Assembly (NCBI GenBank): GCA_034530875.2
Contig: JAVRCJ020000022.1
Span: 1 to 64,000 of the forward strand
Length of the DNA stretch: 64,000 bases
Direction: 5' to 3'
DNA from: Nostoc sp. DedSLP01
GTDB taxonomy: Bacteria; Cyanobacteriota; Cyanobacteriia; Cyanobacteriales; Nostocaceae
Positions 1 through 64,000 of this stretch are shown piece after piece. The position numbers and the translations under genes are program-made. Positions within the stretch are counted from its first letter, which is position 1; each line of letters opens with the position of its first letter. Under the pieces are notes generated by a model. That model was not told where the DNA came from. It worked only from the letters and a program-made list of their open reading frames with translations, and searched no databases.

Positions 1-74
1 TGATTGCTGCTCTCTACAATTACGAGCTTCATCTCTCCCAAACCGAATTTACCTAAGTGACTTTTGCAAGAGGT

Positions 75-344
75 CTAAGGATTGCGCCGCTGTTCTTCCT
101 GCATTCTATGACTCCACTCCAACCAATCAGCTATATAGGCGCTGACAGCTTCTTTATTGTGCAAATAATAAAGAATAGTCGCGTAAACTTGTTCTAATGT
201 TAGTGATGTATAAATGTTTGCAATTTCTTCTGGAGTTTGAGCGCGGTCGATATACTCGTAAAGTATGGTTTCAATTCCCACTCTTGTACCTTTTAGTCGA
301 ATATCATCGGGACGTTGAAAGTCGAAGTAATCTTCTAGTTGCAT
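75..344 (-). CDS. DUF433 domain protein (antitoxin-like), possibly 3'-truncated
   Basis: DDIRLKGTRVGIETIL...TPEEIA..Y.SLTLEQVYATILYY is the typical DUF433 pattern; the stop codon lies inside a repeat/IS-end-like sequence at 59-77. Confidence 0.8.
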   Translation of the reverse strand: MQLEDYFDFQRPDDIRLKGTRVGIETILYEYIDRAQTPEEIANIYTSLTLEQVYATILYYLHNKEAVSAYIADWLEWSHRMQEEQRRNP

Positions 345-578
345 AATTTACCAGATGTTTTATCTATTGATATTAAAATCTTACATACTTGCAAAATCCT
401 CTTACAAAAATTTGTGAATGAAATGCAAGCGATCGCTTTTTGTATTTCCTTCCCCTGCTCCCCCCTGCCCCCTCTGTGGTTTAATAATCCTGAATTATCT
501 CTCTTACCCTCTTGCGAATCCTGAATTAGTTGATACACTTGTTCTTCATTAACCATTAGCCCAGTTAACCAGCGCCCT

Positions 579-3500
579 ATGGTGCATATCAAGCGCGTGG
601 AACTCACCAACTTCAAATCCTTCGGCGGTACTACCTCAGTCCCTTTGCTGCCGGGGTTTACTGTCATATCTGGGCCAAATGGTTCGGGTAAATCAAATAT
701 TTTGGATGCGTTGCTGTTTTGTTTGGGACTCGCTACTTCTAAGGGAATGCGGGCGGATCGCTTGCCGGATTTGGTAAATAATACTCAAACGGCTAAAGGA
801 AGGGCTGCGATTGAGGCTAGCGTGACGGTGACGTTTGATTTGTCGGATGAGGTGTCACGCAGAGGCGCAAAGGCGCAGAGGGAGCAAAGCAGAGAAGATG
901 GGGAGAATTCCCACTCCCCACTCCCCACTCCCCACTCCCCAGCTGAGTGGAGTGTCACTAGGAAGTTGCGGGTGACTCATCAGGGGACTTATACATCGAA
1001 TTACTACATCAATGGTGTAGCTTGTACGCTGACGGAGTTGCATGAGGAATTAAATAATCTGCGGATTTATCCTGAAGGCTACAACGTGGTGTTACAGGGG
1101 GATGTCACTAGTATTATTTCGATGAATGGGCGGGAAAGGCGAGAGATTATTGATGAGTTGGCTGGGGTGGCGGCGTTCGATCGCAAAATTAATCAAGCGA
1201 AATCTACTTTAGATGAGGTAAAGGAAAAGGAAGATAGCTGTCGGATTATTGAGACGGAATTAACTGCACAACGCGATCGCCTTTCTCAAGATCGTGCTAA
1301 AGCTGAGAAGTATCAAAAACTGCGGACAGAATTCTTAGCGAAGCAATCTTGGGAAGCTGTATTATCATGGCGATCGCTGCAAGCACACCAAGAAAAGTTG
1401 GTTGGTGAAATTCAAAGTGGCGATCGTAATTCTGGCGAACTCAATACCCAACTGACAACTTTAAATTCCGAGATTGTCCAAAAAACTGCCGAACTTGAAG
1501 AACTCAATGCCCATGTGAAAGCTTTGGGAGAAGAGGAACTTTTGGCTGTACAATCTACCCTCGCTACCCAAGAAGCGGAACGCAAACAATTGTTGCGCCA
1601 GCAAACGGAATTACAAACAACTTCTGAAGAAACTGCCAAGCGTCTGGCTCAAACTCAGCAGGAAATTGAACAACACCGCCATACTCTCCAAGAAATTGGC
1701 GAAACCCAACTAGTAGAGACGCAATTAATCGCGTCTTCACAGCAGCAAAGAAATGAGGCGCAACAAACTTTAGAAACTTCTCGCCAAGCCGCCGCAGAAA
1801 TCGCCTCGGCTTCGGAGGCGTGGGTGCAGCAACAAACGGCATTCAACCGTCAAATTGAAACTTTGCTGCAAACTCTCGAACCCCAACGCACCGAACAAGC
1901 ACAACTCAGGGAACGCAATAACCAGTTACAGCAACTCATCCAAGAACAAACTCAGCTAATCGAACGCTATGAACCGGAATTAGCCGCAAAACAAGCTGAA
2001 TGCAGTCGCATTGAAACGGAATTTAATGCTTCTAGCGAACCAATTCAAAATTTAGCGCAAAATCTCTCAGCCACAGAACAAGAATTGCAAATTCAGCAGG
2101 AAACCCAAAAGCGATTACTTGCCGAACAACGAGAAAAACAACGCCAGTTAGATAAATTAGAAGCACAAACGCAAGCACAGCAAGAAGTTCAAGGAACTCA
2201 AGCGAGTAAGGTGATTTTACAATCGGGAATGCCTGGTGTTTGCGGCTTGGTTGTGCAGTTAGGACGAGTAGAACCCCGCTATCAGCTGGCTTTGGAAATT
2301 GCTGCTGGTGGACGTTTGGGACATATTGTGGTCGAAGATGACGGCATTGCAGCAGCGGGGATTGAATTGCTCAAACAAAAACGTGCGGGGAGGGCGACTT
2401 TTTTACCGCTAAATAAAATTTCTGCACCAAAATTTACTCAAGATGCAACGCTACGTTTAGCTAGCGGCTTTATCAACTATGCTGTGAATTTAGTTGATTG
2501 CGATCGCCGTTACAAAGATGTATTTAGCTACGTTTTTGGTAACACTGTCGTCTTTGGCAGTCTCGAACAAGCGCGGAAAAATTTAGGACTCTACCGCATC
2601 GTCACCTTAGACGGCGAATTGTTGGAAACCAGCGGTGCAATGACTGGGGGAAGCACTACTCAACGTTCGGCGTTGCGCTTTGGTACCGGTGAAGCGGCGG
2701 AATCTGATGAAGTTATTGCTTTAAAAAATCGTTTGGTAGATATTGAGCGAATTATAGACCGTTGTGCTGAAGCGATCGCTACTTTGTCAAGCAGAACCAA
2801 ACAAGTGACGCAAGAATTAACAGAAGCCCGACAAACACGCCGCGAACAACAGTTGCAATTGGAACAGTTGCATAAAGATATTAAAAATTTAACAACCCAA
2901 TTAGAAGGGACGCGATCGCAATTAGTCCAAAACAGCGAAAAATTAGCCACTGCTCAATCTCGTCTGGAAGTTTTAGATCGGGAATTACCAGGACAAGAAA
3001 CTCAACTGCAACAATTACGACACGCCTTAGCAGAGTTAGAAGCCTCCCAAACTCCTAGCGAATGGCAACAAATCCAAGCAACCATTAAAATTCAAGAGCA
3101 ACAATTACAACAAAGGGAATCAGCATTAAGGGAAGCCGAACAAAGATTAAAAAATTTAGAAAATCAGCAACAGCGCCTCCAAGAAAAAATCCAAGAAGCC
3201 GAAACCCGAATCGCCGAATACCAAACTCAACAAACCTCTTGTAGAGACGCGATTCATCGCGTCTCCACCCAAATCGCAACGATAAACGACCAAATCGCCC
3301 AAACCCGTTTATCGTCGGCTCAAATGGAGCAAAAATTAGGCGAACAAAAACAAAAACGCGACACCACAGAACAGGAAGTGCGATCGCAACTTTTGCGCCA
3401 ACAACAACTAGAATGGGAAATCCAAAAACTCCAAGAAACCCAAGAAAAGCGGCGAGAAGAACTAGTGACATTGCAAAGTCAGTTGCGCGATGTGGCAGCA

Positions 3501-4202
3501 GAATTACCCGAACCCTTGCCGGAAGTTCCAGATAAGGTAGACTTGGAAGAATTGCAGAAAGAATTGCGATCGCTCTCCAAACGCCTACAAGCAATGGAAC
3601 CTGTGAATATGCTGGCGTTGGAAGAATACGAACGCACCCAAAACCGCCTCCAAGAACTAACGCAAAAATTAGAGACGCTAGAAGGCGAACGCACCGAATT
3701 ACTTTTGCGGATTGAAAACTTTACTACATTGCGGCAACTGGCCTTTAAAGAAGCTTTCGATGCCGTCAATGAAAACTTCCAATCCATTTTCGCCGTCCTT
3801 TCCGACGGTGACGGCTACCTACAACTGGAAAATCCCGAAGATCCATTTAGCAGCGGCCTGAATTTAGTCGCCCATCCCAAAGGCAAACCGGTACAGCGTT
3901 TAGCTTCCATGTCTGGGGGAGAAAAATCACTCACAGCTTTGAGCTTTATCTTTGCTCTGCAACGTTACCGCCCATCGCCATTTTACGCCTTTGACGAGGT
4001 AGATATGTTTTTGGATGGGGCAAACGTCGAGCGATTAGCTAGAATGATCGTGCAACAGTCACAACAAGCTCAATTTATAGTTGTTAGTTTGCGTCGTCCG
4101 ATGATAGAATCAGCCGAACGCACAATTGGCGTTACTCAAGCACGAGGAGCTTACACTCAAGTATTGGGGATTAAATTGACATCATCCAATACATCTGCTT
4201 GA
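579..4202 (+). CDS. smc: Chromosome segregation protein SMC
   Basis: N-terminal FKSF and Walker A GPNGSGKSN, long coiled coils, hinge (GRATFLPL), C-terminal MSGGEKS signature and FDEVD Walker B. Confidence 0.98.
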   Translation: MVHIKRVELTNFKSFGGTTSVPLLPGFTVISGPNGSGKSNILDALLFCLGLATSKGMRADRLPDLVNNTQTAKGRAAIEASVTVTFDLSDEVSRRGAKAQREQSREDGENSHSPLPTPHSPAEWSVTRKLRVTHQGTYTSNYYINGVACTLTELHEELNNLRIYPEGYNVVLQGDVTSIISMNGRERREIIDELAGVAAFDRKINQAKSTLDEVKEKEDSCRIIETELTAQRDRLSQDRAKAEKYQKLRTEFLAKQSWEAVLSWRSLQAHQEKLVGEIQSGDRNSGELNTQLTTLNSEIVQKTAELEELNAHVKALGEEELLAVQSTLATQEAERKQLLRQQTELQTTSEETAKRLAQTQQEIEQHRHTLQEIGETQLVETQLIASSQQQRNEAQQTLETSRQAAAEIASASEAWVQQQTAFNRQIETLLQTLEPQRTEQAQLRERNNQLQQLIQEQTQLIERYEPELAAKQAECSRIETEFNASSEPIQNLAQNLSATEQELQIQQETQKRLLAEQREKQRQLDKLEAQTQAQQEVQGTQASKVILQSGMPGVCGLVVQLGRVEPRYQLALEIAAGGRLGHIVVEDDGIAAAGIELLKQKRAGRATFLPLNKISAPKFTQDATLRLASGFINYAVNLVDCDRRYKDVFSYVFGNTVVFGSLEQARKNLGLYRIVTLDGELLETSGAMTGGSTTQRSALRFGTGEAAESDEVIALKNRLVDIERIIDRCAEAIATLSSRTKQVTQELTEARQTRREQQLQLEQLHKDIKNLTTQLEGTRSQLVQNSEKLATAQSRLEVLDRELPGQETQLQQLRHALAELEASQTPSEWQQIQATIKIQEQQLQQRESALREAEQRLKNLENQQQRLQEKIQEAETRIAEYQTQQTSCRDAIHRVSTQIATINDQIAQTRLSSAQMEQKLGEQKQKRDTTEQEVRSQLLRQQQLEWEIQKLQETQEKRREELVTLQSQLRDVAAELPEPLPEVPDKVDLEELQKELRSLSKRLQAMEPVNMLALEEYERTQNRLQELTQKLETLEGERTELLLRIENFTTLRQLAFKEAFDAVNENFQSIFAVLSDGDGYLQLENPEDPFSSGLNLVAHPKGKPVQRLASMSGGEKSLTALSFIFALQRYRPSPFYAFDEVDMFLDGANVERLARMIVQQSQQAQFIVVSLRRPMIESAERTIGVTQARGAYTQVLGIKLTSSNTSA

Positions 4203-4260
4203 GATTTTGTTAATAATAGTGTATAGATAAACCGGATTCGAGATCAGGACTCGGTATAGA

Positions 4261-5247
4261 ATGACCTCTGAACAAATAATTAGGCGTTCCGACATATTAA
4301 ATACTCAGGTAATTACCCGGGACAACGGCAAGCGGCTAGGCATCGTCAGTCAAGTTTGGGTAGATATCGATCAGCGAGAGGTTGTGGCTCTTGGTTTGCG
4401 AGACAGCCTGATCTCCATTTCGGGCATACCGCGCTATATGTACCTCAACACCATCAACCAAATTGGTGATGTCATCCTGGTTGATAACGAAGATGTAATA
4501 GAAGATATTGAAGTTGAATCTCTCAGCAACCTGATTAACTGGGAAGTAATAACAGAAACAGGTGAAGTCTTAGGCAAAGTTCGCGGTTTTAAGTTCAACG
4601 GCGAAACAGGTAAACTTGATTCTATAGTCATTGCCTCATTAGGATTGCCCCAAATCCCCGATCAATTCGTGAGTACTTACGAGTTCTCAGTCGATGAAAT
4701 TGTCAGCACAGGCCCCAATCGGTTGATTGTGTTTGAAGGAGCCGAAGAACGAGTCAACCAGTTGACAGTCGGTTTACTTGAGCGTTTGGGCATCGGCAAA
4801 GCACCGTGGGAGCGAGATGCAGAGGAAGAATACGGTTATACTCCACCACGCCAAGTAGCACCCAGCAATCAACTGCCTAGTGGAGTACCATTGCAGCCAC
4901 CCAAGCCGAAAGTCCGCGCCCCGGAACCTGTAGCCGAAGAGGAATGGACAGAAGACTATGTGGAAGAAGTCAGACCACGCCGTGAAGTGATGAAAGCACG
5001 GTCTTATGAGTCTATTCAATACGAAGAAGACGAGGAAGAAGATAACTGGAGTGAAGCTTCAGGTAGCGACAGGTATAAACAACCGCTAAAACCTGAACCC
5101 CAGCCTTATAACAAGTCATACGCTGACGATTACGATGATTATGACGACGTAGAGGGCGATGCTTGGGAAGATGCGCCAAAGCCAGTGAATATTCCCAAGA
5201 AAGTTAAAGAAAGACAGCCAGAGTACGAAGAAGAAGGCGGATATTAA
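4261..5247 (+). CDS. PRC-barrel domain protein with acidic C-terminal tail
   Basis: Two PRC-barrel-like units (VITRDNGKRLGIV; VITETGEVLGKV) followed by an acidic low-complexity tail; lies directly after smc. Confidence 0.85.
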   Translation: MTSEQIIRRSDILNTQVITRDNGKRLGIVSQVWVDIDQREVVALGLRDSLISISGIPRYMYLNTINQIGDVILVDNEDVIEDIEVESLSNLINWEVITETGEVLGKVRGFKFNGETGKLDSIVIASLGLPQIPDQFVSTYEFSVDEIVSTGPNRLIVFEGAEERVNQLTVGLLERLGIGKAPWERDAEEEYGYTPPRQVAPSNQLPSGVPLQPPKPKVRAPEPVAEEEWTEDYVEEVRPRREVMKARSYESIQYEEDEEEDNWSEASGSDRYKQPLKPEPQPYNKSYADDYDDYDDVEGDAWEDAPKPVNIPKKVKERQPEYEEEGGY

Positions 5248-5293
5248 TTAATTCGTAATTCACGGGAAAATTACGAAAGATTTCAAAATTAAT

Positions 5294-5334
5294 TTAGTCC
5301 TCTCCTTGTGAAGTCAGGAGAGGGCTAATTTTTT
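5294..5334. terminator. Hairpin between convergent genes (likely intrinsic terminator)
   Basis: ttagtcctctcct...aggagagggctaa stem followed by a T-run. Confidence 0.6.
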
Positions 5335-5336
5335 AG

Positions 5337-5900
5337 CTATGGATTAATTGCAGAATTAGCCATTTTTACTAAAGAAGTGCGATCGCCAGCTTTCAATCCC
5401 ACAGTATATTGCACGCCCTGTTGTCGCCAAGTCAAGGTAGCATCCGAACAATTAGCACCACAACTAAAATCTACAAAATAGCCAGTGATGCCCTTAGCTA
5501 AAGATACGGCTTTCCCTTTGAGGCGTGGTGTTTTGGCAGTTACCGCTTCAGCAGAAAGCCCGCCCAAACGGCAAGCAGTACCACCGCCACAGTCGGGACT
5601 AAAACCAAGTAAAATATCGTATTTCTTTTGGGTAGCAGTTTCTACAATGGCGTAAATTGGGTTTTCGCCATCAGACTCGGGGATAAACTTCGGTAATAAA
5701 ATCTTGATTTTAGTTTTTTGCTTTAATTTAGGCAAAACCGACTTAAAAACTGGATGTGGCTCGATTTTAGTCTGTCCTTGCGCTATCAGTTGGGGCTGAT
5801 TATTGACACTAGCTACTGCTGACTTGTGAAAGCTGTTAACGCTGAATAATAAAAATACAGCACACACAGCACTAATCTTTCTAAAGCCTAAAATCATCAT
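5337..5900 (-). CDS. Hypothetical secreted protein with paired cysteines
   Basis: Signal-peptide-like N-terminus; CGGGTAC and CGANC motifs. Confidence 0.7.
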   Translation of the reverse strand: MMILGFRKISAVCAVFLLFSVNSFHKSAVASVNNQPQLIAQGQTKIEPHPVFKSVLPKLKQKTKIKILLPKFIPESDGENPIYAIVETATQKKYDILLGFSPDCGGGTACRLGGLSAEAVTAKTPRLKGKAVSLAKGITGYFVDFSCGANCSDATLTWRQQGVQYTVGLKAGDRTSLVKMANSAINP

Positions 5901-6418
5901 TACAAACCTATTTCATCTAAGGCACTTATTTGTAATACCCATTTTCAGTATAAAATTACGCATTTTTATGATGTAAAAGTGCGAAAGCAGGGAATAATAA
6001 ATTACAAAATTAATCAGCTAAGTAGCTCGGCTTAATTCAACATCAAACAATAGGAGAGTGCTTTCTCGGCCTGCTCAAAGCTCATCTTCATAGCGTCTAA
6101 CTTGAAGTTGCTGTTAGTGGTAGAGCGTTAGCCCGTAATGAGCAAAAATACTAGTCACCAATCAATAGGTTCGGATAAGTATTTTTGATCTCTGATGTGG
6201 GCTGGGAAAAGGGTAAGGGGAAAAGGGAAAAAGTTTCAAATTACCCTTTCCCCTTTAACCGAACCGTATTGAGTCACCAATGCCTAGTTATTATGATTTG
6301 AGAGTTAAAAATCTGATAAATTTTTGATTGTATCGATAAAAATAGATAAAAGGTCACTTGACCTGTAACTATTAATCGGATAGCCTTAGCGTTCAGAAAC
6401 ATTTTATTGGGAAACAGA

Positions 6419-6796
6419 ATGAACAGAAAACTAATACTTAATTTACTGTCCACTTCCACAATTTTTACTTCGCTGATTTCCACGCTGGGAGTATTTCATC
6501 CTGCCCACGCTAGTATTACTCAGCGATTAATGCACACACAAGATGGCCGTACTTGTATCACTAATCCACATGGCGGCAAAGATTTTATATGCATTCGAGA
6601 TTCAGAAAGAAAGCAACCGTATACTTCTCAACAACGTGCGGCAACAATTGTGACATCAATATCAGATGAGAATATTGCTATGCTGAACTTTACCGAAGAG
6701 GAAAGCGATGCCGCAATTAAATTATTCGGTTGTGACTGTCCCTATTGTATAAATTCTTTACGCCAGTTGAATGGAACTGGAAACTTGGTGTATTAG
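6419..6796 (+). CDS. Hypothetical exported protein with C-terminal CDCxxC motif
   Basis: Signal peptide ending PAHA; FTEEESDAAIKLFGCDCPYC at the C-terminus. Confidence 0.7.
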   Translation: MNRKLILNLLSTSTIFTSLISTLGVFHPAHASITQRLMHTQDGRTCITNPHGGKDFICIRDSERKQPYTSQQRAATIVTSISDENIAMLNFTEEESDAAIKLFGCDCPYCINSLRQLNGTGNLVY

Positions 6797-7095
6797 GCTT
6801 GAAAACTGTTAATGGCGATCGCAATAATTTCTAGTAAACTGTTAACAACATCCTAATAACTTGGATCGATATACCAATTTCGGATTTTAGATATTGGATT
6901 TTGGATAAAAAGTTTTGATTGCAAAGCTGTTCCAGGAATTCCCAACAATACTATTTATCCTAATTTGGTAAAAGGTATATAAACCAAAAAAAGCATTTTT
7001 AATTACACCGGAGACAAGAAGACGCCAACACAAGGAACTGCGGGGATGGAAAAGTTAATTTTTCGGTGTTATGTCCCCGCTTCTCTACGTCCTCT

Positions 7096-9768
7096 TCATT
7101 CCACCACTTCATTTACAGGGAATCTATCAATCAGTTGCATTGCTCGATAAGCATTACGTTGGAAAGACTCTGGTAAATGGGGAACATGGGGTATCTGCGA
7201 TAACAAATCCAACGTGCGGCGTAAAATTCTCACGACGTCGCCTTCATCCAAACTGGTATTTCCACACAGTTCTGTCCACTCCATACCCAGCGCCCATTGT
7301 TCCACTAAGGCAATTAACTCAAATTCCAACCATATAGGTAATGCTACGTTATACCGTCGTTGCAATTGGAACATTTGCCGACGAATTCCCCGCAATTTTG
7401 CCAGGGCTTCTGTGACTCGTTCGCTGAGGTCAAAGTTAACCTTACTATCTGGACGCGGAGTTTCTGTCACTAAAGCGGCGGCGGCGGCGGCTAAATGGTG
7501 CGGATCTAAGTTATCCAATTCACCGCTAGCGAATACTAAACCCAGCCACAATTCATTTTCACCCCGAATAGCAGCAGCGATTTGACCTAATTGCGTGGGT
7601 ACTAAGTTATCTAATGCGCCGAAGTGTTGCAGAATCGCAATTAAATTAAGAAACTCTTCCCAATGCCGTTGCGACTGTTGTTCTACTACCTCTTGCAATT
7701 GTTCGAGTTCGGCTTCTAATTCGACATAGCGGGCGCGGCGTTTGAAAATCGTTCCCACATTGCCCGATTGATGTATGGGATGAGCTTCTACTTGCTCTTG
7801 AATCGCAGTAACGCGACTGAGTTGTTCGGCTACCTCTGGTGCCATATACAAAGACTCTACAGGATTGGGAATTTGGGTAGCGATCGCAAATGTTTCTTGA
7901 CCGCCAAGAACTGAATCCCCGGGTTTCAAAGGCATTTCTGCTGGTGGTAGCACATCAGGTGGCACTTCAACTCGCGGCAGTTCCGCATACAAATCGATTA
8001 CATCTGCTGTAGTTGCCACATACCAGCGGTTATCGTGTCCCAAACATACCAAGTAAGGAGTTTCCCCAGAACCAGGGATTTTTCCCACTAACACTGCGGT
8101 TATAGGTGTAGCAACTGGGATATTTTTACCTTTGAGGCTCAACAGAGTTCCTGACACTGCAAAGCCCAACATCATCCCCAATTGTTCTTGTCTATCTTCC
8201 TGGGCTTGTTCTTGCAGGGTTTTCAATATCTGCCGTTCTACTTTCAAGCGTTGCCGCAATTTCTCATAAACAGCCAGTTCATTTTCATCAACGGCGGCAA
8301 TTTGCTCGTGTAATTGGGCTAATTGTGCTTGCAACTCGGCAATTTCATCGTATTCTGGCCTTAAGTGCAAAGTCGCCATGTACTGCCCAAAACTGCGTTC
8401 TATCAGTTCTCTGGCTTCATCTATGGTATGGGTTTGCAGCAAGTTGAGTACCATACCATAACTGGGCGTAAACTGGCTAACTAGAGGATCTGGCTTGGAT
8501 GTGGCCAAATACGCAGCTTCTTTGGCTCCTTCAAAGGGAGTTTGCACTGTCACCACATGACCTTGTTTATCCATCCCTCTGCGGCCTGCGCGTCCCGCCA
8601 TTTGCAGGAATTCTGAAGCGTTGAGGAGGCGATGTCCGGTGTCAGTACGCTTGGAAAGGGTGGAAATTACTGTTGTCCGGGCGGGCATATTAATTCCCGC
8701 TGCCAGCGTTTCAGTAGCGAATACGACTTTAATTAGCCCCTGCTGGAATAGTTCTTCTACCAGTGTTTTCCACGCAGGTAAAATCCCGGCGTGGTGGGCG
8801 GCAATTCCTCGATACAGGGGGGCAATTTGTCCGGAACGTCCTGCTTCGGGATTGCGGTTTAAAAATTCATCTATTTGTTCCCTTAGAATTTGGGACTCTT
8901 CATTATTTACCAACCATAAATCGCCCACTTCTGCCACTGCTTTATCGCATCCCCGGCGGCTGAAGATAAAGTAAATGGCTGGTAGCATATCCCGTTGCTG
9001 TAACTGACTCAAAGTATAAATGATGCCGGGAGCCTCCGGTCTACCAGCTTTACCCCGATCGCTTTGTCTTCTTTTACCGCGATTTGCCAGACGGGGGTTA
9101 ATTTTGCTTTTGCTATCATTCAACAGCGGAAATAAGCCTTTGGGATTGCAAAAGTGAAATTCCAAAGGTACTGGGCGAAAATCTGAGTAAATCAAGTCTG
9201 TTGGCCCGTGGACGCGATTGAGCCAGTCGGTGAGTTGATCGCTATTGGCAACCGTTGCTGATAGTGCTGCCAGTTGAACTTCACGAGGACAGTAAATAAT
9301 TGATTCTTCCCAAACTGTACCGCGTTGGCGATCGTTCATGTAGTGGCACTCATCCAGAACCACTGCTTCAACATCTACTAATGAAGTGCCGACTTGCCCA
9401 ATGGGTGTGCCATAGAGCATATTTCGGAAGATTTCTGTCGTCATCACCAAAATTGGCGCATCCCTGTTAATGGAAGCATCTCCAGTTAACAGTCCCACGA
9501 AATCGAAGCCAAATTTTTCTCGAAAATCACGTAATTTCTGATTCGATAGCGCCTTTAGGGGGGTAGTGTAAAACACGCGTTTTCCTCGCGCCAGGGCGCG
9601 ATAAATGGCGTATTCCCCTACTAATGTTTTGCCAGAACCTGTAGGCGCACATACAACTACGGAACGTCCAGCATTGAGGGATGCGATCGCATCTTTCTGG
9701 AACAGATCCAGTTCAAAGGGAAATATCGACCTTAGGTCAAGTTCAGGAGACGGCGCGGGATAATTCAC
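7096..9768 (-). CDS. Ski2/HelY-like DEAD/DEAH-box RNA helicase
   Basis: APTGSGKT, TPLKALSNQK, DECH, SAT, TETLAAGINMPA and QMAGRAGRRG motifs; DSHCT-like C-terminus (DEGDVVRILRR). Confidence 0.93.
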   Translation of the reverse strand: MNYPAPSPELDLRSIFPFELDLFQKDAIASLNAGRSVVVCAPTGSGKTLVGEYAIYRALARGKRVFYTTPLKALSNQKLRDFREKFGFDFVGLLTGDASINRDAPILVMTTEIFRNMLYGTPIGQVGTSLVDVEAVVLDECHYMNDRQRGTVWEESIIYCPREVQLAALSATVANSDQLTDWLNRVHGPTDLIYSDFRPVPLEFHFCNPKGLFPLLNDSKSKINPRLANRGKRRQSDRGKAGRPEAPGIIYTLSQLQQRDMLPAIYFIFSRRGCDKAVAEVGDLWLVNNEESQILREQIDEFLNRNPEAGRSGQIAPLYRGIAAHHAGILPAWKTLVEELFQQGLIKVVFATETLAAGINMPARTTVISTLSKRTDTGHRLLNASEFLQMAGRAGRRGMDKQGHVVTVQTPFEGAKEAAYLATSKPDPLVSQFTPSYGMVLNLLQTHTIDEARELIERSFGQYMATLHLRPEYDEIAELQAQLAQLHEQIAAVDENELAVYEKLRQRLKVERQILKTLQEQAQEDRQEQLGMMLGFAVSGTLLSLKGKNIPVATPITAVLVGKIPGSGETPYLVCLGHDNRWYVATTADVIDLYAELPRVEVPPDVLPPAEMPLKPGDSVLGGQETFAIATQIPNPVESLYMAPEVAEQLSRVTAIQEQVEAHPIHQSGNVGTIFKRRARYVELEAELEQLQEVVEQQSQRHWEEFLNLIAILQHFGALDNLVPTQLGQIAAAIRGENELWLGLVFASGELDNLDPHHLAAAAAALVTETPRPDSKVNFDLSERVTEALAKLRGIRRQMFQLQRRYNVALPIWLEFELIALVEQWALGMEWTELCGNTSLDEGDVVRILRRTLDLLSQIPHVPHLPESFQRNAYRAMQLIDRFPVNEVVE

Positions 9769-9931
9769 TCAATCACATTTGCAACCAAACTGTTTACTAT
9801 ACTAACGGGTCTTTTGTCAACTTCGTTAGGTGTACTGGGGAATAGGGAATAGGGAATAGGGAGTAGGGGACTAGGAATAGGATAAATTTTATCGAATTAT
9901 CCCTACTCATCACTCCCCACTCCCTACTCCC

Positions 9932-10750
9932 TCATTTTCCCAGTTCTTGCGATCGCTGTGTCGCAGCTTTTACTGCTTCAATTAAAGCTGAACGAAACCC
10001 TGCCTTTTCTAGTTTGGCAATTCCAGCAATTGTGGTACCGCCGGGACTGGTAACGCGATCTTTGAGTTCTGCTGGGTGTATTTTAGTTTCCTGCAACAGT
10101 TTTGCCGTTCCGAGTACAGTTTGCAAGGCTAGTTGATTTGCGATAATTCTGGGTAAACCTGCGGCTACTCCCCCATCAGCCAGCGCTTCTACCAATAGCG
10201 CTACGTAAGCTGGGCCGCTACCAGATAGCCCTGTAACTGCGTCCATCAAAACTTCTGAAACTTCTACGACTTCACCGACAGCAGAAAAAACTTTATGTGC
10301 TATTTGGTAATGCTTGTGGTTGGTATATGCACCCGAACAAATTGCAGTGACTCCTGCTCCTACTGTTGCTGGGGTGTTGGGCATTGCTCTAATTACTGGC
10401 AATTGCACAAACGCAGCTTCTAATTGACTTAAAGGTACACCCGCTAAAATGGAAATAATCAACGGTGAGTGTTCTACATTCAGAAGATCGATATCTGCTA
10501 ATTCTTGAGCGATCGTGCTAAAAACCTGTGGTTTGACTGCCAAAAACACAACTTCTTTGGCTTGGGCGAAAACTTGGCTACTATCAGTCGTGACAGCAAC
10601 GTTATATTGCTGTTTTAAAAATTCTTGACGTGAGGGTAGCGGTTCGCTAACTATGACTTCTGAAGGTTGATAAATTCCGAGGGCAATAAGGCGGGATAAC
10701 AGCGATTCTCCCATTACCCCACCACCAATTAAGCCAAATTTGATAGTCAT
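9932..10750 (-). CDS. proC: Pyrroline-5-carboxylate reductase
   Basis: GLIGGGVMG, RAMPNTP, GLSGSGPAY and VTSPGGTT motifs. Confidence 0.97.
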   Translation of the reverse strand: MTIKFGLIGGGVMGESLLSRLIALGIYQPSEVIVSEPLPSRQEFLKQQYNVAVTTDSSQVFAQAKEVVFLAVKPQVFSTIAQELADIDLLNVEHSPLIISILAGVPLSQLEAAFVQLPVIRAMPNTPATVGAGVTAICSGAYTNHKHYQIAHKVFSAVGEVVEVSEVLMDAVTGLSGSGPAYVALLVEALADGGVAAGLPRIIANQLALQTVLGTAKLLQETKIHPAELKDRVTSPGGTTIAGIAKLEKAGFRSALIEAVKAATQRSQELGK

Positions 10751-10969
10751 TGTTCATTAGTCATTGGTCATTAGTCATTTGTCATTGGTCATTGTTCATT
10801 AGTTACAACTAACAAAGGACAAAGTGTAAGGTCTGTAGCAAGATCGGCCAGGATGGCAAGCTTTGATTTCGTCAAAGGCGACTTGGTTTGAGGCATTAAA
10901 CTCTTCCCAGGCAGTAGTTCAGTTTTGTAAGACTGGACAAAAGACAAAAGACAAAGGACTAATTCTAAT

Positions 10970-11578
10970 TTACTGTGCTGCCATCCGGTTAGGTTCGCTG
11001 CCCCAATTTTGATTTGTAGATGTAGAACCTGCGGGACGAGAAGGACGGACTGGAGGTTGCGGAACTTCATGAAGAACCCCTCCTTGGGTGCTAACTTGTA
11101 CACAGCTTGGCGTAAACAAAAAGATGCTCTCACCGATGCGCTCTTGATGTCCGTCGAGGGCGTAAGTACCACCTGCGACAAAATCTACTGCTCGCTGAGC
11201 TTGATCTGGATCCATGATTGTCAGATTTAATACCACTGACTTACGTTCTCGCAACGCTTGAATTGCCTGGGGCATTTCTTCAAAGGTGCGTGGCTCGAGT
11301 ACTAAAACTTCAGAAATTCCGTTAATTGCTCCTGGCATACCAATCACATTCCCCATTGGCTTTGACCCTGCTGATATCTCTTCTCCCATTGTAGGCACTG
11401 GTTCCCGCCAACGTCGATTAGCAGTTGCTGGGGTTTCTTGTGGTACTGGTTGGGGATTTTCTTGCTGATACAGATTTTGGTAATTATTCTCTGTATCTGG
11501 TTCTTCTTCGTAATACTCGTATTCCACTTGCTCATTTAGACCTACAAAGTCTCTGAGTTTGGAAAATATGTTGTTCAT
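10970..11578 (-). CDS. sepF: Cell division protein SepF
   Basis: EPRTFEE...[31 protein letters not shown]; follows the yggS/pipY gene. Confidence 0.95.
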
Positions 11579-11942
11579 TCTGTACTTCTCCTGGTGCGAA
11601 TAGCCGGTATTGACTTGGCTTCAGATTGATTGAGCCATGCGCGATCGCTACATTAGGTGGATACTTCAGCAAATATATTGCTATTTGTAGCCTAAACTAC
11701 GGGCTTGGCGATGAACAGGAACTTTTGCTTAAGCTCTGTACATCGCCTAAACATAATAATGAGTCAAGATTATATCCTAAGGTTTGTCCGAAGGAAAGTT
11801 CTTTTTACCCGAATTTTACTTGGCGATTGCTCTTGTCAATACTATATCCTTTGTCTCCAATTGCACCAGTCTGTTACAAAATTGTTGTCATCAAATTCCA
11901 ATCTCTAATTAATACTCAACTGCTAGGCTGATAACTAGTAGG

Positions 11943-12611
11943 TTAAAGGCGATCGCCAAACAAGATGGTTCCTAATCGTACCATCGTCGCACCTGCTTGC
12001 ACTGCCAGTTCGTAGTCGCCTGACATACCCATAGATAAGTGCTGCATTTTTATGTGCGGCCAGTTTTGCTCTTGGATTTCTTTTGCTAATTCGCGGCATC
12101 GATTAAACACACTCAGAATTTCGCTATCATCCAATCCTAAAGGCGGAATTGTCATCAAACCTTGAATTTGTAAAGTTTTGCATTGATTGAGGGTAGGTAG
12201 ATCGGCCAAAAGTTCGGGTACGCTCCAGCCCGATTTGTTAGGATCGGGGAGAATTTTCACTTGCAAGCAAACTTCGGGACTCACTCCTAGCTGTTGCGCT
12301 AATTCTTCTAAGCGCACTGCCAGCTTCAAATTATCTACGGAGTGAATCCACTGGAATTGTTCGATGGCTTTTTTGGCTTTATTGCTTTGCAAATGTCCAA
12401 TAAAGTGCCAAATAATATCCGGTAAGTCTTGCAACTGGGCTTGTTTAGTCGTGGCTTCTTGGATGCGGCTTTCCCCAAAATCACGAATTCCTGCGTTATA
12501 TGCACAGCGAATCGCCTCAGCAGAGACTTGCTTGCTAACAGCAATCAATCTAACTGAGGCTGGTAGTGAGGAGCGAATGGTAACAATACGTTCGTCAATC
12601 GAACTGCTCAT
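11943..12611 (-). CDS. pipY: PLP homeostasis protein YggS/PipY
   Basis: LIAVSK, FGESRIQE, WHFIGHLQSNK and LSMGMSGDY motifs; overlaps the pipX stop. Confidence 0.95.
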   Translation of the reverse strand: MSSSIDERIVTIRSSLPASVRLIAVSKQVSAEAIRCAYNAGIRDFGESRIQEATTKQAQLQDLPDIIWHFIGHLQSNKAKKAIEQFQWIHSVDNLKLAVRLEELAQQLGVSPEVCLQVKILPDPNKSGWSVPELLADLPTLNQCKTLQIQGLMTIPPLGLDDSEILSVFNRCRELAKEIQEQNWPHIKMQHLSMGMSGDYELAVQAGATMVRLGTILFGDRL

Positions 12612-12886
12612 TGGAAGGTGCGTTGGAAAACACTCTGAAGCTGATCGTACTCCTGAGATTGCCCACTGCGACGCAGAGTACGCAAGCGATTTTCCAACAT
12701 CATTCTAGCTTCGGTGCGTCCTATAGGCTGGAACTTAATACCTTTAATGTCATTTGCCACCAAAAAAAATAAACGCTGGGCATAAAGTGTCGTAAATAGA
12801 TCTTGGTTCTCATCAACCATACAGATCTTGTAAAGTAAACCCCAAGTTGGATGATTTATGTAAGTTTCTGCGTTTTCTGGATTCAT
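12608..12886 (-). CDS. pipX: PII/NtcA-interacting protein PipX
   Basis: ETYINHPTWGLLY...LFTTLYAQRLFFLV signature; pipX-pipY-sepF-proC order. Confidence 0.95.
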   Translation of the reverse strand: MNPENAETYINHPTWGLLYKICMVDENQDLFTTLYAQRLFFLVANDIKGIKFQPIGRTEARMMLENRLRTLRRSGQSQEYDQLQSVFQRTFQ

Positions 12887-13337
12887 TTAATGGTCAAGGT
12901 GGGAATAAGTATGGGTTTTCACAGTTAGTTTCAAATATTCAGACGATGATACCTTCCTTTCGTCAGAATATTTTCTTAAAATGCGAAACTGTGGTTCTGA
13001 AGACCTCGATCTAGTTTGCGATCGCCAAATTAAGCTACTGGTAGTGAGGCGCAATTTGTTAAAAACTTGGCGTAGCGAGGGAAAACACCCGATAAACTTC
13101 CCAAAGGCAAACGGCCAACATTCTAACTTCTTTCCATACTGCCACAACTGTCGGCTAATGGAGCAAAATTAGGTTATTTGGATGGGGAATAGGGAGTGGG
13201 GAGTAGGAACTTGGAGACTGGGGACTGGGGACTAGGAGATGGGGAGATGGGAGGACAAGGGGACAAGGGGAGGTGTGGGAAGAATAACCAATGCCCAATG
13301 CCCAATGCCTTGTATCTATTCCCTATTCCCTATTCCC

Positions 13338-14891
13338 TTATTGATGATTATTCAGCGTTTTAAGTGCTGCCAGTTGTGCTTGAGCTTTGTGCAGAGATTC
13401 ATACCATTCTTTCTCTGGGTCGCTGTCTGCAACGATTCCAGCACCAACTTGTCCCCAGACGATATTGAGTTGGGGATAGGAAGTTTCTCCCCCTGCTCTC
13501 TTCTCAGGGGCTAGTAATAGGGTGCGGATTAAAATATTTAAGTCTAGATTACCGCGCCAATCTAAATAGCCACAGGAACCGTAGAATAAGCTGCGTCGCA
13601 CGGGTTCTAGTTCTTCGATAATTTCCATGCAACGGATTTTTGGACAACCTGTAATTGTGCCACCAGGGAAGGTGGCGCGAATCAAATCAGTGGTGGTGCA
13701 TTCGTCTTTTAAAGTTCCTTTGATGTTGCTGACAAGATGCATGACATGGCTATATCGCTCAATTGTTAGCAATTCGTCTACAATGACACTTCCCCATTCA
13801 CAAACTCGTCCTAAATCATTGCGTTCCAAATCTACCAGCATGATGTGTTCTGCACGTTCTTTGGTGTTGCTGAGTAAATCTTGTGCTAGCTGAATATCTT
13901 GTTCTGGAGTTGCACCACGCGATCGCGTCCCGGCGATGGGTCTGGTTTCGGCTTGTCGATTTTGCAGCAATACCAAGCGTTCTGGCGAACAACTCATCAC
14001 TTCTCCCCAAGGCGTTTGCCAATAGCTGGCAAAAGGAGAAGGATTGATTTTTTGCAAGGTTTGGTAAATTTCCCAGCCAGAAGCCGCTGTAGAGGCTTGA
14101 AATCGCAATGAAAGATTTGCCTGAAAGATGTCTCCAGCTTGAATATATTTTTTCGCCTGGTTGACAGTTGTTTCATAATCTGATTGCAATGTCAAGAAAA
14201 GAGGCGGGGGAGCAGCGCGCAGCGAACAGGGGGGAGGATTTTCTGCTCTGCCGTCTGCCTCTTGTGCATCCATTTGTCTCTTGTGCAATTTTTCTTCTAA
14301 TTCATCAAGTCCACTCGGCTCGCTGGCGGCTAGCCAAAGAATTTGTTCGGCGTGATCTAAAACAGTAAAACAATCTGGTTCGTACCAAAAAGCTACGGGA
14401 AATGGTAGGGGATCAATTTTAGTAGTGGGTAACCGTTCAATTTCCCATGCAGCATCGTAGCCTAGCCAACCCAACCAACCACCAAGGAAGGGGAGGTGGG
14501 GAGGTGGGGCATTGGGCATTGGGCATTGGGCATTGGGCAAGCAGGGAGTGTGGGAGGTTTGGGAAGAAATCTTTCCCCCCTCTCTCCCCACACTTCCCCA
14601 TCTCCCCATCTCCCCATCCCCCTCTAGCCCTTGTTGCAAGAGATTTTCTAGGAAGGGAAAAATCTGTCCTAGTGCTGGCGTCCACATTTGTGGTACGCCA
14701 TCTACTAGACGAGGTGCGCCTGCACAGATAGAATATCGGCTGAGTTGGGGATGTGCAATTGGTGTGGGGTAGGGGCTTTCTAGTAGGGTAGCAATTCCTG
14801 CTGTGGTGGTGGGGCGAAACAAGGCAGCAAAAATTTCGGAACCTGTACGCTTTTTTAAGGGTAGCGATCGCCAATACCAAGCCTTGGTCAT
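13338..14891 (-). CDS. Chorismate-binding enzyme, anthranilate synthase component I family (probably PabB-type ADC synthase)
   Basis: GDIFQANLS, SPERL, PIAGT, KERAEHIMLVDLERNDLGRV and FPGGTITGCPK motifs; contains repeat-derived insertions. Confidence 0.88.
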   Translation of the reverse strand: MTKAWYWRSLPLKKRTGSEIFAALFRPTTTAGIATLLESPYPTPIAHPQLSRYSICAGAPRLVDGVPQMWTPALGQIFPFLENLLQQGLEGDGEMGRWGSVGREGGKISSQTSHTPCLPNAQCPMPNAPPPHLPFLGGWLGWLGYDAAWEIERLPTTKIDPLPFPVAFWYEPDCFTVLDHAEQILWLAASEPSGLDELEEKLHKRQMDAQEADGRAENPPPCSLRAAPPPLFLTLQSDYETTVNQAKKYIQAGDIFQANLSLRFQASTAASGWEIYQTLQKINPSPFASYWQTPWGEVMSCSPERLVLLQNRQAETRPIAGTRSRGATPEQDIQLAQDLLSNTKERAEHIMLVDLERNDLGRVCEWGSVIVDELLTIERYSHVMHLVSNIKGTLKDECTTTDLIRATFPGGTITGCPKIRCMEIIEELEPVRRSLFYGSCGYLDWRGNLDLNILIRTLLLAPEKRAGGETSYPQLNIVWGQVGAGIVADSDPEKEWYESLHKAQAQLAALKTLNNHQ

Positions 14892-14914
14892 AGTATTTAG
14901 ATCTCGATGGCAAA

Positions 14915-15835
14915 TTAGACTTTGGTTCCTACAGCTAGCCGTATTCCCCAGAATAAGACTAAAGTTGCAATAGCAAGCCAGTCAAGAGCTTTTAATCTTA
15001 AGTCGTGCCACTGCACTCGATGTTCGTTGGGACTGGTAAAACCCCGCACCATCATTGCATTGGCCATTTGTTCGGCTCGTAAGAGTAGATTGTCTAATAA
15101 TCTCTCTGCAACTGTCATCCAAACTTTAAATCCGCCTTTTAATCCCAACTTTTTCCAATTAATTGCCCTTGTCATGACGGAACGAAATAAGTTCTGTACT
15201 TCTTCTAAAACTAAGGGAATAAAACGCAAAGATAAAGTTAAAGTTAAAGCAATTTCTGTAACAGGCAACTTCAGACGCCGTAGGGGTTGCATTAAGCTTT
15301 CTATACCAGATGTGATTTCTTCTGGTGCAGTTGTCAGCAGATACAAGTTGGTGCTGTAAATTACGGTAAATATAATCGAACTCAGACTGATTCCCAAATC
15401 CAAGGAACGGCGAGTTACTCGAACCGGGCCTTTGTGAAATAGCACGTAGCTGTATTTTTGCCCGCCGATTGTTTGTTCTTCAACTATATTATTGGAGTTT
15501 GCTGGCTGGGTTAGTACTTGTTCGTTTGCTGGCAGGCGTGGCTGATAATCTACGCCCATTGCATCGGGGCTGATGGCTGCGATCGCTAGGACAAAAAATG
15601 ATAGCATCAACAGCCAACCCATTTGCTGCCGCCACACTCGTCGGGGAATCTTGGCAAATAAGGTAGTGATAATCAATAGTACGACTAGCAGCACCCGCCA
15701 AAAGTTGTTGGCTAATACATAGCTGGTTAAAAAACTCATCAACCAGGCAAACTTGACTCGCGGATCGATTTTATGCAACCAAGTTTGGGGTTGTTCTAAA
15801 TAAAGTCCAAGTGGGAGCGTTCGCAGTAAATCCAT
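14915..15835 (-). CDS. ECF transporter transmembrane component T (EcfT/CbiQ family)
   Basis: LHKIDPRVK, LRFIP, and two Arg motifs (TRA, VRGF). Confidence 0.88.
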   Translation of the reverse strand: MDLLRTLPLGLYLEQPQTWLHKIDPRVKFAWLMSFLTSYVLANNFWRVLLVVLLIITTLFAKIPRRVWRQQMGWLLMLSFFVLAIAAISPDAMGVDYQPRLPANEQVLTQPANSNNIVEEQTIGGQKYSYVLFHKGPVRVTRRSLDLGISLSSIIFTVIYSTNLYLLTTAPEEITSGIESLMQPLRRLKLPVTEIALTLTLSLRFIPLVLEEVQNLFRSVMTRAINWKKLGLKGGFKVWMTVAERLLDNLLLRAEQMANAMMVRGFTSPNEHRVQWHDLRLKALDWLAIATLVLFWGIRLAVGTKV

Positions 15836-15949
15836 GTTTCAATTTTAGATTTTAGATTTTGGATTTTGGATTATGACGGTGGTTGTGATTCTCTAATGTT
15901 TTGGACTTTAACCTAATTTGCCCGAATCTAAAATCTAAAATCCAAAATT

Positions 15950-17311
15950 CTAGACGCGTGTTGCTCGATTAACACTACCACTTTCAACATCACGAACTTT
16001 TTTACTCCGCCAGAGTAAACGAATGGGGCTACCTTTAAATCCTAGCTGTTGCCGGAATTGTCGCTCAATGTAGCGGCGGTAGTTGTCGTTAAAGCGTTTG
16101 GCATCGTTGACAAATAAGGCGATGGTTGGTGGCTGGCTACTTACTTGCGTACCATAATAAATTTTGCCCTGACGCCCGCTACGGGAGGCTGGCGGTGAAT
16201 GCCAACTCACAGCATCAGTTAATACTTCGTTAATAACTGATGTGCTGACTCGGCGTTTGTGCGATTCCGCCGCTATGTTGACTACTTCTAAAATCTTTTC
16301 TACCCGTTGTCCTGTTAAAGCACTGACAAATATTGTTTCTGCCCATTCGGTAAAATGTAACCGGGCTTGCAGACTTTTTTCATAGTCGTAGATTGTGTAA
16401 GAGTCTTTCTCTACAGCATCCCACTTATTAACTACGATGACACAGGCTCGACCTTCGTCGATAATTCGCCCAGCTAATTTTTGGTCTTGCTCGGTGACTC
16501 CATCTAGGGCATCAAGTACTAATAAAACCACATCAGCGCGGCGAATCGCTTTGAAAGCCCGATTTATACTAAAGAATTCTGTGCCGTATTCTATCTGTTT
16601 CTTTTTGCGAATTCCAGCAGTGTCAATTAAGCGATAGGTTTGTCCGTCTTTTTCAACCACGGTATCAATTGCATCGCGGGTTGTTCCAGAAATTGGACTA
16701 ACTATAGCTCTTTCTTCGCCAACAAAAGCATTGAGCAAACTAGATTTGCCCACATTTGGGCGTCCGACGATTGCAACTTTGATTTCGTTACTTTCTGGGA
16801 TTTCTCCAACAGTAGGAATGTGATTAATTAATTCGTCGAGTAACTCTCCTGTACCACTTCCATGAATTGCCGAGATGGGATAAGGTTCGCCGAGTCCCAA
16901 TTCCCAAAATTCCGCAGCTTGGATGATTCCTTGTTCTGGAGATTCACATTTATTGACAGCTAATAGCACGGGTACAGGTTGTTGGCGCAACCAAGTAGCA
17001 ATTTCTTGATCTGCTGAGGTGGGGCCTGTTTGACCGTTGACTACAAAAATAGCAGCACTCGCTTCTCTTAGTGCTGTCATTGCTTGTTGGCGAATCAGTG
17101 GTAGGAATTCGGTATCATCATTAAAAACTAAACCACCTGTGTCTACCACTAAAAATTCCCGATCGCGCCAGTAAGCCTCCATATAAGTGCGATCGCGTGT
17201 TACTCCAGGTTCATCATGGACAATCGCCGTTTGTTCCCCGGCGAGACGATTAACCAGGGTAGATTTGCCCACATTTGGGCGTCCGATAATAGCAACAATT
17301 GGCAGTCCCAT
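15950..17311 (-). CDS. der: Ribosome biogenesis GTPase Der (EngA)
   Basis: Two tandem G-domains (GRPNVGKS twice, DTGG/DTAG, NKCE/NKWD) and a KH-like C-terminus. Confidence 0.98.
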
Positions 17312-17617
17312 AAAACCAGGGTAAGTGAGAGACGTAGTATATCACATACTTAAATTATATGAGGGAGTGGGGAGGTGGGGAGTAGGGAGAAACAAAAAAC
17401 TCTTGACTCCTAACCCTCACAGGCTAAACGGTTTGAAAAAAACTAACAGCATTTCCAATGCCCTATTCCCTACTCCCTACTCCCTTTTTCTGCCAATAAA
17501 AAAAGGTAGGTGACCCTACCTCGAACCCAAAAAAAGCATTTTGTAACCAAATACCAGATCAAATATCACACAGGGTTTTGACAAATCCATTGCGAAACTA
17601 TGACAAAGGTGTGACAG

Positions 17618-18814
17618 TTAATTTTGAGTAGATTTGGCTATTACCCCAAGTTGTAATCCAGGTGGGTAACTACCTTCTTGTTTAATACGCTTGATTTCAG
17701 CATCACTTATACGCAAATTTAATTTTTGCGCTAATGCCCGTACAATATCTCCACGGTCAATGACTCCAGCTACCGTACCAGCAGGAGAAAGTACTGTAAT
17801 CCAAGGTAAGTGCTGATTTTCTAGTTTGTTAATTACTTCAGCCATAGATGTGGATTCGGCAACATGAGGTATTTCTGTCAACGGACGGGCAATGTTTTGT
17901 ACGGTTTGGGTTTCCCATTGACTTCTTTCAATTAAACGTAAATCATCGATAGAAACCAAACCCCGGTAACGTCCATCAGAAGCAGCAAAATAAACTTGTG
18001 AGGGTGCGGTTTCTAACAGATATAAATCGGCAAACGAACGCAATGTCTGGTCGGCATCAACTACCCGATAGTCGCGGGTCATAGCATCGGACGCCACCAC
18101 CTTTAACAGGCTTTCTTGTAATGTGGTCACGTTGTCGTAGGTGTTGGCGTTACGGACGGCAAACCAACCCAACAAAGCAACCCACAAACCAACTACTAAC
18201 TCTCTGGTCGCGAAATCGATCGCAAATCCTAAAGCGATCGCAGCATAACCCAAAATTTGCCCCGCCCTTGCGGCCCAGTGTACGGCTTGGAAACGATTAC
18301 CTGTTATTTGCCATAGTGCTGCTTTTAACACTTGTCCTCCATCTAAAGGTAAGCCAGGAATCATGTTAAATAGCGCCACTACCAGGTTAATTCTTGCCAA
18401 ATCTTCCACCATCATAGTGACCGGACTAGTATCAGGTAAAAAAATGGCTAGCAAACGCAGCACAATAAACAAGATGATACTCACCAAAGGCCCGGCGATC
18501 GCTACTTGAAATGCTTGTAGCGGAGTTTTAGATTCTTCTTCTATGGCGGCGATACCGCCAAATAAAAATAGGGTGATAGAGTTGACTTTAATCCCTTGCG
18601 ATCGGGCTACTAAGCTATGACCCAACTCATGTAGCAAAACTGAACCAAATAGCAGCAGTGCCATTACTATCCCAGCACTCCAAGCTATAGCATTCCCCCA
18701 TTCTTGGTAAGCTACCCCAAAATTTAGAGTTGCTAACCCTAAAATTACAAACCACAAGGGGTCTAAAAACAGAGGAATTCCAAATAAAGACCCAATTTTC
18801 CAATTTGTTTGCAT
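17618..18814 (-). CDS. Site-2 (M50) metalloprotease with CBS domains
   Basis: HELGH zinc motif, NMIPGLPLDGG, C-terminal CBS pair. Confidence 0.92.
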   Translation of the reverse strand: MQTNWKIGSLFGIPLFLDPLWFVILGLATLNFGVAYQEWGNAIAWSAGIVMALLLFGSVLLHELGHSLVARSQGIKVNSITLFLFGGIAAIEEESKTPLQAFQVAIAGPLVSIILFIVLRLLAIFLPDTSPVTMMVEDLARINLVVALFNMIPGLPLDGGQVLKAALWQITGNRFQAVHWAARAGQILGYAAIALGFAIDFATRELVVGLWVALLGWFAVRNANTYDNVTTLQESLLKVVASDAMTRDYRVVDADQTLRSFADLYLLETAPSQVYFAASDGRYRGLVSIDDLRLIERSQWETQTVQNIARPLTEIPHVAESTSMAEVINKLENQHLPWITVLSPAGTVAGVIDRGDIVRALAQKLNLRISDAEIKRIKQEGSYPPGLQLGVIAKSTQN

Positions 18815-19109
18815 TAGACTTGTCCCAAAACTGGATATTTTTAATAGCTCCTACACCGTAAGATTTCGTAAATTTTGGTAAATATATATCCCAAGCATCA
18901 CTGAATTGATGCTCAAAGAACGAATGCCCTAATTTCTAGAATAAACATAATGAACTACTCATGGTTCAGTCGAATCATGAGTAGTTCGCAACTTACACCC
19001 TCAGTTAGAGTAAATATACTCAGGCTGACTGGCTAATTATCACTCGTGCTTCTTGCTAGAGAAAGAACCAGAATTCTTAATCCAAGGTTAGAAGCAAGGC
19101 TTATATGAA

Positions 19110-19281
19110 GGAGGCAGGAGGCAGGAGGCAGAAGGCAGAAGGTTCCGTTCTCCAAGGGGATTTAGGCTCCCCGTGAACGGGCAGCCACCAAATTGAAAAT
19201 TTGGTGGGGGTCTTAAACCGCAAACTCGCTCTGGTCGTGGCAGGAAGCTCTAGGGCAGTTTTCCTCCTGCCTCCTGCCTTC
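19110..19281. repeat. Dispersed miniature element with inverted GGCAGGA-type heptamer ends and internal hairpins
   Basis: gaggcaggaggcagg at the left end, cctcctgcctcctgccttc at the right; internal hairpin ccaccaaatt..aatttggtgg. Confidence 0.55.
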
Positions 19282-19297
19282 GCTGATAATTCAAAAC

Positions 19298-19549
19298 CTA
19301 CAGACGGCCGATATTAGTTAAGCCTAAAACAATACCAGCGCCGATCACATGACCAAAAGCCATCGCCGCAATGAATGTTGGAACGCTGACCGGCAGAATC
19401 GGCAACTTGGGCCCAACTAAGGGTTTTTCAATCTTAGTACTGAGCAAAAGAACTATTAGGCTACTAAGGCTGATGATGATTCCTACTGTGGGAGTCCATA
19501 CGGGTGTTGGAGGAACAGAAGTTGCTGCTAGTAAAGTAGATGAAATCAA
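19298..19549 (-). CDS. psaK: Photosystem I subunit PsaK
   Basis: PxTPxWTP...AAMAFGHVIGAGIVLGLTNIG; TTG start. Confidence 0.9.
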   Translation of the reverse strand: MISSTLLAATSVPPTPVWTPTVGIIISLSSLIVLLLSTKIEKPLVGPKLPILPVSVPTFIAAMAFGHVIGAGIVLGLTNIGRL

Positions 19550-19670
19550 GCTTTTGTCTCCTAAATGGAAAACTGAATGTAGACCTACAAGATTATAAAG
19601 TTAGCAGGCGCAAAAGTTTTGGAGATAGTTTAGACTTTTCTGATGATTGTTTTAAATTTGTGAAATTTTG

Positions 19671-20312
19671 ATGCGCGTTAAGATTTGCGGTATTACTCAA
19701 CCAGAGCAGTCTATGGCGATCGCGTCTCTTGGCGCAACGGCGCTAGGGTTTATGTGCGTGCCTACTTCGCCTCGCTACGTCACGACAGTGCAAATTCAAG
19801 CAGCAGTGGCACAATTACCAGAAAATATCGACAAAATTGGCGTTTTCGCTAACGCTAGCATTGCCGAAATCAAGCAAATAGTTGCTGACTCTGGGTTAAC
19901 TGGCGTGCAGTTACACGGTGATGAATCGCCAGAATTTTGCTACCAATTACGTCAAGCTTTGCCGTATATCGAAATTCTCAAAGCCTTTAGGGTTCGCGGC
20001 CTTGAGTATCTTGAAACAACGTCTGAATACGTAGAATACGTAGATACTTTTTTACTAGATGCCTACCATCCGCAACAACTGGGCGGTACAGGCAAAACCT
20101 TAGATTGGACAATGCTACAGCAATTTAACTCCAATCGCCCTTGGTTTTTAGCTGGGGGGCTGACACCAAATAATATTATTCAAGCTTTGAGCCAGGTCAA
20201 TCCCAACGGCATTGACTTATCTAGCGGCGTGGAACGCGCACCTGGAGATAAAGATTTAGATAAAGTAGCACTCTTGTTTGAGCAGCTGGGGAGATGGGGA
20301 GATGGGGAGTAG
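19671..20312 (+). CDS. trpF: Phosphoribosylanthranilate isomerase
   Basis: VKICGIT, VQLHGDE, GGTGKT, LAGGL and DLSSGVE motifs. Confidence 0.96.
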
Positions 20313-20482
20313 GGAGTAGGGAGATGGGGAGATTGGGAAATGGGGAAGTGTGGGGACTAAGGGGGAAATGAGGAGATGGGGAAGTGTGGGGAGTGTGGGG
20401 GGAAAGATTTCTTCCCCATCCTCCCACACCTCCCACACCTCCTGCTTGCCCTATTCCCTATTCCCTATTCCCCACTCCCTAT
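20286..20482. repeat. STRR heptamer cluster (GGGGAGA / CCCTATT) with a dispersed ~60-bp element
   Basis: Tandem ggggagat, gggagta and ccctatt heptamers between the convergent trpF and folE. Confidence 0.8.
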
Positions 20483-20485
20483 TCG

Positions 20486-21193
20486 CTAAATAAACGTTGC
20501 TTGGTGGCGAATCAAGTTAAAGAGTTCTTCGCGGGTTTTGTGTTCTTCTTGAAACACACCAACCATTGCGCTAGTTACAGTCCAAGAACCTGGTTTCTGG
20601 ACTCCCCGCATTACCATACACATGTGAGTAGCTTCCATGACAACGGCGACGCCTTGAGGTTCGAGAATGGTCTGAATAGCTTCGGCAATTTGGCGGGTTA
20701 ATCTCTCTTGTACTTGCATACGGCGAGAATACATTTCGACTATCCGGGCTAGCTTACTTAATCCCACAACTTTTTGATTGGGAATATAAGCAACGTGCGC
20801 TCTACCCATAAAGGGCAACATGTGGTGTTCGCACAAACTAAAGAAATTAATATCTCGCACGAGTACCATTTCGTTATGCCCTTCGTCAAAGATGGCATCG
20901 TTAACGAGTTGTTCGAGGGATTGGTTGTAGCCACTGGTGAGAAACCGCATTGCCTCGGCTACTCGTTTGGGTGTTTTGAGGAGTCCTTCGCGTTCCGGGT
21001 CTTCTCCAACTCCTAAGATTAATGTCCGCACAGCATCCATCATTTGATCCATCTGTTCCTCTTTGGGCGGGAACACATCTGCCTGTCGTCCATTATGGGT
21101 ATTGCGATCGGGTCTTGGAGTGATGGCGTCTGCTAAATCGGAGATTAAAGGTGATTGAGAATAATTGGAACCGTTGGAACTAGCGGTAGTCAT
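20486..21193 (-). CDS. folE: GTP cyclohydrolase I
   Basis: [26 protein letters not shown] and HMCMVMRG motifs. Confidence 0.97.
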
Positions 21194-21276
21194 AATTGGG
21201 TGTTGATTATGGTTTGGTCATTGGTTATTGGTCGTTAGTCATTTGCGAGGAACAAAGGACAAACACAAAGGACAAA

Positions 21277-22002
21277 TTAGAGTGCGCCTGCACTGGGCAT
21301 TATTGTCAATTCATCGATAACTGCCTGTGGTGGTAACAAAACTGTGTGGAGAATTGTTTGGGCAACAGTTTCCGGAGTTAACATTTTGGAACGGTCTAAA
21401 TCGACATTGACTGTTTCTGTGTCCCAAATTTCGGTATTGACTGCGCCAGGATTTATAGTTGTAACACGAATGCCGTGGGTACGTTCTTCTTGTGCCAAGG
21501 TTTGAGAGAGAGCTAACAAACCGGCTTTGCTGACGCTATATGCCCCCCAATGGGGAAATGCTTGCTTGGCGGCAATGGAGGCGATGTTGATAATTGTGCC
21601 TCTGCCCCGATCGCGCATTAATGGCAATAATGCGGTAATACACTGAAATACACTAGTAAGATTCAGGTCAATTACTTTTTGCCAATCTGATAAAGGAGTT
21701 TCGCTTAAGCTACCTGTATATCCAATGCCGGCATTGTTGACCAAAATATCTATATCGCCAAAGTCAAGGGCGATCGCTTGGATCTTGTCTTTTACTTGCA
21801 AGACCTGCTCTAGATCGACAGCGTAAGCTTTTGCTGTCACTCCAGTATGCTCTAGAGCTTCTCTAAGGGCCTCCAACTTATCTAAAGAACGGCTGACTAA
21901 AGCAACATCTATGCCCGCCTTTGCAAAGGCTAAAGCAGTTGCTTTCCCAATTCCACTACTGGCCCCAGTAATCAGGGCGCGTCGTTTTTGCTCGGCACTC
22001 AT
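21277..22002 (-). CDS. SDR family oxidoreductase
   Basis: TGASSGIG, NNAG and YxxxK (YSVSK) motifs. Confidence 0.92.
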   Translation of the reverse strand: MSAEQKRRALITGASSGIGKATALAFAKAGIDVALVSRSLDKLEALREALEHTGVTAKAYAVDLEQVLQVKDKIQAIALDFGDIDILVNNAGIGYTGSLSETPLSDWQKVIDLNLTSVFQCITALLPLMRDRGRGTIINIASIAAKQAFPHWGAYSVSKAGLLALSQTLAQEERTHGIRVTTINPGAVNTEIWDTETVNVDLDRSKMLTPETVAQTILHTVLLPPQAVIDELTIMPSAGAL

Positions 22003-22360
22003 GGTGTCTCCCAATTTTTTGGCAATTCCCAAAGCCTATTACTACCCAATTATTCTCATCTTTGAGTTTCGATAGATTAAAGGAATCTAAAAATCCGATG
22101 ATTTTCATTGAGCAACTGCTATGATGCAGTGCAATAGCTGGTATATTGTGGGTTTTCCCAGTAAAGACTACTAATCGTCTCCTGAGAAGTAACCCCCTAC
22201 ACTCGGACTCAATTACTTGTAATACAAAATCTACTCAACCATATTAAGTAGATTCGCCAAATATGCAAATGCCTATGGCTAACCAGATTGTTAAAAATCT
22301 TTAAGCACCATAGGCGATTATAGCATTGGTATTTAGTTAATCGATCGCTATCTAGTGTTT

Positions 22361-23341
22361 TTAGTGGGCAACTTCTGTAAAAACACCAATTTTGCGGAAT
22401 TTTTCGTAGCGCAGTTGGCGACGTTCTGGAGCAGTTAAACGGTTGAGTTCCTCCAAATTTTCCAACAGCACTTGCTTGAGAGTGGTAGCCGCTTGCAAGG
22501 GGTCGGAATGAGCGCCACCGATAGGTTCAGGTAGTATGCGATCGATAATTCCCAAATTTTTCAGGTCGTGGGAAATGATTTTCAGAGCGACGGCAGCTTG
22601 CGGAGCTTTAGCAGCATCTTTCCACAAAATGGCGGCACAGGCTTCGGGGGTAGCAACGGTATAAACTGAGTGTTCAAACATCAATAGCCGATCGCCAACG
22701 CCGATACCGAGTGCGCCACCGGAACCGCCTTCACCAATGACTGTGCAGACAATTGGCACATCTAGGCAAAACATCTGCCGCAAGTTATAAGCGATCGCTT
22801 CTCCTTGACCTTGGTGTTCGGCTTCTACTCCAGACCAAGCTCCTGGCGTGTCGATAAAAGTTAAAATCGGCATCCCAAACTTATTGGCGTGTTCCATCAA
22901 GCGCAAAGCTTTGCGGTAGCCGCCAGGGTAAGGCATACCAAAGTTACGGGCGATATTGTCTTTGGTATCGCGGCCTTTTTGATGGCCTAACATGACCACG
23001 GGTTGTCCGCCCAGACGCCCGACACCACCCACTAAAGCTGGATCGTCACCACCACAGCGATCGCCATGCAACTCCATCCATTCATCGCTGATAGCCTGAA
23101 TGTAATCAAGAGTACTGGGACGGCGCGGATGACGAGCGACTTGCAATCGCTGGGATGGGGATAAACTGCTAAAAATTTCCTCACGCAGTTGCATAGCGCG
23201 TGTTTCTAGTTGACGAATTTGACCAGAAACATCGACGCCATTTTCTTCAGCAAGTTGCCGAATTTGATCGATTCGGGTTGCCAATTCAGCAAGAGGCTTT
23301 TCAAAATCCAACAGTAGCGGTTTACGTTCAGTAGTTGCCAT
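22361..23341 (-). CDS. accA: Acetyl-CoA carboxylase carboxyltransferase alpha
   Basis: [23 protein letters not shown] and [10 protein letters not shown] motifs. Confidence 0.97.
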
Positions 23342-23560
23342 CGTTAGGAGTTATCAGTTAAGAACTATCTATTTTTGTTGTCAGTTGTCATTAGTCTTTT
23401 GCCCAAACCAAATGACTAATGACTAAGCGCAAAGTCGAGCCACTGCGTTCCTGTCGCCTTGCGTCGGAAAGCAAGTGGCGTTGAGCGGAGGTTTCCTCCG
23501 ATGCCTGCGGCAACGCCAAGGGCGAACGGAACTTTGTAAGAGAAGACTAATGACTAATGA

Positions 23561-24580
23561 CTAAACCAACAAAGGTCTAAATCCATGTTTCACCGACACC
23601 CGACCAATCTGCTCCATTTTGTCTACGGTAATCTGATTTCGTCCCCACGAAAAGTTCGTGTACAACTTCTCAAATTCCAACAACATCGATTCGGCAAAAC
23701 AAGCAAACAACTGGCGTGCTGGCACATCCATATTGACGATTTTCATGATTTTCCAGTCAATATCTAGAGAATGCTCAACTATTCCACCATTTAACACGTA
23801 TACATCTGGATGCTGAATTTTTGTTGCTAAATTTTTAGGATAACCACCATCAATCAACAAACACGGTCGTTTCAAAACGGTAGGATCGATTTCTACGCCT
23901 TTGGGCATACTAGCAACCCAAACTACGATATCAGCTTCAGGCAGGGCTTCACTCAAACTCATGACTTTTCCTCGTCCGAGTTCGCCTTGTAATTCTTTAA
24001 GACGCTCTTGGTCGCGGGCTATCAGCAGAAGTTCTCGGACATCTGTTTTTGCATCTAGCCAGCGTGTTACTGCACTGCCAATATCGCCTGTTGCACCACA
24101 GACAGCGACTGTTGCTTTTGAAAGTTCGATTCCTAACTGTTTTGATGCTTCTTCTACCTGCCGACTAATGATATAGGCAGTATGGGTATTTCCTGTAGTG
24201 AAGCGTTCAAACTCTAGTTTGATGTTGCGGACTTGGCTAAACTGTTCCAACTTAAAATTTTCAAAAATAATCGAGGAAAATCCGCCTAAAGCCGTAATAT
24301 TAATGCCATGTTTCTGGGCGTGTGCCATTGCGTTAAGCACTTTGCGCGTTGCTGCTTTGATGCGACGGGTAGCTAGCATCTCTGGCAAAAAGCAAGATTC
24401 TACATAGCGTCCTTCAATTTTTTGTCCAGTGATGCTGGTAACAGTGATATTATCGACAATTTGTGGCGGAGCGCTACACCAAAAGTCTAGCCCTTGATCG
24501 GCATATTCTGGGTATCCCAATTCTTGAGCTACCGCTTGAGCGTGTTCTAAACTAGTCAGATGTCCAATTAGACCAAACAT
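23561..24580 (-). CDS. aar: Long-chain acyl-ACP reductase (alkane pathway)
   Basis: [15 protein letters not shown] start, [14 protein letters not shown]; lies between ado and accA. Confidence 0.96.
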
Positions 24581-24635
24581 GTAATGATTATTAGCCTTGT
24601 GCTGTCTTGAGCGCGTGGAATTTAATTAGAAGTTG

Positions 24636-24723
24636 GGAGTAGGAGACGCGATGAATCGCGTCTGTACAAGATTTAGGAGTAGGTAGAGACGCGATAAATC
24701 GCGTCTGTGCAAGATTTAGGAGT
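24636..24723. repeat. Two tandem copies of the short palindromic repeat AGACGCGATxxATCGCGTCT
   Basis: agacgcgatgaatcgcgtct and agacgcgataaatcgcgtct, each followed by gt(a/g)caagatttaggagt. Confidence 0.85.
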
Positions 24724-24768
24724 TTAATTCTAAATTCTTGGCTAAATTATTCTTCACTCCTAATTTTT

Positions 24769-25467
24769 TTAAGCTGCTTTGAGTCCGTGGGCTGACAAAC
24801 GCATAATCTCGAAAGTTTTGAAACCGATGTTACTTAATGCTTCACCGTACTGAATCATAAAGTCTTCTACTAAAGCTTCTTTTTCCATCGCTAAAGTTCT
24901 GGCATCATCTGCTACTTGGTTGAGCATTTTCCATACAAGTGGCAGGTTTTGGCGATTTGCTTCTTCTAATTCGGCTTTAGATTCGGCAAAGTTTTCTTTG
25001 AGCCAAACTTCTCCAAAATTAAGATGACTATATTCATCTTTGACTACGCTTTCAGTAATTTTACGGGCAAAGTCATCAGCGACGGGGATGTAAATGTTGT
25101 ATGCAGCGATCGCAAAACATTCGATAATCAAAGACTGAATCAATAAACAAGTGACGACTTTGCCTTGGGCAGCAGCTGTTTGGAAGTTTTGGTGCAGTCC
25201 AGAGAAAAATTCTTTGGCAAATTGCAAATCTGGTATAACTTCCAAATTGCGTCCACAAGCTTCAAATCCTTTCTTGTGGCGGCTTTCCATTTTCGAGAGA
25301 CGAATCAGTTCTTGTTCGGATTCTGGCAGCAGTTTGGCGAGTTGCAGGTAATTTTCATGGGCTTCTTGTTCCCCTTCAATCACGATCGCATTAATCCGGC
25401 TATAGGCGTCTTTGTATTTTTCGCTCCGGAAATCAATCTCTTTAAATTCGTCTGTCAGCTGCTGCAT
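24769..25467 (-). CDS. ado: Aldehyde-deformylating oxygenase
   Basis: [19 protein letters not shown]; diiron ExxH motifs (ESRH, EYSH); ECFAIAAYN. Confidence 0.97.
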
Positions 25468-25642
25468 GGTATGTTTTCTCCTGTAAAGAAAGAATTATTT
25501 GAAACCAGGAATCAATTTACCCTATGAACAGAGGGTAATAATCATTGTGGTTTAATTTAACTTAACAACTATGTATATAGATTAGCTTTTGCTGGGGTCG
25601 ATGCTCTAGTACCAGAGAAACAAATGCTTTGCCGCGCAACTC

Positions 25643-26470
25643 ATGCCTAAACTCAACTGGAATTTCAAATCTGGCGATTTAATCAGCCTAGTAATCTTAC
25701 TGCTAGGAGCTTTCATCGTTTTATTGCCACTGTTTGTAGTCTTTCTCACCTCCTTTGCACCGACAATTGCAAGTGTAGATGATTCGTCGAAAAATCATTG
25801 GTCTTTAGCTAATTATCAAGCTGCATGGCAGCAAGGTAAATTTTTGCTGGCATTTGCTAATTCTACCTTGGTAGCGATCGCTGTGACGGCGTTGCAGATT
25901 GTCACTTCTGCTTTGGCTGGTTACGCCCTCGCACGGCTAAAGTTTCGCGGACGTCAAGCACTGCTGTTGGTTGTCTTGGCAACTTTGGTGATTCCCTTTC
26001 AATTGTTGGTAATTCCGATTTTTTTGGTATTAAAGTGGGGACACCTGATAAATACTTATGGTGCGCTGATTTTACCCACTGCGGTTAATGGCTTTGGTAT
26101 TTTCTTATTGCGTCAATATTTCCAAACAATTCCCCTAGAGTTAGAAGAAGCCGCAGCCATAGATGGGGCGAACCGACTGCAAATTTTGTGGCGAGTGATG
26201 TTACCTTTAGCCCGTCCAGCTTTAGTAACACTATTTTTGTTTACCTTCATCGGCGAATGGAATGATTTGTTTAAGCCTTTGGTGTTTACCACAAGGCCGG
26301 AATTAAGGACGGTGCAGTTGGCTTTGGCTGAGTTTCAGGAACAATTTACGAATAATTGGCCTTTGATGATGGCAGCAGTAACAATAGCGACAGTTCCAGT
26401 CATGGTACTATTTTTGATTGGTCAACGTCAGTTTATTCGCGGTATTGCCACCACAGGAATTAAGAATTGA
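25643..26470 (+). CDS. Carbohydrate ABC transporter permease
   Basis: EAA motif (ELEEAAAIDGA), several TM helices, WNDL. Confidence 0.92.
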   Translation: MPKLNWNFKSGDLISLVILLLGAFIVLLPLFVVFLTSFAPTIASVDDSSKNHWSLANYQAAWQQGKFLLAFANSTLVAIAVTALQIVTSALAGYALARLKFRGRQALLLVVLATLVIPFQLLVIPIFLVLKWGHLINTYGALILPTAVNGFGIFLLRQYFQTIPLELEEAAAIDGANRLQILWRVMLPLARPALVTLFLFTFIGEWNDLFKPLVFTTRPELRTVQLALAEFQEQFTNNWPLMMAAVTIATVPVMVLFLIGQRQFIRGIATTGIKN

Positions 26471-26667
26471 TATGCATTGTTTCTAAATTTACATCCATCT
26501 GAAAAGCCTCGCTTCTATCCCACTTTTTTAGAAGGGTAAAGTTTCTGAATTTTCTTTTCTAGTAGGAAAGGTAGGTATGTTTAACCTTAAATTTTTGGTA
26601 TCTCTTGAAATTCTTATTCCTTACTCCTGTTAAGACGCTATTAATCGCGTTTCTAGTCATTCTCCAA

Positions 26668-26773
26668 CATCAATACTTAAATAGAAATCCGGAAGAAAAA
26701 TGTCAACTTTTATTACACATTGCGTAATTCTTACCAGGCAGGTTGAAGCAATAATTATCCATAGTCCGTAAGG
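26668..26773 (+). promoter_or_regulatory. Upstream region of module 1, homologous to 29843-29947; contains GTAATTCTTAC and TCCGGA
   Basis: Manual alignment of the two non-coding blocks (catcaat.ctt, gaaatcc, tgcgtaatt.ttac.ag, tgaag, attat). Confidence 0.6.
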
Positions 26774-26786
26774 AACCCACACACTC

Positions 26787-27113
26787 ATGAATTCACAATC
26801 AATCCTAGACCCTCAAACATTAGAGCAGTTACAAAACGAGATACAAGCAAAATTTGATGAAACCCTAAAAAACGCTGACTTCAACTCCCTACTTGAAAAG
26901 TACGGCATATTAGAAGATAGAGTTTTGAGAGTTTATTGGCAGTTTAATCTTGACCCCAATCAACTCAAATCTGATGATGCAGTTGAGGAACAGCAACCCA
27001 ATGCATTATTGGCAGCAACGGCAACATCTGTAAGACCAGAGATTGTATTAGTTAAAAAAGCATGGTGTATTCCTTGCCCTTCAACTGGCAGTTCTTTAGG
27101 CTGTAACTGCTAA
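26787..27113 (+). CDS. Small protein with conserved leader-like N-terminus and 4-Cys C-terminal tail (paralog 1)
   Basis: Paralog of 30081-30368 (TLEQLQNEI, LEKYG, IVL shared); SD-like taagga upstream; ends WCIPCPSTGSSLGCNC. Confidence 0.8.
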   Translation: MNSQSILDPQTLEQLQNEIQAKFDETLKNADFNSLLEKYGILEDRVLRVYWQFNLDPNQLKSDDAVEEQQPNALLAATATSVRPEIVLVKKAWCIPCPSTGSSLGCNC

Positions 27114-27192
27114 ATAATTTAAAAGTTTAGTTTTTGTTGTGTAAAAAGTTTATCCTAGTCAGTGACTCTGATGTTTTGAGTGCTAGTTTGCA

Positions 27193-29655
27193 ATGTCTCA
27201 AAATCGAAGCAGTTGGTACTGGGACTTAGGAATAGTGAGTACTCTAGCGATCGCTGGAGTACTCGCTTGCTCTGAGGGTTTTGCTTTAGCCCAAGTTCAA
27301 AAGGATGACAGCCTGGGAATTGAAAGTTCCACCGTCACGCCAAAGTTAATTGATGGTCAGCCTACAGACCAGATTGATGGCGGAGCAATTCGCAATCAAA
27401 ACTTGTTCCACAGCTTTGACAAGTTTTCTGTCTTTAAGGGCAGAACAGCGTATTTTAACAATTCGATAGATATTCTGAATATTATCGCTAGAGTTACGGG
27501 AAATTCTGTTTCTCAGATAGATGGCATTATCAAAACTAACGGTAGTGCCAATTTATTTTTGATTAATCCCAACGGCATTATTTTTGGAGCAAATGCTTCT
27601 TTAAACATTAATGGTTCATTTGTAGCTAGTACGGCAAGTAGTTTAAATTTTGCTGATGGGATAAAGTTTAGTGCTACAGATCCTCAATCTGCACCTTTGC
27701 TGACAGTCAGCGTTCCCATTGGCTTACAATTTGGCACAACTGCTGCACCCATCCGCAATCAATCCCAGGCAAGTCCAAACGGTGCAGTTAACTTCTTTGA
27801 ACAAGGTGTTGGTTTACAGGTGCAGCCAGGTAAAACCTTGGCATTTATAGGCGGTGATATAACACTAGAGGGCGGAAATTTAACTGCCCAAGCCGGAAAA
27901 ATTGAGTTAGGAAGCGTTGCTCCTAATAGTTTGGTCAGCCTGAGTTCAACAAATCAAGGTTGGACATTCGGATATGAAGGTGTTAAAAATTTTCAAAATA
28001 TCGAACTCACCGATTCAAATGATATTTTCTCTACACTAGATACGAGTGGTGAAAGTGGCGGCGACATCCATCTACAAGGCAAACATGTGCTAGCAGATGG
28101 GACTTCGCAGATTTTAGCTATTACCTTGGGAGCGCAACCAGGAGGAGATCTGGTCGTGAACGCTTCCGAATCTGTAGAACTGGGAGAAAATAGCTTCTTG
28201 TCTGTTGGAAGTTTCGATAACGGAAATTCTGGAAGTATAAATATTACTACGAGTAAGTTCATTGCCAAGGATGGAGCGCAAGTATCCATCTACAGTGTTG
28301 GCTCCGGTCTGCCAGGGGAACTAACCATCAACGCGTCAAATTCAGTAGAACTAATCGGTGGCTTCCCTATTCCTCCGTTTCGAGATGGTACTGATGTAAT
28401 AAGCAGTGGATTATTTAGTGAAACTTATGGCGTTCAAAATGCCGGGAGTATAACAATTAACACTCCAAAGTTACGCATTGAGGGAGGGGCAAGAATATCA
28501 ACAAGTTCTGAAGGCATCTATCTATTTCGCCAGAACCAATTTATACCAGTGACAGGGAACGGCGGCAATTTGACAGTGAACGCCTCCGATTCTGTAGAAC
28601 TAATTGGAACCTCACCAAATGGTTCTAAGGTCAGTGGGTTGTTTTCTAGAACTCAAGGGCCTGGAGATGGGGGAAACTTAACGGTAACGACAGGGCAATT
28701 GATTGTTAAAAATGGGGCTGCAATAACTGTCAACAGCCAAGCTCGCAAGAATGTAATTTATATTCAGGGAGATCCAAAAGATTTAGGAAAAGCAGGGGAT
28801 TTAAATATAACTGCTAACTCTATCCTCCTGGACAATAAAGGAAAACTCACATCTAATAGTGAATCTGGTAAAGGCGGAAATATTGGGTTACAGGTGCGGG
28901 ACATATTATTGATGCGTGGCAAAAGTCAAATATCCACTAATGCCGGAGGCGATAAAACTGGCGGTAATATTACCATCAATGCACCAAATGGCTTCATCGT
29001 CGCCCCTATTTTTGGCAATAGCGATATCACTGCTAACGCCTTCTCTGGGCCTGGTGGTAAGATTGCGATCGCCACTAAAAACATCTTCGGATTTATCCCC
29101 CGCACCCGTACAGACGTAGAAAAATTAGATTCACAAGAAATAAACCCGAATAACTTACCAACAAATGACATCACAGCTTTTTCTCAACAAAATCCTTCCT
29201 TAGGTGGCACAGTACAAATTAACTCACCTGATGTTGACCCCAGTAAAGGATTAGTGCAACTACCCGTAAATCTAGTTGATGCTTCTCAGGAAATTGTTGC
29301 TGGTTGTGGCTCTAATGCGAAAATAGCCAGAAGTTCATTTACTAACACTGGGCGTGGAGGAACAGCAGCCGATCCTACAGAACTATTGATGTCTGATGCA
29401 ATTGTAGGAGATTGGATTCCACTAAATTTAGAAAGTGAGAATCGTGCTGAGGATAGCAACAAGAGAGTAGTTGTTAAGCAGCAGCGAAACACAGAATTAT
29501 CAGAAAAAGTGAATTCTGTCAATGAACCTACCCAAATTGTGGAAGCCCAAGGATGGGTAATGGATGCGAATGGTAACGTGGTTCTAGTTGCTCAAGTACC
29601 GACTGCAATACCCCATAGTTCCTTGCTGATGGCTGCATCTTGCGCTGCTAATTAA
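27193..29655 (+). CDS. Filamentous haemagglutinin N-terminal (TPS) domain exoprotein 1
   Basis: Signal peptide, NLFHSF, NIIARVTG and NLFLINPNGIIFG; Gly-rich beta-helix repeats; C-terminal DITA/TGRGG/IVEAQGW region. Confidence 0.92.
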   Translation: MSQNRSSWYWDLGIVSTLAIAGVLACSEGFALAQVQKDDSLGIESSTVTPKLIDGQPTDQIDGGAIRNQNLFHSFDKFSVFKGRTAYFNNSIDILNIIARVTGNSVSQIDGIIKTNGSANLFLINPNGIIFGANASLNINGSFVASTASSLNFADGIKFSATDPQSAPLLTVSVPIGLQFGTTAAPIRNQSQASPNGAVNFFEQGVGLQVQPGKTLAFIGGDITLEGGNLTAQAGKIELGSVAPNSLVSLSSTNQGWTFGYEGVKNFQNIELTDSNDIFSTLDTSGESGGDIHLQGKHVLADGTSQILAITLGAQPGGDLVVNASESVELGENSFLSVGSFDNGNSGSINITTSKFIAKDGAQVSIYSVGSGLPGELTINASNSVELIGGFPIPPFRDGTDVISSGLFSETYGVQNAGSITINTPKLRIEGGARISTSSEGIYLFRQNQFIPVTGNGGNLTVNASDSVELIGTSPNGSKVSGLFSRTQGPGDGGNLTVTTGQLIVKNGAAITVNSQARKNVIYIQGDPKDLGKAGDLNITANSILLDNKGKLTSNSESGKGGNIGLQVRDILLMRGKSQISTNAGGDKTGGNITINAPNGFIVAPIFGNSDITANAFSGPGGKIAIATKNIFGFIPRTRTDVEKLDSQEINPNNLPTNDITAFSQQNPSLGGTVQINSPDVDPSKGLVQLPVNLVDASQEIVAGCGSNAKIARSSFTNTGRGGTAADPTELLMSDAIVGDWIPLNLESENRAEDSNKRVVVKQQRNTELSEKVNSVNEPTQIVEAQGWVMDANGNVVLVAQVPTAIPHSSLLMAASCAAN

Positions 29656-29842
29656 AAATCGATTTTGTTGACTAACTTTTATTGAATCGCAACGTTAGCT
29701 AGCTGTAGCGCGTTGTAGATGTTGGTTGCTTGTTGGTTATGAGGGTGAGAGGAGCGATTCGCCCTTTTTACTTAACTCAGGTGTGGTGCGATCGCTGATT
29801 TGCTATGACTTTGTTGCATCAACAACAGTTGGCAACCAGATT

Positions 29843-29947
29843 CATCAATGCTTTAAGGAAATCCAATAAAAATATATAAAGTTTTGTTAAGCAGTGCGTA
29901 ATTATTACTAGCGAAGCTGAAGTCTTGATTATGAGAGTTCGCAAGAG
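29843..29947 (+). promoter_or_regulatory. Upstream region of module 2 with perfect palindrome GTAATTATTAC (29898-29908)
   Basis: Homologous to 26668-26773. Confidence 0.6.
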
Positions 29948-30080
29948 CTTTAGAAAGCTAATGCGATCGTTTTACTTTCAACTATGTATTATTAATTGCT
30001 TGGTTGCCCAAGTCATCTTAAATTAGTACACCACAAAATAAGTTCATACAGTTATATAATCTGCAAGGGAAGTAAAATTT

Positions 30081-30368
30081 ATGGAATCTCCAACTTCACA
30101 GCAAGTATCTCTAGATTCTCTAACTTTAGAGCAGTTACAAAATGAGATTCGGCAGGAAATCAGCGAGATAGTGCAGAGTTCAAGACTAAGTAAGGTACTA
30201 GAAAAGTATGGTCTTTCAAAAAAGAATGCTCTGAAAATTCAATGTAGTGTTAATCTAACTCAAGCTGAATTGAATGATGCAAAATGTTCATTTCTCGCTC
30301 ACGGCAAACAAATCGTATTAGCAACATGTTGCCTTGAAGGTGAAATTTGCGTCAAATGTAAGCCATAA
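30081..30368 (+). CDS. Small protein with conserved leader-like N-terminus and 4-Cys C-terminal tail (paralog 2)
   Basis: LDSLTLEQLQNEI...LEKYG...IVLATCCLEGEICVKCKP; SD-like aaggga upstream. Confidence 0.8.
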   Translation: MESPTSQQVSLDSLTLEQLQNEIRQEISEIVQSSRLSKVLEKYGLSKKNALKIQCSVNLTQAELNDAKCSFLAHGKQIVLATCCLEGEICVKCKP

Positions 30369-30729
30369 TATTTAACAATAATTATAGGTTGCATTTTGCT
30401 GTTGTTATATGCAACCTACCAAAATTTATGTTTTTTATTTTAGCTATATATCTTCAATTATATGGCACTTGTATTTTGATTTTTGCAAAAAGCTCAGTAC
30501 ACTTGAAAAATGCTCGTTATCTACTGGCTTACGGCAGCAAACAACTTCAAAAATCAATCAAAGCGAATTACTATAAATCCTATTCTCTTACTGACAGATT
30601 TTTATAAAACTACATTTTCATTAGGGTGATACAACCTTCATTGGCTAGTGAAGTCACATTTTTGAATGTAGATGAAGTTTGACCATTATTCATTAACTGG
30701 TAGTAGTTTTGAGTCCTGTAATACCCTGT

Positions 30730-33039
30730 ATGACTAACCTTTGGATCTGGTTTAAAAGTTTGGGAGTTGCAATAGCTGGTGTAATAGCTTTCTCTGGAAA
30801 CTTTGTTAGCGCTCAAATTACTCCAGACAATACTTTATCTACCCCTTCTAAAGTTATAGAACAAGGCAATACCACAATTATTGAAGATGGAACTCCAGTA
30901 GGAAGCTATTTGTTCCACAGTTTTAAAGACTTTTCTGTAGACGCCCAGACTACTGCTGAGTTTAGAAATGCTGAAAGTGTTGAGAATATTATTAGCCGAG
31001 TAACGGGTAAGTATGCTTCTAAAATTGAAGGTATTATTACAGCTAAACACAAGGCCAATCTATTTCTAATTAATCCCAATGGGATTATTTTTGGTCCCAA
31101 TGCTTCTTTAAACATCGGTGGTTCATTTATTGCGAGTACAGCTAGTAGTCTGAACTTTGCTGATAATACTCAGTTTAGTGCTACAAATCCTCAAAGTGTA
31201 CCTCTGCTGACAGTCAGCGCTCCCATTGGTTTACAATTTGGAGCAACTGCTAAACCCATCCTTAACCAATCATCCTACCAAGTACAATCTACAACCGTTG
31301 GTCTACAAGTACAGCCTGGCAAAACCTTAGCACTGGTAGGCGGTAATATAAATCTGGAGGGTGGAAGTTTAACAGCACAATCAGGAAGAGTTGAGCTAGG
31401 AAGCGTTGCTAGCAATAGTTTAGTCAGTCTGAACTTAACAGACCAAGCTTTGGTTTTGGGATATAAAGATGTCCCTGACTTCCAGAACATTCGACTAATT
31501 CAGAGGCAAGCTAATGATGGTTCTAAAATTCCATCTATTGTAAGTACTAGTGGTAATGGTGGCGGTAATATTCAGGTGCAGGGCAATACAGTAGAACTAG
31601 TTGGCTATTCTGTGCGTTTGGTAAGCCAGACTAGGGGTAGTATACCTGGCAAAGATATAACAATTAATGCTAGAAAATTAATTCTTCGAGATAGTGCCCA
31701 AGTGGGTACTTCTACTATAGGCGAGGGTGCGGCAGGAAATTCGATCGTCAACGCTCTGGAGTCTGTGGAGCTGGTTGGTAGTTTTATTAGGCCAGATAAT
31801 CGAACTATTGTCAGTACATTGTTTAGTACGACCGGCGGTGACGGGAAGGCTGGGGATATAACAATTAAAACAGGGAGATTACTTATTCAAGATGGAGCTC
31901 AGATATCAGCAGATTCTAGTGGAACCTTGAACAACTCTCAAATAATAGCAGCTACAGGTAAAGGAGGTAATATAACTGTGAATGCCTCAGAGTCCATAGA
32001 GCTAATTGGAAATGCAGGGCCAGATAACTCTAGTATAATATCTGCTACAACTTTCGGTCTCGGCGAGTCTGGAAAAGTGACAATTCATACAGAAAAATTG
32101 ACTGTCCGAGATAAAGCTGAAGTAAATGTGAGTGTTTTGGGAGATGGACGCAACCAAGGAAGAACATCGGGTGAAATTAATGTAACTGCTCGCTCTATCC
32201 TGCTTGACGGAGGAAAACTCACATCTAATAGTGAATCAGGTGCAGGCGGAAATATTTCGCTACAGGTGCAGGACTTATTACTGATGCGCGGCCAAAGTAA
32301 AATAACCACTAACGCTGAGGGTAATAGAGATGGTGGGGGTAACATCACCATCACTGCACCAAATGGCTTCATCGTCGCCCCTGTTTTTGGAAATAGCGAT
32401 ATTACCGCCAATGCTAACTTTGGCTCTGGTGGCAAAATCGAAATCACCACTAAAAAGATCTTTGGATTTGTAACACGCACCCGTGAAGATGTAGATAGAC
32501 TTGACCCAACAGGCCAAATCAATCCAAATAACCTGCCAACAAACGACATCACGGCGTTTTCTCAGCAAAACCCTTTACCTTCATTCAGTGGCACAGTACA
32601 AATCAATTCACCAGATGTTGACCCCAGCAAAGGATTAGTGCAATTGCCGATAAATCTGGTTGATGCTTCACAGCAAATAGTTGCCAATTGTGGTTCTAGT
32701 GCAAAAATGGCCAGCAGTTCGTTCAATAACATTGGGCGTGGAGGAACAGCACCCGATCCTACACAGCCATTGACGGCTGATGCAGTGTTGGCAGATTGGA
32801 TAATACTGAATCCAGAAAGTGAGAATCCTGCTGAGGGTATGAAGAATAGAGTGGTTGTTCAGAAGCAACGAAACACACACATACCACAGAAATTGAATTA
32901 TATCAATGAATCTGCTGAAATTGTCGAAGCCCAAGGATGGATAACGGATGCCGATGGTAACGTGGTTCTGGTTGCTCAGATACCTACTACAACACCCTAC
33001 AATTCATCTCTCGTGGCTGCATCTTGCGCTGCTCATTAG
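30730..33039 (+). CDS. Filamentous haemagglutinin N-terminal (TPS) domain exoprotein 2
   Basis: Signal peptide, LFHSF, NIISRVTG and NLFLINPNGIIFG; clear paralog of 27193-29655; start taken at ATG 30730 (the ORF track opens at 30709). Confidence 0.92.
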   Translation: MTNLWIWFKSLGVAIAGVIAFSGNFVSAQITPDNTLSTPSKVIEQGNTTIIEDGTPVGSYLFHSFKDFSVDAQTTAEFRNAESVENIISRVTGKYASKIEGIITAKHKANLFLINPNGIIFGPNASLNIGGSFIASTASSLNFADNTQFSATNPQSVPLLTVSAPIGLQFGATAKPILNQSSYQVQSTTVGLQVQPGKTLALVGGNINLEGGSLTAQSGRVELGSVASNSLVSLNLTDQALVLGYKDVPDFQNIRLIQRQANDGSKIPSIVSTSGNGGGNIQVQGNTVELVGYSVRLVSQTRGSIPGKDITINARKLILRDSAQVGTSTIGEGAAGNSIVNALESVELVGSFIRPDNRTIVSTLFSTTGGDGKAGDITIKTGRLLIQDGAQISADSSGTLNNSQIIAATGKGGNITVNASESIELIGNAGPDNSSIISATTFGLGESGKVTIHTEKLTVRDKAEVNVSVLGDGRNQGRTSGEINVTARSILLDGGKLTSNSESGAGGNISLQVQDLLLMRGQSKITTNAEGNRDGGGNITITAPNGFIVAPVFGNSDITANANFGSGGKIEITTKKIFGFVTRTREDVDRLDPTGQINPNNLPTNDITAFSQQNPLPSFSGTVQINSPDVDPSKGLVQLPINLVDASQQIVANCGSSAKMASSSFNNIGRGGTAPDPTQPLTADAVLADWIILNPESENPAEGMKNRVVVQKQRNTHIPQKLNYINESAEIVEAQGWITDADGNVVLVAQIPTTTPYNSSLVAASCAAH

Positions 33040-33084
33040 AATTTGAGAGATAGCACATAACAGGCAAGGAGCAAAGAAGAATAA

Positions 33085-33168
33085 TAGACATCTCCAGAAA
33101 TTAAATATGCGTTATCCAGTAGAGACGTAGCATTGCTACGTCTCTACATTCATTTTTGGAGATGTCTA
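33085..33168. repeat. Miniature inverted-repeat element with central GTAGAGACGTAGCATTGCTACGTCTCTAC hairpin
   Basis: Ends tagacatctcca / tggagatgtcta; a related copy lies at 56281-56374. Confidence 0.75.
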
Positions 33169-33191
33169 ATTAATAACCAATGCCCTATGCC

Positions 33192-34223
33192 CTAATTCGT
33201 CTCCTGAATCTGCAAACGTACTGTGTGTTCTGTAGTGCCACTCAGTTGTAATTCCATGATTTCGCCGCCTAGAGGCTCTAAACAACTGAGGAGCGATCGC
33301 AAGTTGGGCGTACTTGCGCCAGTATCGACATACAATCTATCTGCCAAATTGCCGATACGTTTCCAAGTCATGTACAGTTTGGCGATAGTTTGTTCGATTT
33401 GCGATGCTTGATTGACTAAATCGGCAGCAATGCTCAAACAGCCGACTCTTTGCGCTTCTTCTAAAGCTGTTTCGATATCAACGTTTTCCTGTGCTAATGC
33501 CTGGACTTGAGCCGCACCTTTGAGATATTTTGCTAAGTTACGCGCTTCTGTAGTTACTTGTTTTAAGGTATCTACATCCGGATTGGCAGCTATTTCTTTT
33601 TGGATAAACTTTTGATGGGATTCCGGCAGTTTTTCCATTTCCTTTACCAGAGGAGCAATGTAGCGCGGCGGAAGGGTGTTATCTGCGGCTTTTGCCCTGA
33701 CTGGTTCGGGTAGTAATTCTGAGGACATCGCTGTCCATTCATCGGTGAGTTGTCGGACTTCGCGCCTGGTGATGCGATCGCCTTTTTGGGCGGCTTCACT
33801 CACCATTTGTTGTACTTCTGGTACTGCTTTGGAAGTTTCAACAAATGCCCGTTTGCTAAAGTTATTCACTGCCTCAGGGTCTAGTTTGCCTTCTTCTAAA
33901 AGCGTATCAGCACTATTAGCCAGTTGAATCCAGGCATAAGCTTGACTTTTGCTAATTTCTCGCTCTTTTAGCCATCTGAGAAAACCCGTACCGCGTCCGT
34001 CACCACCAATTTTCTCTCTGTCGCGGATCGCCCGTAAAATTCGCCCCCGCCAGATTTCAGTTTGCAAATCGAAGCGATCGCATACTTGCCAAGCTATTTC
34101 CAGCTGTTGTTGAAAATCTGAGTCTAGAATCTGTTCGTCTTCAGGATCGGGCAGTTCAAAGGTGAGATCGGCTGGTTGTTGCAAAGCAGCAGCAAGGTCG
34201 TTGATGGAGTCGGTATCTTGCAC
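33192..34223 (-). CDS. Conserved cyanobacterial hypothetical protein
   Basis: Long helical ORF (FDLQTEIWRGRILRA...NFSKRAFVET); likely GTG start at 34223 (the ORF track opens at 34271). Confidence 0.75.
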   Translation of the reverse strand: MQDTDSINDLAAALQQPADLTFELPDPEDEQILDSDFQQQLEIAWQVCDRFDLQTEIWRGRILRAIRDREKIGGDGRGTGFLRWLKEREISKSQAYAWIQLANSADTLLEEGKLDPEAVNNFSKRAFVETSKAVPEVQQMVSEAAQKGDRITRREVRQLTDEWTAMSSELLPEPVRAKAADNTLPPRYIAPLVKEMEKLPESHQKFIQKEIAANPDVDTLKQVTTEARNLAKYLKGAAQVQALAQENVDIETALEEAQRVGCLSIAADLVNQASQIEQTIAKLYMTWKRIGNLADRLYVDTGASTPNLRSLLSCLEPLGGEIMELQLSGTTEHTVRLQIQETN

Positions 34224-34387
34224 AATTGATGAGTAACGAGTAGTATATGCGACCGGCTTATTATGCCACAATCTGTGAATTCTAACTTAGGGGGTAAGAC
34301 GGTATTTTCAGTTACCACCGAACTAGAATAAAGGAGTAAAGCACCTTAGTAAGATTTTTAATTATTCATAACAATAAAAATAAAACG

Positions 34388-35374
34388 ATGAACCAGGTAG
34401 ACTACCTCCGCATTAGTTTAATAGATCGTTGCAACTTCCGTTGTCAATACTGTATGCCAGAGGGAGTAGAACTGGACTATATTCTCAAGCAACAGCTATT
34501 GACTGATGAAGAACTGCTCGCTTTAATCCGAGAAGTATTTATTCCTCTAGGTTTTAGCCGCTTCCGTTTGACTGGCGGCGAACCATTATTACGTCCCGGT
34601 GTGGTGGATTTGGTTGGGGCGATCGCTTCTTTTCCCCAAACTCAAGATTTGTCAATGACCACTAACGGGTTTTTGCTGGCCCCAATGGCGCAAAACCTCT
34701 ACAACGCAGGTCTGCGGCGCATTAATATTAGTCTGGATTCTCTCGACTCCGACACTTTCGACCAAATTATTGGCAATCGCGGTCGTTCTCGTTGGCAACA
34801 AGTCTGGGACGGAATTCAAGTCGCTTACCAAGTTGGATTTGACCCACTGAAGCTGAATGTGGTGGTCATTCCTGGCGTTAACGATGGCGAAGTTCTAGAT
34901 TTAGCTGCCCTGACAATTAATAAACAGTGGCATATCAGATTTATTGAATTCATGCCCATTGGCAATTTCGATTTATTTGGCGATCGCGGTTGGGTTTCTT
35001 CAGCGGATTTACGCCAACGCATCCGCGATCGCTGGGGCTTGACAGAATCCCAAGTTCGTGGTGCTGGCCCTGCCGATGTGTTTCAAATTCCTGGAGCCAA
35101 GGGAACGCTAGGATTTATTAGTCAGATGTCGGAATGCTTTTGCGATCGTTGTAACCGGATGCGCCTGAGTGCTGATGGTTGGCTGCGTCCGTGTTTATTG
35201 AATGAAACTGGTCAACTCGACCTCAAGACTGCTTTGCGTTCTGGCACTAGTACTGCTCAACTACGAGAGCAAGTGAGGCGTTTACTTGCAATCAAGCCAG
35301 AAATCAACTTTAAAGCCCGCGATCCTGGTACTCAGGGTATATACACGCGCACGATGTCGCAAATTGGCGGCTAG
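34388..35374 (+). CDS. moaA: GTP 3',8-cyclase MoaA
   Basis: CNFRCQYC radical SAM motif, TGGEP, CDRCNR...C, C-terminal MSQIGG. Confidence 0.97.
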
Positions 35375-35485
35375 TCAACCCCTTTGGGAATTCAAAATTC
35401 AAAGTTAATTGGCTCAAGGTCTGTCAAATTCCCGTTAATTTATTGGCTCTGTATCCTTATTGAAAATCTCCAATTTGCTGCCAAG

Positions 35486-35983
35486 CTACAAAATACTTGG
35501 CCAGGATAGAGTCAGTAACATAATCAAATTACTTGACCAAAACAAAAGCAACAGCCACAAGGCACTATTAATTATCCTGAAGTTCGCTGCCTCGAAAACA
35601 GCAGTTTTAAGGAATTGCTGTCCATACCAAAGTTGCCAAACTCGAAATGCAGTGTAAACTGTACCAATAATTACCACTAAACTTGGTAACCAAACTCTAC
35701 TGACTATTTGTTCGGTGAGAATTTGGATAATAATAACTAGCAAGTAGAAGCCAAAGATTTGGCGAATTTCAGGATACTTAAACCAAATTACAAATGTAAT
35801 TGTAGGAAGAATAAGTCCAATAGCGATCGCTAACAGTATCCAAATTTTAATAAATCTCTGTCCAGCGTCGCTATAGTGAATTATTGGACTAATTGGTAAT
35901 ATTCCAATTGAAGTCAGCCAACCAACAAATACTACTACTAAAGTTGCCAGTACTATAAAGATAAATGTCTTTCTCCAAGTCAT
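35486..35983 (-). CDS. Hypothetical membrane protein
   Basis: About five hydrophobic segments; YTAFRVWQLW. Confidence 0.7.
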   Translation of the reverse strand: MTWRKTFIFIVLATLVVVFVGWLTSIGILPISPIIHYSDAGQRFIKIWILLAIAIGLILPTITFVIWFKYPEIRQIFGFYLLVIIIQILTEQIVSRVWLPSLVVIIGTVYTAFRVWQLWYGQQFLKTAVFEAANFRIINSALWLLLLFWSSNLIMLLTLSWPSIL

Positions 35984-36049
35984 TAATTGTTTGCTCCGCT
36001 AACTAAGTGAGCTTTAAATATCAACGAACGTTGGTGAGAATTTGACTTT

Positions 36050-36165
36050 ATACCATTTCGATATGAAGACGCATAGAAATAACCCCACCGCCTGCGGCAT
36101 CTGCCCTTGGTAAGGGGAGGTTGGGAGGGGTGAAAATAATGTGCAGCTTCACAAAGAATTGGTAT
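36050..36165. repeat. Miniature inverted-repeat element
   Basis: Imperfect terminal IR: ataccatttc..tgaagacgca and tgcagcttca..gaattggtat. Confidence 0.55.
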
Positions 36166-36524
36166 TAGACAAAAGAGGTAACAGCTTTTATTAAATCTCT
36201 ATCTACTACAATACGGTTCAGATAAGCCTTTTTCTCTTCCCCTACCTCCCCTGCTTGCCCTGCTCAAGAACAGCTTGCCTAAACAGATAAATTTCCTTAA
36301 CACCAAGCGTATTGCTGTCTACTAATGGTGTCATCCATCCATTGCCGCAAGATATTCAAGTGCAATTGAGTCAGCAGGCATAAAAAATAAAAGAAATAAT
36401 TTGAGCGATCGCTTTCAGGCAGTAGAAATTATTCAAATCAATTACAAAATATGAGTGGAGGAAAACAAACCTCCACTCACACTTTAGAACTTGTCCTTTG
36501 CAAATAACTAAAGACAAATGACTA

Positions 36525-37133
36525 TTACGCTTGTCGTGAGTAGTATTCCACCACAAGTAGTTCGTTAACTTGCAGTGCCACCCATTCCCGTTCAATAACA
36601 CCGTTGACTTTGCCAATCAATTTATTTTTGTCAAACTCCAGATGGCTGGGGAGGTTGGCTAAACCGGGATATTGCAAATTATTTTCTACCAACTTCCGAG
36701 ATTGTTCGCGGTCTCTGACAGCGATCGTTTCACCAGGACGGCATTGATAGCTGGCAATATTAACTACGCGTCCGTTAACAGTGATGTGACCGTGATTCAC
36801 TAGTTGGCGGGCTGCTGGGATCGTTGGAGCTAGACCCAAGCGAAAAACGGTGTTATCCAGACGCATTTCTAGCAATTGCAGCAGAACTTGTCCGGTAGAA
36901 CCAGTAACGCGTCTGGCTTTACGCACGTAACGTAGCAGTTGCTTTTCTGTTAAACCGTAGTTGAAGCGGAGCTTTTGCTTTTCTTCTAGACGGATAGCAT
37001 ACTCAGAGCGCTTTTTGCGGTTCTGACCGTGTTGACCTGGTGGATAAGCGCGTCTAGCGCTTTTACGAGTTAATCCTGGGAGGTCGCCCAAGCGACGTAT
37101 AATTCTGAGGCGTGGCCCTCTGTATCGGGACAT
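36525..37133 (-). CDS. rpsD: 30S ribosomal protein S4
   Basis: [22 protein letters not shown] and VVEYYSR motifs. Confidence 0.99.
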
Positions 37134-37479
37134 GAGTTTCCTTAATCTAATCCTGTTTAAACTTTACCTAAACATTCTATATTGACATCAGAATCCAGAA
37201 TTCAGAACTCAGAATTCAGAAGTCACAAGTCACAAATCAGCAATAAAACCAGCTTTTTGCTTGGCTATCAGACTGAGCTTGTGTACTTAACTTGCCTTGA
37301 AATCTGCTCTCTTTTTCAAAGAGTCATCATATTAACACAATTTATTATAATAACACAGTTTACAGTATACTAACCCAGTTTAGTCCCCGATTCCAAATCC
37401 TAAATTCTGAATTCTGACTCCTGAATTCTGAGTTCTGAATTCTGATATTTGAGTTAGCATTACTTTGGGTGTTTGGAGA

Positions 37480-38106
37480 ATGGCAATGTTAAAAAGCAAA
37501 AAAGCGGTTAGCAAAAGTCAGGTTTTAACAGTACCAGTTTTGGCAATAGCTGGATTATTGACAGCGATTTTACCTGATATGGCGATCGCTGCCTCCTACA
37601 GGAATGATTACAGTATTTGTGCAGAAGGTCTTTTGAAGGTTGGCATCACACCAGAAGCAGCATCACAAGGTTGTGCCCAGGCACTGCGTCCCAGAGATCT
37701 TGGTGCTTGTGTCGTTAAAATTGACAAGGGAACTGAAATTACAGCCGCAGATGCCCTGTCTTACTGTGGGAGAGCTAGGCGTCCTGAGGAATTAGCTACC
37801 TGTGTAGTCGGTGTCAGTTCATTGACCAAGGAAGCAGTTAATCCAGCAGTTTTAAATTACTGCGGCCGCAGTTTATTGCCCGTGCGCTTTGGTCAGTGTG
37901 TGGTTGGATTACTTGGTAAAATCGAACTTCCTCCCACTCAGGCTTTGGACACTTGTATCGATGGCAGTGACAGCAGTGTTATCGGGGTTTCATCTTCACC
38001 TACATCACCGAATCTATTCCCTGGAAGTTCAAGTCCTAGTACGGAGACTGCACCATTCCCAACGCAACCCGTTGCGCCAACGCAACCTCAGCCCGGTACT
38101 AATTAA
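37480..38106 (+). CDS. Secreted Cys-repeat hypothetical protein
   Basis: Signal peptide, four ~31-aa repeats each with two Cys, Pro/Ser/Thr-rich tail. Confidence 0.8.
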   Translation: MAMLKSKKAVSKSQVLTVPVLAIAGLLTAILPDMAIAASYRNDYSICAEGLLKVGITPEAASQGCAQALRPRDLGACVVKIDKGTEITAADALSYCGRARRPEELATCVVGVSSLTKEAVNPAVLNYCGRSLLPVRFGQCVVGLLGKIELPPTQALDTCIDGSDSSVIGVSSSPTSPNLFPGSSSPSTETAPFPTQPVAPTQPQPGTN

Positions 38107-38395
38107 ATTAAGTGCTTTGCAATTTAATGATTGTTAGATTTTAAATTTTGGAATTGAAAATTCAAAACTTAAAATCTAAAAATATCTGAAGCACTTAACT
38201 TTATTGGTTCGCTCTAAATCCTATGTATTTTTTAAGGATTTTCAGCTAATCAAGTTAAGAGGGTAGTATACATAGCTGTACTACCCTCTTACTGATTTTG
38301 CTTTCAATAAACCTGAGTTCGACGAACTTCTGGGTGCGTTGAACTTTAGTTCAAGCTCGTCCCTCTTCGAGCTGGAGAGGGACTGTTTTGAGTAA

Positions 38396-38490
38396 TATAG
38401 CGGTTCCCAATCAAATGAGGTAGAGAAATTTGTAGGGGCGCAAAGCTTTGCGCCCCTACCTTGTACTTCACTAGAATAGGAAATGCTATA
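38396..38490. repeat. Miniature element with central GTAGGGGCGCAAAGCTTTGCGCCCCTAC hairpin
   Basis: Perfect central palindrome; tatagc / gctata ends. Confidence 0.6.
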
Positions 38491-38758
38491 AAACTTCTTA
38501 GAGGTTTTTTAATTAAGTAAATAGGGTGGACAATATATGAGCTATTTAATTCAATTCTTCATTAGTACTAATAACTAATGACTAATAACTAATGACTAAA
38601 TATTTTTTTGACGTAGCTTCGTTGGGGCTAAAAAATTATCAATTTAGAGGCAATACTAGATGCTATGCAAATAGACCTTTTTAAATTTTGAATTTTGAAC
38701 CTTCAATCCAAAATCCAAAATTTAAAATTTAGAATTTGGTGAATTTTGCACAGTTTTA

Positions 38759-39694
<936 letters not shown>

Positions 39695-41257
39695 TTAATC
39701 GAGTGAAAATAGGTAGTATACACCTGGCTGAAGATAATGTCTTTACTTCAGACTATATTAGTATGCGATAACTCTGAAATTTGCGGTAGCATAATCTACG
39801 ATTATCGCATATTTTCTGGAACAAAGACTTATTCAGTATTATTACCATAAGTATCTTTGCATCTATCTGCCCAGAAAATTCACGAGACATCACCAAGTAT
39901 AAGTTGACGATGGTCTATGTCCTCAAAGTCAATTGTGTTGCAATTAATCTACAAAGCTTTTAAGTTCTAGAGTTTTTTTTAGTTTTTTGTCCTGGAAGAG
40001 CAATTGCGTCAAGCTGTTTACAGCTAATTATGACACGATGCTAATTCAAAGAGAAAACTAAATTTACAAGGTTCATCTGGGATATATATAAACTCAAAAA
40101 AGATTGTTTATTTAGCTTTGATAAATTACTTGTAGTACACGAGTGACTATAAATAATAGCGAGTTAGAACACGGAAATTGGTTACCAGGTGTACCAACAT
40201 TTGCAAGTTTAGCAAAATGGACTGTTGTCAGTTCTCATCCTGTTCACAACCTCCAGTGATGTCTCGGCCATAGAGCTTGTTGGCTTGAAGAAAAACTGTA
40301 GACATCAAGTAGAGCAAATAATTTCAACTTACAAATACCTGTTTTTTCAAACATTGTTATTGATTCTACCATTATTTTTTATTTTGGAATATGTTTATAT
40401 CTTTTTAAATTAATAAAAAATCTATATTTAAATTGTTTATACTTTTAAAAAGTCAGGGTTTCTTGATATTCTCAAAAGCCTAAATTATTAGAGCCTAATT
40501 TATCTTTTTGTACTCTTGGAGTAACTCCTAAAGCTACAAAAAAGACAAAATTAGCTGTATGACTTTTGAGCTTTTTTGAACTACAAAATTAGCGATACAT
40601 AAAAAATGTCATAAAACATATTGGCTCCAATTCTCTAAATTATTAAAGAGTTTTTAGAAATTAATTTATATTTATTTCATAAAATAATTTTGAATTCTCA
40701 TTATCTATCGGAGAGAACAGCTAAGAGGTAACGGCCAAAAAATACCGTATTTTTTGGGATTATGGCTTTCGATCGCAAAGAACTTCTGGCAACCAAAGTA
40801 TGAAACTTGTCTAAGTTCTATAAATGCACAAGAGCTTACAAGATTTTTTCAAAGCGATCGCAAGTGTATTAAAAAGCTTAGATCCGGGTAAATCCTTTGA
40901 ATAAAGATAGGGGAAAGGGAATTCAATTACAGATGTTTTACTCATCGCGGATGGCTGGCTACCAGTGGGGTGCTTTTGAGCAACAAGGAGTGGAGAGCAG
41001 GGGTAGAAAGTGTTGCTTTGATTTGTAGGCGATCGCTGCATATATTCATGTAGCGACAATAGTCTGTCAAGCTGAAAAAACAACTTAGTATAGACATTGG
41101 TGCTTTTACTTCCAAAGCTTGTTGCAATAGCCTCAACTCCTTGTAAATCTGCTCTATGGACAAGTACTCATAATCAACTAGCTGAGTCAGTATTACTCAC
41201 ACTACTCATATATACGTGTTTTCCTATCTCTATCAGGCTAAATCTATAAAAATGCTT

Positions 41258-41283
41258 GATGGTAGCTTTAATAGCTACCATCA
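41258..41283 (-). terminator. Hairpin downstream of sepJ
   Basis: tgatggtagct..agctaccatca stem. Confidence 0.5.
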
Positions 41284-41328
41284 CACCGAATAAAGTTATT
41301 ATCTGTCCACCCCGCAATGACTGGTAAT

Positions 41329-43866
41329 TTAATTAGCAGGAGTAGAGGGTTTAATTTGATTTCGCATTGTTTCAAAGCTGAAAGCGGCTGCACCAAAAGT
41401 TACGAACAATACTCCTAGAATTTGGACAATATCCAAATTTTCTTGAATGATTAACCCAGCGAAAATCACGGTTAAAACTGGAATGCTGCCGCCAATGAGA
41501 GCCGATCGCGAAGCTCCTAGTTTAGCGATCCCAGCATTGTTGAGCAAATAGGCAGAAAGAGTTAAAACGCCCAAAATAAAGGCGCTTAAAATCAGTTCCA
41601 GCATTTTTGTGGGATCGATAAACAAGTTCCATTCGCTTGGTAAAGGTAACATCAAGCAGATGAAACTCAACAGCAACATGGTAGTGAAGTTGATTAAAGT
41701 AAAAGTCACTGGATGTAGTTTACTAGCGCACACCCGCGTCAGAATGATATAAGCAGCAAAGGCTGCGCCAGAAATAATCGCGGCGCTACTTCCTAATGAA
41801 GTATTACCGATCGCACTGCTGGAAGAAGCTCCTAAAACCAATAATTCACCGCAGCAGATAGCAGCGATCGCTCCGATACGAAATATAGTAGGGCGATCCC
41901 CCAACAAAAACCACGAGAATAAACCGCTAATCATGGGATAGACGAAGAAAAGAGCGATCGCCATTCCAGTCGGTACTTGAGCGATACCAATATAGATTAG
42001 TACTTGGGACAAAAATAAAAAGCACCCACTGATAATTGACAACAGCAAAATCTGCTTTGTACTTGCATTGGTAGCTGTGGGATTTCCTCTGACTGAACCA
42101 ATCAAGTTTTCCAAATCTTGCCACAGTCTTGGATGCAGTATAGGAGACAACAGTACCAACAGTGGTACTACTACCATAAATCGTAGGGTCAAAATTAAGA
42201 AAGTATTACCCAAAGTCGGTGGTAGCAAGCGCTCTACATCAACTACGCCAAAAATCTGCGAACCTTCGTGAAAAATCACCTTGATGGCTACGTTGTAAAG
42301 CGAGGATAAAACTGTAGACAACACAATCAGCAAGAAACCGATTTGAATTGAAGATAAACCTGAATTACGGGATCTTCGTTGCAACGGTTTTGCTTCCTGT
42401 GACGGCTCTAGCGCAGTCACAGGTGTAGGTTTAGTTTTGCTTTGGGGAACGCTTTTGCGGAGAACAGAAGCTAGTTCCGGAGCATTAATTTTGAGTGAAG
42501 GTTGTGAAGGTTGTGTTGGTTGCTGGGGAACTGATGTCGTAGAACCTTCTGATAGAGTTTCACTTTCTGAAAAGTCGTTGCTCAGAACAGAAATTGGTTC
42601 GGTGGGATTTTCTTCAACACTAGCCTGCGGTGGAGTTTCACTTTCCCAAAATTCATTGCTCAGAATAGAAACTGGCTCATTGACATTTTCTTGCTCGACA
42701 GTAGACTGCGGTGGAGTTTCGCTTTCCGACAAGTCTTTACCGAAGATAGAAATTGTCTCAATGATATTTTCTTGAAGAACAGTAGGCTGCGATGTTGTAG
42801 TTGTACTTTGCGATAAGTCGTTTTCTTGAACAGTAGGCTGGGGTGGACTTTCGCTTTGTGTCGAGTCGTTGCTGAGGACAGAACTTGGCTCAGTGACTTT
42901 TTCCTGTGGCGGTAGAACTATTGCAGCAGGCTGGGGTGGAGTTTCCCTAATTGAAAAGTCCCGATTGACGGCAGGAAGTGGTTCAGTGAAGTTTTCCTGT
43001 GGCGGTATAACTATAGCAGCAGGCTGTGGTGGAGTTTCGGTAATGGAAAAGCCCCGATCGACGGTAGGAATTGGCTCGGGGGGGTTTTCTCGAACGGCAG
43101 GCTGCGATGGAGTTTCGCTTTGAGTAACTTGATTTGAAGTTGCAGAAATTGGCTCAGGATAACTCCTGGCTTCGGGAGATATCTCCAAGAAAGGATTTTT
43201 CTCTGGCTCTTCTACCTGCAAAACAGTGGGTGTACCTGTTGTTGGTGGTTTGCGTGAAGCTTCTTGTATGGTTTTTTCTAGTTGCCCGTGCAAGCGATTC
43301 ACAAACTCTGTCAAAATCGCTTCCCCTTGCTGCTGTTGGCTGTACATCCGTGACAGCTGTTGGGAAAGATTGCTTTGATAATTCTTTAATTCTTGTTGCA
43401 GCGAATTAAAAGTGATAGTAACTGTGTCATCAAGACTGTCAAACATGTGTTCGACTTTTTCATTGATTTCACTTACTACATTGCTGCTGACTTCAGCAGA
43501 TTTCAGCGCAGCTTGTTCGTAAGATTGGCCTTCTATATTTTGCGTAGCTAAATTTGTCAGAGATGATTGCAGTTGCGAAGATATATGCTTTGCCAGAACT
43601 TCTGCAAGTTGGCGAATTAATACTTGCTGCTCAGTAATTTGCCGTACTTGTTGTAAATGCTCTTTTTCTTCTTGTAAGCTTTGAATGTCATCAGATAACC
43701 GATTTTTTTCTGCCTGGAGCCGCTTGACATCTTCTTGCAATGCTCTGAGGACATTCTGCTGGAGATTTTCTAGATCCTCAACTACAGCCCAGAGAGCATT
43801 CTCTGCTGCTCTGGAGAGTTCGCCTCTGGATCGCGGATTTTCTGGTTGCTTCTCGAATCGCCCCAT
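41329..43866 (-). CDS. sepJ: Septal junction protein SepJ (FraG)
   Basis: N-terminal coiled coil, Pro/Ser-rich linker, C-terminal DMT/EamA-type permease; lies upstream of hetR. Confidence 0.93.
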   Translation of the reverse strand: MGRFEKQPENPRSRGELSRAAENALWAVVEDLENLQQNVLRALQEDVKRLQAEKNRLSDDIQSLQEEKEHLQQVRQITEQQVLIRQLAEVLAKHISSQLQSSLTNLATQNIEGQSYEQAALKSAEVSSNVVSEINEKVEHMFDSLDDTVTITFNSLQQELKNYQSNLSQQLSRMYSQQQQGEAILTEFVNRLHGQLEKTIQEASRKPPTTGTPTVLQVEEPEKNPFLEISPEARSYPEPISATSNQVTQSETPSQPAVRENPPEPIPTVDRGFSITETPPQPAAIVIPPQENFTEPLPAVNRDFSIRETPPQPAAIVLPPQEKVTEPSSVLSNDSTQSESPPQPTVQENDLSQSTTTTSQPTVLQENIIETISIFGKDLSESETPPQSTVEQENVNEPVSILSNEFWESETPPQASVEENPTEPISVLSNDFSESETLSEGSTTSVPQQPTQPSQPSLKINAPELASVLRKSVPQSKTKPTPVTALEPSQEAKPLQRRSRNSGLSSIQIGFLLIVLSTVLSSLYNVAIKVIFHEGSQIFGVVDVERLLPPTLGNTFLILTLRFMVVVPLLVLLSPILHPRLWQDLENLIGSVRGNPTATNASTKQILLLSIISGCFLFLSQVLIYIGIAQVPTGMAIALFFVYPMISGLFSWFLLGDRPTIFRIGAIAAICCGELLVLGASSSSAIGNTSLGSSAAIISGAAFAAYIILTRVCASKLHPVTFTLINFTTMLLLSFICLMLPLPSEWNLFIDPTKMLELILSAFILGVLTLSAYLLNNAGIAKLGASRSALIGGSIPVLTVIFAGLIIQENLDIVQILGVLFVTFGAAAFSFETMRNQIKPSTPAN

Positions 43867-44474
43867 TAGCTTTTAACCTCTAACACCTTGACAATAAAGC
43901 TGCTTCCCGTAAACTTGACTGGCAATCATACTAATTTCATGTATTTTGTCAGATAAATAAAAATGCTATTACAGCACTTCGGCATTTCAACGTAATTCTG
44001 TCATGCTGGACACAAGGTTAGCAAAACATTATCACTTTCGGAAATTTAAAATTTGTTTTAACAAGTTGAACTACTGTTTTGTTCTGATTGCCAGATTTAA
44101 AGCAACTGCCGTCTGATAGCCGAAAATCGACCTCAGCTGTTCCGAAAAATTCACGCATTACAATTGTGTAAGTTCTATACCGATTATTGTAGTGGCAATA
44201 GTATTATCAAATACTCACTCGTAAGTGCCCGATCGCCACAAATTTGTCTAACTTGCAAAACTAACTCTAAATTCTTGTGGAATGTAACTTGACTGACAGT
44301 TTACATCTCTAATGGAGATTAAAGTATCTTTCTGTAGAAATTTTAAGTTACGCTATCCCCTGCAAAACATTCTAATAAATGAGCAGCGATTGTGCAAAAA
44401 CAAGGTTTTTGAATGTTTTTGCAGTTTAGATTTTGCAGGGACTAGAGCGAAAAATTAAAAAAATATAATAATTC

Positions 44475-45755
44475 TTATAACAACAAAATCCGAGCGATGC
44501 TAAAGATGGCAGCGCTAAGGACAGCACTCACAGGGATTGTAATTAGCCACGCAGCGGCAATACCTTGGAGAGTTTTGAACTTGATGGATTTAAGATTTTG
44601 CACGACTCCAATACCGACTACACCGCCGACAAGGGCGTGAGAAGTAGAGACGGGCAAACCTAACCGCGAGGCAATCAAAATGGTGGTAGCAGTAGCGAGT
44701 TCTGCACAAAATCCACTACTAGGTTGTAAAGCAATGATGTTTTCGCCAATGGTAGCGATGACTTTTTTACCCCAGACAGCCAAACCCCCAACAATACCAA
44801 CACCGCCAAGGATTAAAATCCAGATGGGGATAGCGATCCCATTGACAGGTACGCTACCAGTACTTTGAATGTAGACGATCGCAGCTAAAGGAGCGATCGC
44901 ATTACCAACATCATTAGAACCATGAGCAAAAGCGACAAAGCAAGCACTTAGGAGTTGGAAGCGGGCGAATAATTTTTCGACGGGAGTGGGGAATGGGGAG
45001 TCAGGAGTTATTTTGCTTGTCTCGTTGTCTCCTGTTTCTTCTAATTGTCGCCAGCTAATAATTGTCAGTCCAACTGCTGCTATGCCACCAGTTAATAATG
45101 GAATGTCGTAAGTGGGTATGTTTAAGCCGACTTGCTCAATAAAAAAGTTTGTTAGAGGTTGAGTTACCGAAGGTAATACAATCACACCAAAGATACCTAT
45201 TAGCGCAGTACTCAACCAGGGTATCCACTCTTGTAATTGCAATATTGGATTGGGTCGCTCTAAAATCCAGTGCTTAATTTGACTGTAGAATAAAGCTGCG
45301 ATCGCACCACTAATTACAGGCGTTAAAATCCAGCCAATAGTAATTCTGCCAATCGATGACCAATCAATTGCATCTACTCCCAAAGCTACCCAACTAAATC
45401 CGGCGATCGCACCCACAACCGCGTGAGAAGATGACACTGGTAAACCCCGCGATGTGGCAATTTGCAACCACACGCCACAGGAAACTAAAACTGTCGCCAT
45501 TCCAATCACCAGTATTTCAGGTGTAGCAGCAAATAAGGTAGGATTGGCAATTTTCGTCGCTAGAGTTTCTGTTACCTGATGTCCAAACAAGACAGCGCCC
45601 GTGAACTCTAATATCCCAGCAATTATTAATGCCTGTTTGAGAGTAACCGCTTTAGAACCTACAGAAGTTCCCATCGCGTTAGCAACATCATTTGCTCCGA
45701 GATTCCAAGCGACGTAGAAGGCTAGGAGGGCGACGAAGAGTAGGGTGTAGAGCAT
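44475..45755 (-). CDS. PiT family inorganic phosphate transporter
   Basis: GANDVANAMGT, PVSSSH, HGSNDVGNA and PVSTSH motifs. Confidence 0.95.
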   Translation of the reverse strand: MLYTLLFVALLAFYVAWNLGANDVANAMGTSVGSKAVTLKQALIIAGILEFTGAVLFGHQVTETLATKIANPTLFAATPEILVIGMATVLVSCGVWLQIATSRGLPVSSSHAVVGAIAGFSWVALGVDAIDWSSIGRITIGWILTPVISGAIAALFYSQIKHWILERPNPILQLQEWIPWLSTALIGIFGVIVLPSVTQPLTNFFIEQVGLNIPTYDIPLLTGGIAAVGLTIISWRQLEETGDNETSKITPDSPFPTPVEKLFARFQLLSACFVAFAHGSNDVGNAIAPLAAIVYIQSTGSVPVNGIAIPIWILILGGVGIVGGLAVWGKKVIATIGENIIALQPSSGFCAELATATTILIASRLGLPVSTSHALVGGVVGIGVVQNLKSIKFKTLQGIAAAWLITIPVSAVLSAAIFSIARILLL

Positions 45756-45803
45756 ATAGGAGGTGGGGAGGTGGGGAGTGTGAGGAGATGGGGGGATGAG
45801 GAA

Positions 45804-46150
45804 GTGTAAAAACTGACAGTTTAAAGTTTAGAAGTTCAACGAGGAACCTTTGAGCTTCGTCGGTAAATGTCTGAGCTTCGTTGCCGAATATCTGAGCTTC
45901 GTCGGTGAATGTCTGAGCTTCGTCGCGGAATATCTGAACTTCGTCGCTGAATGTTTGAGGTTCATCGTTGAATATCTGAACTTCGTCGCTGAATATTTGA
46001 GGTTCATCGTTGAATATCTGAACTTCGTCGCTGAATATCTGAGCTTCATCATTGAACCTCAGAGGTTTGTCGTCGAACCTCTGGGCTTCATCGCTGAATA
46101 TCTGAACTTCATCGCCGAATATCTAAACTTTAAACCTTTAGTTATAACAC
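45804..46150. repeat. Fourteen 21-bp tandem repeats (consensus TGAGCTTCGTCGCTGAATATC) enclosed by terminal inverted repeats
   Basis: Units counted by hand from 45830 to 46123; perfect 14-bp IR gtttaaagtttaga (45819-45832) / tctaaactttaaac (46122-46135). Confidence 0.9.
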
Positions 46151-46191
46151 CTCCCTATCTCCCCACCTCCCCACCTCCCCACCTCCCCATC

Positions 46192-47238
46192 TCACGGATA
46201 AATCAAGATTTTATAAGTTTCCGCAGTAGGTGCGATCGCAGCTTCCACGGCTGCTGATAAATCTTTTAATGGATAGCGATCGCTAATTAATGCTTTTACC
46301 TCAATTCGCTGATTAAATACAATATCAGCTGACAAATTCTGAAGCCGATAAGACGAGCTGTAACTGCCCATTAGGTCAATTTCGCGGCGGTAGAGGATAT
46401 TCGGGTTGATGGGAATTTCTACTTCATCAGGAAATTCAGCGAAAAACAAGATTTTACCGCCTTTGCGAGTGCAATCAAGTGCTTGAAAGAAAGCTTTTTC
46501 ACTGGGGACAGCTAGCAGGGTAACATCAACGCCTAGCCCACCAGTCAAGGCATGAATTTTGGCGGCTAAATCGGGATCGCGAGCATCAAAAGCTGCTTCG
46601 GCACCAACATTTAATGCTTTTTCAATTCTAGAGGGTAGTAAATCGGTGGCGATCGCTTTTGCTCCGAAATACTTCACCAACATCACAAACATTAAGCCAA
46701 TTGGCCCTGCACCAGTCACTAACACAGTTTGTCCGGGGGCAATTTGGGCTTTTTTCACTGCTTTCAAACAGCAGTTAGTCGGTTCGACAAAACTGGCTTC
46801 TTCAAAACTGATATTGTCGGGGATGGGAATTAACCCGCCGTTTTGCACAATATGCCCTGGTACTTTGACATAATCAGCGAAACCGCCGCCACTAGCGTTA
46901 AAGCCTGCGGTTGTAGAAATGTTTTTGTAGACATCGCACATGGAAAAATTGTCATTGAGACAGTAGGCGCAATGCATACAAGGGATGTGGTGCATTACTG
47001 CTACTCGTTGTCCAACTTGCCAACCTCGGACTTGAGATCCTACTGCTGCGATCGTACCAGCGGTTTCATGTCCAAAAATGCGCGGTGGTTCGTAAAGTGG
47101 ATAACGAATTTTTTTAATATCTGACTGACATAACCCCACAACTCGCACCTGTACTAGCACTTCATCCGGTTCCAAGGTTGGAACTGGGATCTCTTCGTAA
47201 GAAAGTTGATTTACGCCTCTAAATACCTGTGCTTTCAC
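46192..47238 (-). CDS. Zinc-dependent medium-chain dehydrogenase
   Basis: CQSD, GHE, CxxCxxC...C structural Zn site, GAGPIG. Confidence 0.92.
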   Translation of the reverse strand: MKAQVFRGVNQLSYEEIPVPTLEPDEVLVQVRVVGLCQSDIKKIRYPLYEPPRIFGHETAGTIAAVGSQVRGWQVGQRVAVMHHIPCMHCAYCLNDNFSMCDVYKNISTTAGFNASGGGFADYVKVPGHIVQNGGLIPIPDNISFEEASFVEPTNCCLKAVKKAQIAPGQTVLVTGAGPIGLMFVMLVKYFGAKAIATDLLPSRIEKALNVGAEAAFDARDPDLAAKIHALTGGLGVDVTLLAVPSEKAFFQALDCTRKGGKILFFAEFPDEVEIPINPNILYRREIDLMGSYSSSYRLQNLSADIVFNQRIEVKALISDRYPLKDLSAAVEAAIAPTAETYKILIYP

Positions 47239-47296
47239 GTTGATTTTTCACCGTTCAACGATACTAGATGTAACATTAGTGGTCAACGTTAGGCTA

Positions 47297-47753
47297 TCAA
47301 GTTTGAGATTTTTGGGTTTTAGCTTGTTCTAGTTCTTGTTCTAAAGTTTGTTCAAATATTTGGAATGCCTTGATATCTGCCGATGAGAGCTTTCCTTGAA
47401 TTGTTCCATTCTGAAGCCGCAGAATTTCCCCTTGGTTGTCCTTAGCAGTAATTGTTAAAACTCCCCGATTCTGCCATAGTCGATAGCGGTCTCCCTCAAA
47501 ACATAGACCCCCTTCTGGTGCTACCTTGCCTAGTTTATTCAAAGCTTTTTTGGCAGTTTGGCAAACACTTTGGCTGTATTCATGCCATAAAACTTTACTG
47601 GCGAATATCGGTACTTCTTTGCTGAGGAGATCGAGTAGGTCAATAATAGTCAGCGGTGAAATAAAAACCAGCCCTAGCACAACGAAGTAGAATGTCACGC
47701 AGGTACATAGGGAACAGAACACAAGAGTCTAATAGAACAAGCTGCTCAGCCAT
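47297..47753 (-). pseudogene. PIN-domain (VapC-like) toxin remnant with internal deletion and frameshift
   Basis: ATG 47753 gives MAEQLVLLDSCVLFPMYLRDILLRCARAGFY (PIN N-terminus) and a stop at 47640-47642; a different frame continues PLTIIDLLDLLSKEVPIFA... to 47297. Confidence 0.7.
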
Positions 47754-47772
47754 TTTATTGGTTGAATTACTC

Positions 47773-48216
47773 CTATTCGTAGAATCCTGCTTCTTGGCTC
47801 ATCTGAGTTAGCTCGGTTAAGAGTCGATCGCGTTTCACATCGCGTTGCTGTTTGTACTTCATTAAATCATCAAAACGAACCCGTCGATGAGAACCCACTT
47901 TAATGTGAGGAATTTCACCTTGTTCTAATAACTTGATCAGGTATGGGCGTGATACATTAATAAATTCAGCAGCTTGTTGTGTCGTCAGTTCCTGTTGCTG
48001 CGGAATTATTGATATGGCTTTACCTGATGCCATTGTATGGACAACTTGAAGCAGCACCTGATAAATCGGCTCAGGAATGATAATTTGTTCTCCGTTTGCT
48101 CCTACTAGTTTCGCTCGGGAGCCTTCAATGCTTAGTATACGCTCCAGTTCTTTAATAGATTGAGCTTCTAACTGTGGAGATATTACAGAATCTAAAGACA
48201 TGTTCTGTGTTAACAT
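47773..48216 (-). CDS. Excisionase-family HTH DNA-binding protein (antitoxin-like partner of PIN toxins)
   Basis: ELTTQQAAEFINVSRPYLIKLLEQGEIP...VGSHRRV...LTQMSQEAGFY. Confidence 0.9.
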   Translation of the reverse strand: MLTQNMSLDSVISPQLEAQSIKELERILSIEGSRAKLVGANGEQIIIPEPIYQVLLQVVHTMASGKAISIIPQQQELTTQQAAEFINVSRPYLIKLLEQGEIPHIKVGSHRRVRFDDLMKYKQQRDVKRDRLLTELTQMSQEAGFYE

Positions 48217-48381
48217 GATAGATTTTTCACTTGCTGTGTTTTTGGACTTTACGTCGTCAATACTATTCACAATCTTATAATACACACTACATAAACGAAA
48301 TATCCGAAATAAAAACAAATTATCTTGTTTGATGCCAAGCTATCTGGGGACAATATGTCGAAAACTTAGAAAGGTTAAAAG

Positions 48382-50151
48382 ATGGTTCATCAAACATATA
48401 CAGCGGATGTCTTAGTCGTAAGTGGTGGAACAGGGGGGACTGCGGCTGCAATCCAAGCGGCACGGCGGGGAGCCAAAACTATCCTCGTAAGTGAATTTCC
48501 GTGGTTGGGAGGAATGCTGACTTCAGCCGGAGTATCTGCACCCGATGGCAATGAATTAGAAGCCTTTCAAACAGGGTTATGGGGTGAATTTTTGCGCGAA
48601 TTACGGCTTCGGCAACCAGGGGGATTAGATAACTGTTGGGTAAGCTTTTTTAGTTACGATCCCCGCATTGGGGCAGAGATTTTTGCTGATTGGGTGCGGG
48701 AATTACCAAATCTGCACTGGATTTATGGACAAGTGCCTTTAGAAGTTTATCGGCAAGGCGATCGCATTACTGGTGTCCGCTTTGCTGATTTTGCTGTCAC
48801 GGCCAAGATTATTCTGGACGGTACAGAATTAGGAGATTTGTTAGCTTTAGCTGACATACCTTATCGCTGGGGCTGGGAATTGCAATCGGAGTGGGGAGAA
48901 CCCAGCGCCCCGGTAACTTTTAACTCTTTAACCGAAAGATATCCGGTGCAAGCGCCGACTTATGTCGTAGTTATGCAAGATTTTGGTGAAACTGTAGCCC
49001 CAGAAATTCCGGCTGCTCCTAATGAAAATCCATCGCTGTTTGCGGGTGCTTGGGATGACTATGGCGCAGAGACATTTTTAAATTATGGACGTTTGCCTGG
49101 CGATCGCTTCATGATAAATTGGCCAATTTGTGGCAATGACTACGGTGAAGGGGTAGGGCGGCTGATAAAGTCAGAGGTGACCAGAGGTGAATTTATCGAA
49201 GAATCACGCTGGCACAGTCAAAATTTTGCCCGTTTTATTCAAAATCAACTTGGCCGTCGCTATGGTTTAGCACAACAACTATTTCCTCACACTCCTACAG
49301 CTTTTGCACTCCATCCCTATTACCGGGAAAGTCGGCGCTTAGTAGGGCTAACTACTGTCCGAGAACAGGATATTTTGCCAATTGCTGGAGGAAGAGTTGC
49401 ATCCATATTTAACGATGCAATCGCTGTTGGTAACTACGCCAACGACCATCATTATCCTGGCATTCAATTTCCACTGCAACCAAAATCTATCCGTTGGGGG
49501 GGGCGCTGGACTGGAAGTGCCTTTATAATTCCCTACAGTTGTCTAATTCCAGCCACAACGGACGGTTTGTTGGTTTGTGAGAAGAATATTTCTGTTTCTC
49601 ACATTGCCAATGGCGCAACCAGATTACAACCTGTGGTTATGGGTATTGGTCAAGCAGCAGGAATGGCAGCTGCGATGTGTGTTGAGTTAAACTGCCAGCC
49701 AAGGGATCTACCTGTCAGGGATCTACAAGCGGCTTTACTACAAGATAGTCGCTCAAGGGCAATAATCATACCTTTTTTTAATCTCCCGCCTAATCATTCG
49801 GATTGGTTCGACCAACAACTGTATTACTTAAATAACCCACCACTGTATCCAACAAGTGGTAATTGTCCTTGGTCATCCACGGATAAGTATTTTGAATCTA
49901 CTGTTGACGAGTTATCAATTCCAGAAAACAAGTATTTTCAAGGTATTTTCTATCGGTTAGGTCAACAGGAATACAGATTCACTGTTACTATACCGACCGT
50001 AGATAGAGGTCAAAATTGGCAACTTGTGACTTTGCGATCGCATATCAACGAGCAGTTACAGGCTTATCCTCACGAACGATTAATTACAGTATGGGGTAGC
50101 CATAATCGCTACAGTAATTGGTTATTAGTCGAACATTTAAACGGAGGATAA
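48382..50151 (+). CDS. FAD-dependent oxidoreductase
   Basis: DVLVVSGGTGG, LGGMLT, RESRR and ATRLQP motifs; directly upstream of patX. Confidence 0.9.
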   Translation: MVHQTYTADVLVVSGGTGGTAAAIQAARRGAKTILVSEFPWLGGMLTSAGVSAPDGNELEAFQTGLWGEFLRELRLRQPGGLDNCWVSFFSYDPRIGAEIFADWVRELPNLHWIYGQVPLEVYRQGDRITGVRFADFAVTAKIILDGTELGDLLALADIPYRWGWELQSEWGEPSAPVTFNSLTERYPVQAPTYVVVMQDFGETVAPEIPAAPNENPSLFAGAWDDYGAETFLNYGRLPGDRFMINWPICGNDYGEGVGRLIKSEVTRGEFIEESRWHSQNFARFIQNQLGRRYGLAQQLFPHTPTAFALHPYYRESRRLVGLTTVREQDILPIAGGRVASIFNDAIAVGNYANDHHYPGIQFPLQPKSIRWGGRWTGSAFIIPYSCLIPATTDGLLVCEKNISVSHIANGATRLQPVVMGIGQAAGMAAAMCVELNCQPRDLPVRDLQAALLQDSRSRAIIIPFFNLPPNHSDWFDQQLYYLNNPPLYPTSGNCPWSSTDKYFESTVDELSIPENKYFQGIFYRLGQQEYRFTVTIPTVDRGQNWQLVTLRSHINEQLQAYPHERLITVWGSHNRYSNWLLVEHLNGG

Positions 50152-50167
50152 GAAGAGTTTATTTTCA

Positions 50168-50201
50168 GTAAAACACAATACTTTTTGACGAATTGTCCGG
50201 A
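50168..50201 (+). promoter_or_regulatory. patX promoter: NtcA box GTA-N8-TAC (50168-50181) and DIF1 motif TCCGGA (50196-50201)
   Basis: Exact matches gtaaaacacaatac and tccgga about 60-90 bp upstream of the patX ATG. Confidence 0.8.
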
Positions 50202-50258
50202 TAATCGTAAAAAAGCTAAGTATCAGTGAAGTGGAGAGTTCCAAAATAGACATCTGCT

Positions 50259-50576
50259 ATGCGTGCTGCCATTTCACTTTTAGTTTCCAGTTTGGTGTTC
50301 GGCCCCTTAGCTTCTAACTGCCAAGCAATGGACAATCATTTATCCAGCAGAAAGTCTGTAGACAATTCTGCGGCTTTTCCCAGGCTACGCCGACTTCCGG
50401 CAAGACCAAAAACAAACAGAACTTTCCAAGAAAATTGGCTATTTTCGATGCCTACTTGGCAACAGTTACTATCAGCACAATCTGACCCAAACCCAGATGA
50501 TGCGCCACGTCATCGCGGTAGCGGACGCAGAGAAGTGATGCAAAAATTTGTAAGCAATATCTATGCTGTCGTTTAA
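50259..50576 (+). CDS. patX: Heterocyst-inhibiting signal peptide precursor PatX
   Basis: Signal peptide MRAAISLLVSSLVF...CQA; Pro-rich segment then HRGSGRR (RGSGR motif); close to sepJ/hetR; DIF1 promoter. Confidence 0.9.
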   Translation: MRAAISLLVSSLVFGPLASNCQAMDNHLSSRKSVDNSAAFPRLRRLPARPKTNRTFQENWLFSMPTWQQLLSAQSDPNPDDAPRHRGSGRREVMQKFVSNIYAVV

Positions 50577-51925
50577 CTACCGTGCGACTGTGCCTGTTTT
50601 TACAAAACAAACAAATTACTAGAAAACAGAATGTCATTAGCATTGTTTTCCCAGCTTTTCTGGCAGAGATATATACAGTTAACACGCGAAAATATTCAGC
50701 GATCGCTTAGTATTTCAACTGTCAAGTTTGTATATATACTAGTTGGCATTAATCCTGTCAATCAAAAGGCAAATCCAACCAAGCGCTTAGATAGACAGCA
50801 TGACCAACTCTTCAAAAGCCATACAATCATTAATCTTTCTGGGAAGCTCTGCGCCTCAAACCTCAGCTACTTTACAAACAGATGTTACTTAGGTTATCAA
50901 TAATTTAAAACACATCTAATTCCGACGTTTTGCTGATTGGGGAAATAACCTTAAGGCAATCTTTCTTTATTCCCAAATAGGTTTTCTTACAGATTGAGTA
51001 ACTGGTACAACAAACCTAAAGTAAAAAGTGAGTCAGTGCGATGGACAGGTTCCCCCGCAAAAGCAACTGGCGAACTCGTAAGAGTTAAAAGTAAAAAAAG
51101 AATACTGATACTCCTAACTTTTTACTGATTCTAGATGGTAGGTTTATTCCCATCATGATGTACTAGTTATCTAAATCAATAAATAATCGATCTTTGCTTT
51201 GGTATCTGTTCGATGCTCTTCAGCAAAGCATTTGCTTTCACCTCATCTTGTTTAGGGCATTGGGAGTACTATTATCGGTAGCTGGGCATTTAGCCTATGC
51301 TGAGTATGAAGTCCAGAGTAAGGAGTTAAAAGTTAAGAATTATTCTCTTTGCTCCTCCATCTCACTTGCCCCTTTGCTACCCATCTCCCAGACTCCTCCT
51401 CTTCATAGGGTTATTTTCTCCCGACTATCTTCCAATTCGCTGGATCCTGTTGAGGAACATAGGCACGAAATTGTGGAAAAATACTTGGGTTCGGGCTGCT
51501 AAGATTTTTATGCAGCCTGAATTCTAATAATTTTGTGTTTTGTACAGACAATTAAAGATTCAAAAAATAAAGTTAATACCAATTCAAAAATCTGCTGAAC
51601 TGCAAAAATTAAATTATTCAATTCGTACATTCTAAACAGCTATCCATTTATTCTTCTCCTGCCTCCTGTGCCTCTCCTGCTTCCCTCGCTGTCTAAACAA
51701 CTGGTAACTCAACAGTTCGCCGATCGAAAGTTGTTGAAGTTAACGCCAGGTAAGGAGCGAGTCATCAAACTGGCGCACAATCGCTTCAAGTGAGATGAAA
51801 AATAGATGAAATAATTAGAAAAATTAAAAACCTTAGAACTAGACTCTGCCAGAAAACCTATTTGCTGGGTAAATTGGGATATAGAGCCAGAAAATTTTTC
51901 TGTGTAAACTTGACCAGCAAATGGT

Positions 51926-52417
51926 ATGAAAAAATATTATCAAGACTTTTTAATCCGCAATTGGGTGGAAAGCGATCGCACAAGAGCAGCCCAAGTCATT
52001 AATTATGTATTATCCGAATACGGTCTGGGTTGGGAACCAAATGGTGCAGACCGAGATGTAGTGCAAGTAGAGGAATATTATTTATCTACGGGCGGTGAGT
52101 TTTGGGTAATTGAGCACCAAAGCCAGGTAGTAGGTACGGGGGCATACTACCCGATACAACGCGGACAAAAAGCAGTAGAAATCAGAAAAATGTATCTTTT
52201 ACCCAGCATTAGGGGTTTAGGATTGGGGAAATATTTGTTACAACAGCTAGAAGCAGCGATCGCAGAGCGTGGTTTTGAGCAAATTTGGATTGAAACTGCC
52301 AGCGTTTTGGTGGAAGCAGTCAAGCTATATGAAAGCAACGGCTATAAACCAGCAACAGGAATAGAAACCAAACGTTGCGATCGTGTCTATGTTAAATCAT
52401 TGGTCATTAGTCATTAG
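51926..52417 (+). CDS. GNAT family N-acetyltransferase
   Basis: EIRKMYLLPSIRGLGLGK acetyl-CoA motif; AVKLYESNGY. Confidence 0.9.
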   Translation: MKKYYQDFLIRNWVESDRTRAAQVINYVLSEYGLGWEPNGADRDVVQVEEYYLSTGGEFWVIEHQSQVVGTGAYYPIQRGQKAVEIRKMYLLPSIRGLGLGKYLLQQLEAAIAERGFEQIWIETASVLVEAVKLYESNGYKPATGIETKRCDRVYVKSLVISH

Positions 52418-52547
52418 TCATTAGTCATTGGAAAATAATACATGACAAAGTGCAAAGTCTGTAGTAAGACCCTACAAAATGTGGAGGTAACTCTGCTCAG
52501 AACTTTGTAACGCAGGGGAAATGAACAATGGCAAAGGATAATTTTAA

Positions 52548-53237
52548 ATGCATACTTGGACTCAGAAACTCACAAGCTTACTTAATCTTTTTCTCCAATC
52601 CCATTGCCCATTGTGCCAACGCTCAACTTCCCAAGAATTCTGCCAAAACTGCACTAGACAATTACAAAAACATCAACGTCAAAACCCGGTTTTTCTATGG
52701 CAAGAACCACTACCAGTATTTATCTGGGGTGAATATGGGGGTCTAGTAAAACGAGCAATGGCGGCGATGAAATACGACAATCAACCTCAAATAGCTCGTC
52801 CTTTCGGTCAATGGTTAGGGGAGGCATGGTTGTTAAATTCACCTAAGCGAGATAGCCAGGCTGTGGTAGTTCCTATCCCACTTCACGCTAACAAGCAAAA
52901 GCTACGTAAATATAATCAAGCTGCATTAATCGGGCAAAGCTTCTGCGAAATAACTGGATTAAAATTGAAACTAAATGGTTTAACCAGAGTGCGACAAACT
53001 GAAGCACAATTTGGTTTATCAGTATCTATGCGAGAACAAAACTTGGCCAAAGCATTTGCTCTTGGTCAGGAATTTCGCTATCGTCCCCCAAATGTTCCGG
53101 TGCTGTTAGTGGACGACATTTATACTACTGGTGCTACTGCCAGATCTGCTGTGCAAACACTTCGTGAGTATGGAATTGTAGTCTTAGGACTAGTAGCAGT
53201 AGCCACTACCATCAAAGACAGCTCGAACGAGAATTAA
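52548..53237 (+). CDS. comF: ComF family protein (Zn ribbon plus PRTase)
   Basis: CPLC...CQNC, VPIPLH, YNQA and LLVDDIYTTGAT motifs. Confidence 0.9.
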   Translation: MHTWTQKLTSLLNLFLQSHCPLCQRSTSQEFCQNCTRQLQKHQRQNPVFLWQEPLPVFIWGEYGGLVKRAMAAMKYDNQPQIARPFGQWLGEAWLLNSPKRDSQAVVVPIPLHANKQKLRKYNQAALIGQSFCEITGLKLKLNGLTRVRQTEAQFGLSVSMREQNLAKAFALGQEFRYRPPNVPVLLVDDIYTTGATARSAVQTLREYGIVVLGLVAVATTIKDSSNEN

Positions 53238-53502
53238 TCGACAACTTTGGGCGCAAAAGTAGACCTACCTTGAAAATAGGGAGTAGGGAATGGGGAGTAG
53301 GGAATAGGGAAAATAAATTTTGATTGTTCCTTGTGAGCGTAGCTAATGGAGTCTCTTGCAAAAATAGTTTTGTACTCTTGAAGGGAAAAGGTTAAAAGGA
53401 AAGGATTTTTTATCTCTTTCTCCTTTTGCCGACTTGTACAAGAAGTCTAGTGTATCAGTTGACCAAATTACCCTATTTTTATCGAAAAATTACTTGAAAT
53501 GT

Positions 53503-53958
53503 ATGAATAAAGCTTTTGCGGCGGGTTTACAACAGCTCAATATCATTCCTGCTACGTTGTTAGCAATAGGTATAAGTGCAAGTACAGCTTTTGCTCAAAA
53601 TAAGTTGTATAGTCCAATTCCTTTATCTAACAGTACTGAAATTTCTGATAGCCTTTCAGACAAAGACATTCCCACAGGTCAAGGTGGGTTTGCTCGTGAT
53701 TACACAGTTAAGTTAGACAAGGGCGATAATTTAGCAGTTGACCTGTCATCTGAAAGCTTTGATAGCATTATCACACTGCTGGCACCTGATGGTGCAACTT
53801 TGGCAGAAAATGATGACGGCCCTGATGGTAGTAGCAATTCTCTACTATTTACTCGCATTGTAGAGACAGGGACTTATGTTATTCGCGTCCGTTCTTTTGG
53901 AGAAACTGGGATTGGGGCTTTTAAACTGAAAGTTACAAAGCTACAACCGATTAAGTGA
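53503..53958 (+). CDS. Secreted PPC (pre-peptidase C-terminal) domain protein
   Basis: Signal peptide ending AFA; FDS...LLAPDG..LAENDDG...GTYVIRV. Confidence 0.85.
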   Translation: MNKAFAAGLQQLNIIPATLLAIGISASTAFAQNKLYSPIPLSNSTEISDSLSDKDIPTGQGGFARDYTVKLDKGDNLAVDLSSESFDSIITLLAPDGATLAENDDGPDGSSNSLLFTRIVETGTYVIRVRSFGETGIGAFKLKVTKLQPIK

Positions 53959-53982
53959 AGTAGGTATGGGACATTGGCATAC

Positions 53983-54177
53983 GTGTCAACTGAAACTAGA
54001 AATAGCTTCGGTATTGGCTTTCTCACCCGCCAGAGAATAAATTCTCTGGCTAATAGCTCAAGTCTACTTCAGTAGACTCAAAATCTTGGGGATAATTTAG
54101 TAATCTTGAGATTACTTGTGCTATCAGTAAGGAACTTCAGTTCCTTGCGGGACATCGGTTCTACGTTAAGTTGACAC
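53983..54177. mobile_element. MITE-like element with GTGTCAACT terminal IRs and four internal hairpins
   Basis: gtgtcaactgaaactagaa vs ttctacgttaagttgacac (16/19 IR); hairpins gccagagaat/attctctggc, agtctact/agtagact, agtaatc/gattact, aaggaact/agttcctt. Confidence 0.65.
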
Positions 54178-54951
54178 CAATGGCATTGGGTATAGAAAAT
54201 ACGATGGAGAGGAGAGTTTCAAGACATCCACCCTGGGGTTAGTTAAAGCTATATCTTGTTAAAAATAGTCGTCTGTCTCAACACCACTGTGTTGAGTTTT
54301 TTTGACAAAAAAATTACACTATGTATAAAATTTACATAAGCATAATTTATAAATATTTTTAATTACAATCAAATCTGCTCAAATCAAATTAGTTAAAAAC
54401 GAGAACTGAATATTTAGAAATATCCTAACTCTGCAAATTTCTAAATTTGAGCTAATTATAAGTAATAAAATGCTTCGTATATATTATTACATAATTGTAT
54501 AGCTATTAAATGATAAATTCAGTGTTTTTATATTGATAGCTTATGAAAAATATAGGTTTTTCCTATCTAATAGACAAAAAGACAAAATATAATACTTAAA
54601 AAATTAAGTAAAAATAAACACTTTATTTTTACTTTTAGCAGTATAAACAAGTAAATTAAACGCTAATAAATGTATTGATTGAATTAGGTTTCTATCCACA
54701 AAACGAATAATAGGGGTTTATCTATCAGAAGTATTAGATAAAAATATCGGTGATTTATCTATAGAAGAATTAAATACATATACTTAATCTAAAAGTATAC
54801 TTCTGTCAGAAGATGTAAAAAAATATTAGGCGTATTAAATTAAAATCAATATTAATCAAAGTTCTTTAATACTTCAGTAAAGCGTTGTTCGATCGGACTC
54901 GCTTTCCTGGAAATCTAGTAAAACTTTGTTACAATCCGCAACACACAAACT

Positions 54952-56259
54952 ATGAACTCTAACACCGAAAAACGTATCGCCTTGATTTCCGTCCACGGAG
55001 ATCCGGCGATTGAAATAGGGAAAGAAGAAGCTGGCGGACAAAATGTTTACGTGCGCCATGTGGGTGAAGCGCTAGCCCAGCTAGGATGGGAAGTTGATAT
55101 GTTTACCCGCAAGGTCAATCTAGAACAAAACTCAATAGTTCAACATAGCGAGAATTGTCGAACTATTCGTTTAAAAGCAGGCCCTCTAGAGTTTGTGCCT
55201 CGAGATGAGATTTTTGAATATTTACCAGAATTTGTGGAGAATTTCCTCAAATTTCAAGAGAAAAACGGTATTGCATATCAGTTAGTTCACACTAACTACT
55301 GGCTCTCAAGCTGGGTAGGGATGGATTTGAAGAAGAAAATCCCAGGGCTGAAACAGGTTCACACCTATCACTCTTTAGGAGCAGTCAAATATAACACGAT
55401 AGAGAATATTCCTCCTATTGCTAGTCAGCGATTGGCTGTGGAAAAAGAAGTTTTGGAAACAGCAGAACGAATTGTGGCGACGAGTCCGCAAGAAAACGAA
55501 CACATGCGATCGCTCGTATCCACCAAAGGCAATATCGATATCATTCCCTGCGGTACAGATATTCACCGATTTGGTTCGATTACACGCAAAGCAGCCAGAT
55601 TGGAGTTAGGAGTCGGACAAGACGCCAAAATCGTACTATATGTAGGTCGTTTCGATCCGCGCAAAGGTATAGAAACCTTAGTACGTGCAGTAAACGAGTC
55701 TCAACTACGAGAGTCCAACAACCTCCAGCTAATTATTGGTGGTGGTAGCACTCCAGGTAACAGCGATGGTATCGAGCGCGATCGCATCGAGGAAATTATC
55801 AATGAATTAGGGATGAGCCACCTGACCATCCTTCCTGGTCGTTTGAGTCAAGATATTTTGCCAACTTACTATGCAGCAGCTGATGTTTGCGTTGTTCCCA
55901 GTCACTACGAACCCTTTGGACTCGTAGCGATCGAAGCAATGGCCAGCGGGACACCGGTAGTAGCAAGCGATGTGGGCGGACTTCAGTTTACTGTAGTTAA
56001 CGAAGAAACTGGTTTATTAGCACCAGCCCAAGATGTACCTGCCTTTGCAAATGCGATCGACAGAATTTTGTTGAATCCAGAATGGCGAGTTCAACTAGGT
56101 AAAGCCGCTAGAAAACGTGTAGAAACTAAGTTTAGTTGGGATGGCGTCGCCAATCAACTGACCGAACTCTACAATGAACTTCTCGGACAAACAACCAAAC
56201 AATCAGAACCAGCATTACTCACAACCAAAGAATCAAAAACAGCATTACTGGCCTCATGA
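54952..56259 (+). CDS. GT4 glycosyltransferase, sucrose-phosphate synthase-like (GT domain only)
   Basis: RIALISVHGDP..EAGGQNVYV, HTNYWLS, GRFDPRKG and EPFGLVAIEAMA; resembles the single-domain SPS of Nostocales. Confidence 0.8.
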   Translation: MNSNTEKRIALISVHGDPAIEIGKEEAGGQNVYVRHVGEALAQLGWEVDMFTRKVNLEQNSIVQHSENCRTIRLKAGPLEFVPRDEIFEYLPEFVENFLKFQEKNGIAYQLVHTNYWLSSWVGMDLKKKIPGLKQVHTYHSLGAVKYNTIENIPPIASQRLAVEKEVLETAERIVATSPQENEHMRSLVSTKGNIDIIPCGTDIHRFGSITRKAARLELGVGQDAKIVLYVGRFDPRKGIETLVRAVNESQLRESNNLQLIIGGGSTPGNSDGIERDRIEEIINELGMSHLTILPGRLSQDILPTYYAAADVCVVPSHYEPFGLVAIEAMASGTPVVASDVGGLQFTVVNEETGLLAPAQDVPAFANAIDRILLNPEWRVQLGKAARKRVETKFSWDGVANQLTELYNELLGQTTKQSEPALLTTKESKTALLAS

Positions 56260-56280
56260 CCTAATAACCTTCTTTGGTAA

Positions 56281-56374
56281 TAGACATAGGAGTGAAAATC
56301 AATGTAGAGACGTAGCATTGCTACGTCTCTACAAGGGTTTCGGGTAACGCAGAATTAATTTCTGGAGATGTCTA
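56281..56374. repeat. Second copy of the GTAGAGACGTAGCATTGCTACGTCTCTAC miniature element
   Basis: Same central hairpin and tagacat / atgtcta ends as 33085-33168. Confidence 0.75.
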
Positions 56375-56511
56375 ATAGGTAATTGGCAATATTAGTAACA
56401 GAAAAATGCGGTTAGCTCAATGCTGACCGCTTTTTCTTGTGATGCCAGCGCGGACTAAACACGATAGCATATACTGGGCATCAATGTTTGAATGCCTAAT
56501 GATTCATTTTT

Positions 56512-58239
56512 GTGCAACCAGTTGACTTTACCACCCTCAAAGCTGCTTGTAGCGAACTACGCACGAACTGGCTACCCTCACGGGCAGAGCAAGTTTACCA
56601 GCGCGATCGCTACACTATTCTCATAGCATTACGCACCTTGAAACAGCGGGGTTGGCTAGAGATTTCTTGGCATCCTCAAGCTGCACATATTTGCATTGGC
56701 GATCCGCCACCGCGAATTCCCGATACTTTCACCTTCAGCCAACAACTGATACACCAATTGGGTGGTTTGGCATTAGTAGCAATTGAAGCGATCGCTCCTT
56801 GGGAACGCGTTATCGATCTACAATTTGCTCGGCGTCCTGGAGAAACTGCCCTATATCATCTCTATGTAGAAATTATGGGCAAGTATAGCAACGTCATTCT
56901 CACCGACGCCAGCAATATAACAATCGCTCCTGCCCATCAAGTCAGTCAACAACAATCTAGCGTCCGTCCCATACTCACTGGACAACCTTACGAAACACCA
57001 CCGAAACTGACTGGAACTATTCCCAATTTGAGCGAATCTCAACAACACTGGCAAGAACGGGTAAGTTTAGTACCAGGAGCTATCAAGCGGCAATTACTCA
57101 AAAGTTATAGTGGTTTAAGTGCTGCATTACTAGAATCAATGTTATTAGCAGCAGACATACCGCCAGAAACATCTACCGATACCCTCAAACCGGAAGATTG
57201 GCAAAGATTGTTTGAGCGTTGGCAAGAATGGCTGCAAGCCTTAGATTTGTGTAAATTTCAACCCGCTTGGACAAAAGACGGCTACACAGTAATGGGTTGG
57301 GGTGGAGTGGAAAGCGCCAAAGATACCCAAGAATTACTCAACCGTTACTACACAGACCAACTCAATCAACAGTTGTTTTCCCAATTGCGCCATCAGTTGA
57401 GTCAGAAATTGAATAATATTTTGGGGAAATTACGCAACAAAGCTCAAACCTTTAAGACGCGCTTGCAACAATCAGATCGAGCCGATGAATATCGACAAAA
57501 AGCTGATTTGTTAATGGCTCACCTACACAACTGGGAACCGGGGATGACACAGATAATTATCCCTGATTTTGAGACTAACGAGCCTGTAGCGATCGCTCTG
57601 CAACCAGATAAAAATGCCGTCCAAAATGCCCAAAGTCTTTACAAACAACATCAAAAACTCAAACGCGCTCGTTCTGCTGTGGAACCCCTACTGTTAGAAG
57701 TACAGACAGAAATCGACTATTTAGAGCAAGTAGAAGCTGCGATCGACCAGATAGACAACTACCAAACAGCAGAAGATTTGCAAGCTTTAGAAGAAATCCG
57801 CGAAGAACTGATCGGACAAAAATATCTCGAAGATCCAGAATATCGCAACCGCAGCAGCAACGAGAACTCCACTAGTGACTTTTATCATTACCATACTCCC
57901 AGCGGTTTTGAAGTATTAATCGGCCGCAACAACCGCCAAAACGACCAATTGACTTTTCGCGTAGCTGGAGATTATGACCTTTGGTTCCACGCGCAAGAAA
58001 TTCCAGGCAGCCACGTACTACTACGTCTCGAACCCGGTGCCGTTGCAGAAGAAGCTGATTTGCAATTTGTAGCGAATCTTGCTGCTTACTACAGTCGCGC
58101 CCGGCAAAGCGATCGAGTGCCAGTAGTATACACTCAACTCAAACACGTCTACAAACCCAAAGGAGCAAAACCGGGAATTGCCATTTACAAGCAAGAAACT
58201 ATCCTCTGGGGAAAACCGCAATTAGTTATTAGTCATTAG
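56512..58239 (+). CDS. NFACT / RqcH (FbpA-like) ribosome quality control protein
   Basis: DFTTL, EIMGKYSN, GRNNRQND, WFHAQEIPGSH and AAYYSRAR motifs. Confidence 0.93.
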   Translation: MQPVDFTTLKAACSELRTNWLPSRAEQVYQRDRYTILIALRTLKQRGWLEISWHPQAAHICIGDPPPRIPDTFTFSQQLIHQLGGLALVAIEAIAPWERVIDLQFARRPGETALYHLYVEIMGKYSNVILTDASNITIAPAHQVSQQQSSVRPILTGQPYETPPKLTGTIPNLSESQQHWQERVSLVPGAIKRQLLKSYSGLSAALLESMLLAADIPPETSTDTLKPEDWQRLFERWQEWLQALDLCKFQPAWTKDGYTVMGWGGVESAKDTQELLNRYYTDQLNQQLFSQLRHQLSQKLNNILGKLRNKAQTFKTRLQQSDRADEYRQKADLLMAHLHNWEPGMTQIIIPDFETNEPVAIALQPDKNAVQNAQSLYKQHQKLKRARSAVEPLLLEVQTEIDYLEQVEAAIDQIDNYQTAEDLQALEEIREELIGQKYLEDPEYRNRSSNENSTSDFYHYHTPSGFEVLIGRNNRQNDQLTFRVAGDYDLWFHAQEIPGSHVLLRLEPGAVAEEADLQFVANLAAYYSRARQSDRVPVVYTQLKHVYKPKGAKPGIAIYKQETILWGKPQLVISH

Positions 58240-58423
58240 TCATTGGTCATTAGTTATTAATTATTCTCCCTCCCCTGCCTCCCCTGCCTCCTCTGCCCCT
58301 CCGCCTCTTCTATCCTGCGTTGTGGCGAATTCATCTTAAAGATAGAAGCTTTTAAATTATGCTTATATCTTTTTTTGATGAATTTTTCTGAAAAATCTGT
58401 GTTGGCTGTTACAATATTGTTAA

Positions 58424-58532
58424 GAAAAGTTGCCCGTTGCATTTTTAGGAACGCGCAATTGGGTTTTAACTCTCTTGAGAAGACAACGTAAAAAATATTT
58501 TTGAGACCAGCTGTGGGAGGCTGGTCTTTTTG
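58424..58532 (+). ncRNA. Probable sRNA resembling NsrR1
   Basis: -10 box TACAAT (58410-58415) overlapped by NtcA-like GTG-N8-TAC (58399-58412); 5' stem cccgttgc..gcaattggg; terminator agaccagc/gctggtct plus T-run; the name rests on recalled similarity only. Confidence 0.6.
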
Positions 58533-58927
58533 TTATTAGCAACCAACTTTTTTTAAGTTTTCCTGACATAAACTACTGAATTGTTGGTCAAATGTAAATC
58601 AAAGACGGCTGAAGATTAACCGTAATATCATATAGTTTGCCAAAATATTTGCAACATACCAATCGCCTCTAGGGCGTACAGTTGTATGCTTCTACATATT
58701 TTTAAGTAGTTGGTGAAATAATATTACGTGTGTCTTCAATGAAAATACTAGGTTTTTGAATTTTGACATCATACCACAAAAGAGAAAATCACTTTTTAGG
58801 CAATTAACTGTTTACTCATAACTGTTAACCGTTAACAATCAACACTCAACAATCAATGCAAAATCCCATCCATTTTTACGGATGGGATCAGCTGATTTTT
58901 GGCGTCTGTGTTTTGAAATTTTGACAA

Positions 58928-60541
58928 TTAGAAACTGAATGTGGTTCTTAACGCACCAATCACAACATCATCATTATCATTGTTATGGTCTGGTGATGTT
59001 AACCAAATGACTCCTGGAGTGATAGTGATATTATCGCTGAGCTGATACTGATAGAAAGCTTCCAGATGATAAGATGTATCCTCATCTTCAGGTAATCCTA
59101 CGAGGGTAGAACTTGTGACTCGAGGTTCTACACCAGCAATAATACCTGCTAAACTACCTTTTGTACCAAGGTCAGGGAAGCCAAGGGTAACAGCGTAGTT
59201 CCAAATGTCAACATCTCCACGGTTTCCTCTCAAGCTGCGACTGGTGGTGTATCCAGCCCAACCACCTAAAACTATATTTTTAGTAATGCCAATGGATGCT
59301 TGCACGCCGTAAGAATTACTGGAGAATCCGACTTCTTCTTCTGGCAAACCTTGGATAGCTGCTATATCTTGGAAGGTTGCGGCATTGCTACCTGTGAGTA
59401 GTGGCTGGTTGTAAGAATTGATGTAAGTTAAACCAATAGAAATGCGATCGCTTGGTTGAATTGTCAGCTGTGCCAGCGCACCATAAGAACCATTAAATAA
59501 ACCATTATTCGGTGTAGGGTCGTTAGCCGCACCACTCAAGTAGCCAAGACTGAGTGCTAATTTCTCGCTAAATTGGTATGTTAATCCTAAACCGGCGCCG
59601 TTGATCTGGTTATAAATTGGGTTGCGCGTACCAAACGTGGACAAAGCGCCAAAAGCACCATCACCATCAAAGAGATTGACAGTAGTAGTCAGGTCATCTG
59701 CTGCACCTGCATTGGCAATAGCAACCACCTCTGTCTTTTTGCCCAAGGGAAATCTGTAAAGCAGTGCATCTATGGCAGCATTAGTAGTGCCATCCTCACC
59801 AGCAAAGAATAAATTGCCCTCTGGTGTCCCGATATTAGGGCTGAGAATATTATTCGCCTGGATTCTAGTGAACAGGGTATCTTCCCCTGTGAAGCTGGTA
59901 ACTAATTCTATCCGCGCCCTTACTCCTAAAGTTGTGTTTTTGTCAGTAATTTCTGCACCGTTGACTGTATTTCCTGACAAAACATCACTGGCAACTGCAA
60001 CAACTTGTCCTTGCAGTTTGGTTGTGGTAGAAAATTGATTGGCTTCTAATTCGGCTGTGTGTGCTTCTACTGTATCCACACGACCTCGGAGTGTCGTCAG
60101 TTCCGCAGAAAACTCTTCTTGCAGTTTTTGTAATGTGGCTAAATCTTGTTTGCTAACTAAATCGCTTGTGGCTGTTGCAATTAGTTCGTTAACGCGATCT
60201 AAACAAGCATTCAAACCAGCAGCAAACTCATACCGCGTTAGCGCCCGATTCCCACGATAAGTACTATTTGGATATCCTGCAATACAACCATAGCGTTCTA
60301 CCAGCGATTGCAAGGCTTGGAAAGCCCAGTCTGTAGTTTGCACGTCAGACAACTGAGACACTGAGGTAACTTGTGCCGTTGTCTGGTTTTGAGTTATATT
60401 CTCAAGTTTGGTAGTTGGACTAGCTACTCGATCTATTTGGGTAGTGGTTGATGTTTCACCTGCAAATGCAGCAGTATTAAAAAATAGCATTGCAGTGCAT
60501 ACTGCTGGATTAACCAGCAGATATTTACAAAATTTTTGCAT
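58928..60541 (-). CDS. Cyanobacterial porin (SLH domain plus OprB-type barrel)
   Basis: VTSVSQLSDV..DWAFQALQSLVERYGC, TRYEFAAGL, QFSTTTKL and terminal RTTFSF. Confidence 0.95.
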   Translation of the reverse strand: MQKFCKYLLVNPAVCTAMLFFNTAAFAGETSTTTQIDRVASPTTKLENITQNQTTAQVTSVSQLSDVQTTDWAFQALQSLVERYGCIAGYPNSTYRGNRALTRYEFAAGLNACLDRVNELIATATSDLVSKQDLATLQKLQEEFSAELTTLRGRVDTVEAHTAELEANQFSTTTKLQGQVVAVASDVLSGNTVNGAEITDKNTTLGVRARIELVTSFTGEDTLFTRIQANNILSPNIGTPEGNLFFAGEDGTTNAAIDALLYRFPLGKKTEVVAIANAGAADDLTTTVNLFDGDGAFGALSTFGTRNPIYNQINGAGLGLTYQFSEKLALSLGYLSGAANDPTPNNGLFNGSYGALAQLTIQPSDRISIGLTYINSYNQPLLTGSNAATFQDIAAIQGLPEEEVGFSSNSYGVQASIGITKNIVLGGWAGYTTSRSLRGNRGDVDIWNYAVTLGFPDLGTKGSLAGIIAGVEPRVTSSTLVGLPEDEDTSYHLEAFYQYQLSDNITITPGVIWLTSPDHNNDNDDVVIGALRTTFSF

Positions 60542-60545
60542 TTTT

Positions 60546-60555
60546 CTCCTCACAC
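60546..60555 (-). promoter_or_regulatory. Yfr1 sRNA target site GTGTGAGGAG over the porin ribosome-binding site
   Basis: Complementary to the conserved Yfr1 motif ACTCCTCACAC, 4 nt upstream of the ATG; a second partial site GTGTGAGT at 60571-60578. Confidence 0.7.
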
Positions 60556-60773
60556 TTATCAACGATTCGCACTCACACCGCGCTTTTTAAGGCACATTTG
60601 ATTAAAAACTTGTCAGTAATCTTATCAGAAGGTGCAAGCTTTTTAATAAAAAATGTCAATAAACCGTAATTATTTTGGGAAAAATTAACTACAGAGGCAT
60701 CCTCTGGAAAAAGGTTGATTGTGATTATTTACACTACAAATATTTAAATATATAACTCTGCTGAGATTGAGAA

Positions 60774-60788
60774 TGAGAATTATTATAA
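60774..60788 (+). promoter_or_regulatory. Zur box TGAGAATTATTATAA
   Basis: Two mismatches to the 7-1-7 consensus TGATAATNATTATCA; upstream of znuA. Confidence 0.75.
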
Positions 60789-60864
60789 TGTACAAGATAG
60801 AATAAGTATCATTGTCATCTGGTAAAGGCACAGCAAGCATCTGTCCTGGGGAGAAAGCACGGTG

Positions 60865-61878
60865 ATGGGGAATTGGAGAAAATGGAGAATATGCAAACAA
60901 ACAAAGGGCATAGTCTCATTATTTGGTGTGTTAGTGTTGTCAATGGCTGCTGGCTGTAGCCAATCGAATCAGAATCAAGGAACAACTGCCCAACAGTCAC
61001 CGCAAGCACAGGAGGCTGCATCTACTCCCATAGCGCAGCGAGAAAAAACTAAAGTAGTGACGACATTTTTACCGATATATTTGTTTACCAAAGCAGTAGC
61101 TGGAAATGTAGCAGACGTAGAAATTTTAGTCCCACCTGGTACGGAAGTACACGAATACCAAGCGACACCAGAAAATGTCAAAGCGATCGCCACTGCTAAT
61201 GTATTAGTTAAAAATGGTTTAGGCTTGGAAGAATTTTTGGCAGATACTATCAAAAATGCCCAAAATTCTAAATTAACACAAATTGATGCCAGTAAAGATA
61301 TTAAACCCTTAAATGAAATTTCGCCTGTTGAAACAACCCAAACAAACGAAGAACGCGATCGCGAACACAGCAAAGGCAATCCTCATGTTTGGTTAGATCC
61401 AGTTTTGGCAAAACAGCAAGTAATCAATATTCGTGATGGTCTAACTACTGCTGACCCCAAGAATAAAACGGCTTATGAAGCTAATGCTGCAACTTATATT
61501 AAAGAATTAGAAAATCTCAACAATGAATTTCAACAGACTTTGCAAAAAAATCCCAGTTGTACGTTTGTGACTTTTCATGATGCATTTCCATACATAGCCA
61601 AACGCTATAACCTGAAGCAAGTTGCTGTGGTAGAAATTCCCGAAGACCAACTTTCACCAACAGATGTGCAAAATGCTGTCAACGCTGTAAAAAAGTATAA
61701 AGTTAAAGCCTTATTTAGCGAACCAGGAGTAGATAATAAATTGCTTGCTAGCCTTTCAAAAGACTTGAAATTAAATTTGCGTACTTTAGATTCTCTAGAA
61801 ACTGGGGAAACAAACCCACAGTATTATTTCCAAGCGATGAAAGCTAATTTACAAACTCTAGAAACTGCATGTAAATAA
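60865..61878 (+). CDS. znuA: Zinc ABC transporter substrate-binding lipoprotein
   Basis: Lipobox AAGC; EVHEYQ, NGLGLE, NPHVWLDP and FHDAFPY motifs. Confidence 0.9.
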   Translation: MGNWRKWRICKQTKGIVSLFGVLVLSMAAGCSQSNQNQGTTAQQSPQAQEAASTPIAQREKTKVVTTFLPIYLFTKAVAGNVADVEILVPPGTEVHEYQATPENVKAIATANVLVKNGLGLEEFLADTIKNAQNSKLTQIDASKDIKPLNEISPVETTQTNEERDREHSKGNPHVWLDPVLAKQQVINIRDGLTTADPKNKTAYEANAATYIKELENLNNEFQQTLQKNPSCTFVTFHDAFPYIAKRYNLKQVAVVEIPEDQLSPTDVQNAVNAVKKYKVKALFSEPGVDNKLLASLSKDLKLNLRTLDSLETGETNPQYYFQAMKANLQTLETACK

Positions 61879-61928
61879 ATTAGCTATTTATCTTTTCCAA
61901 ATGACTAATGACTAATAACTAATAACTA

Positions 61929-62729
61929 ATGAATAATAACATTCCTATTTTAAAAGTTGAAGGATTAACTGTTTATCAAGGCAGTTATTTAGCTATACGA
62001 GATGTTTCCTTTGAATTGTTACCAGGAACAGATACCGCTATAGTTGGCCCCAATGGTGCTGGTAAAAGTACTCTGATAAAAGCGATTTTAGATTTGATAC
62101 CTCGAAGTTCTGGGACTATTGAAATATTAGATCGTCCAATCGCAAAATTAGGGCATTTACGTCACTTTTTGGGTTATATGCCGCAAAATTTCTTTTTTGA
62201 CCGTAGCTTTCCAATTTCTGTTAGGGAATTGGTGGGACTAGGATGGACGAGTAAAGGCAAAAGGCAAAAGGCAAAAGGCAAAACAGACGATTCATTTTTT
62301 GCCTGGTTGTGGAGACAAGACCGAGAAAAAACAGCAGCAGTAACAGAAGCTTTACAAAGAACCGATGCTTATCATTTACAGCATCAAGCAATTGGTACTC
62401 TAAGCGGCGGTCAACTCAAGCGAGTGTTGTTAGCTTATTGTTTGGTAACGCCACGAAAACTATTAGTACTAGATGAAGCTTTTGCTGGAGTTGATGTCCA
62501 AGGTGCCGCAGATTTTTACGCTTTGCTAAATGAATTAAAGCGCGAAGAGGGTTGGACAGTATTACAAGTTTCCCATGATATTGATATGGTAAGCCGTCAT
62601 TGCGATCGCGTGCTTTGCCTAAATCAAACCATTGTTTGCACTGGTAAGCCAGAAATTGCCCTTTCACCAAAAAATCTGCTTGCAACCTACGGCCCTGGCT
62701 TCAGTCGCTACCAGCACCATCACGATTAA
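61929..62729 (+). CDS. znuC: Metal ABC transporter ATP-binding protein
   Basis: GPNGAGKST, LSGGQ, LDE and SHD motifs; His-rich end. Confidence 0.9.
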   Translation: MNNNIPILKVEGLTVYQGSYLAIRDVSFELLPGTDTAIVGPNGAGKSTLIKAILDLIPRSSGTIEILDRPIAKLGHLRHFLGYMPQNFFFDRSFPISVRELVGLGWTSKGKRQKAKGKTDDSFFAWLWRQDREKTAAVTEALQRTDAYHLQHQAIGTLSGGQLKRVLLAYCLVTPRKLLVLDEAFAGVDVQGAADFYALLNELKREEGWTVLQVSHDIDMVSRHCDRVLCLNQTIVCTGKPEIALSPKNLLATYGPGFSRYQHHHD

Positions 62730-62841
62730 TTTGGGCATAGGGCATAAGGCAGAAGTTCTTTAATTTTGAATTTTGAATTTTGAATTGATTTGTCTCCCCA
62801 TCTCCCCAGTCACCAGTCCCCAGTCACCAGTCCCCATAATT

Positions 62842-63711
62842 ATGGATTTATTCAATAATTGTCAAATAGCTTGGCTAGCGATCGCCAGTAGTAATGACTT
62901 GGTAAGCTTATTACAATATCCCTTCATGCAACGGGCAATTGTAGAAGCTCTACTAATGGGAATACTTGGTGGGATATTAAGTAGTTTTGTCACCTTGCGC
63001 CAGCTGTCTTTTTTCAGTCACGCTGTTAGTCATGCAGCATTAGTAGGTGTGGTGTTAGGTGTGCTGCTACAAGTAAACCCTACTTGGATGCTGTTACCTT
63101 TTACCTTAGTTTTCGGCGTTCTTGTTCTCTACTTTATCGACAAAACTGACTTAGGTAGCGATAGCGTACTTAGTATAGTGCTATCTGGAGCATTGGCGAT
63201 CGGACTAATTCTCACCAGCTTCATTAAAGGATATCGCGGTAACTTAATGGCAGTGCTGTTTGGCGATATTCTGGCGCTTGATACCACAGATTTGGTTTTA
63301 ACGTTGGTGGTACTTGTGGGAAGTTGCATATTTTTACTATCAACTCTGCAACAGCAAATTTTGTTAACACTTAACCCCGATGTGGCGCAGGTTCAAGGTA
63401 TTCCCGTGCAACTGTACCGCTACGCTTTTGTGGTCTTGCTTTCACTCGCCGTTGCTGTAGCAATAAAAGCCGTTGGTGTTTTACTGGTAAATGCCTTTTT
63501 GGTTATTCCCGCTTCCACTGCCAAACTAATGAGTCACCACTTTAGCCGCTTTCTGGTCATTTCGGTAATAGTCGGTTCCATCAGCAGCATTACTGGCATC
63601 ATTGTCTCAGGTCTTTTCAACCTAGCTTCCGGCCCTAGTATCGTTCTTGTGCAGTTCCTCATGTTTCTAGCTGTTTTCATCTGCTTAAAGTTGACCTTGA
63701 AAACTGCGTAA
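62842..63711 (+). CDS. znuB: Metal ABC transporter permease
   Basis: FMQRA, SHAVSHAAL, LFGDIL, KAVGVLLV and SGPSIV motifs; start taken at ATG 62842. Confidence 0.9.
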   Translation: MDLFNNCQIAWLAIASSNDLVSLLQYPFMQRAIVEALLMGILGGILSSFVTLRQLSFFSHAVSHAALVGVVLGVLLQVNPTWMLLPFTLVFGVLVLYFIDKTDLGSDSVLSIVLSGALAIGLILTSFIKGYRGNLMAVLFGDILALDTTDLVLTLVVLVGSCIFLLSTLQQQILLTLNPDVAQVQGIPVQLYRYAFVVLLSLAVAVAIKAVGVLLVNAFLVIPASTAKLMSHHFSRFLVISVIVGSISSITGIIVSGLFNLASGPSIVLVQFLMFLAVFICLKLTLKTA

Positions 63712-63787
63712 ATATTTTTCTCCAATCTCTTGCAAAATCCTTTTTCCTTTGCTACATTTATTAATCGTGGCTCAAATAAAAGCCCCA

Positions 63788-63860
<73 letters not shown>

Positions 63861-63863
63861 TAT

Positions 63864-63899
63864 AAAAACCCTTGAAATAATCGACTTCAAGGGTTTTTT
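63864..63899 (+). terminator. Intrinsic terminator after tRNA-Phe
   Basis: aaaaacccttgaa...ttcaagggtttttt. Confidence 0.75.
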
Positions 63900-64000
63900 G
63901 CTTTCTCATACCTCAAAAATAGAGGATAAGTGTTCTACTTATGCCAATTTTGGACGTTCCTGGATACCTTTAGAGACAAAAGTGGGTGTAAAAGTGGTGT

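Follow-up and report, generated by a model that had tools for sequence, protein, structure and literature searches.

Why does a short gene for a cysteine-tailed protein stand twice in succession in front of a gene for a large TPS exoprotein in Nostoc sp. DedSLP01, and what could the two products do together? The locus lies in a 64,000-nucleotide stretch of contig JAVRCJ020000022.1, here called the window, and the first-pass annotation had described it as a tandem repeat of an upstream box, a small gene (S) and a TPS exoprotein gene (F). This layout holds, with every part found in its place on the forward strand.

Two tandem units and their products

In unit 1, the box (26668–26748, core AACTT-N13-CGTAAT at 26705–26728) is followed by S1 (26787–27113), which encodes 108 residues comprising an acidic leader, a relaxed linker, an IVL strand and a class A cysteine tail (PCP...GC), with no signal peptide; the tail, the candidate ligand, covers residues 85–108 (27039–27110). 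F1 (27193–29655) encodes a TpsA-type exoprotein of 820 residues, in which signal-like residues 1–33 and a TPS domain precede a predicted beta-helix reaching to about residue 680 and a disordered tail. The class A insertion falls at about residues 305–330, in the central beta-helix (residues 274–533; 28012–28791) that is the candidate specificity region of F1, and the C-terminal tail of F1 (residues 682–820; 29236–29652) holds the invariant C705 and C817 and a GRGG motif. Unit 2 consists of a box (29843–29922, core AAGTT-N13-CGTAAT at 29879–29902), S2 (30081–30368, 95 residues) with the same leader and a different tail (residues 76–95; 30306–30365; four cysteines, unclassified), and the TpsA-type exoprotein gene F2, which starts at 30709 (TTG, 776 residues) or 30730 (ATG), ends at 33039, and has a shorter central region than F1 and the same two-cysteine tail. 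A hairpin search places terminator-like hairpins 3' of F1 (29741–29766) and F2 (33119–33147), of which only the positions are suggestive, since the region holds six hairpins versus 5.2 in shuffles.

S1 and S2 share their leader, as had been claimed (37% identity over 59 residues, E 2e-12). Their tails, described as unrelated four-cysteine tails, indeed do not align and have four cysteines each, but S2 has two extra cysteines further up. The notion of freely diversifying tails needs correction: purifying selection acts on the tail across 12 S1-type genes (dN/dS 0.26), and a few tail classes are common to several genera. Homologs of S, found by whole-genome profile searches, combine a conserved leader with a variable cysteine-rich C-terminal tail; they match no Pfam or NCBIfam family, their alignment lacks any conserved stretch of 7–10 columns, and many of their tails are acidic or neutral. 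The S1 leader is predicted to form helices at residues 9–29 and 33–38 and a strand at 45–50, in a weak model (pLDDT 64, pTM 0.42) whose fold search returned single-helix matches only (best Z 4.0 over 40 residues). Searches of the ESM Atlas with S1 and with the F1 tail returned only unnamed cyanobacterial clusters. S is patchily present, in 148 of 301 Nostocaceae genomes; outside this family a first profile found it in none of 263 genomes and a wider profile in nine, and absences of S thus reflect search sensitivity.

F1 and F2 both match the Pfam TPS family PF05860 (E<1e-60), with PF05860 and TIGR01901 above cut-off. Their identity, 55% overall, is 61% over residues 34–260, 37% over 261–400, 43% over 401–533, 78% over 534–690 and 65% over 691–820, which agrees with the earlier description of two proteins alike in the TPS domain and C-terminal part and divergent in the center. 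F proteins are 760–880 residues long (about 80 kDa); their N terminus is hydrophobic in 59 of 62 and has a twin-arginine motif in none of the 62. The AlphaFold2 model of F1 is a beta-helix with pLDDT mostly >85 over residues 40–680, and its Foldseek matches include EtpA, HxuA and HMW1 (E 2.7e-7 to the HxuA-hemopexin complex). Judged by sequence and model, F is a TpsA (type Vb) exoprotein with an N-terminal Sec signal, a TPS domain and a predicted beta-helical body. Exactly two cysteines occur in the last 135 residues of all 62 proteins and GRGG in the tail of 56 of them, and the tail is conserved across 16 paralogues of the source genome. Because HxuA and HMW1 are anchored in the periplasm by a C-terminal disulfide loop, according to the available text of a review (PMC5422565), the two invariant cysteines of F likely form, by analogy, a disulfide-closed periplasmic anchor.

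The two boxes are 73% identical over 81 nt (E 3e-8) and likely represent a promoter or operator. With a box matrix built without the S regions of the source genome, for which control sites reach at most 22.1 bits, box 2 is the best site in the genome (33.5 bits) and box 1 the second (31.6 bits). Only three sites exceed the controls, which leaves a genome-wide box regulon unsupported in the source genome, and the ShlB, TPR-CHAT and response-regulator genes of this genome have no box site above the control range. In other genomes the box also precedes response regulator-CHAT, ShlB-CHAT and caspase genes, at raw counts equal to the control; the pattern occurs about as often as its reversed form (55 matches versus 53), and raw counts thus show no enrichment. 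An NtcA-type GTA-N8-TAC was rejected as the box (9 upstream of S versus 10.2 in shuffles), as was the palindrome GTAA-N3-TTAC, present in only 13 of 74 regions. The HetZ (DIF1) promoter consensus TCCGGA-N16-17-TGNA, as given in the available text of PMC13342950, was also rejected, for TCCGGA is absent from box 2 and stands in box 1 (26688–26693) without TGNA at 16–17 nt.

Pairing and co-variation of S and F

The association of S with F holds in both directions. A same-strand TPS gene lies within 3 kb of S, and downstream of it, in 58 of 60 Nostocaceae S loci from 28 genera (chance about 0.3%), and F likewise follows S in all nine loci outside Nostocaceae, which belong to two other families. 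Conversely, when clade F genes were fetched without regard to S, a small cysteine-tailed gene was found upstream of 20 of the 25 assessable ones, the other five having none, versus 0 of 11 other FHA genes. S and F are apart in three genomes (G046, G094 and G154), and the genes 3' of F vary with the local neighborhood.

The co-variation of S with F was assessed in 36 dereplicated pairs. Tail distance correlates modestly with F windows in residues 274 to 533 (r 0.17–0.32), versus -0.13 to 0.02 for windows past residue 554. On the tree of F residues 274–533, tail class, drawn by hand from the tails and leaving 13 of the 36 pairs unclassified, changes 3 times versus 10.9 in shuffles (p 0.001); the TPS tree requires 10 changes (p 0.38) and that of the S leader 9 (p 0.14). 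Genus changes 11 times on the F central tree (p 0.49), 6 times on the TPS tree (p 0.001), 5 times on the tree of the F C-terminal part (p 0.001) and 8 times on the S leader tree (p 0.004). Thus, tail class tracks the central beta-helix of F and not genus, whereas the TPS domain, the F C terminus and the S leader track genus. Simple linkage does not predict this match, since TPS-coding DNA lies between the tail and the central region. Moreover, a class A tail accompanies the extra 26-residue insertion in F in 20 of 21 pairs, judged by length; a class C pair (L064) sits, as an exception, within the class A clade. Leader distance also correlates with F residues 401–530 (partial r 0.31). As read from these sequences, the specificity groups pair a peptide with a candidate receptor, a pairing that is statistical and not one of binding. 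Of the three findings named in the first-pass annotation as able to overturn its cognate-pair idea, two came out in its favor, namely the adjacency of S and FHA genes both ways and a co-variation specific to the central beta-helix.

Export, a proposed pathway and its alternatives

Hydrophobic signals are absent from all 62 S sequences of the main alignment, one of which represents the S half of a chimera that does bear a signal. GG or GA precedes the tail in only three of the 62, and across 60 loci neither an exporter nor a peptidase is a conserved neighbor of S. Many relatives have S tails preceded by FHA-type Sec signals (L066 in six copies, L096, L104, L110, L114 and L120, and further L005, L006, L169, L185, L186, L205 and L209), by a different Sec-type signal in L072 and L073, or by twin-arginine signals in L196, L211, P0144 and P0156. 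The signal parts of two S arrays are under purifying selection (dN/dS 0.15 and 0.19). The Sec-exported variants lose the leader helices and, since a Sec signal replaces the leader in several relatives, the helical leader is a candidate export handle of the signal-less S. Arrays hold three to six exported S paralogues beside one F; in L066, five of the six have tails unlike the cognate S, and the tails keep their cysteines while the loops change (dN/dS 0.76). Signal-bearing chimeras could come about mechanically, by deletion between tandem units. Of the roles first offered for the small protein, that of a ligand agrees best with the repeated occurrence of export signals in front of S tails, whereas a CDI-type immunity role does not fit, since S lies upstream and the F C terminus is conserved and non-toxin.

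As had been remarked, no ShlB or CHAT gene lies within positions 22000–38000 (open reading frame list and gene map of 16000–45000). Genes for caspase-CHASE2, ECF and DUF1822 proteins are likewise not at the S1-F1-S2-F2 locus, but occur elsewhere in the genome and beside S-F in some relatives; most Nostocaceae S-F loci sit among housekeeping genes and not with CHAT and CHASE2 genes. FHA paralogues, full or near-full, number 16 in the source genome, which also has at least six CHASE2 genes and, beside other FHA genes, eight TPR-CHAT and two ShlB/POTRA genes. TpsB partners are available from these two genes, and in relatives from a ShlB gene adjacent to S-F or in the same operon. Outside Nostocaceae, four genomes of one genus have an S-F-ShlB-TPR-CHAT operon. 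Other arrangements are S-F-ShlB (L250), S-F-CHAT (L253) and S-F-CHAT beside DUF928, CHAT-CHASE2 and DUF1822 (L251); a divergent ShlB gene at L090, L093, L099 and L204, with TPR-CHAT behind it in the first three; DUF928 or CHAT-CHASE2 beside S-F (L198, L201, L206 and L211); and DUF1822 with an ECF-type sigma factor (L190 and L199). In operons the exported TPR-CHAT gene comes after FHA or ShlB, and His and Cys dyad motifs are kept in 12 of 13 exported CHAT proteins checked.

These sequence comparisons suggest that the S tail and F, a predicted surface filament, probably form a matching pair of peptide signal and receptor in filamentous cyanobacteria, which would feed a protease-based sensing pathway so far unstudied. 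More specifically, we assign a probability of roughly 0.55 to a reading in which the tail is an exported, disulfide-folded ligand of the central helix of its own F, and surface-bound F signals via TPR-CHAT to CHASE2. Secretion of F would depend on one of the genome's two ShlB proteins, whose genes lie elsewhere, and the C-terminal disulfide loop would keep F in the pore, so that it stands on the cell surface, where the S tail, exported and disulfide-folded, would bind the central beta-helix of its partner. Binding may alter the access of TPR-CHAT to the periplasmic tail of F, in which GRGG is a possible Arg cleavage site, or to DUF928. The signal would then pass inward from the exported caspase-like TPR-CHAT protease to CHASE2 receptors, whose output might switch on a sigma factor or response regulator acting at the upstream box, closing a feedback loop. 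A fuller version is less probable: a polymorphic cell-to-cell code of filamentous cyanobacteria in which a TPS beta-helix receptor on the surface would meet disulfide-rich peptides, some of them type-specific signals and others jamming variants, and its tethered tail would convey the signal across the outer membrane to a periplasmic caspase and CHASE2, with a sigma-factor feedback loop at the end.

It is unlikely, yet would explain the same co-variation of tail and central helix, that S serves its own F as a cognate accessory within the envelope of the producer (a plug, a chaperone, or a redox- or metal-dependent regulator on the central helix) without any intercellular signal. The one-to-one units, each with its own box and terminator, suit such a role, as do the small fold predicted for the S leader, whose strand could pair with the IVL strand in the low-confidence model described above, and the metal binding that cysteine-rich tails might achieve in the cytoplasm. 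However, three to six exported paralogues per F exceed what one chaperone would need, S is kept away from any F in the three genomes noted above, and F, being of the Sec type, could not take an already folded partner along as it leaves the cytoplasm.

Somewhat less probable again is that S tails are antagonistic peptides of a bacteriocin- or defensin-like kind, which F displays to neighbors or traps to protect the producer. A leader with a hypervariable cysteine-rich tail, arrays with fixed cysteines and changing loops, tail types that cut across genera and the patchy presence of S would all fit antagonism, but neither a separate immunity gene nor an exporter is conserved, the conserved neighbors, where there are any, are signaling genes, tails are conserved within orthologue groups, and many are acidic or neutral.

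S and F might also be co-regulated neighbors that do not touch, their match reflecting old cassette lineages whose conserved flanks were homogenized by gene conversion. F1 and F2 are most alike at residues 534–690 and least in the center, as flank conversion within genomes would produce, the label-free correlations are modest, and leader distance too correlates with part of the F center. This explanation is nevertheless improbable, because the contiguous leader tracks genus while the tail tracks a region more than 0.8 kb downstream, across genus-tracking TPS DNA; two separate islands that stay matched through repeated conversion require selection for the match, and the association of class A with the F insertion also speaks against it.

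Very improbable is a precursor of an enzyme-modified RiPP, with maturase and transporter acting in trans and F binding the mature product. The leader-core layout, both parts of which are under purifying selection, would allow it, and LanM and C39-peptidase ABC transporters are encoded next to other FHA genes in the source genome; yet precursor families match none of 62 (NCBIfam) and none of 120 (Pfam) S members, apart from single weak unrelated matches, no maturase is conserved in 60 loci (nearby radical-SAM-motif genes belong to local neighborhoods), double-glycine-type sites before the tail are rare, and the Sec-exported variants lack the leader helices that a maturase would need. A CDI toxin-immunity system with a downstream immunity gene does not fit, since the tail of F is conserved, non-toxin and tracks genus, with no variable C-terminal toxin, and S lies upstream of F.

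Relation to described systems

Among known systems, F is close to HxuA/HxuB and HMW1 of Haemophilus influenzae, which share its TPS domain and a right-handed beta-helix of similar size; HxuA binds its protein ligand through the loop-bearing half that follows the TPS domain (PMC5422565, available text). HxuA binds a host protein for haem and has a TonB-dependent receptor as partner, whereas the candidate ligand of F is encoded by the adjacent gene and varies in concert with the helix, CHAT, DUF928 and CHASE2 being the partners. CdrA/CdrB with LapG of Pseudomonas aeruginosa also joins a TpsA protein to a periplasmic protease, which cuts the periplasmic C-terminal tail and releases CdrA (PMC5422565), and CHAT may cleave F similarly. 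CdrA, however, lacks a cognate peptide and works as an adhesin that c-di-GMP controls from the inside out.

The staphylococcal AgrD/AgrC pair has a variable-core precursor, specificity groups that pair core and receptor, and possible autoinduction. Peptide pheromone systems have a dedicated processing or export protein, and their receptor is a membrane kinase or cytoplasmic. In S-F, by contrast, the partner that co-varies is a beta-helix predicted to be secreted across the outer membrane, and the search beside S revealed no dedicated exporter. In CDI, the immunity gene lies downstream of CdiA and its product is cytoplasmic. CDI (CdiA/CdiB/CdiI) resembles S-F in its TPS exoprotein, its small, cognate and polymorphic partner gene and its kin/non-kin logic, but CdiA has 180–650 kDa and a variable C-terminal toxin (PMC5422565), whereas F has about 80 kDa, a variable middle and a conserved tail, and S lies upstream, often with an export signal.

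On the signaling side, the neighborhood described for EACC2-caspase-CHASE2 systems (Kaur et al. 2021, PMC8195603) matches the CHAT-CHASE2, DUF1822 and ECF-type sigma genes at L190, L198, L199, L201 and L251. The available main text of that paper has no match for haemagglutinin or DUF928 and names no stimulus for these systems. A precedent for the proposed downstream step is HetF-PatU3-HetZ of Anabaena PCC 7120, in which cleavage of a likely anti-sigma factor by a CHAT protease, after Arg, releases a sigma factor (PMC9457339, PMC13342950); the CHAT domain of HetF has this Arg specificity (PMC9457339). Proteins and promoter differ, and the available texts mention no TPS protein or cysteine peptide. 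The S-F pair is undescribed in the full-text literature searched, as far as available, and a term search of bioRxiv 10.64898/2026.08.14.744816 had no matches; the source-data files of PMC8195603 could list such neighborhoods.

The TpsA roles given in the available text of the review are adhesion, cytolysis, iron acquisition and CDI toxins (PMC5422565). A TpsA protein paired through its central helix with its own polymorphic peptide would, if the ligand reading is right, be a new TpsA role, and S-F would be a candidate strain-recognition system for Nostoc-type cyanobacteria, relevant to colonies and symbioses; it may also serve kin recognition, as first suggested. We know of no input for many cyanobacterial FHA, TPR-CHAT, DUF928 and CHASE2 genes. 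The S-F cassette supplies a candidate ligand small enough to synthesize, along with a specificity region that is already mapped, which makes the pathway directly testable. A paper on Anabaena TpsB proteins reportedly exists in J. Bacteriol. The S family, with its 168 clusters at 50% identity, is in addition an unannotated library of natural cysteine-rich peptides.

The tandem cassette and the family of its small protein

The genome of Nostoc sp. DedSLP01 (8.6 Mb) is near-complete (99.8% complete), and the window belongs to its contig C22. Two units lie in tandem on the plus strand, each made of an upstream motif region (the box), a gene for a small Cys-tailed protein (S), a gene for a TPS-domain, FHA-like exoprotein (F) and a hairpin: the first comprises a box at 26668-26748, S1 at 26787-27113 (108 aa) and F1 at 27193-29655 (820 aa), and the second a box at 29843-29922, S2 at 30081-30368 (95 aa) and F2 at 30709/30730-33039 (776 aa). 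The duplicated unit between other genes described in the first-pass annotation is thus confirmed in order and place, as are the kinship of S1 and S2 (37% identity across 59 residues) and the likeness of F1 and F2, which share 55% identity overall but diverge centrally, with a minimum of 37-43% in residues 261-533 and a maximum of 78% in 534-690. The central region of F2 is a short form and that of F1 a long form, and a Pfam and NCBIfam scan finds the TPS domain in F. The cassette is flanked by a sugar-type ABC permease gene (PF00528) and a conserved gene of 359 aa (33192-34271, minus strand). At the thresholds applied, the latter matches nothing in Pfam or NCBIfam; it is also present in 23 of 61 mapped regions, mostly directly 3' of F, and is probably the usual chromosomal neighbour of the cassette. 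The genes at 21277-25467 (minus strand), whose translations seem to us to resemble aldehyde-deformylating oxygenase, acyl-ACP reductase, accA and a short-chain dehydrogenase, presumably form an ordinary alkane locus, which in many genomes of Nostoc borders the cassette.

S matched no family in Pfam or NCBIfam, and close relatives of S1 are Nostoc proteins annotated as hypothetical. An S and an F of the same type are on public record for Nostoc punctiforme PCC 73102 as ACC80384.1 and ACC80385.1. A profile of 19 S sequences has matches in 148 of 301 Nostocaceae genomes and in none of 263 genomes of other families; widening the profile to 120 sequences brings in two more families, with matches in 8 of 23 genomes of the one and 1 of 31 of the other. 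With 168 clusters at 50% identity in the representative library, S is a real, widespread family. A comparison of 12 S1-type genes puts dN/dS at 0.37 for the leader, 0.26 for the tail and 0.76 for the linker, where deletions of 15 residues are tolerated. The number of tail Cys is mostly even (four in 32, six in 14 and two in 6 of 62 tails). In the predicted S1 structure, a weak model (pLDDT 64), two helices and a strand come first, a loose linker leads to a second strand (IVL), and the tail ends the chain; a fold search with this model was uninformative. At one locus in a relative (L003, G101:C44:16600-16900), an S1 orthologue is cut off before the tail and an unrelated gene stands in F's place; S matches in genomes G300 and G302 are similarly shortened.

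Pairing of S with F and correspondence of tail and central helix

In a forward test of 60 loci from 28 genera, chosen from S match lists of more than 200 matches and including some whose 1.5 kb flank had already been seen before fetching, a same-strand TPS gene lay within 3 kb 3' of S at 58, in varied neighbourhoods (chance about 0.3%); outside Nostocaceae, the order S then F held at all nine loci. For the reverse test, a profile from S-linked F was applied to six candidates per genome, and the profile itself defined the clade (86 matches of at least 892 bits, next score 776). The sample comprised 29 clade F with unseen upstream DNA, 4 of them at contig ends, together with 11 lower-scoring FHA controls. 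A small Cys-tailed gene lies directly upstream of 20 of the 25 assessable clade F (14 by profile, 6 by eye) and of none of the 11 controls; among the other five, one has transposase-like genes there (by eye) and one is frameshifted. The adjacency of S homologs to FHA genes, a check put forward with the first-pass annotation, therefore held in both directions. Three genomes (G046, G094 and G154) have S and clade F at separate places, S standing alone at L065, L069 and L259, respectively. The clade F of G046, found elsewhere (L210), is frameshifted, and at L065 and L069 a TPR-CHAT gene lies less than 4 kb from S on the opposite strand.

The co-variation of S and F proposed at the same time was also found, and it is concentrated in the central beta-helix. 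In a label-free comparison of 62 aligned S-F pairs, the part of F most strongly correlated with tail distance was 401-530 (r 0.44), with which leader distance was correlated too; F 691-820 showed no correlation with tail distance (r 0.07, p 0.15). Once the set was dereplicated to 36 pairs, the signal of the tail fell mainly in windows of F 274-533 (r 0.17-0.32), was weaker in the TPS part (up to 0.17) and was absent past residue 554, and the leader correlated at spots along the entire F. Tails were then classed by Cys pattern as A (7), B (6), C (10) or unclassified (13), the classes being set before the F alignment or trees were viewed. Tail class requires 3 changes on the F 274-533 tree (shuffles 10.9, p 0.001); the corresponding figures are 10 for the TPS tree (p 0.38), 8 for that of F 560-820 (p 0.04) and 9 for that of the S leader (p 0.14). 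For host genus (19 rows, six genera), the central tree requires 11 changes (p 0.49), and the TPS, C-terminal and leader trees 6 (p 0.001), 5 (p 0.001) and 8 (p 0.004). Class-diagnostic columns make up 18% of F 274-533, 0% of 34-260 and 1.5% of 560-820. Partners of class A tails, the class of S1, carry an insertion near 305-330, and a central region of at least 250 residues is found in 20 of 21 class A, none of 10 class B and 2 of 13 class C partners. On this statistical evidence from related sequences, the S tail follows the central helix of F and not the host genus. Because TPS-coding DNA lies between tail and central region, linkage alone does not yield the class pattern; the pattern appears to come from selection for a match, and tail and helix are very probably matched in function. 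The S-F observation is genuine and has more behind it than the first-pass annotation could know; no description of the pair was found in the literature searched in full text.

Probable export of the tail and a predicted surface partner

The common S form has no signal peptide in any of 62 cases. At 13 or more loci an FHA-type Sec signal precedes the tail, and deletion between tandem units can yield such fusions. At L072 and L073 the tail stands behind a different Sec-type signal, which we take to resemble that of PstS, and a twin-arginine signal precedes it at L196 and L211 (one genome, 38% contamination) as well as at P0144 and P0156. Tails behind FHA-type signals also occur as arrays, with six copies at L066, four at L169 (one without tail) and three at L205. 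Although deletion could have produced such fusions, the array signals show purifying selection (dN/dS 0.15 and 0.19), whereas the TPS fragment captured at L066 is relaxed (0.57) and the Cys are unchanged. The shortest forms (L005, L006, L205) retain only signal, short linker, last strand and tail. Several signal-bearing forms are without leader helices, so the leader is a candidate export handle. From the recurrence of tails behind export signals we infer that the tail acts outside the cytoplasm. Arrays lie beside one F at L066 (G129), L169 (G093), L205 (G002) and L209 (G035), with Cys fixed and loops varied; at L066 five of six array tails are of a class other than that of the cognate S tail, and G093 has 11 S-profile matches.

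F is a TpsA protein. Its model (pLDDT 79, pTM 0.78) shows an unbroken beta-helix up to about residue 680 and then a disordered tail, and the nearest structures are EtpA, HxuA and HMW1. Every one of 62 tails has two Cys and no more (invariant C705 and C817), 56 have GRGG, and the tail is common to 16 paralogues in DedSLP01. F is predicted to be a surface protein with an anchor. According to a review, a C-terminal disulfide loop locks HxuA and HMW1 in the transporter, HxuA binds its protein ligand by the half past the TPS domain, which carries loops, and CdrA is freed after its tail is cut by a periplasmic protease (PMC5422565).

CHAT/CHASE2 neighbourhoods, competing readings and the upstream box

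The first-pass annotation had remarked that neither ShlB nor CHAT genes, frequent neighbours of cyanobacterial FHA genes, lie in the window. This stands for positions 22000-38000, but both are adjacent in relatives, and ShlB and TPR-CHAT occur elsewhere in this genome, where the neighbours of the other FHA genes include exported TPR-CHAT, DUF928, CHASE2, DUF1822, an ECF-type sigma factor and two ShlB genes. Outside Nostocaceae, S-F heads an operon with ShlB and TPR-CHAT in four genomes of one genus, precedes ShlB at a contig end (L250), shares an operon with TPR-CHAT (L253), accompanies TPR-CHAT facing DUF928, CHAT-CHASE2 and DUF1822 (L251) or lies by a divergent CHASE2 gene (L256); at L252 none of ShlB, TPR-CHAT, DUF928, CHASE2 or DUF1822 lies beside it. 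Like neighbours occur in Nostocaceae (L090, L093, L099, L190, L198, L199, L201, L204, L206, L211), where the majority of S-F loci sit among housekeeping genes. The cassette probably belongs to a larger system. Kaur et al. (PMC8195603) catalogued a caspase-CHASE2, ECF and DUF1822 core, and their main text is without haemagglutinin or DUF928; HetF, PatU3 and HetZ are a tested case of CHAT cleavage after Arg that frees a sigma factor (PMC9457339, PMC13342950).

In the best supported reading, S provides a polymorphic peptide ligand, and F, its cognate TpsA receptor, feeds a CHAT/CHASE2 pathway; the probability for the whole chain is roughly 0.55. That S is instead an accessory of the envelope is unlikely, and that the tail is an antagonistic peptide is slightly more so; S-F as a CDI system was rejected. 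Linkage of S and F without contact, set against the class pattern, is improbable. No conserved exporter, peptidase or maturase lies beside S at 60 mapped loci, on which ground a recognisable RiPP cluster was rejected, and an S modified in trans as a RiPP is the least probable of all.

Other small proteins adjoin FHA genes in DedSLP01. At L124 (G000:C40:9000-28500), genes for a LanM and a precursor of a mersacidin-type lanthipeptide immediately precede a 1530-aa FHA gene. TPR-CHAT, a sigma-like gene, DUF1822 and CHAT-CHASE2 come next, and DUF928 and a second FHA gene face them; the lanthipeptide may fill the role of S. L126 and L128 (G000:C62:9200-15300 and C85:4000-9300) have small proteins in tandem, two or three of them, whose leaders are double-glycine-like and of which one matches beta/gamma-crystallin. 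They lie alongside a C39-peptidase ABC transporter (and HlyD in L126), and would be a third kind of exported small protein beside FHA. A truncated 'HetZ-related protein 2' gene (L127:10714-11304, G000:C62; 197 aa, below cut-off) sits between two FHA genes in a cluster of ShlB, ECF sigma, DUF1822 and CHAT-CHASE2.

The box motif, AA(G/C)TT-N13-CGTAAT (34 nt), presumably resembles ECF-type promoters. It lies 76-340 nt upstream of 44 of 74 S genes, the set on which the matrix was trained. With the DedSLP01 S regions left out of training, the best three sites in that genome are those of S2 (33.5 bits), S1 (31.6) and C7 (31.4), against at most 22.1 bits for controls; caspase, response-regulator and ShlB-CHAT genes of DedSLP01 have no site above controls. 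The C7 site (G000:C7:212953, minus strand; L162/L132) precedes a 70-aa ORF and then an FHA gene. The ORF, acidic, without Cys and without similarity to S, is possibly a different peptide in the slot of S, and the 972-aa FHA has a tail closely like that of F2. Across 151 genomes, the strict form of the pattern has 55 matches versus 53 for the reversed-pattern control, so many matches are due to chance. Among 42 box sites, at least six are small-ORF-FHA cassettes absent from training, at least six precede one caspase-domain gene family, at least three precede a response regulator (two with a TPR protein next, CHAT confirmed in one) and at least one precedes ShlB-CHAT-DUF1822-CHASE2, which is suggestive of a common regulon. 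The sites before the caspase-domain (PF00656) gene lie 100-400 nt upstream in six genomes of three genera (L137-L140, L152, L155, L167).
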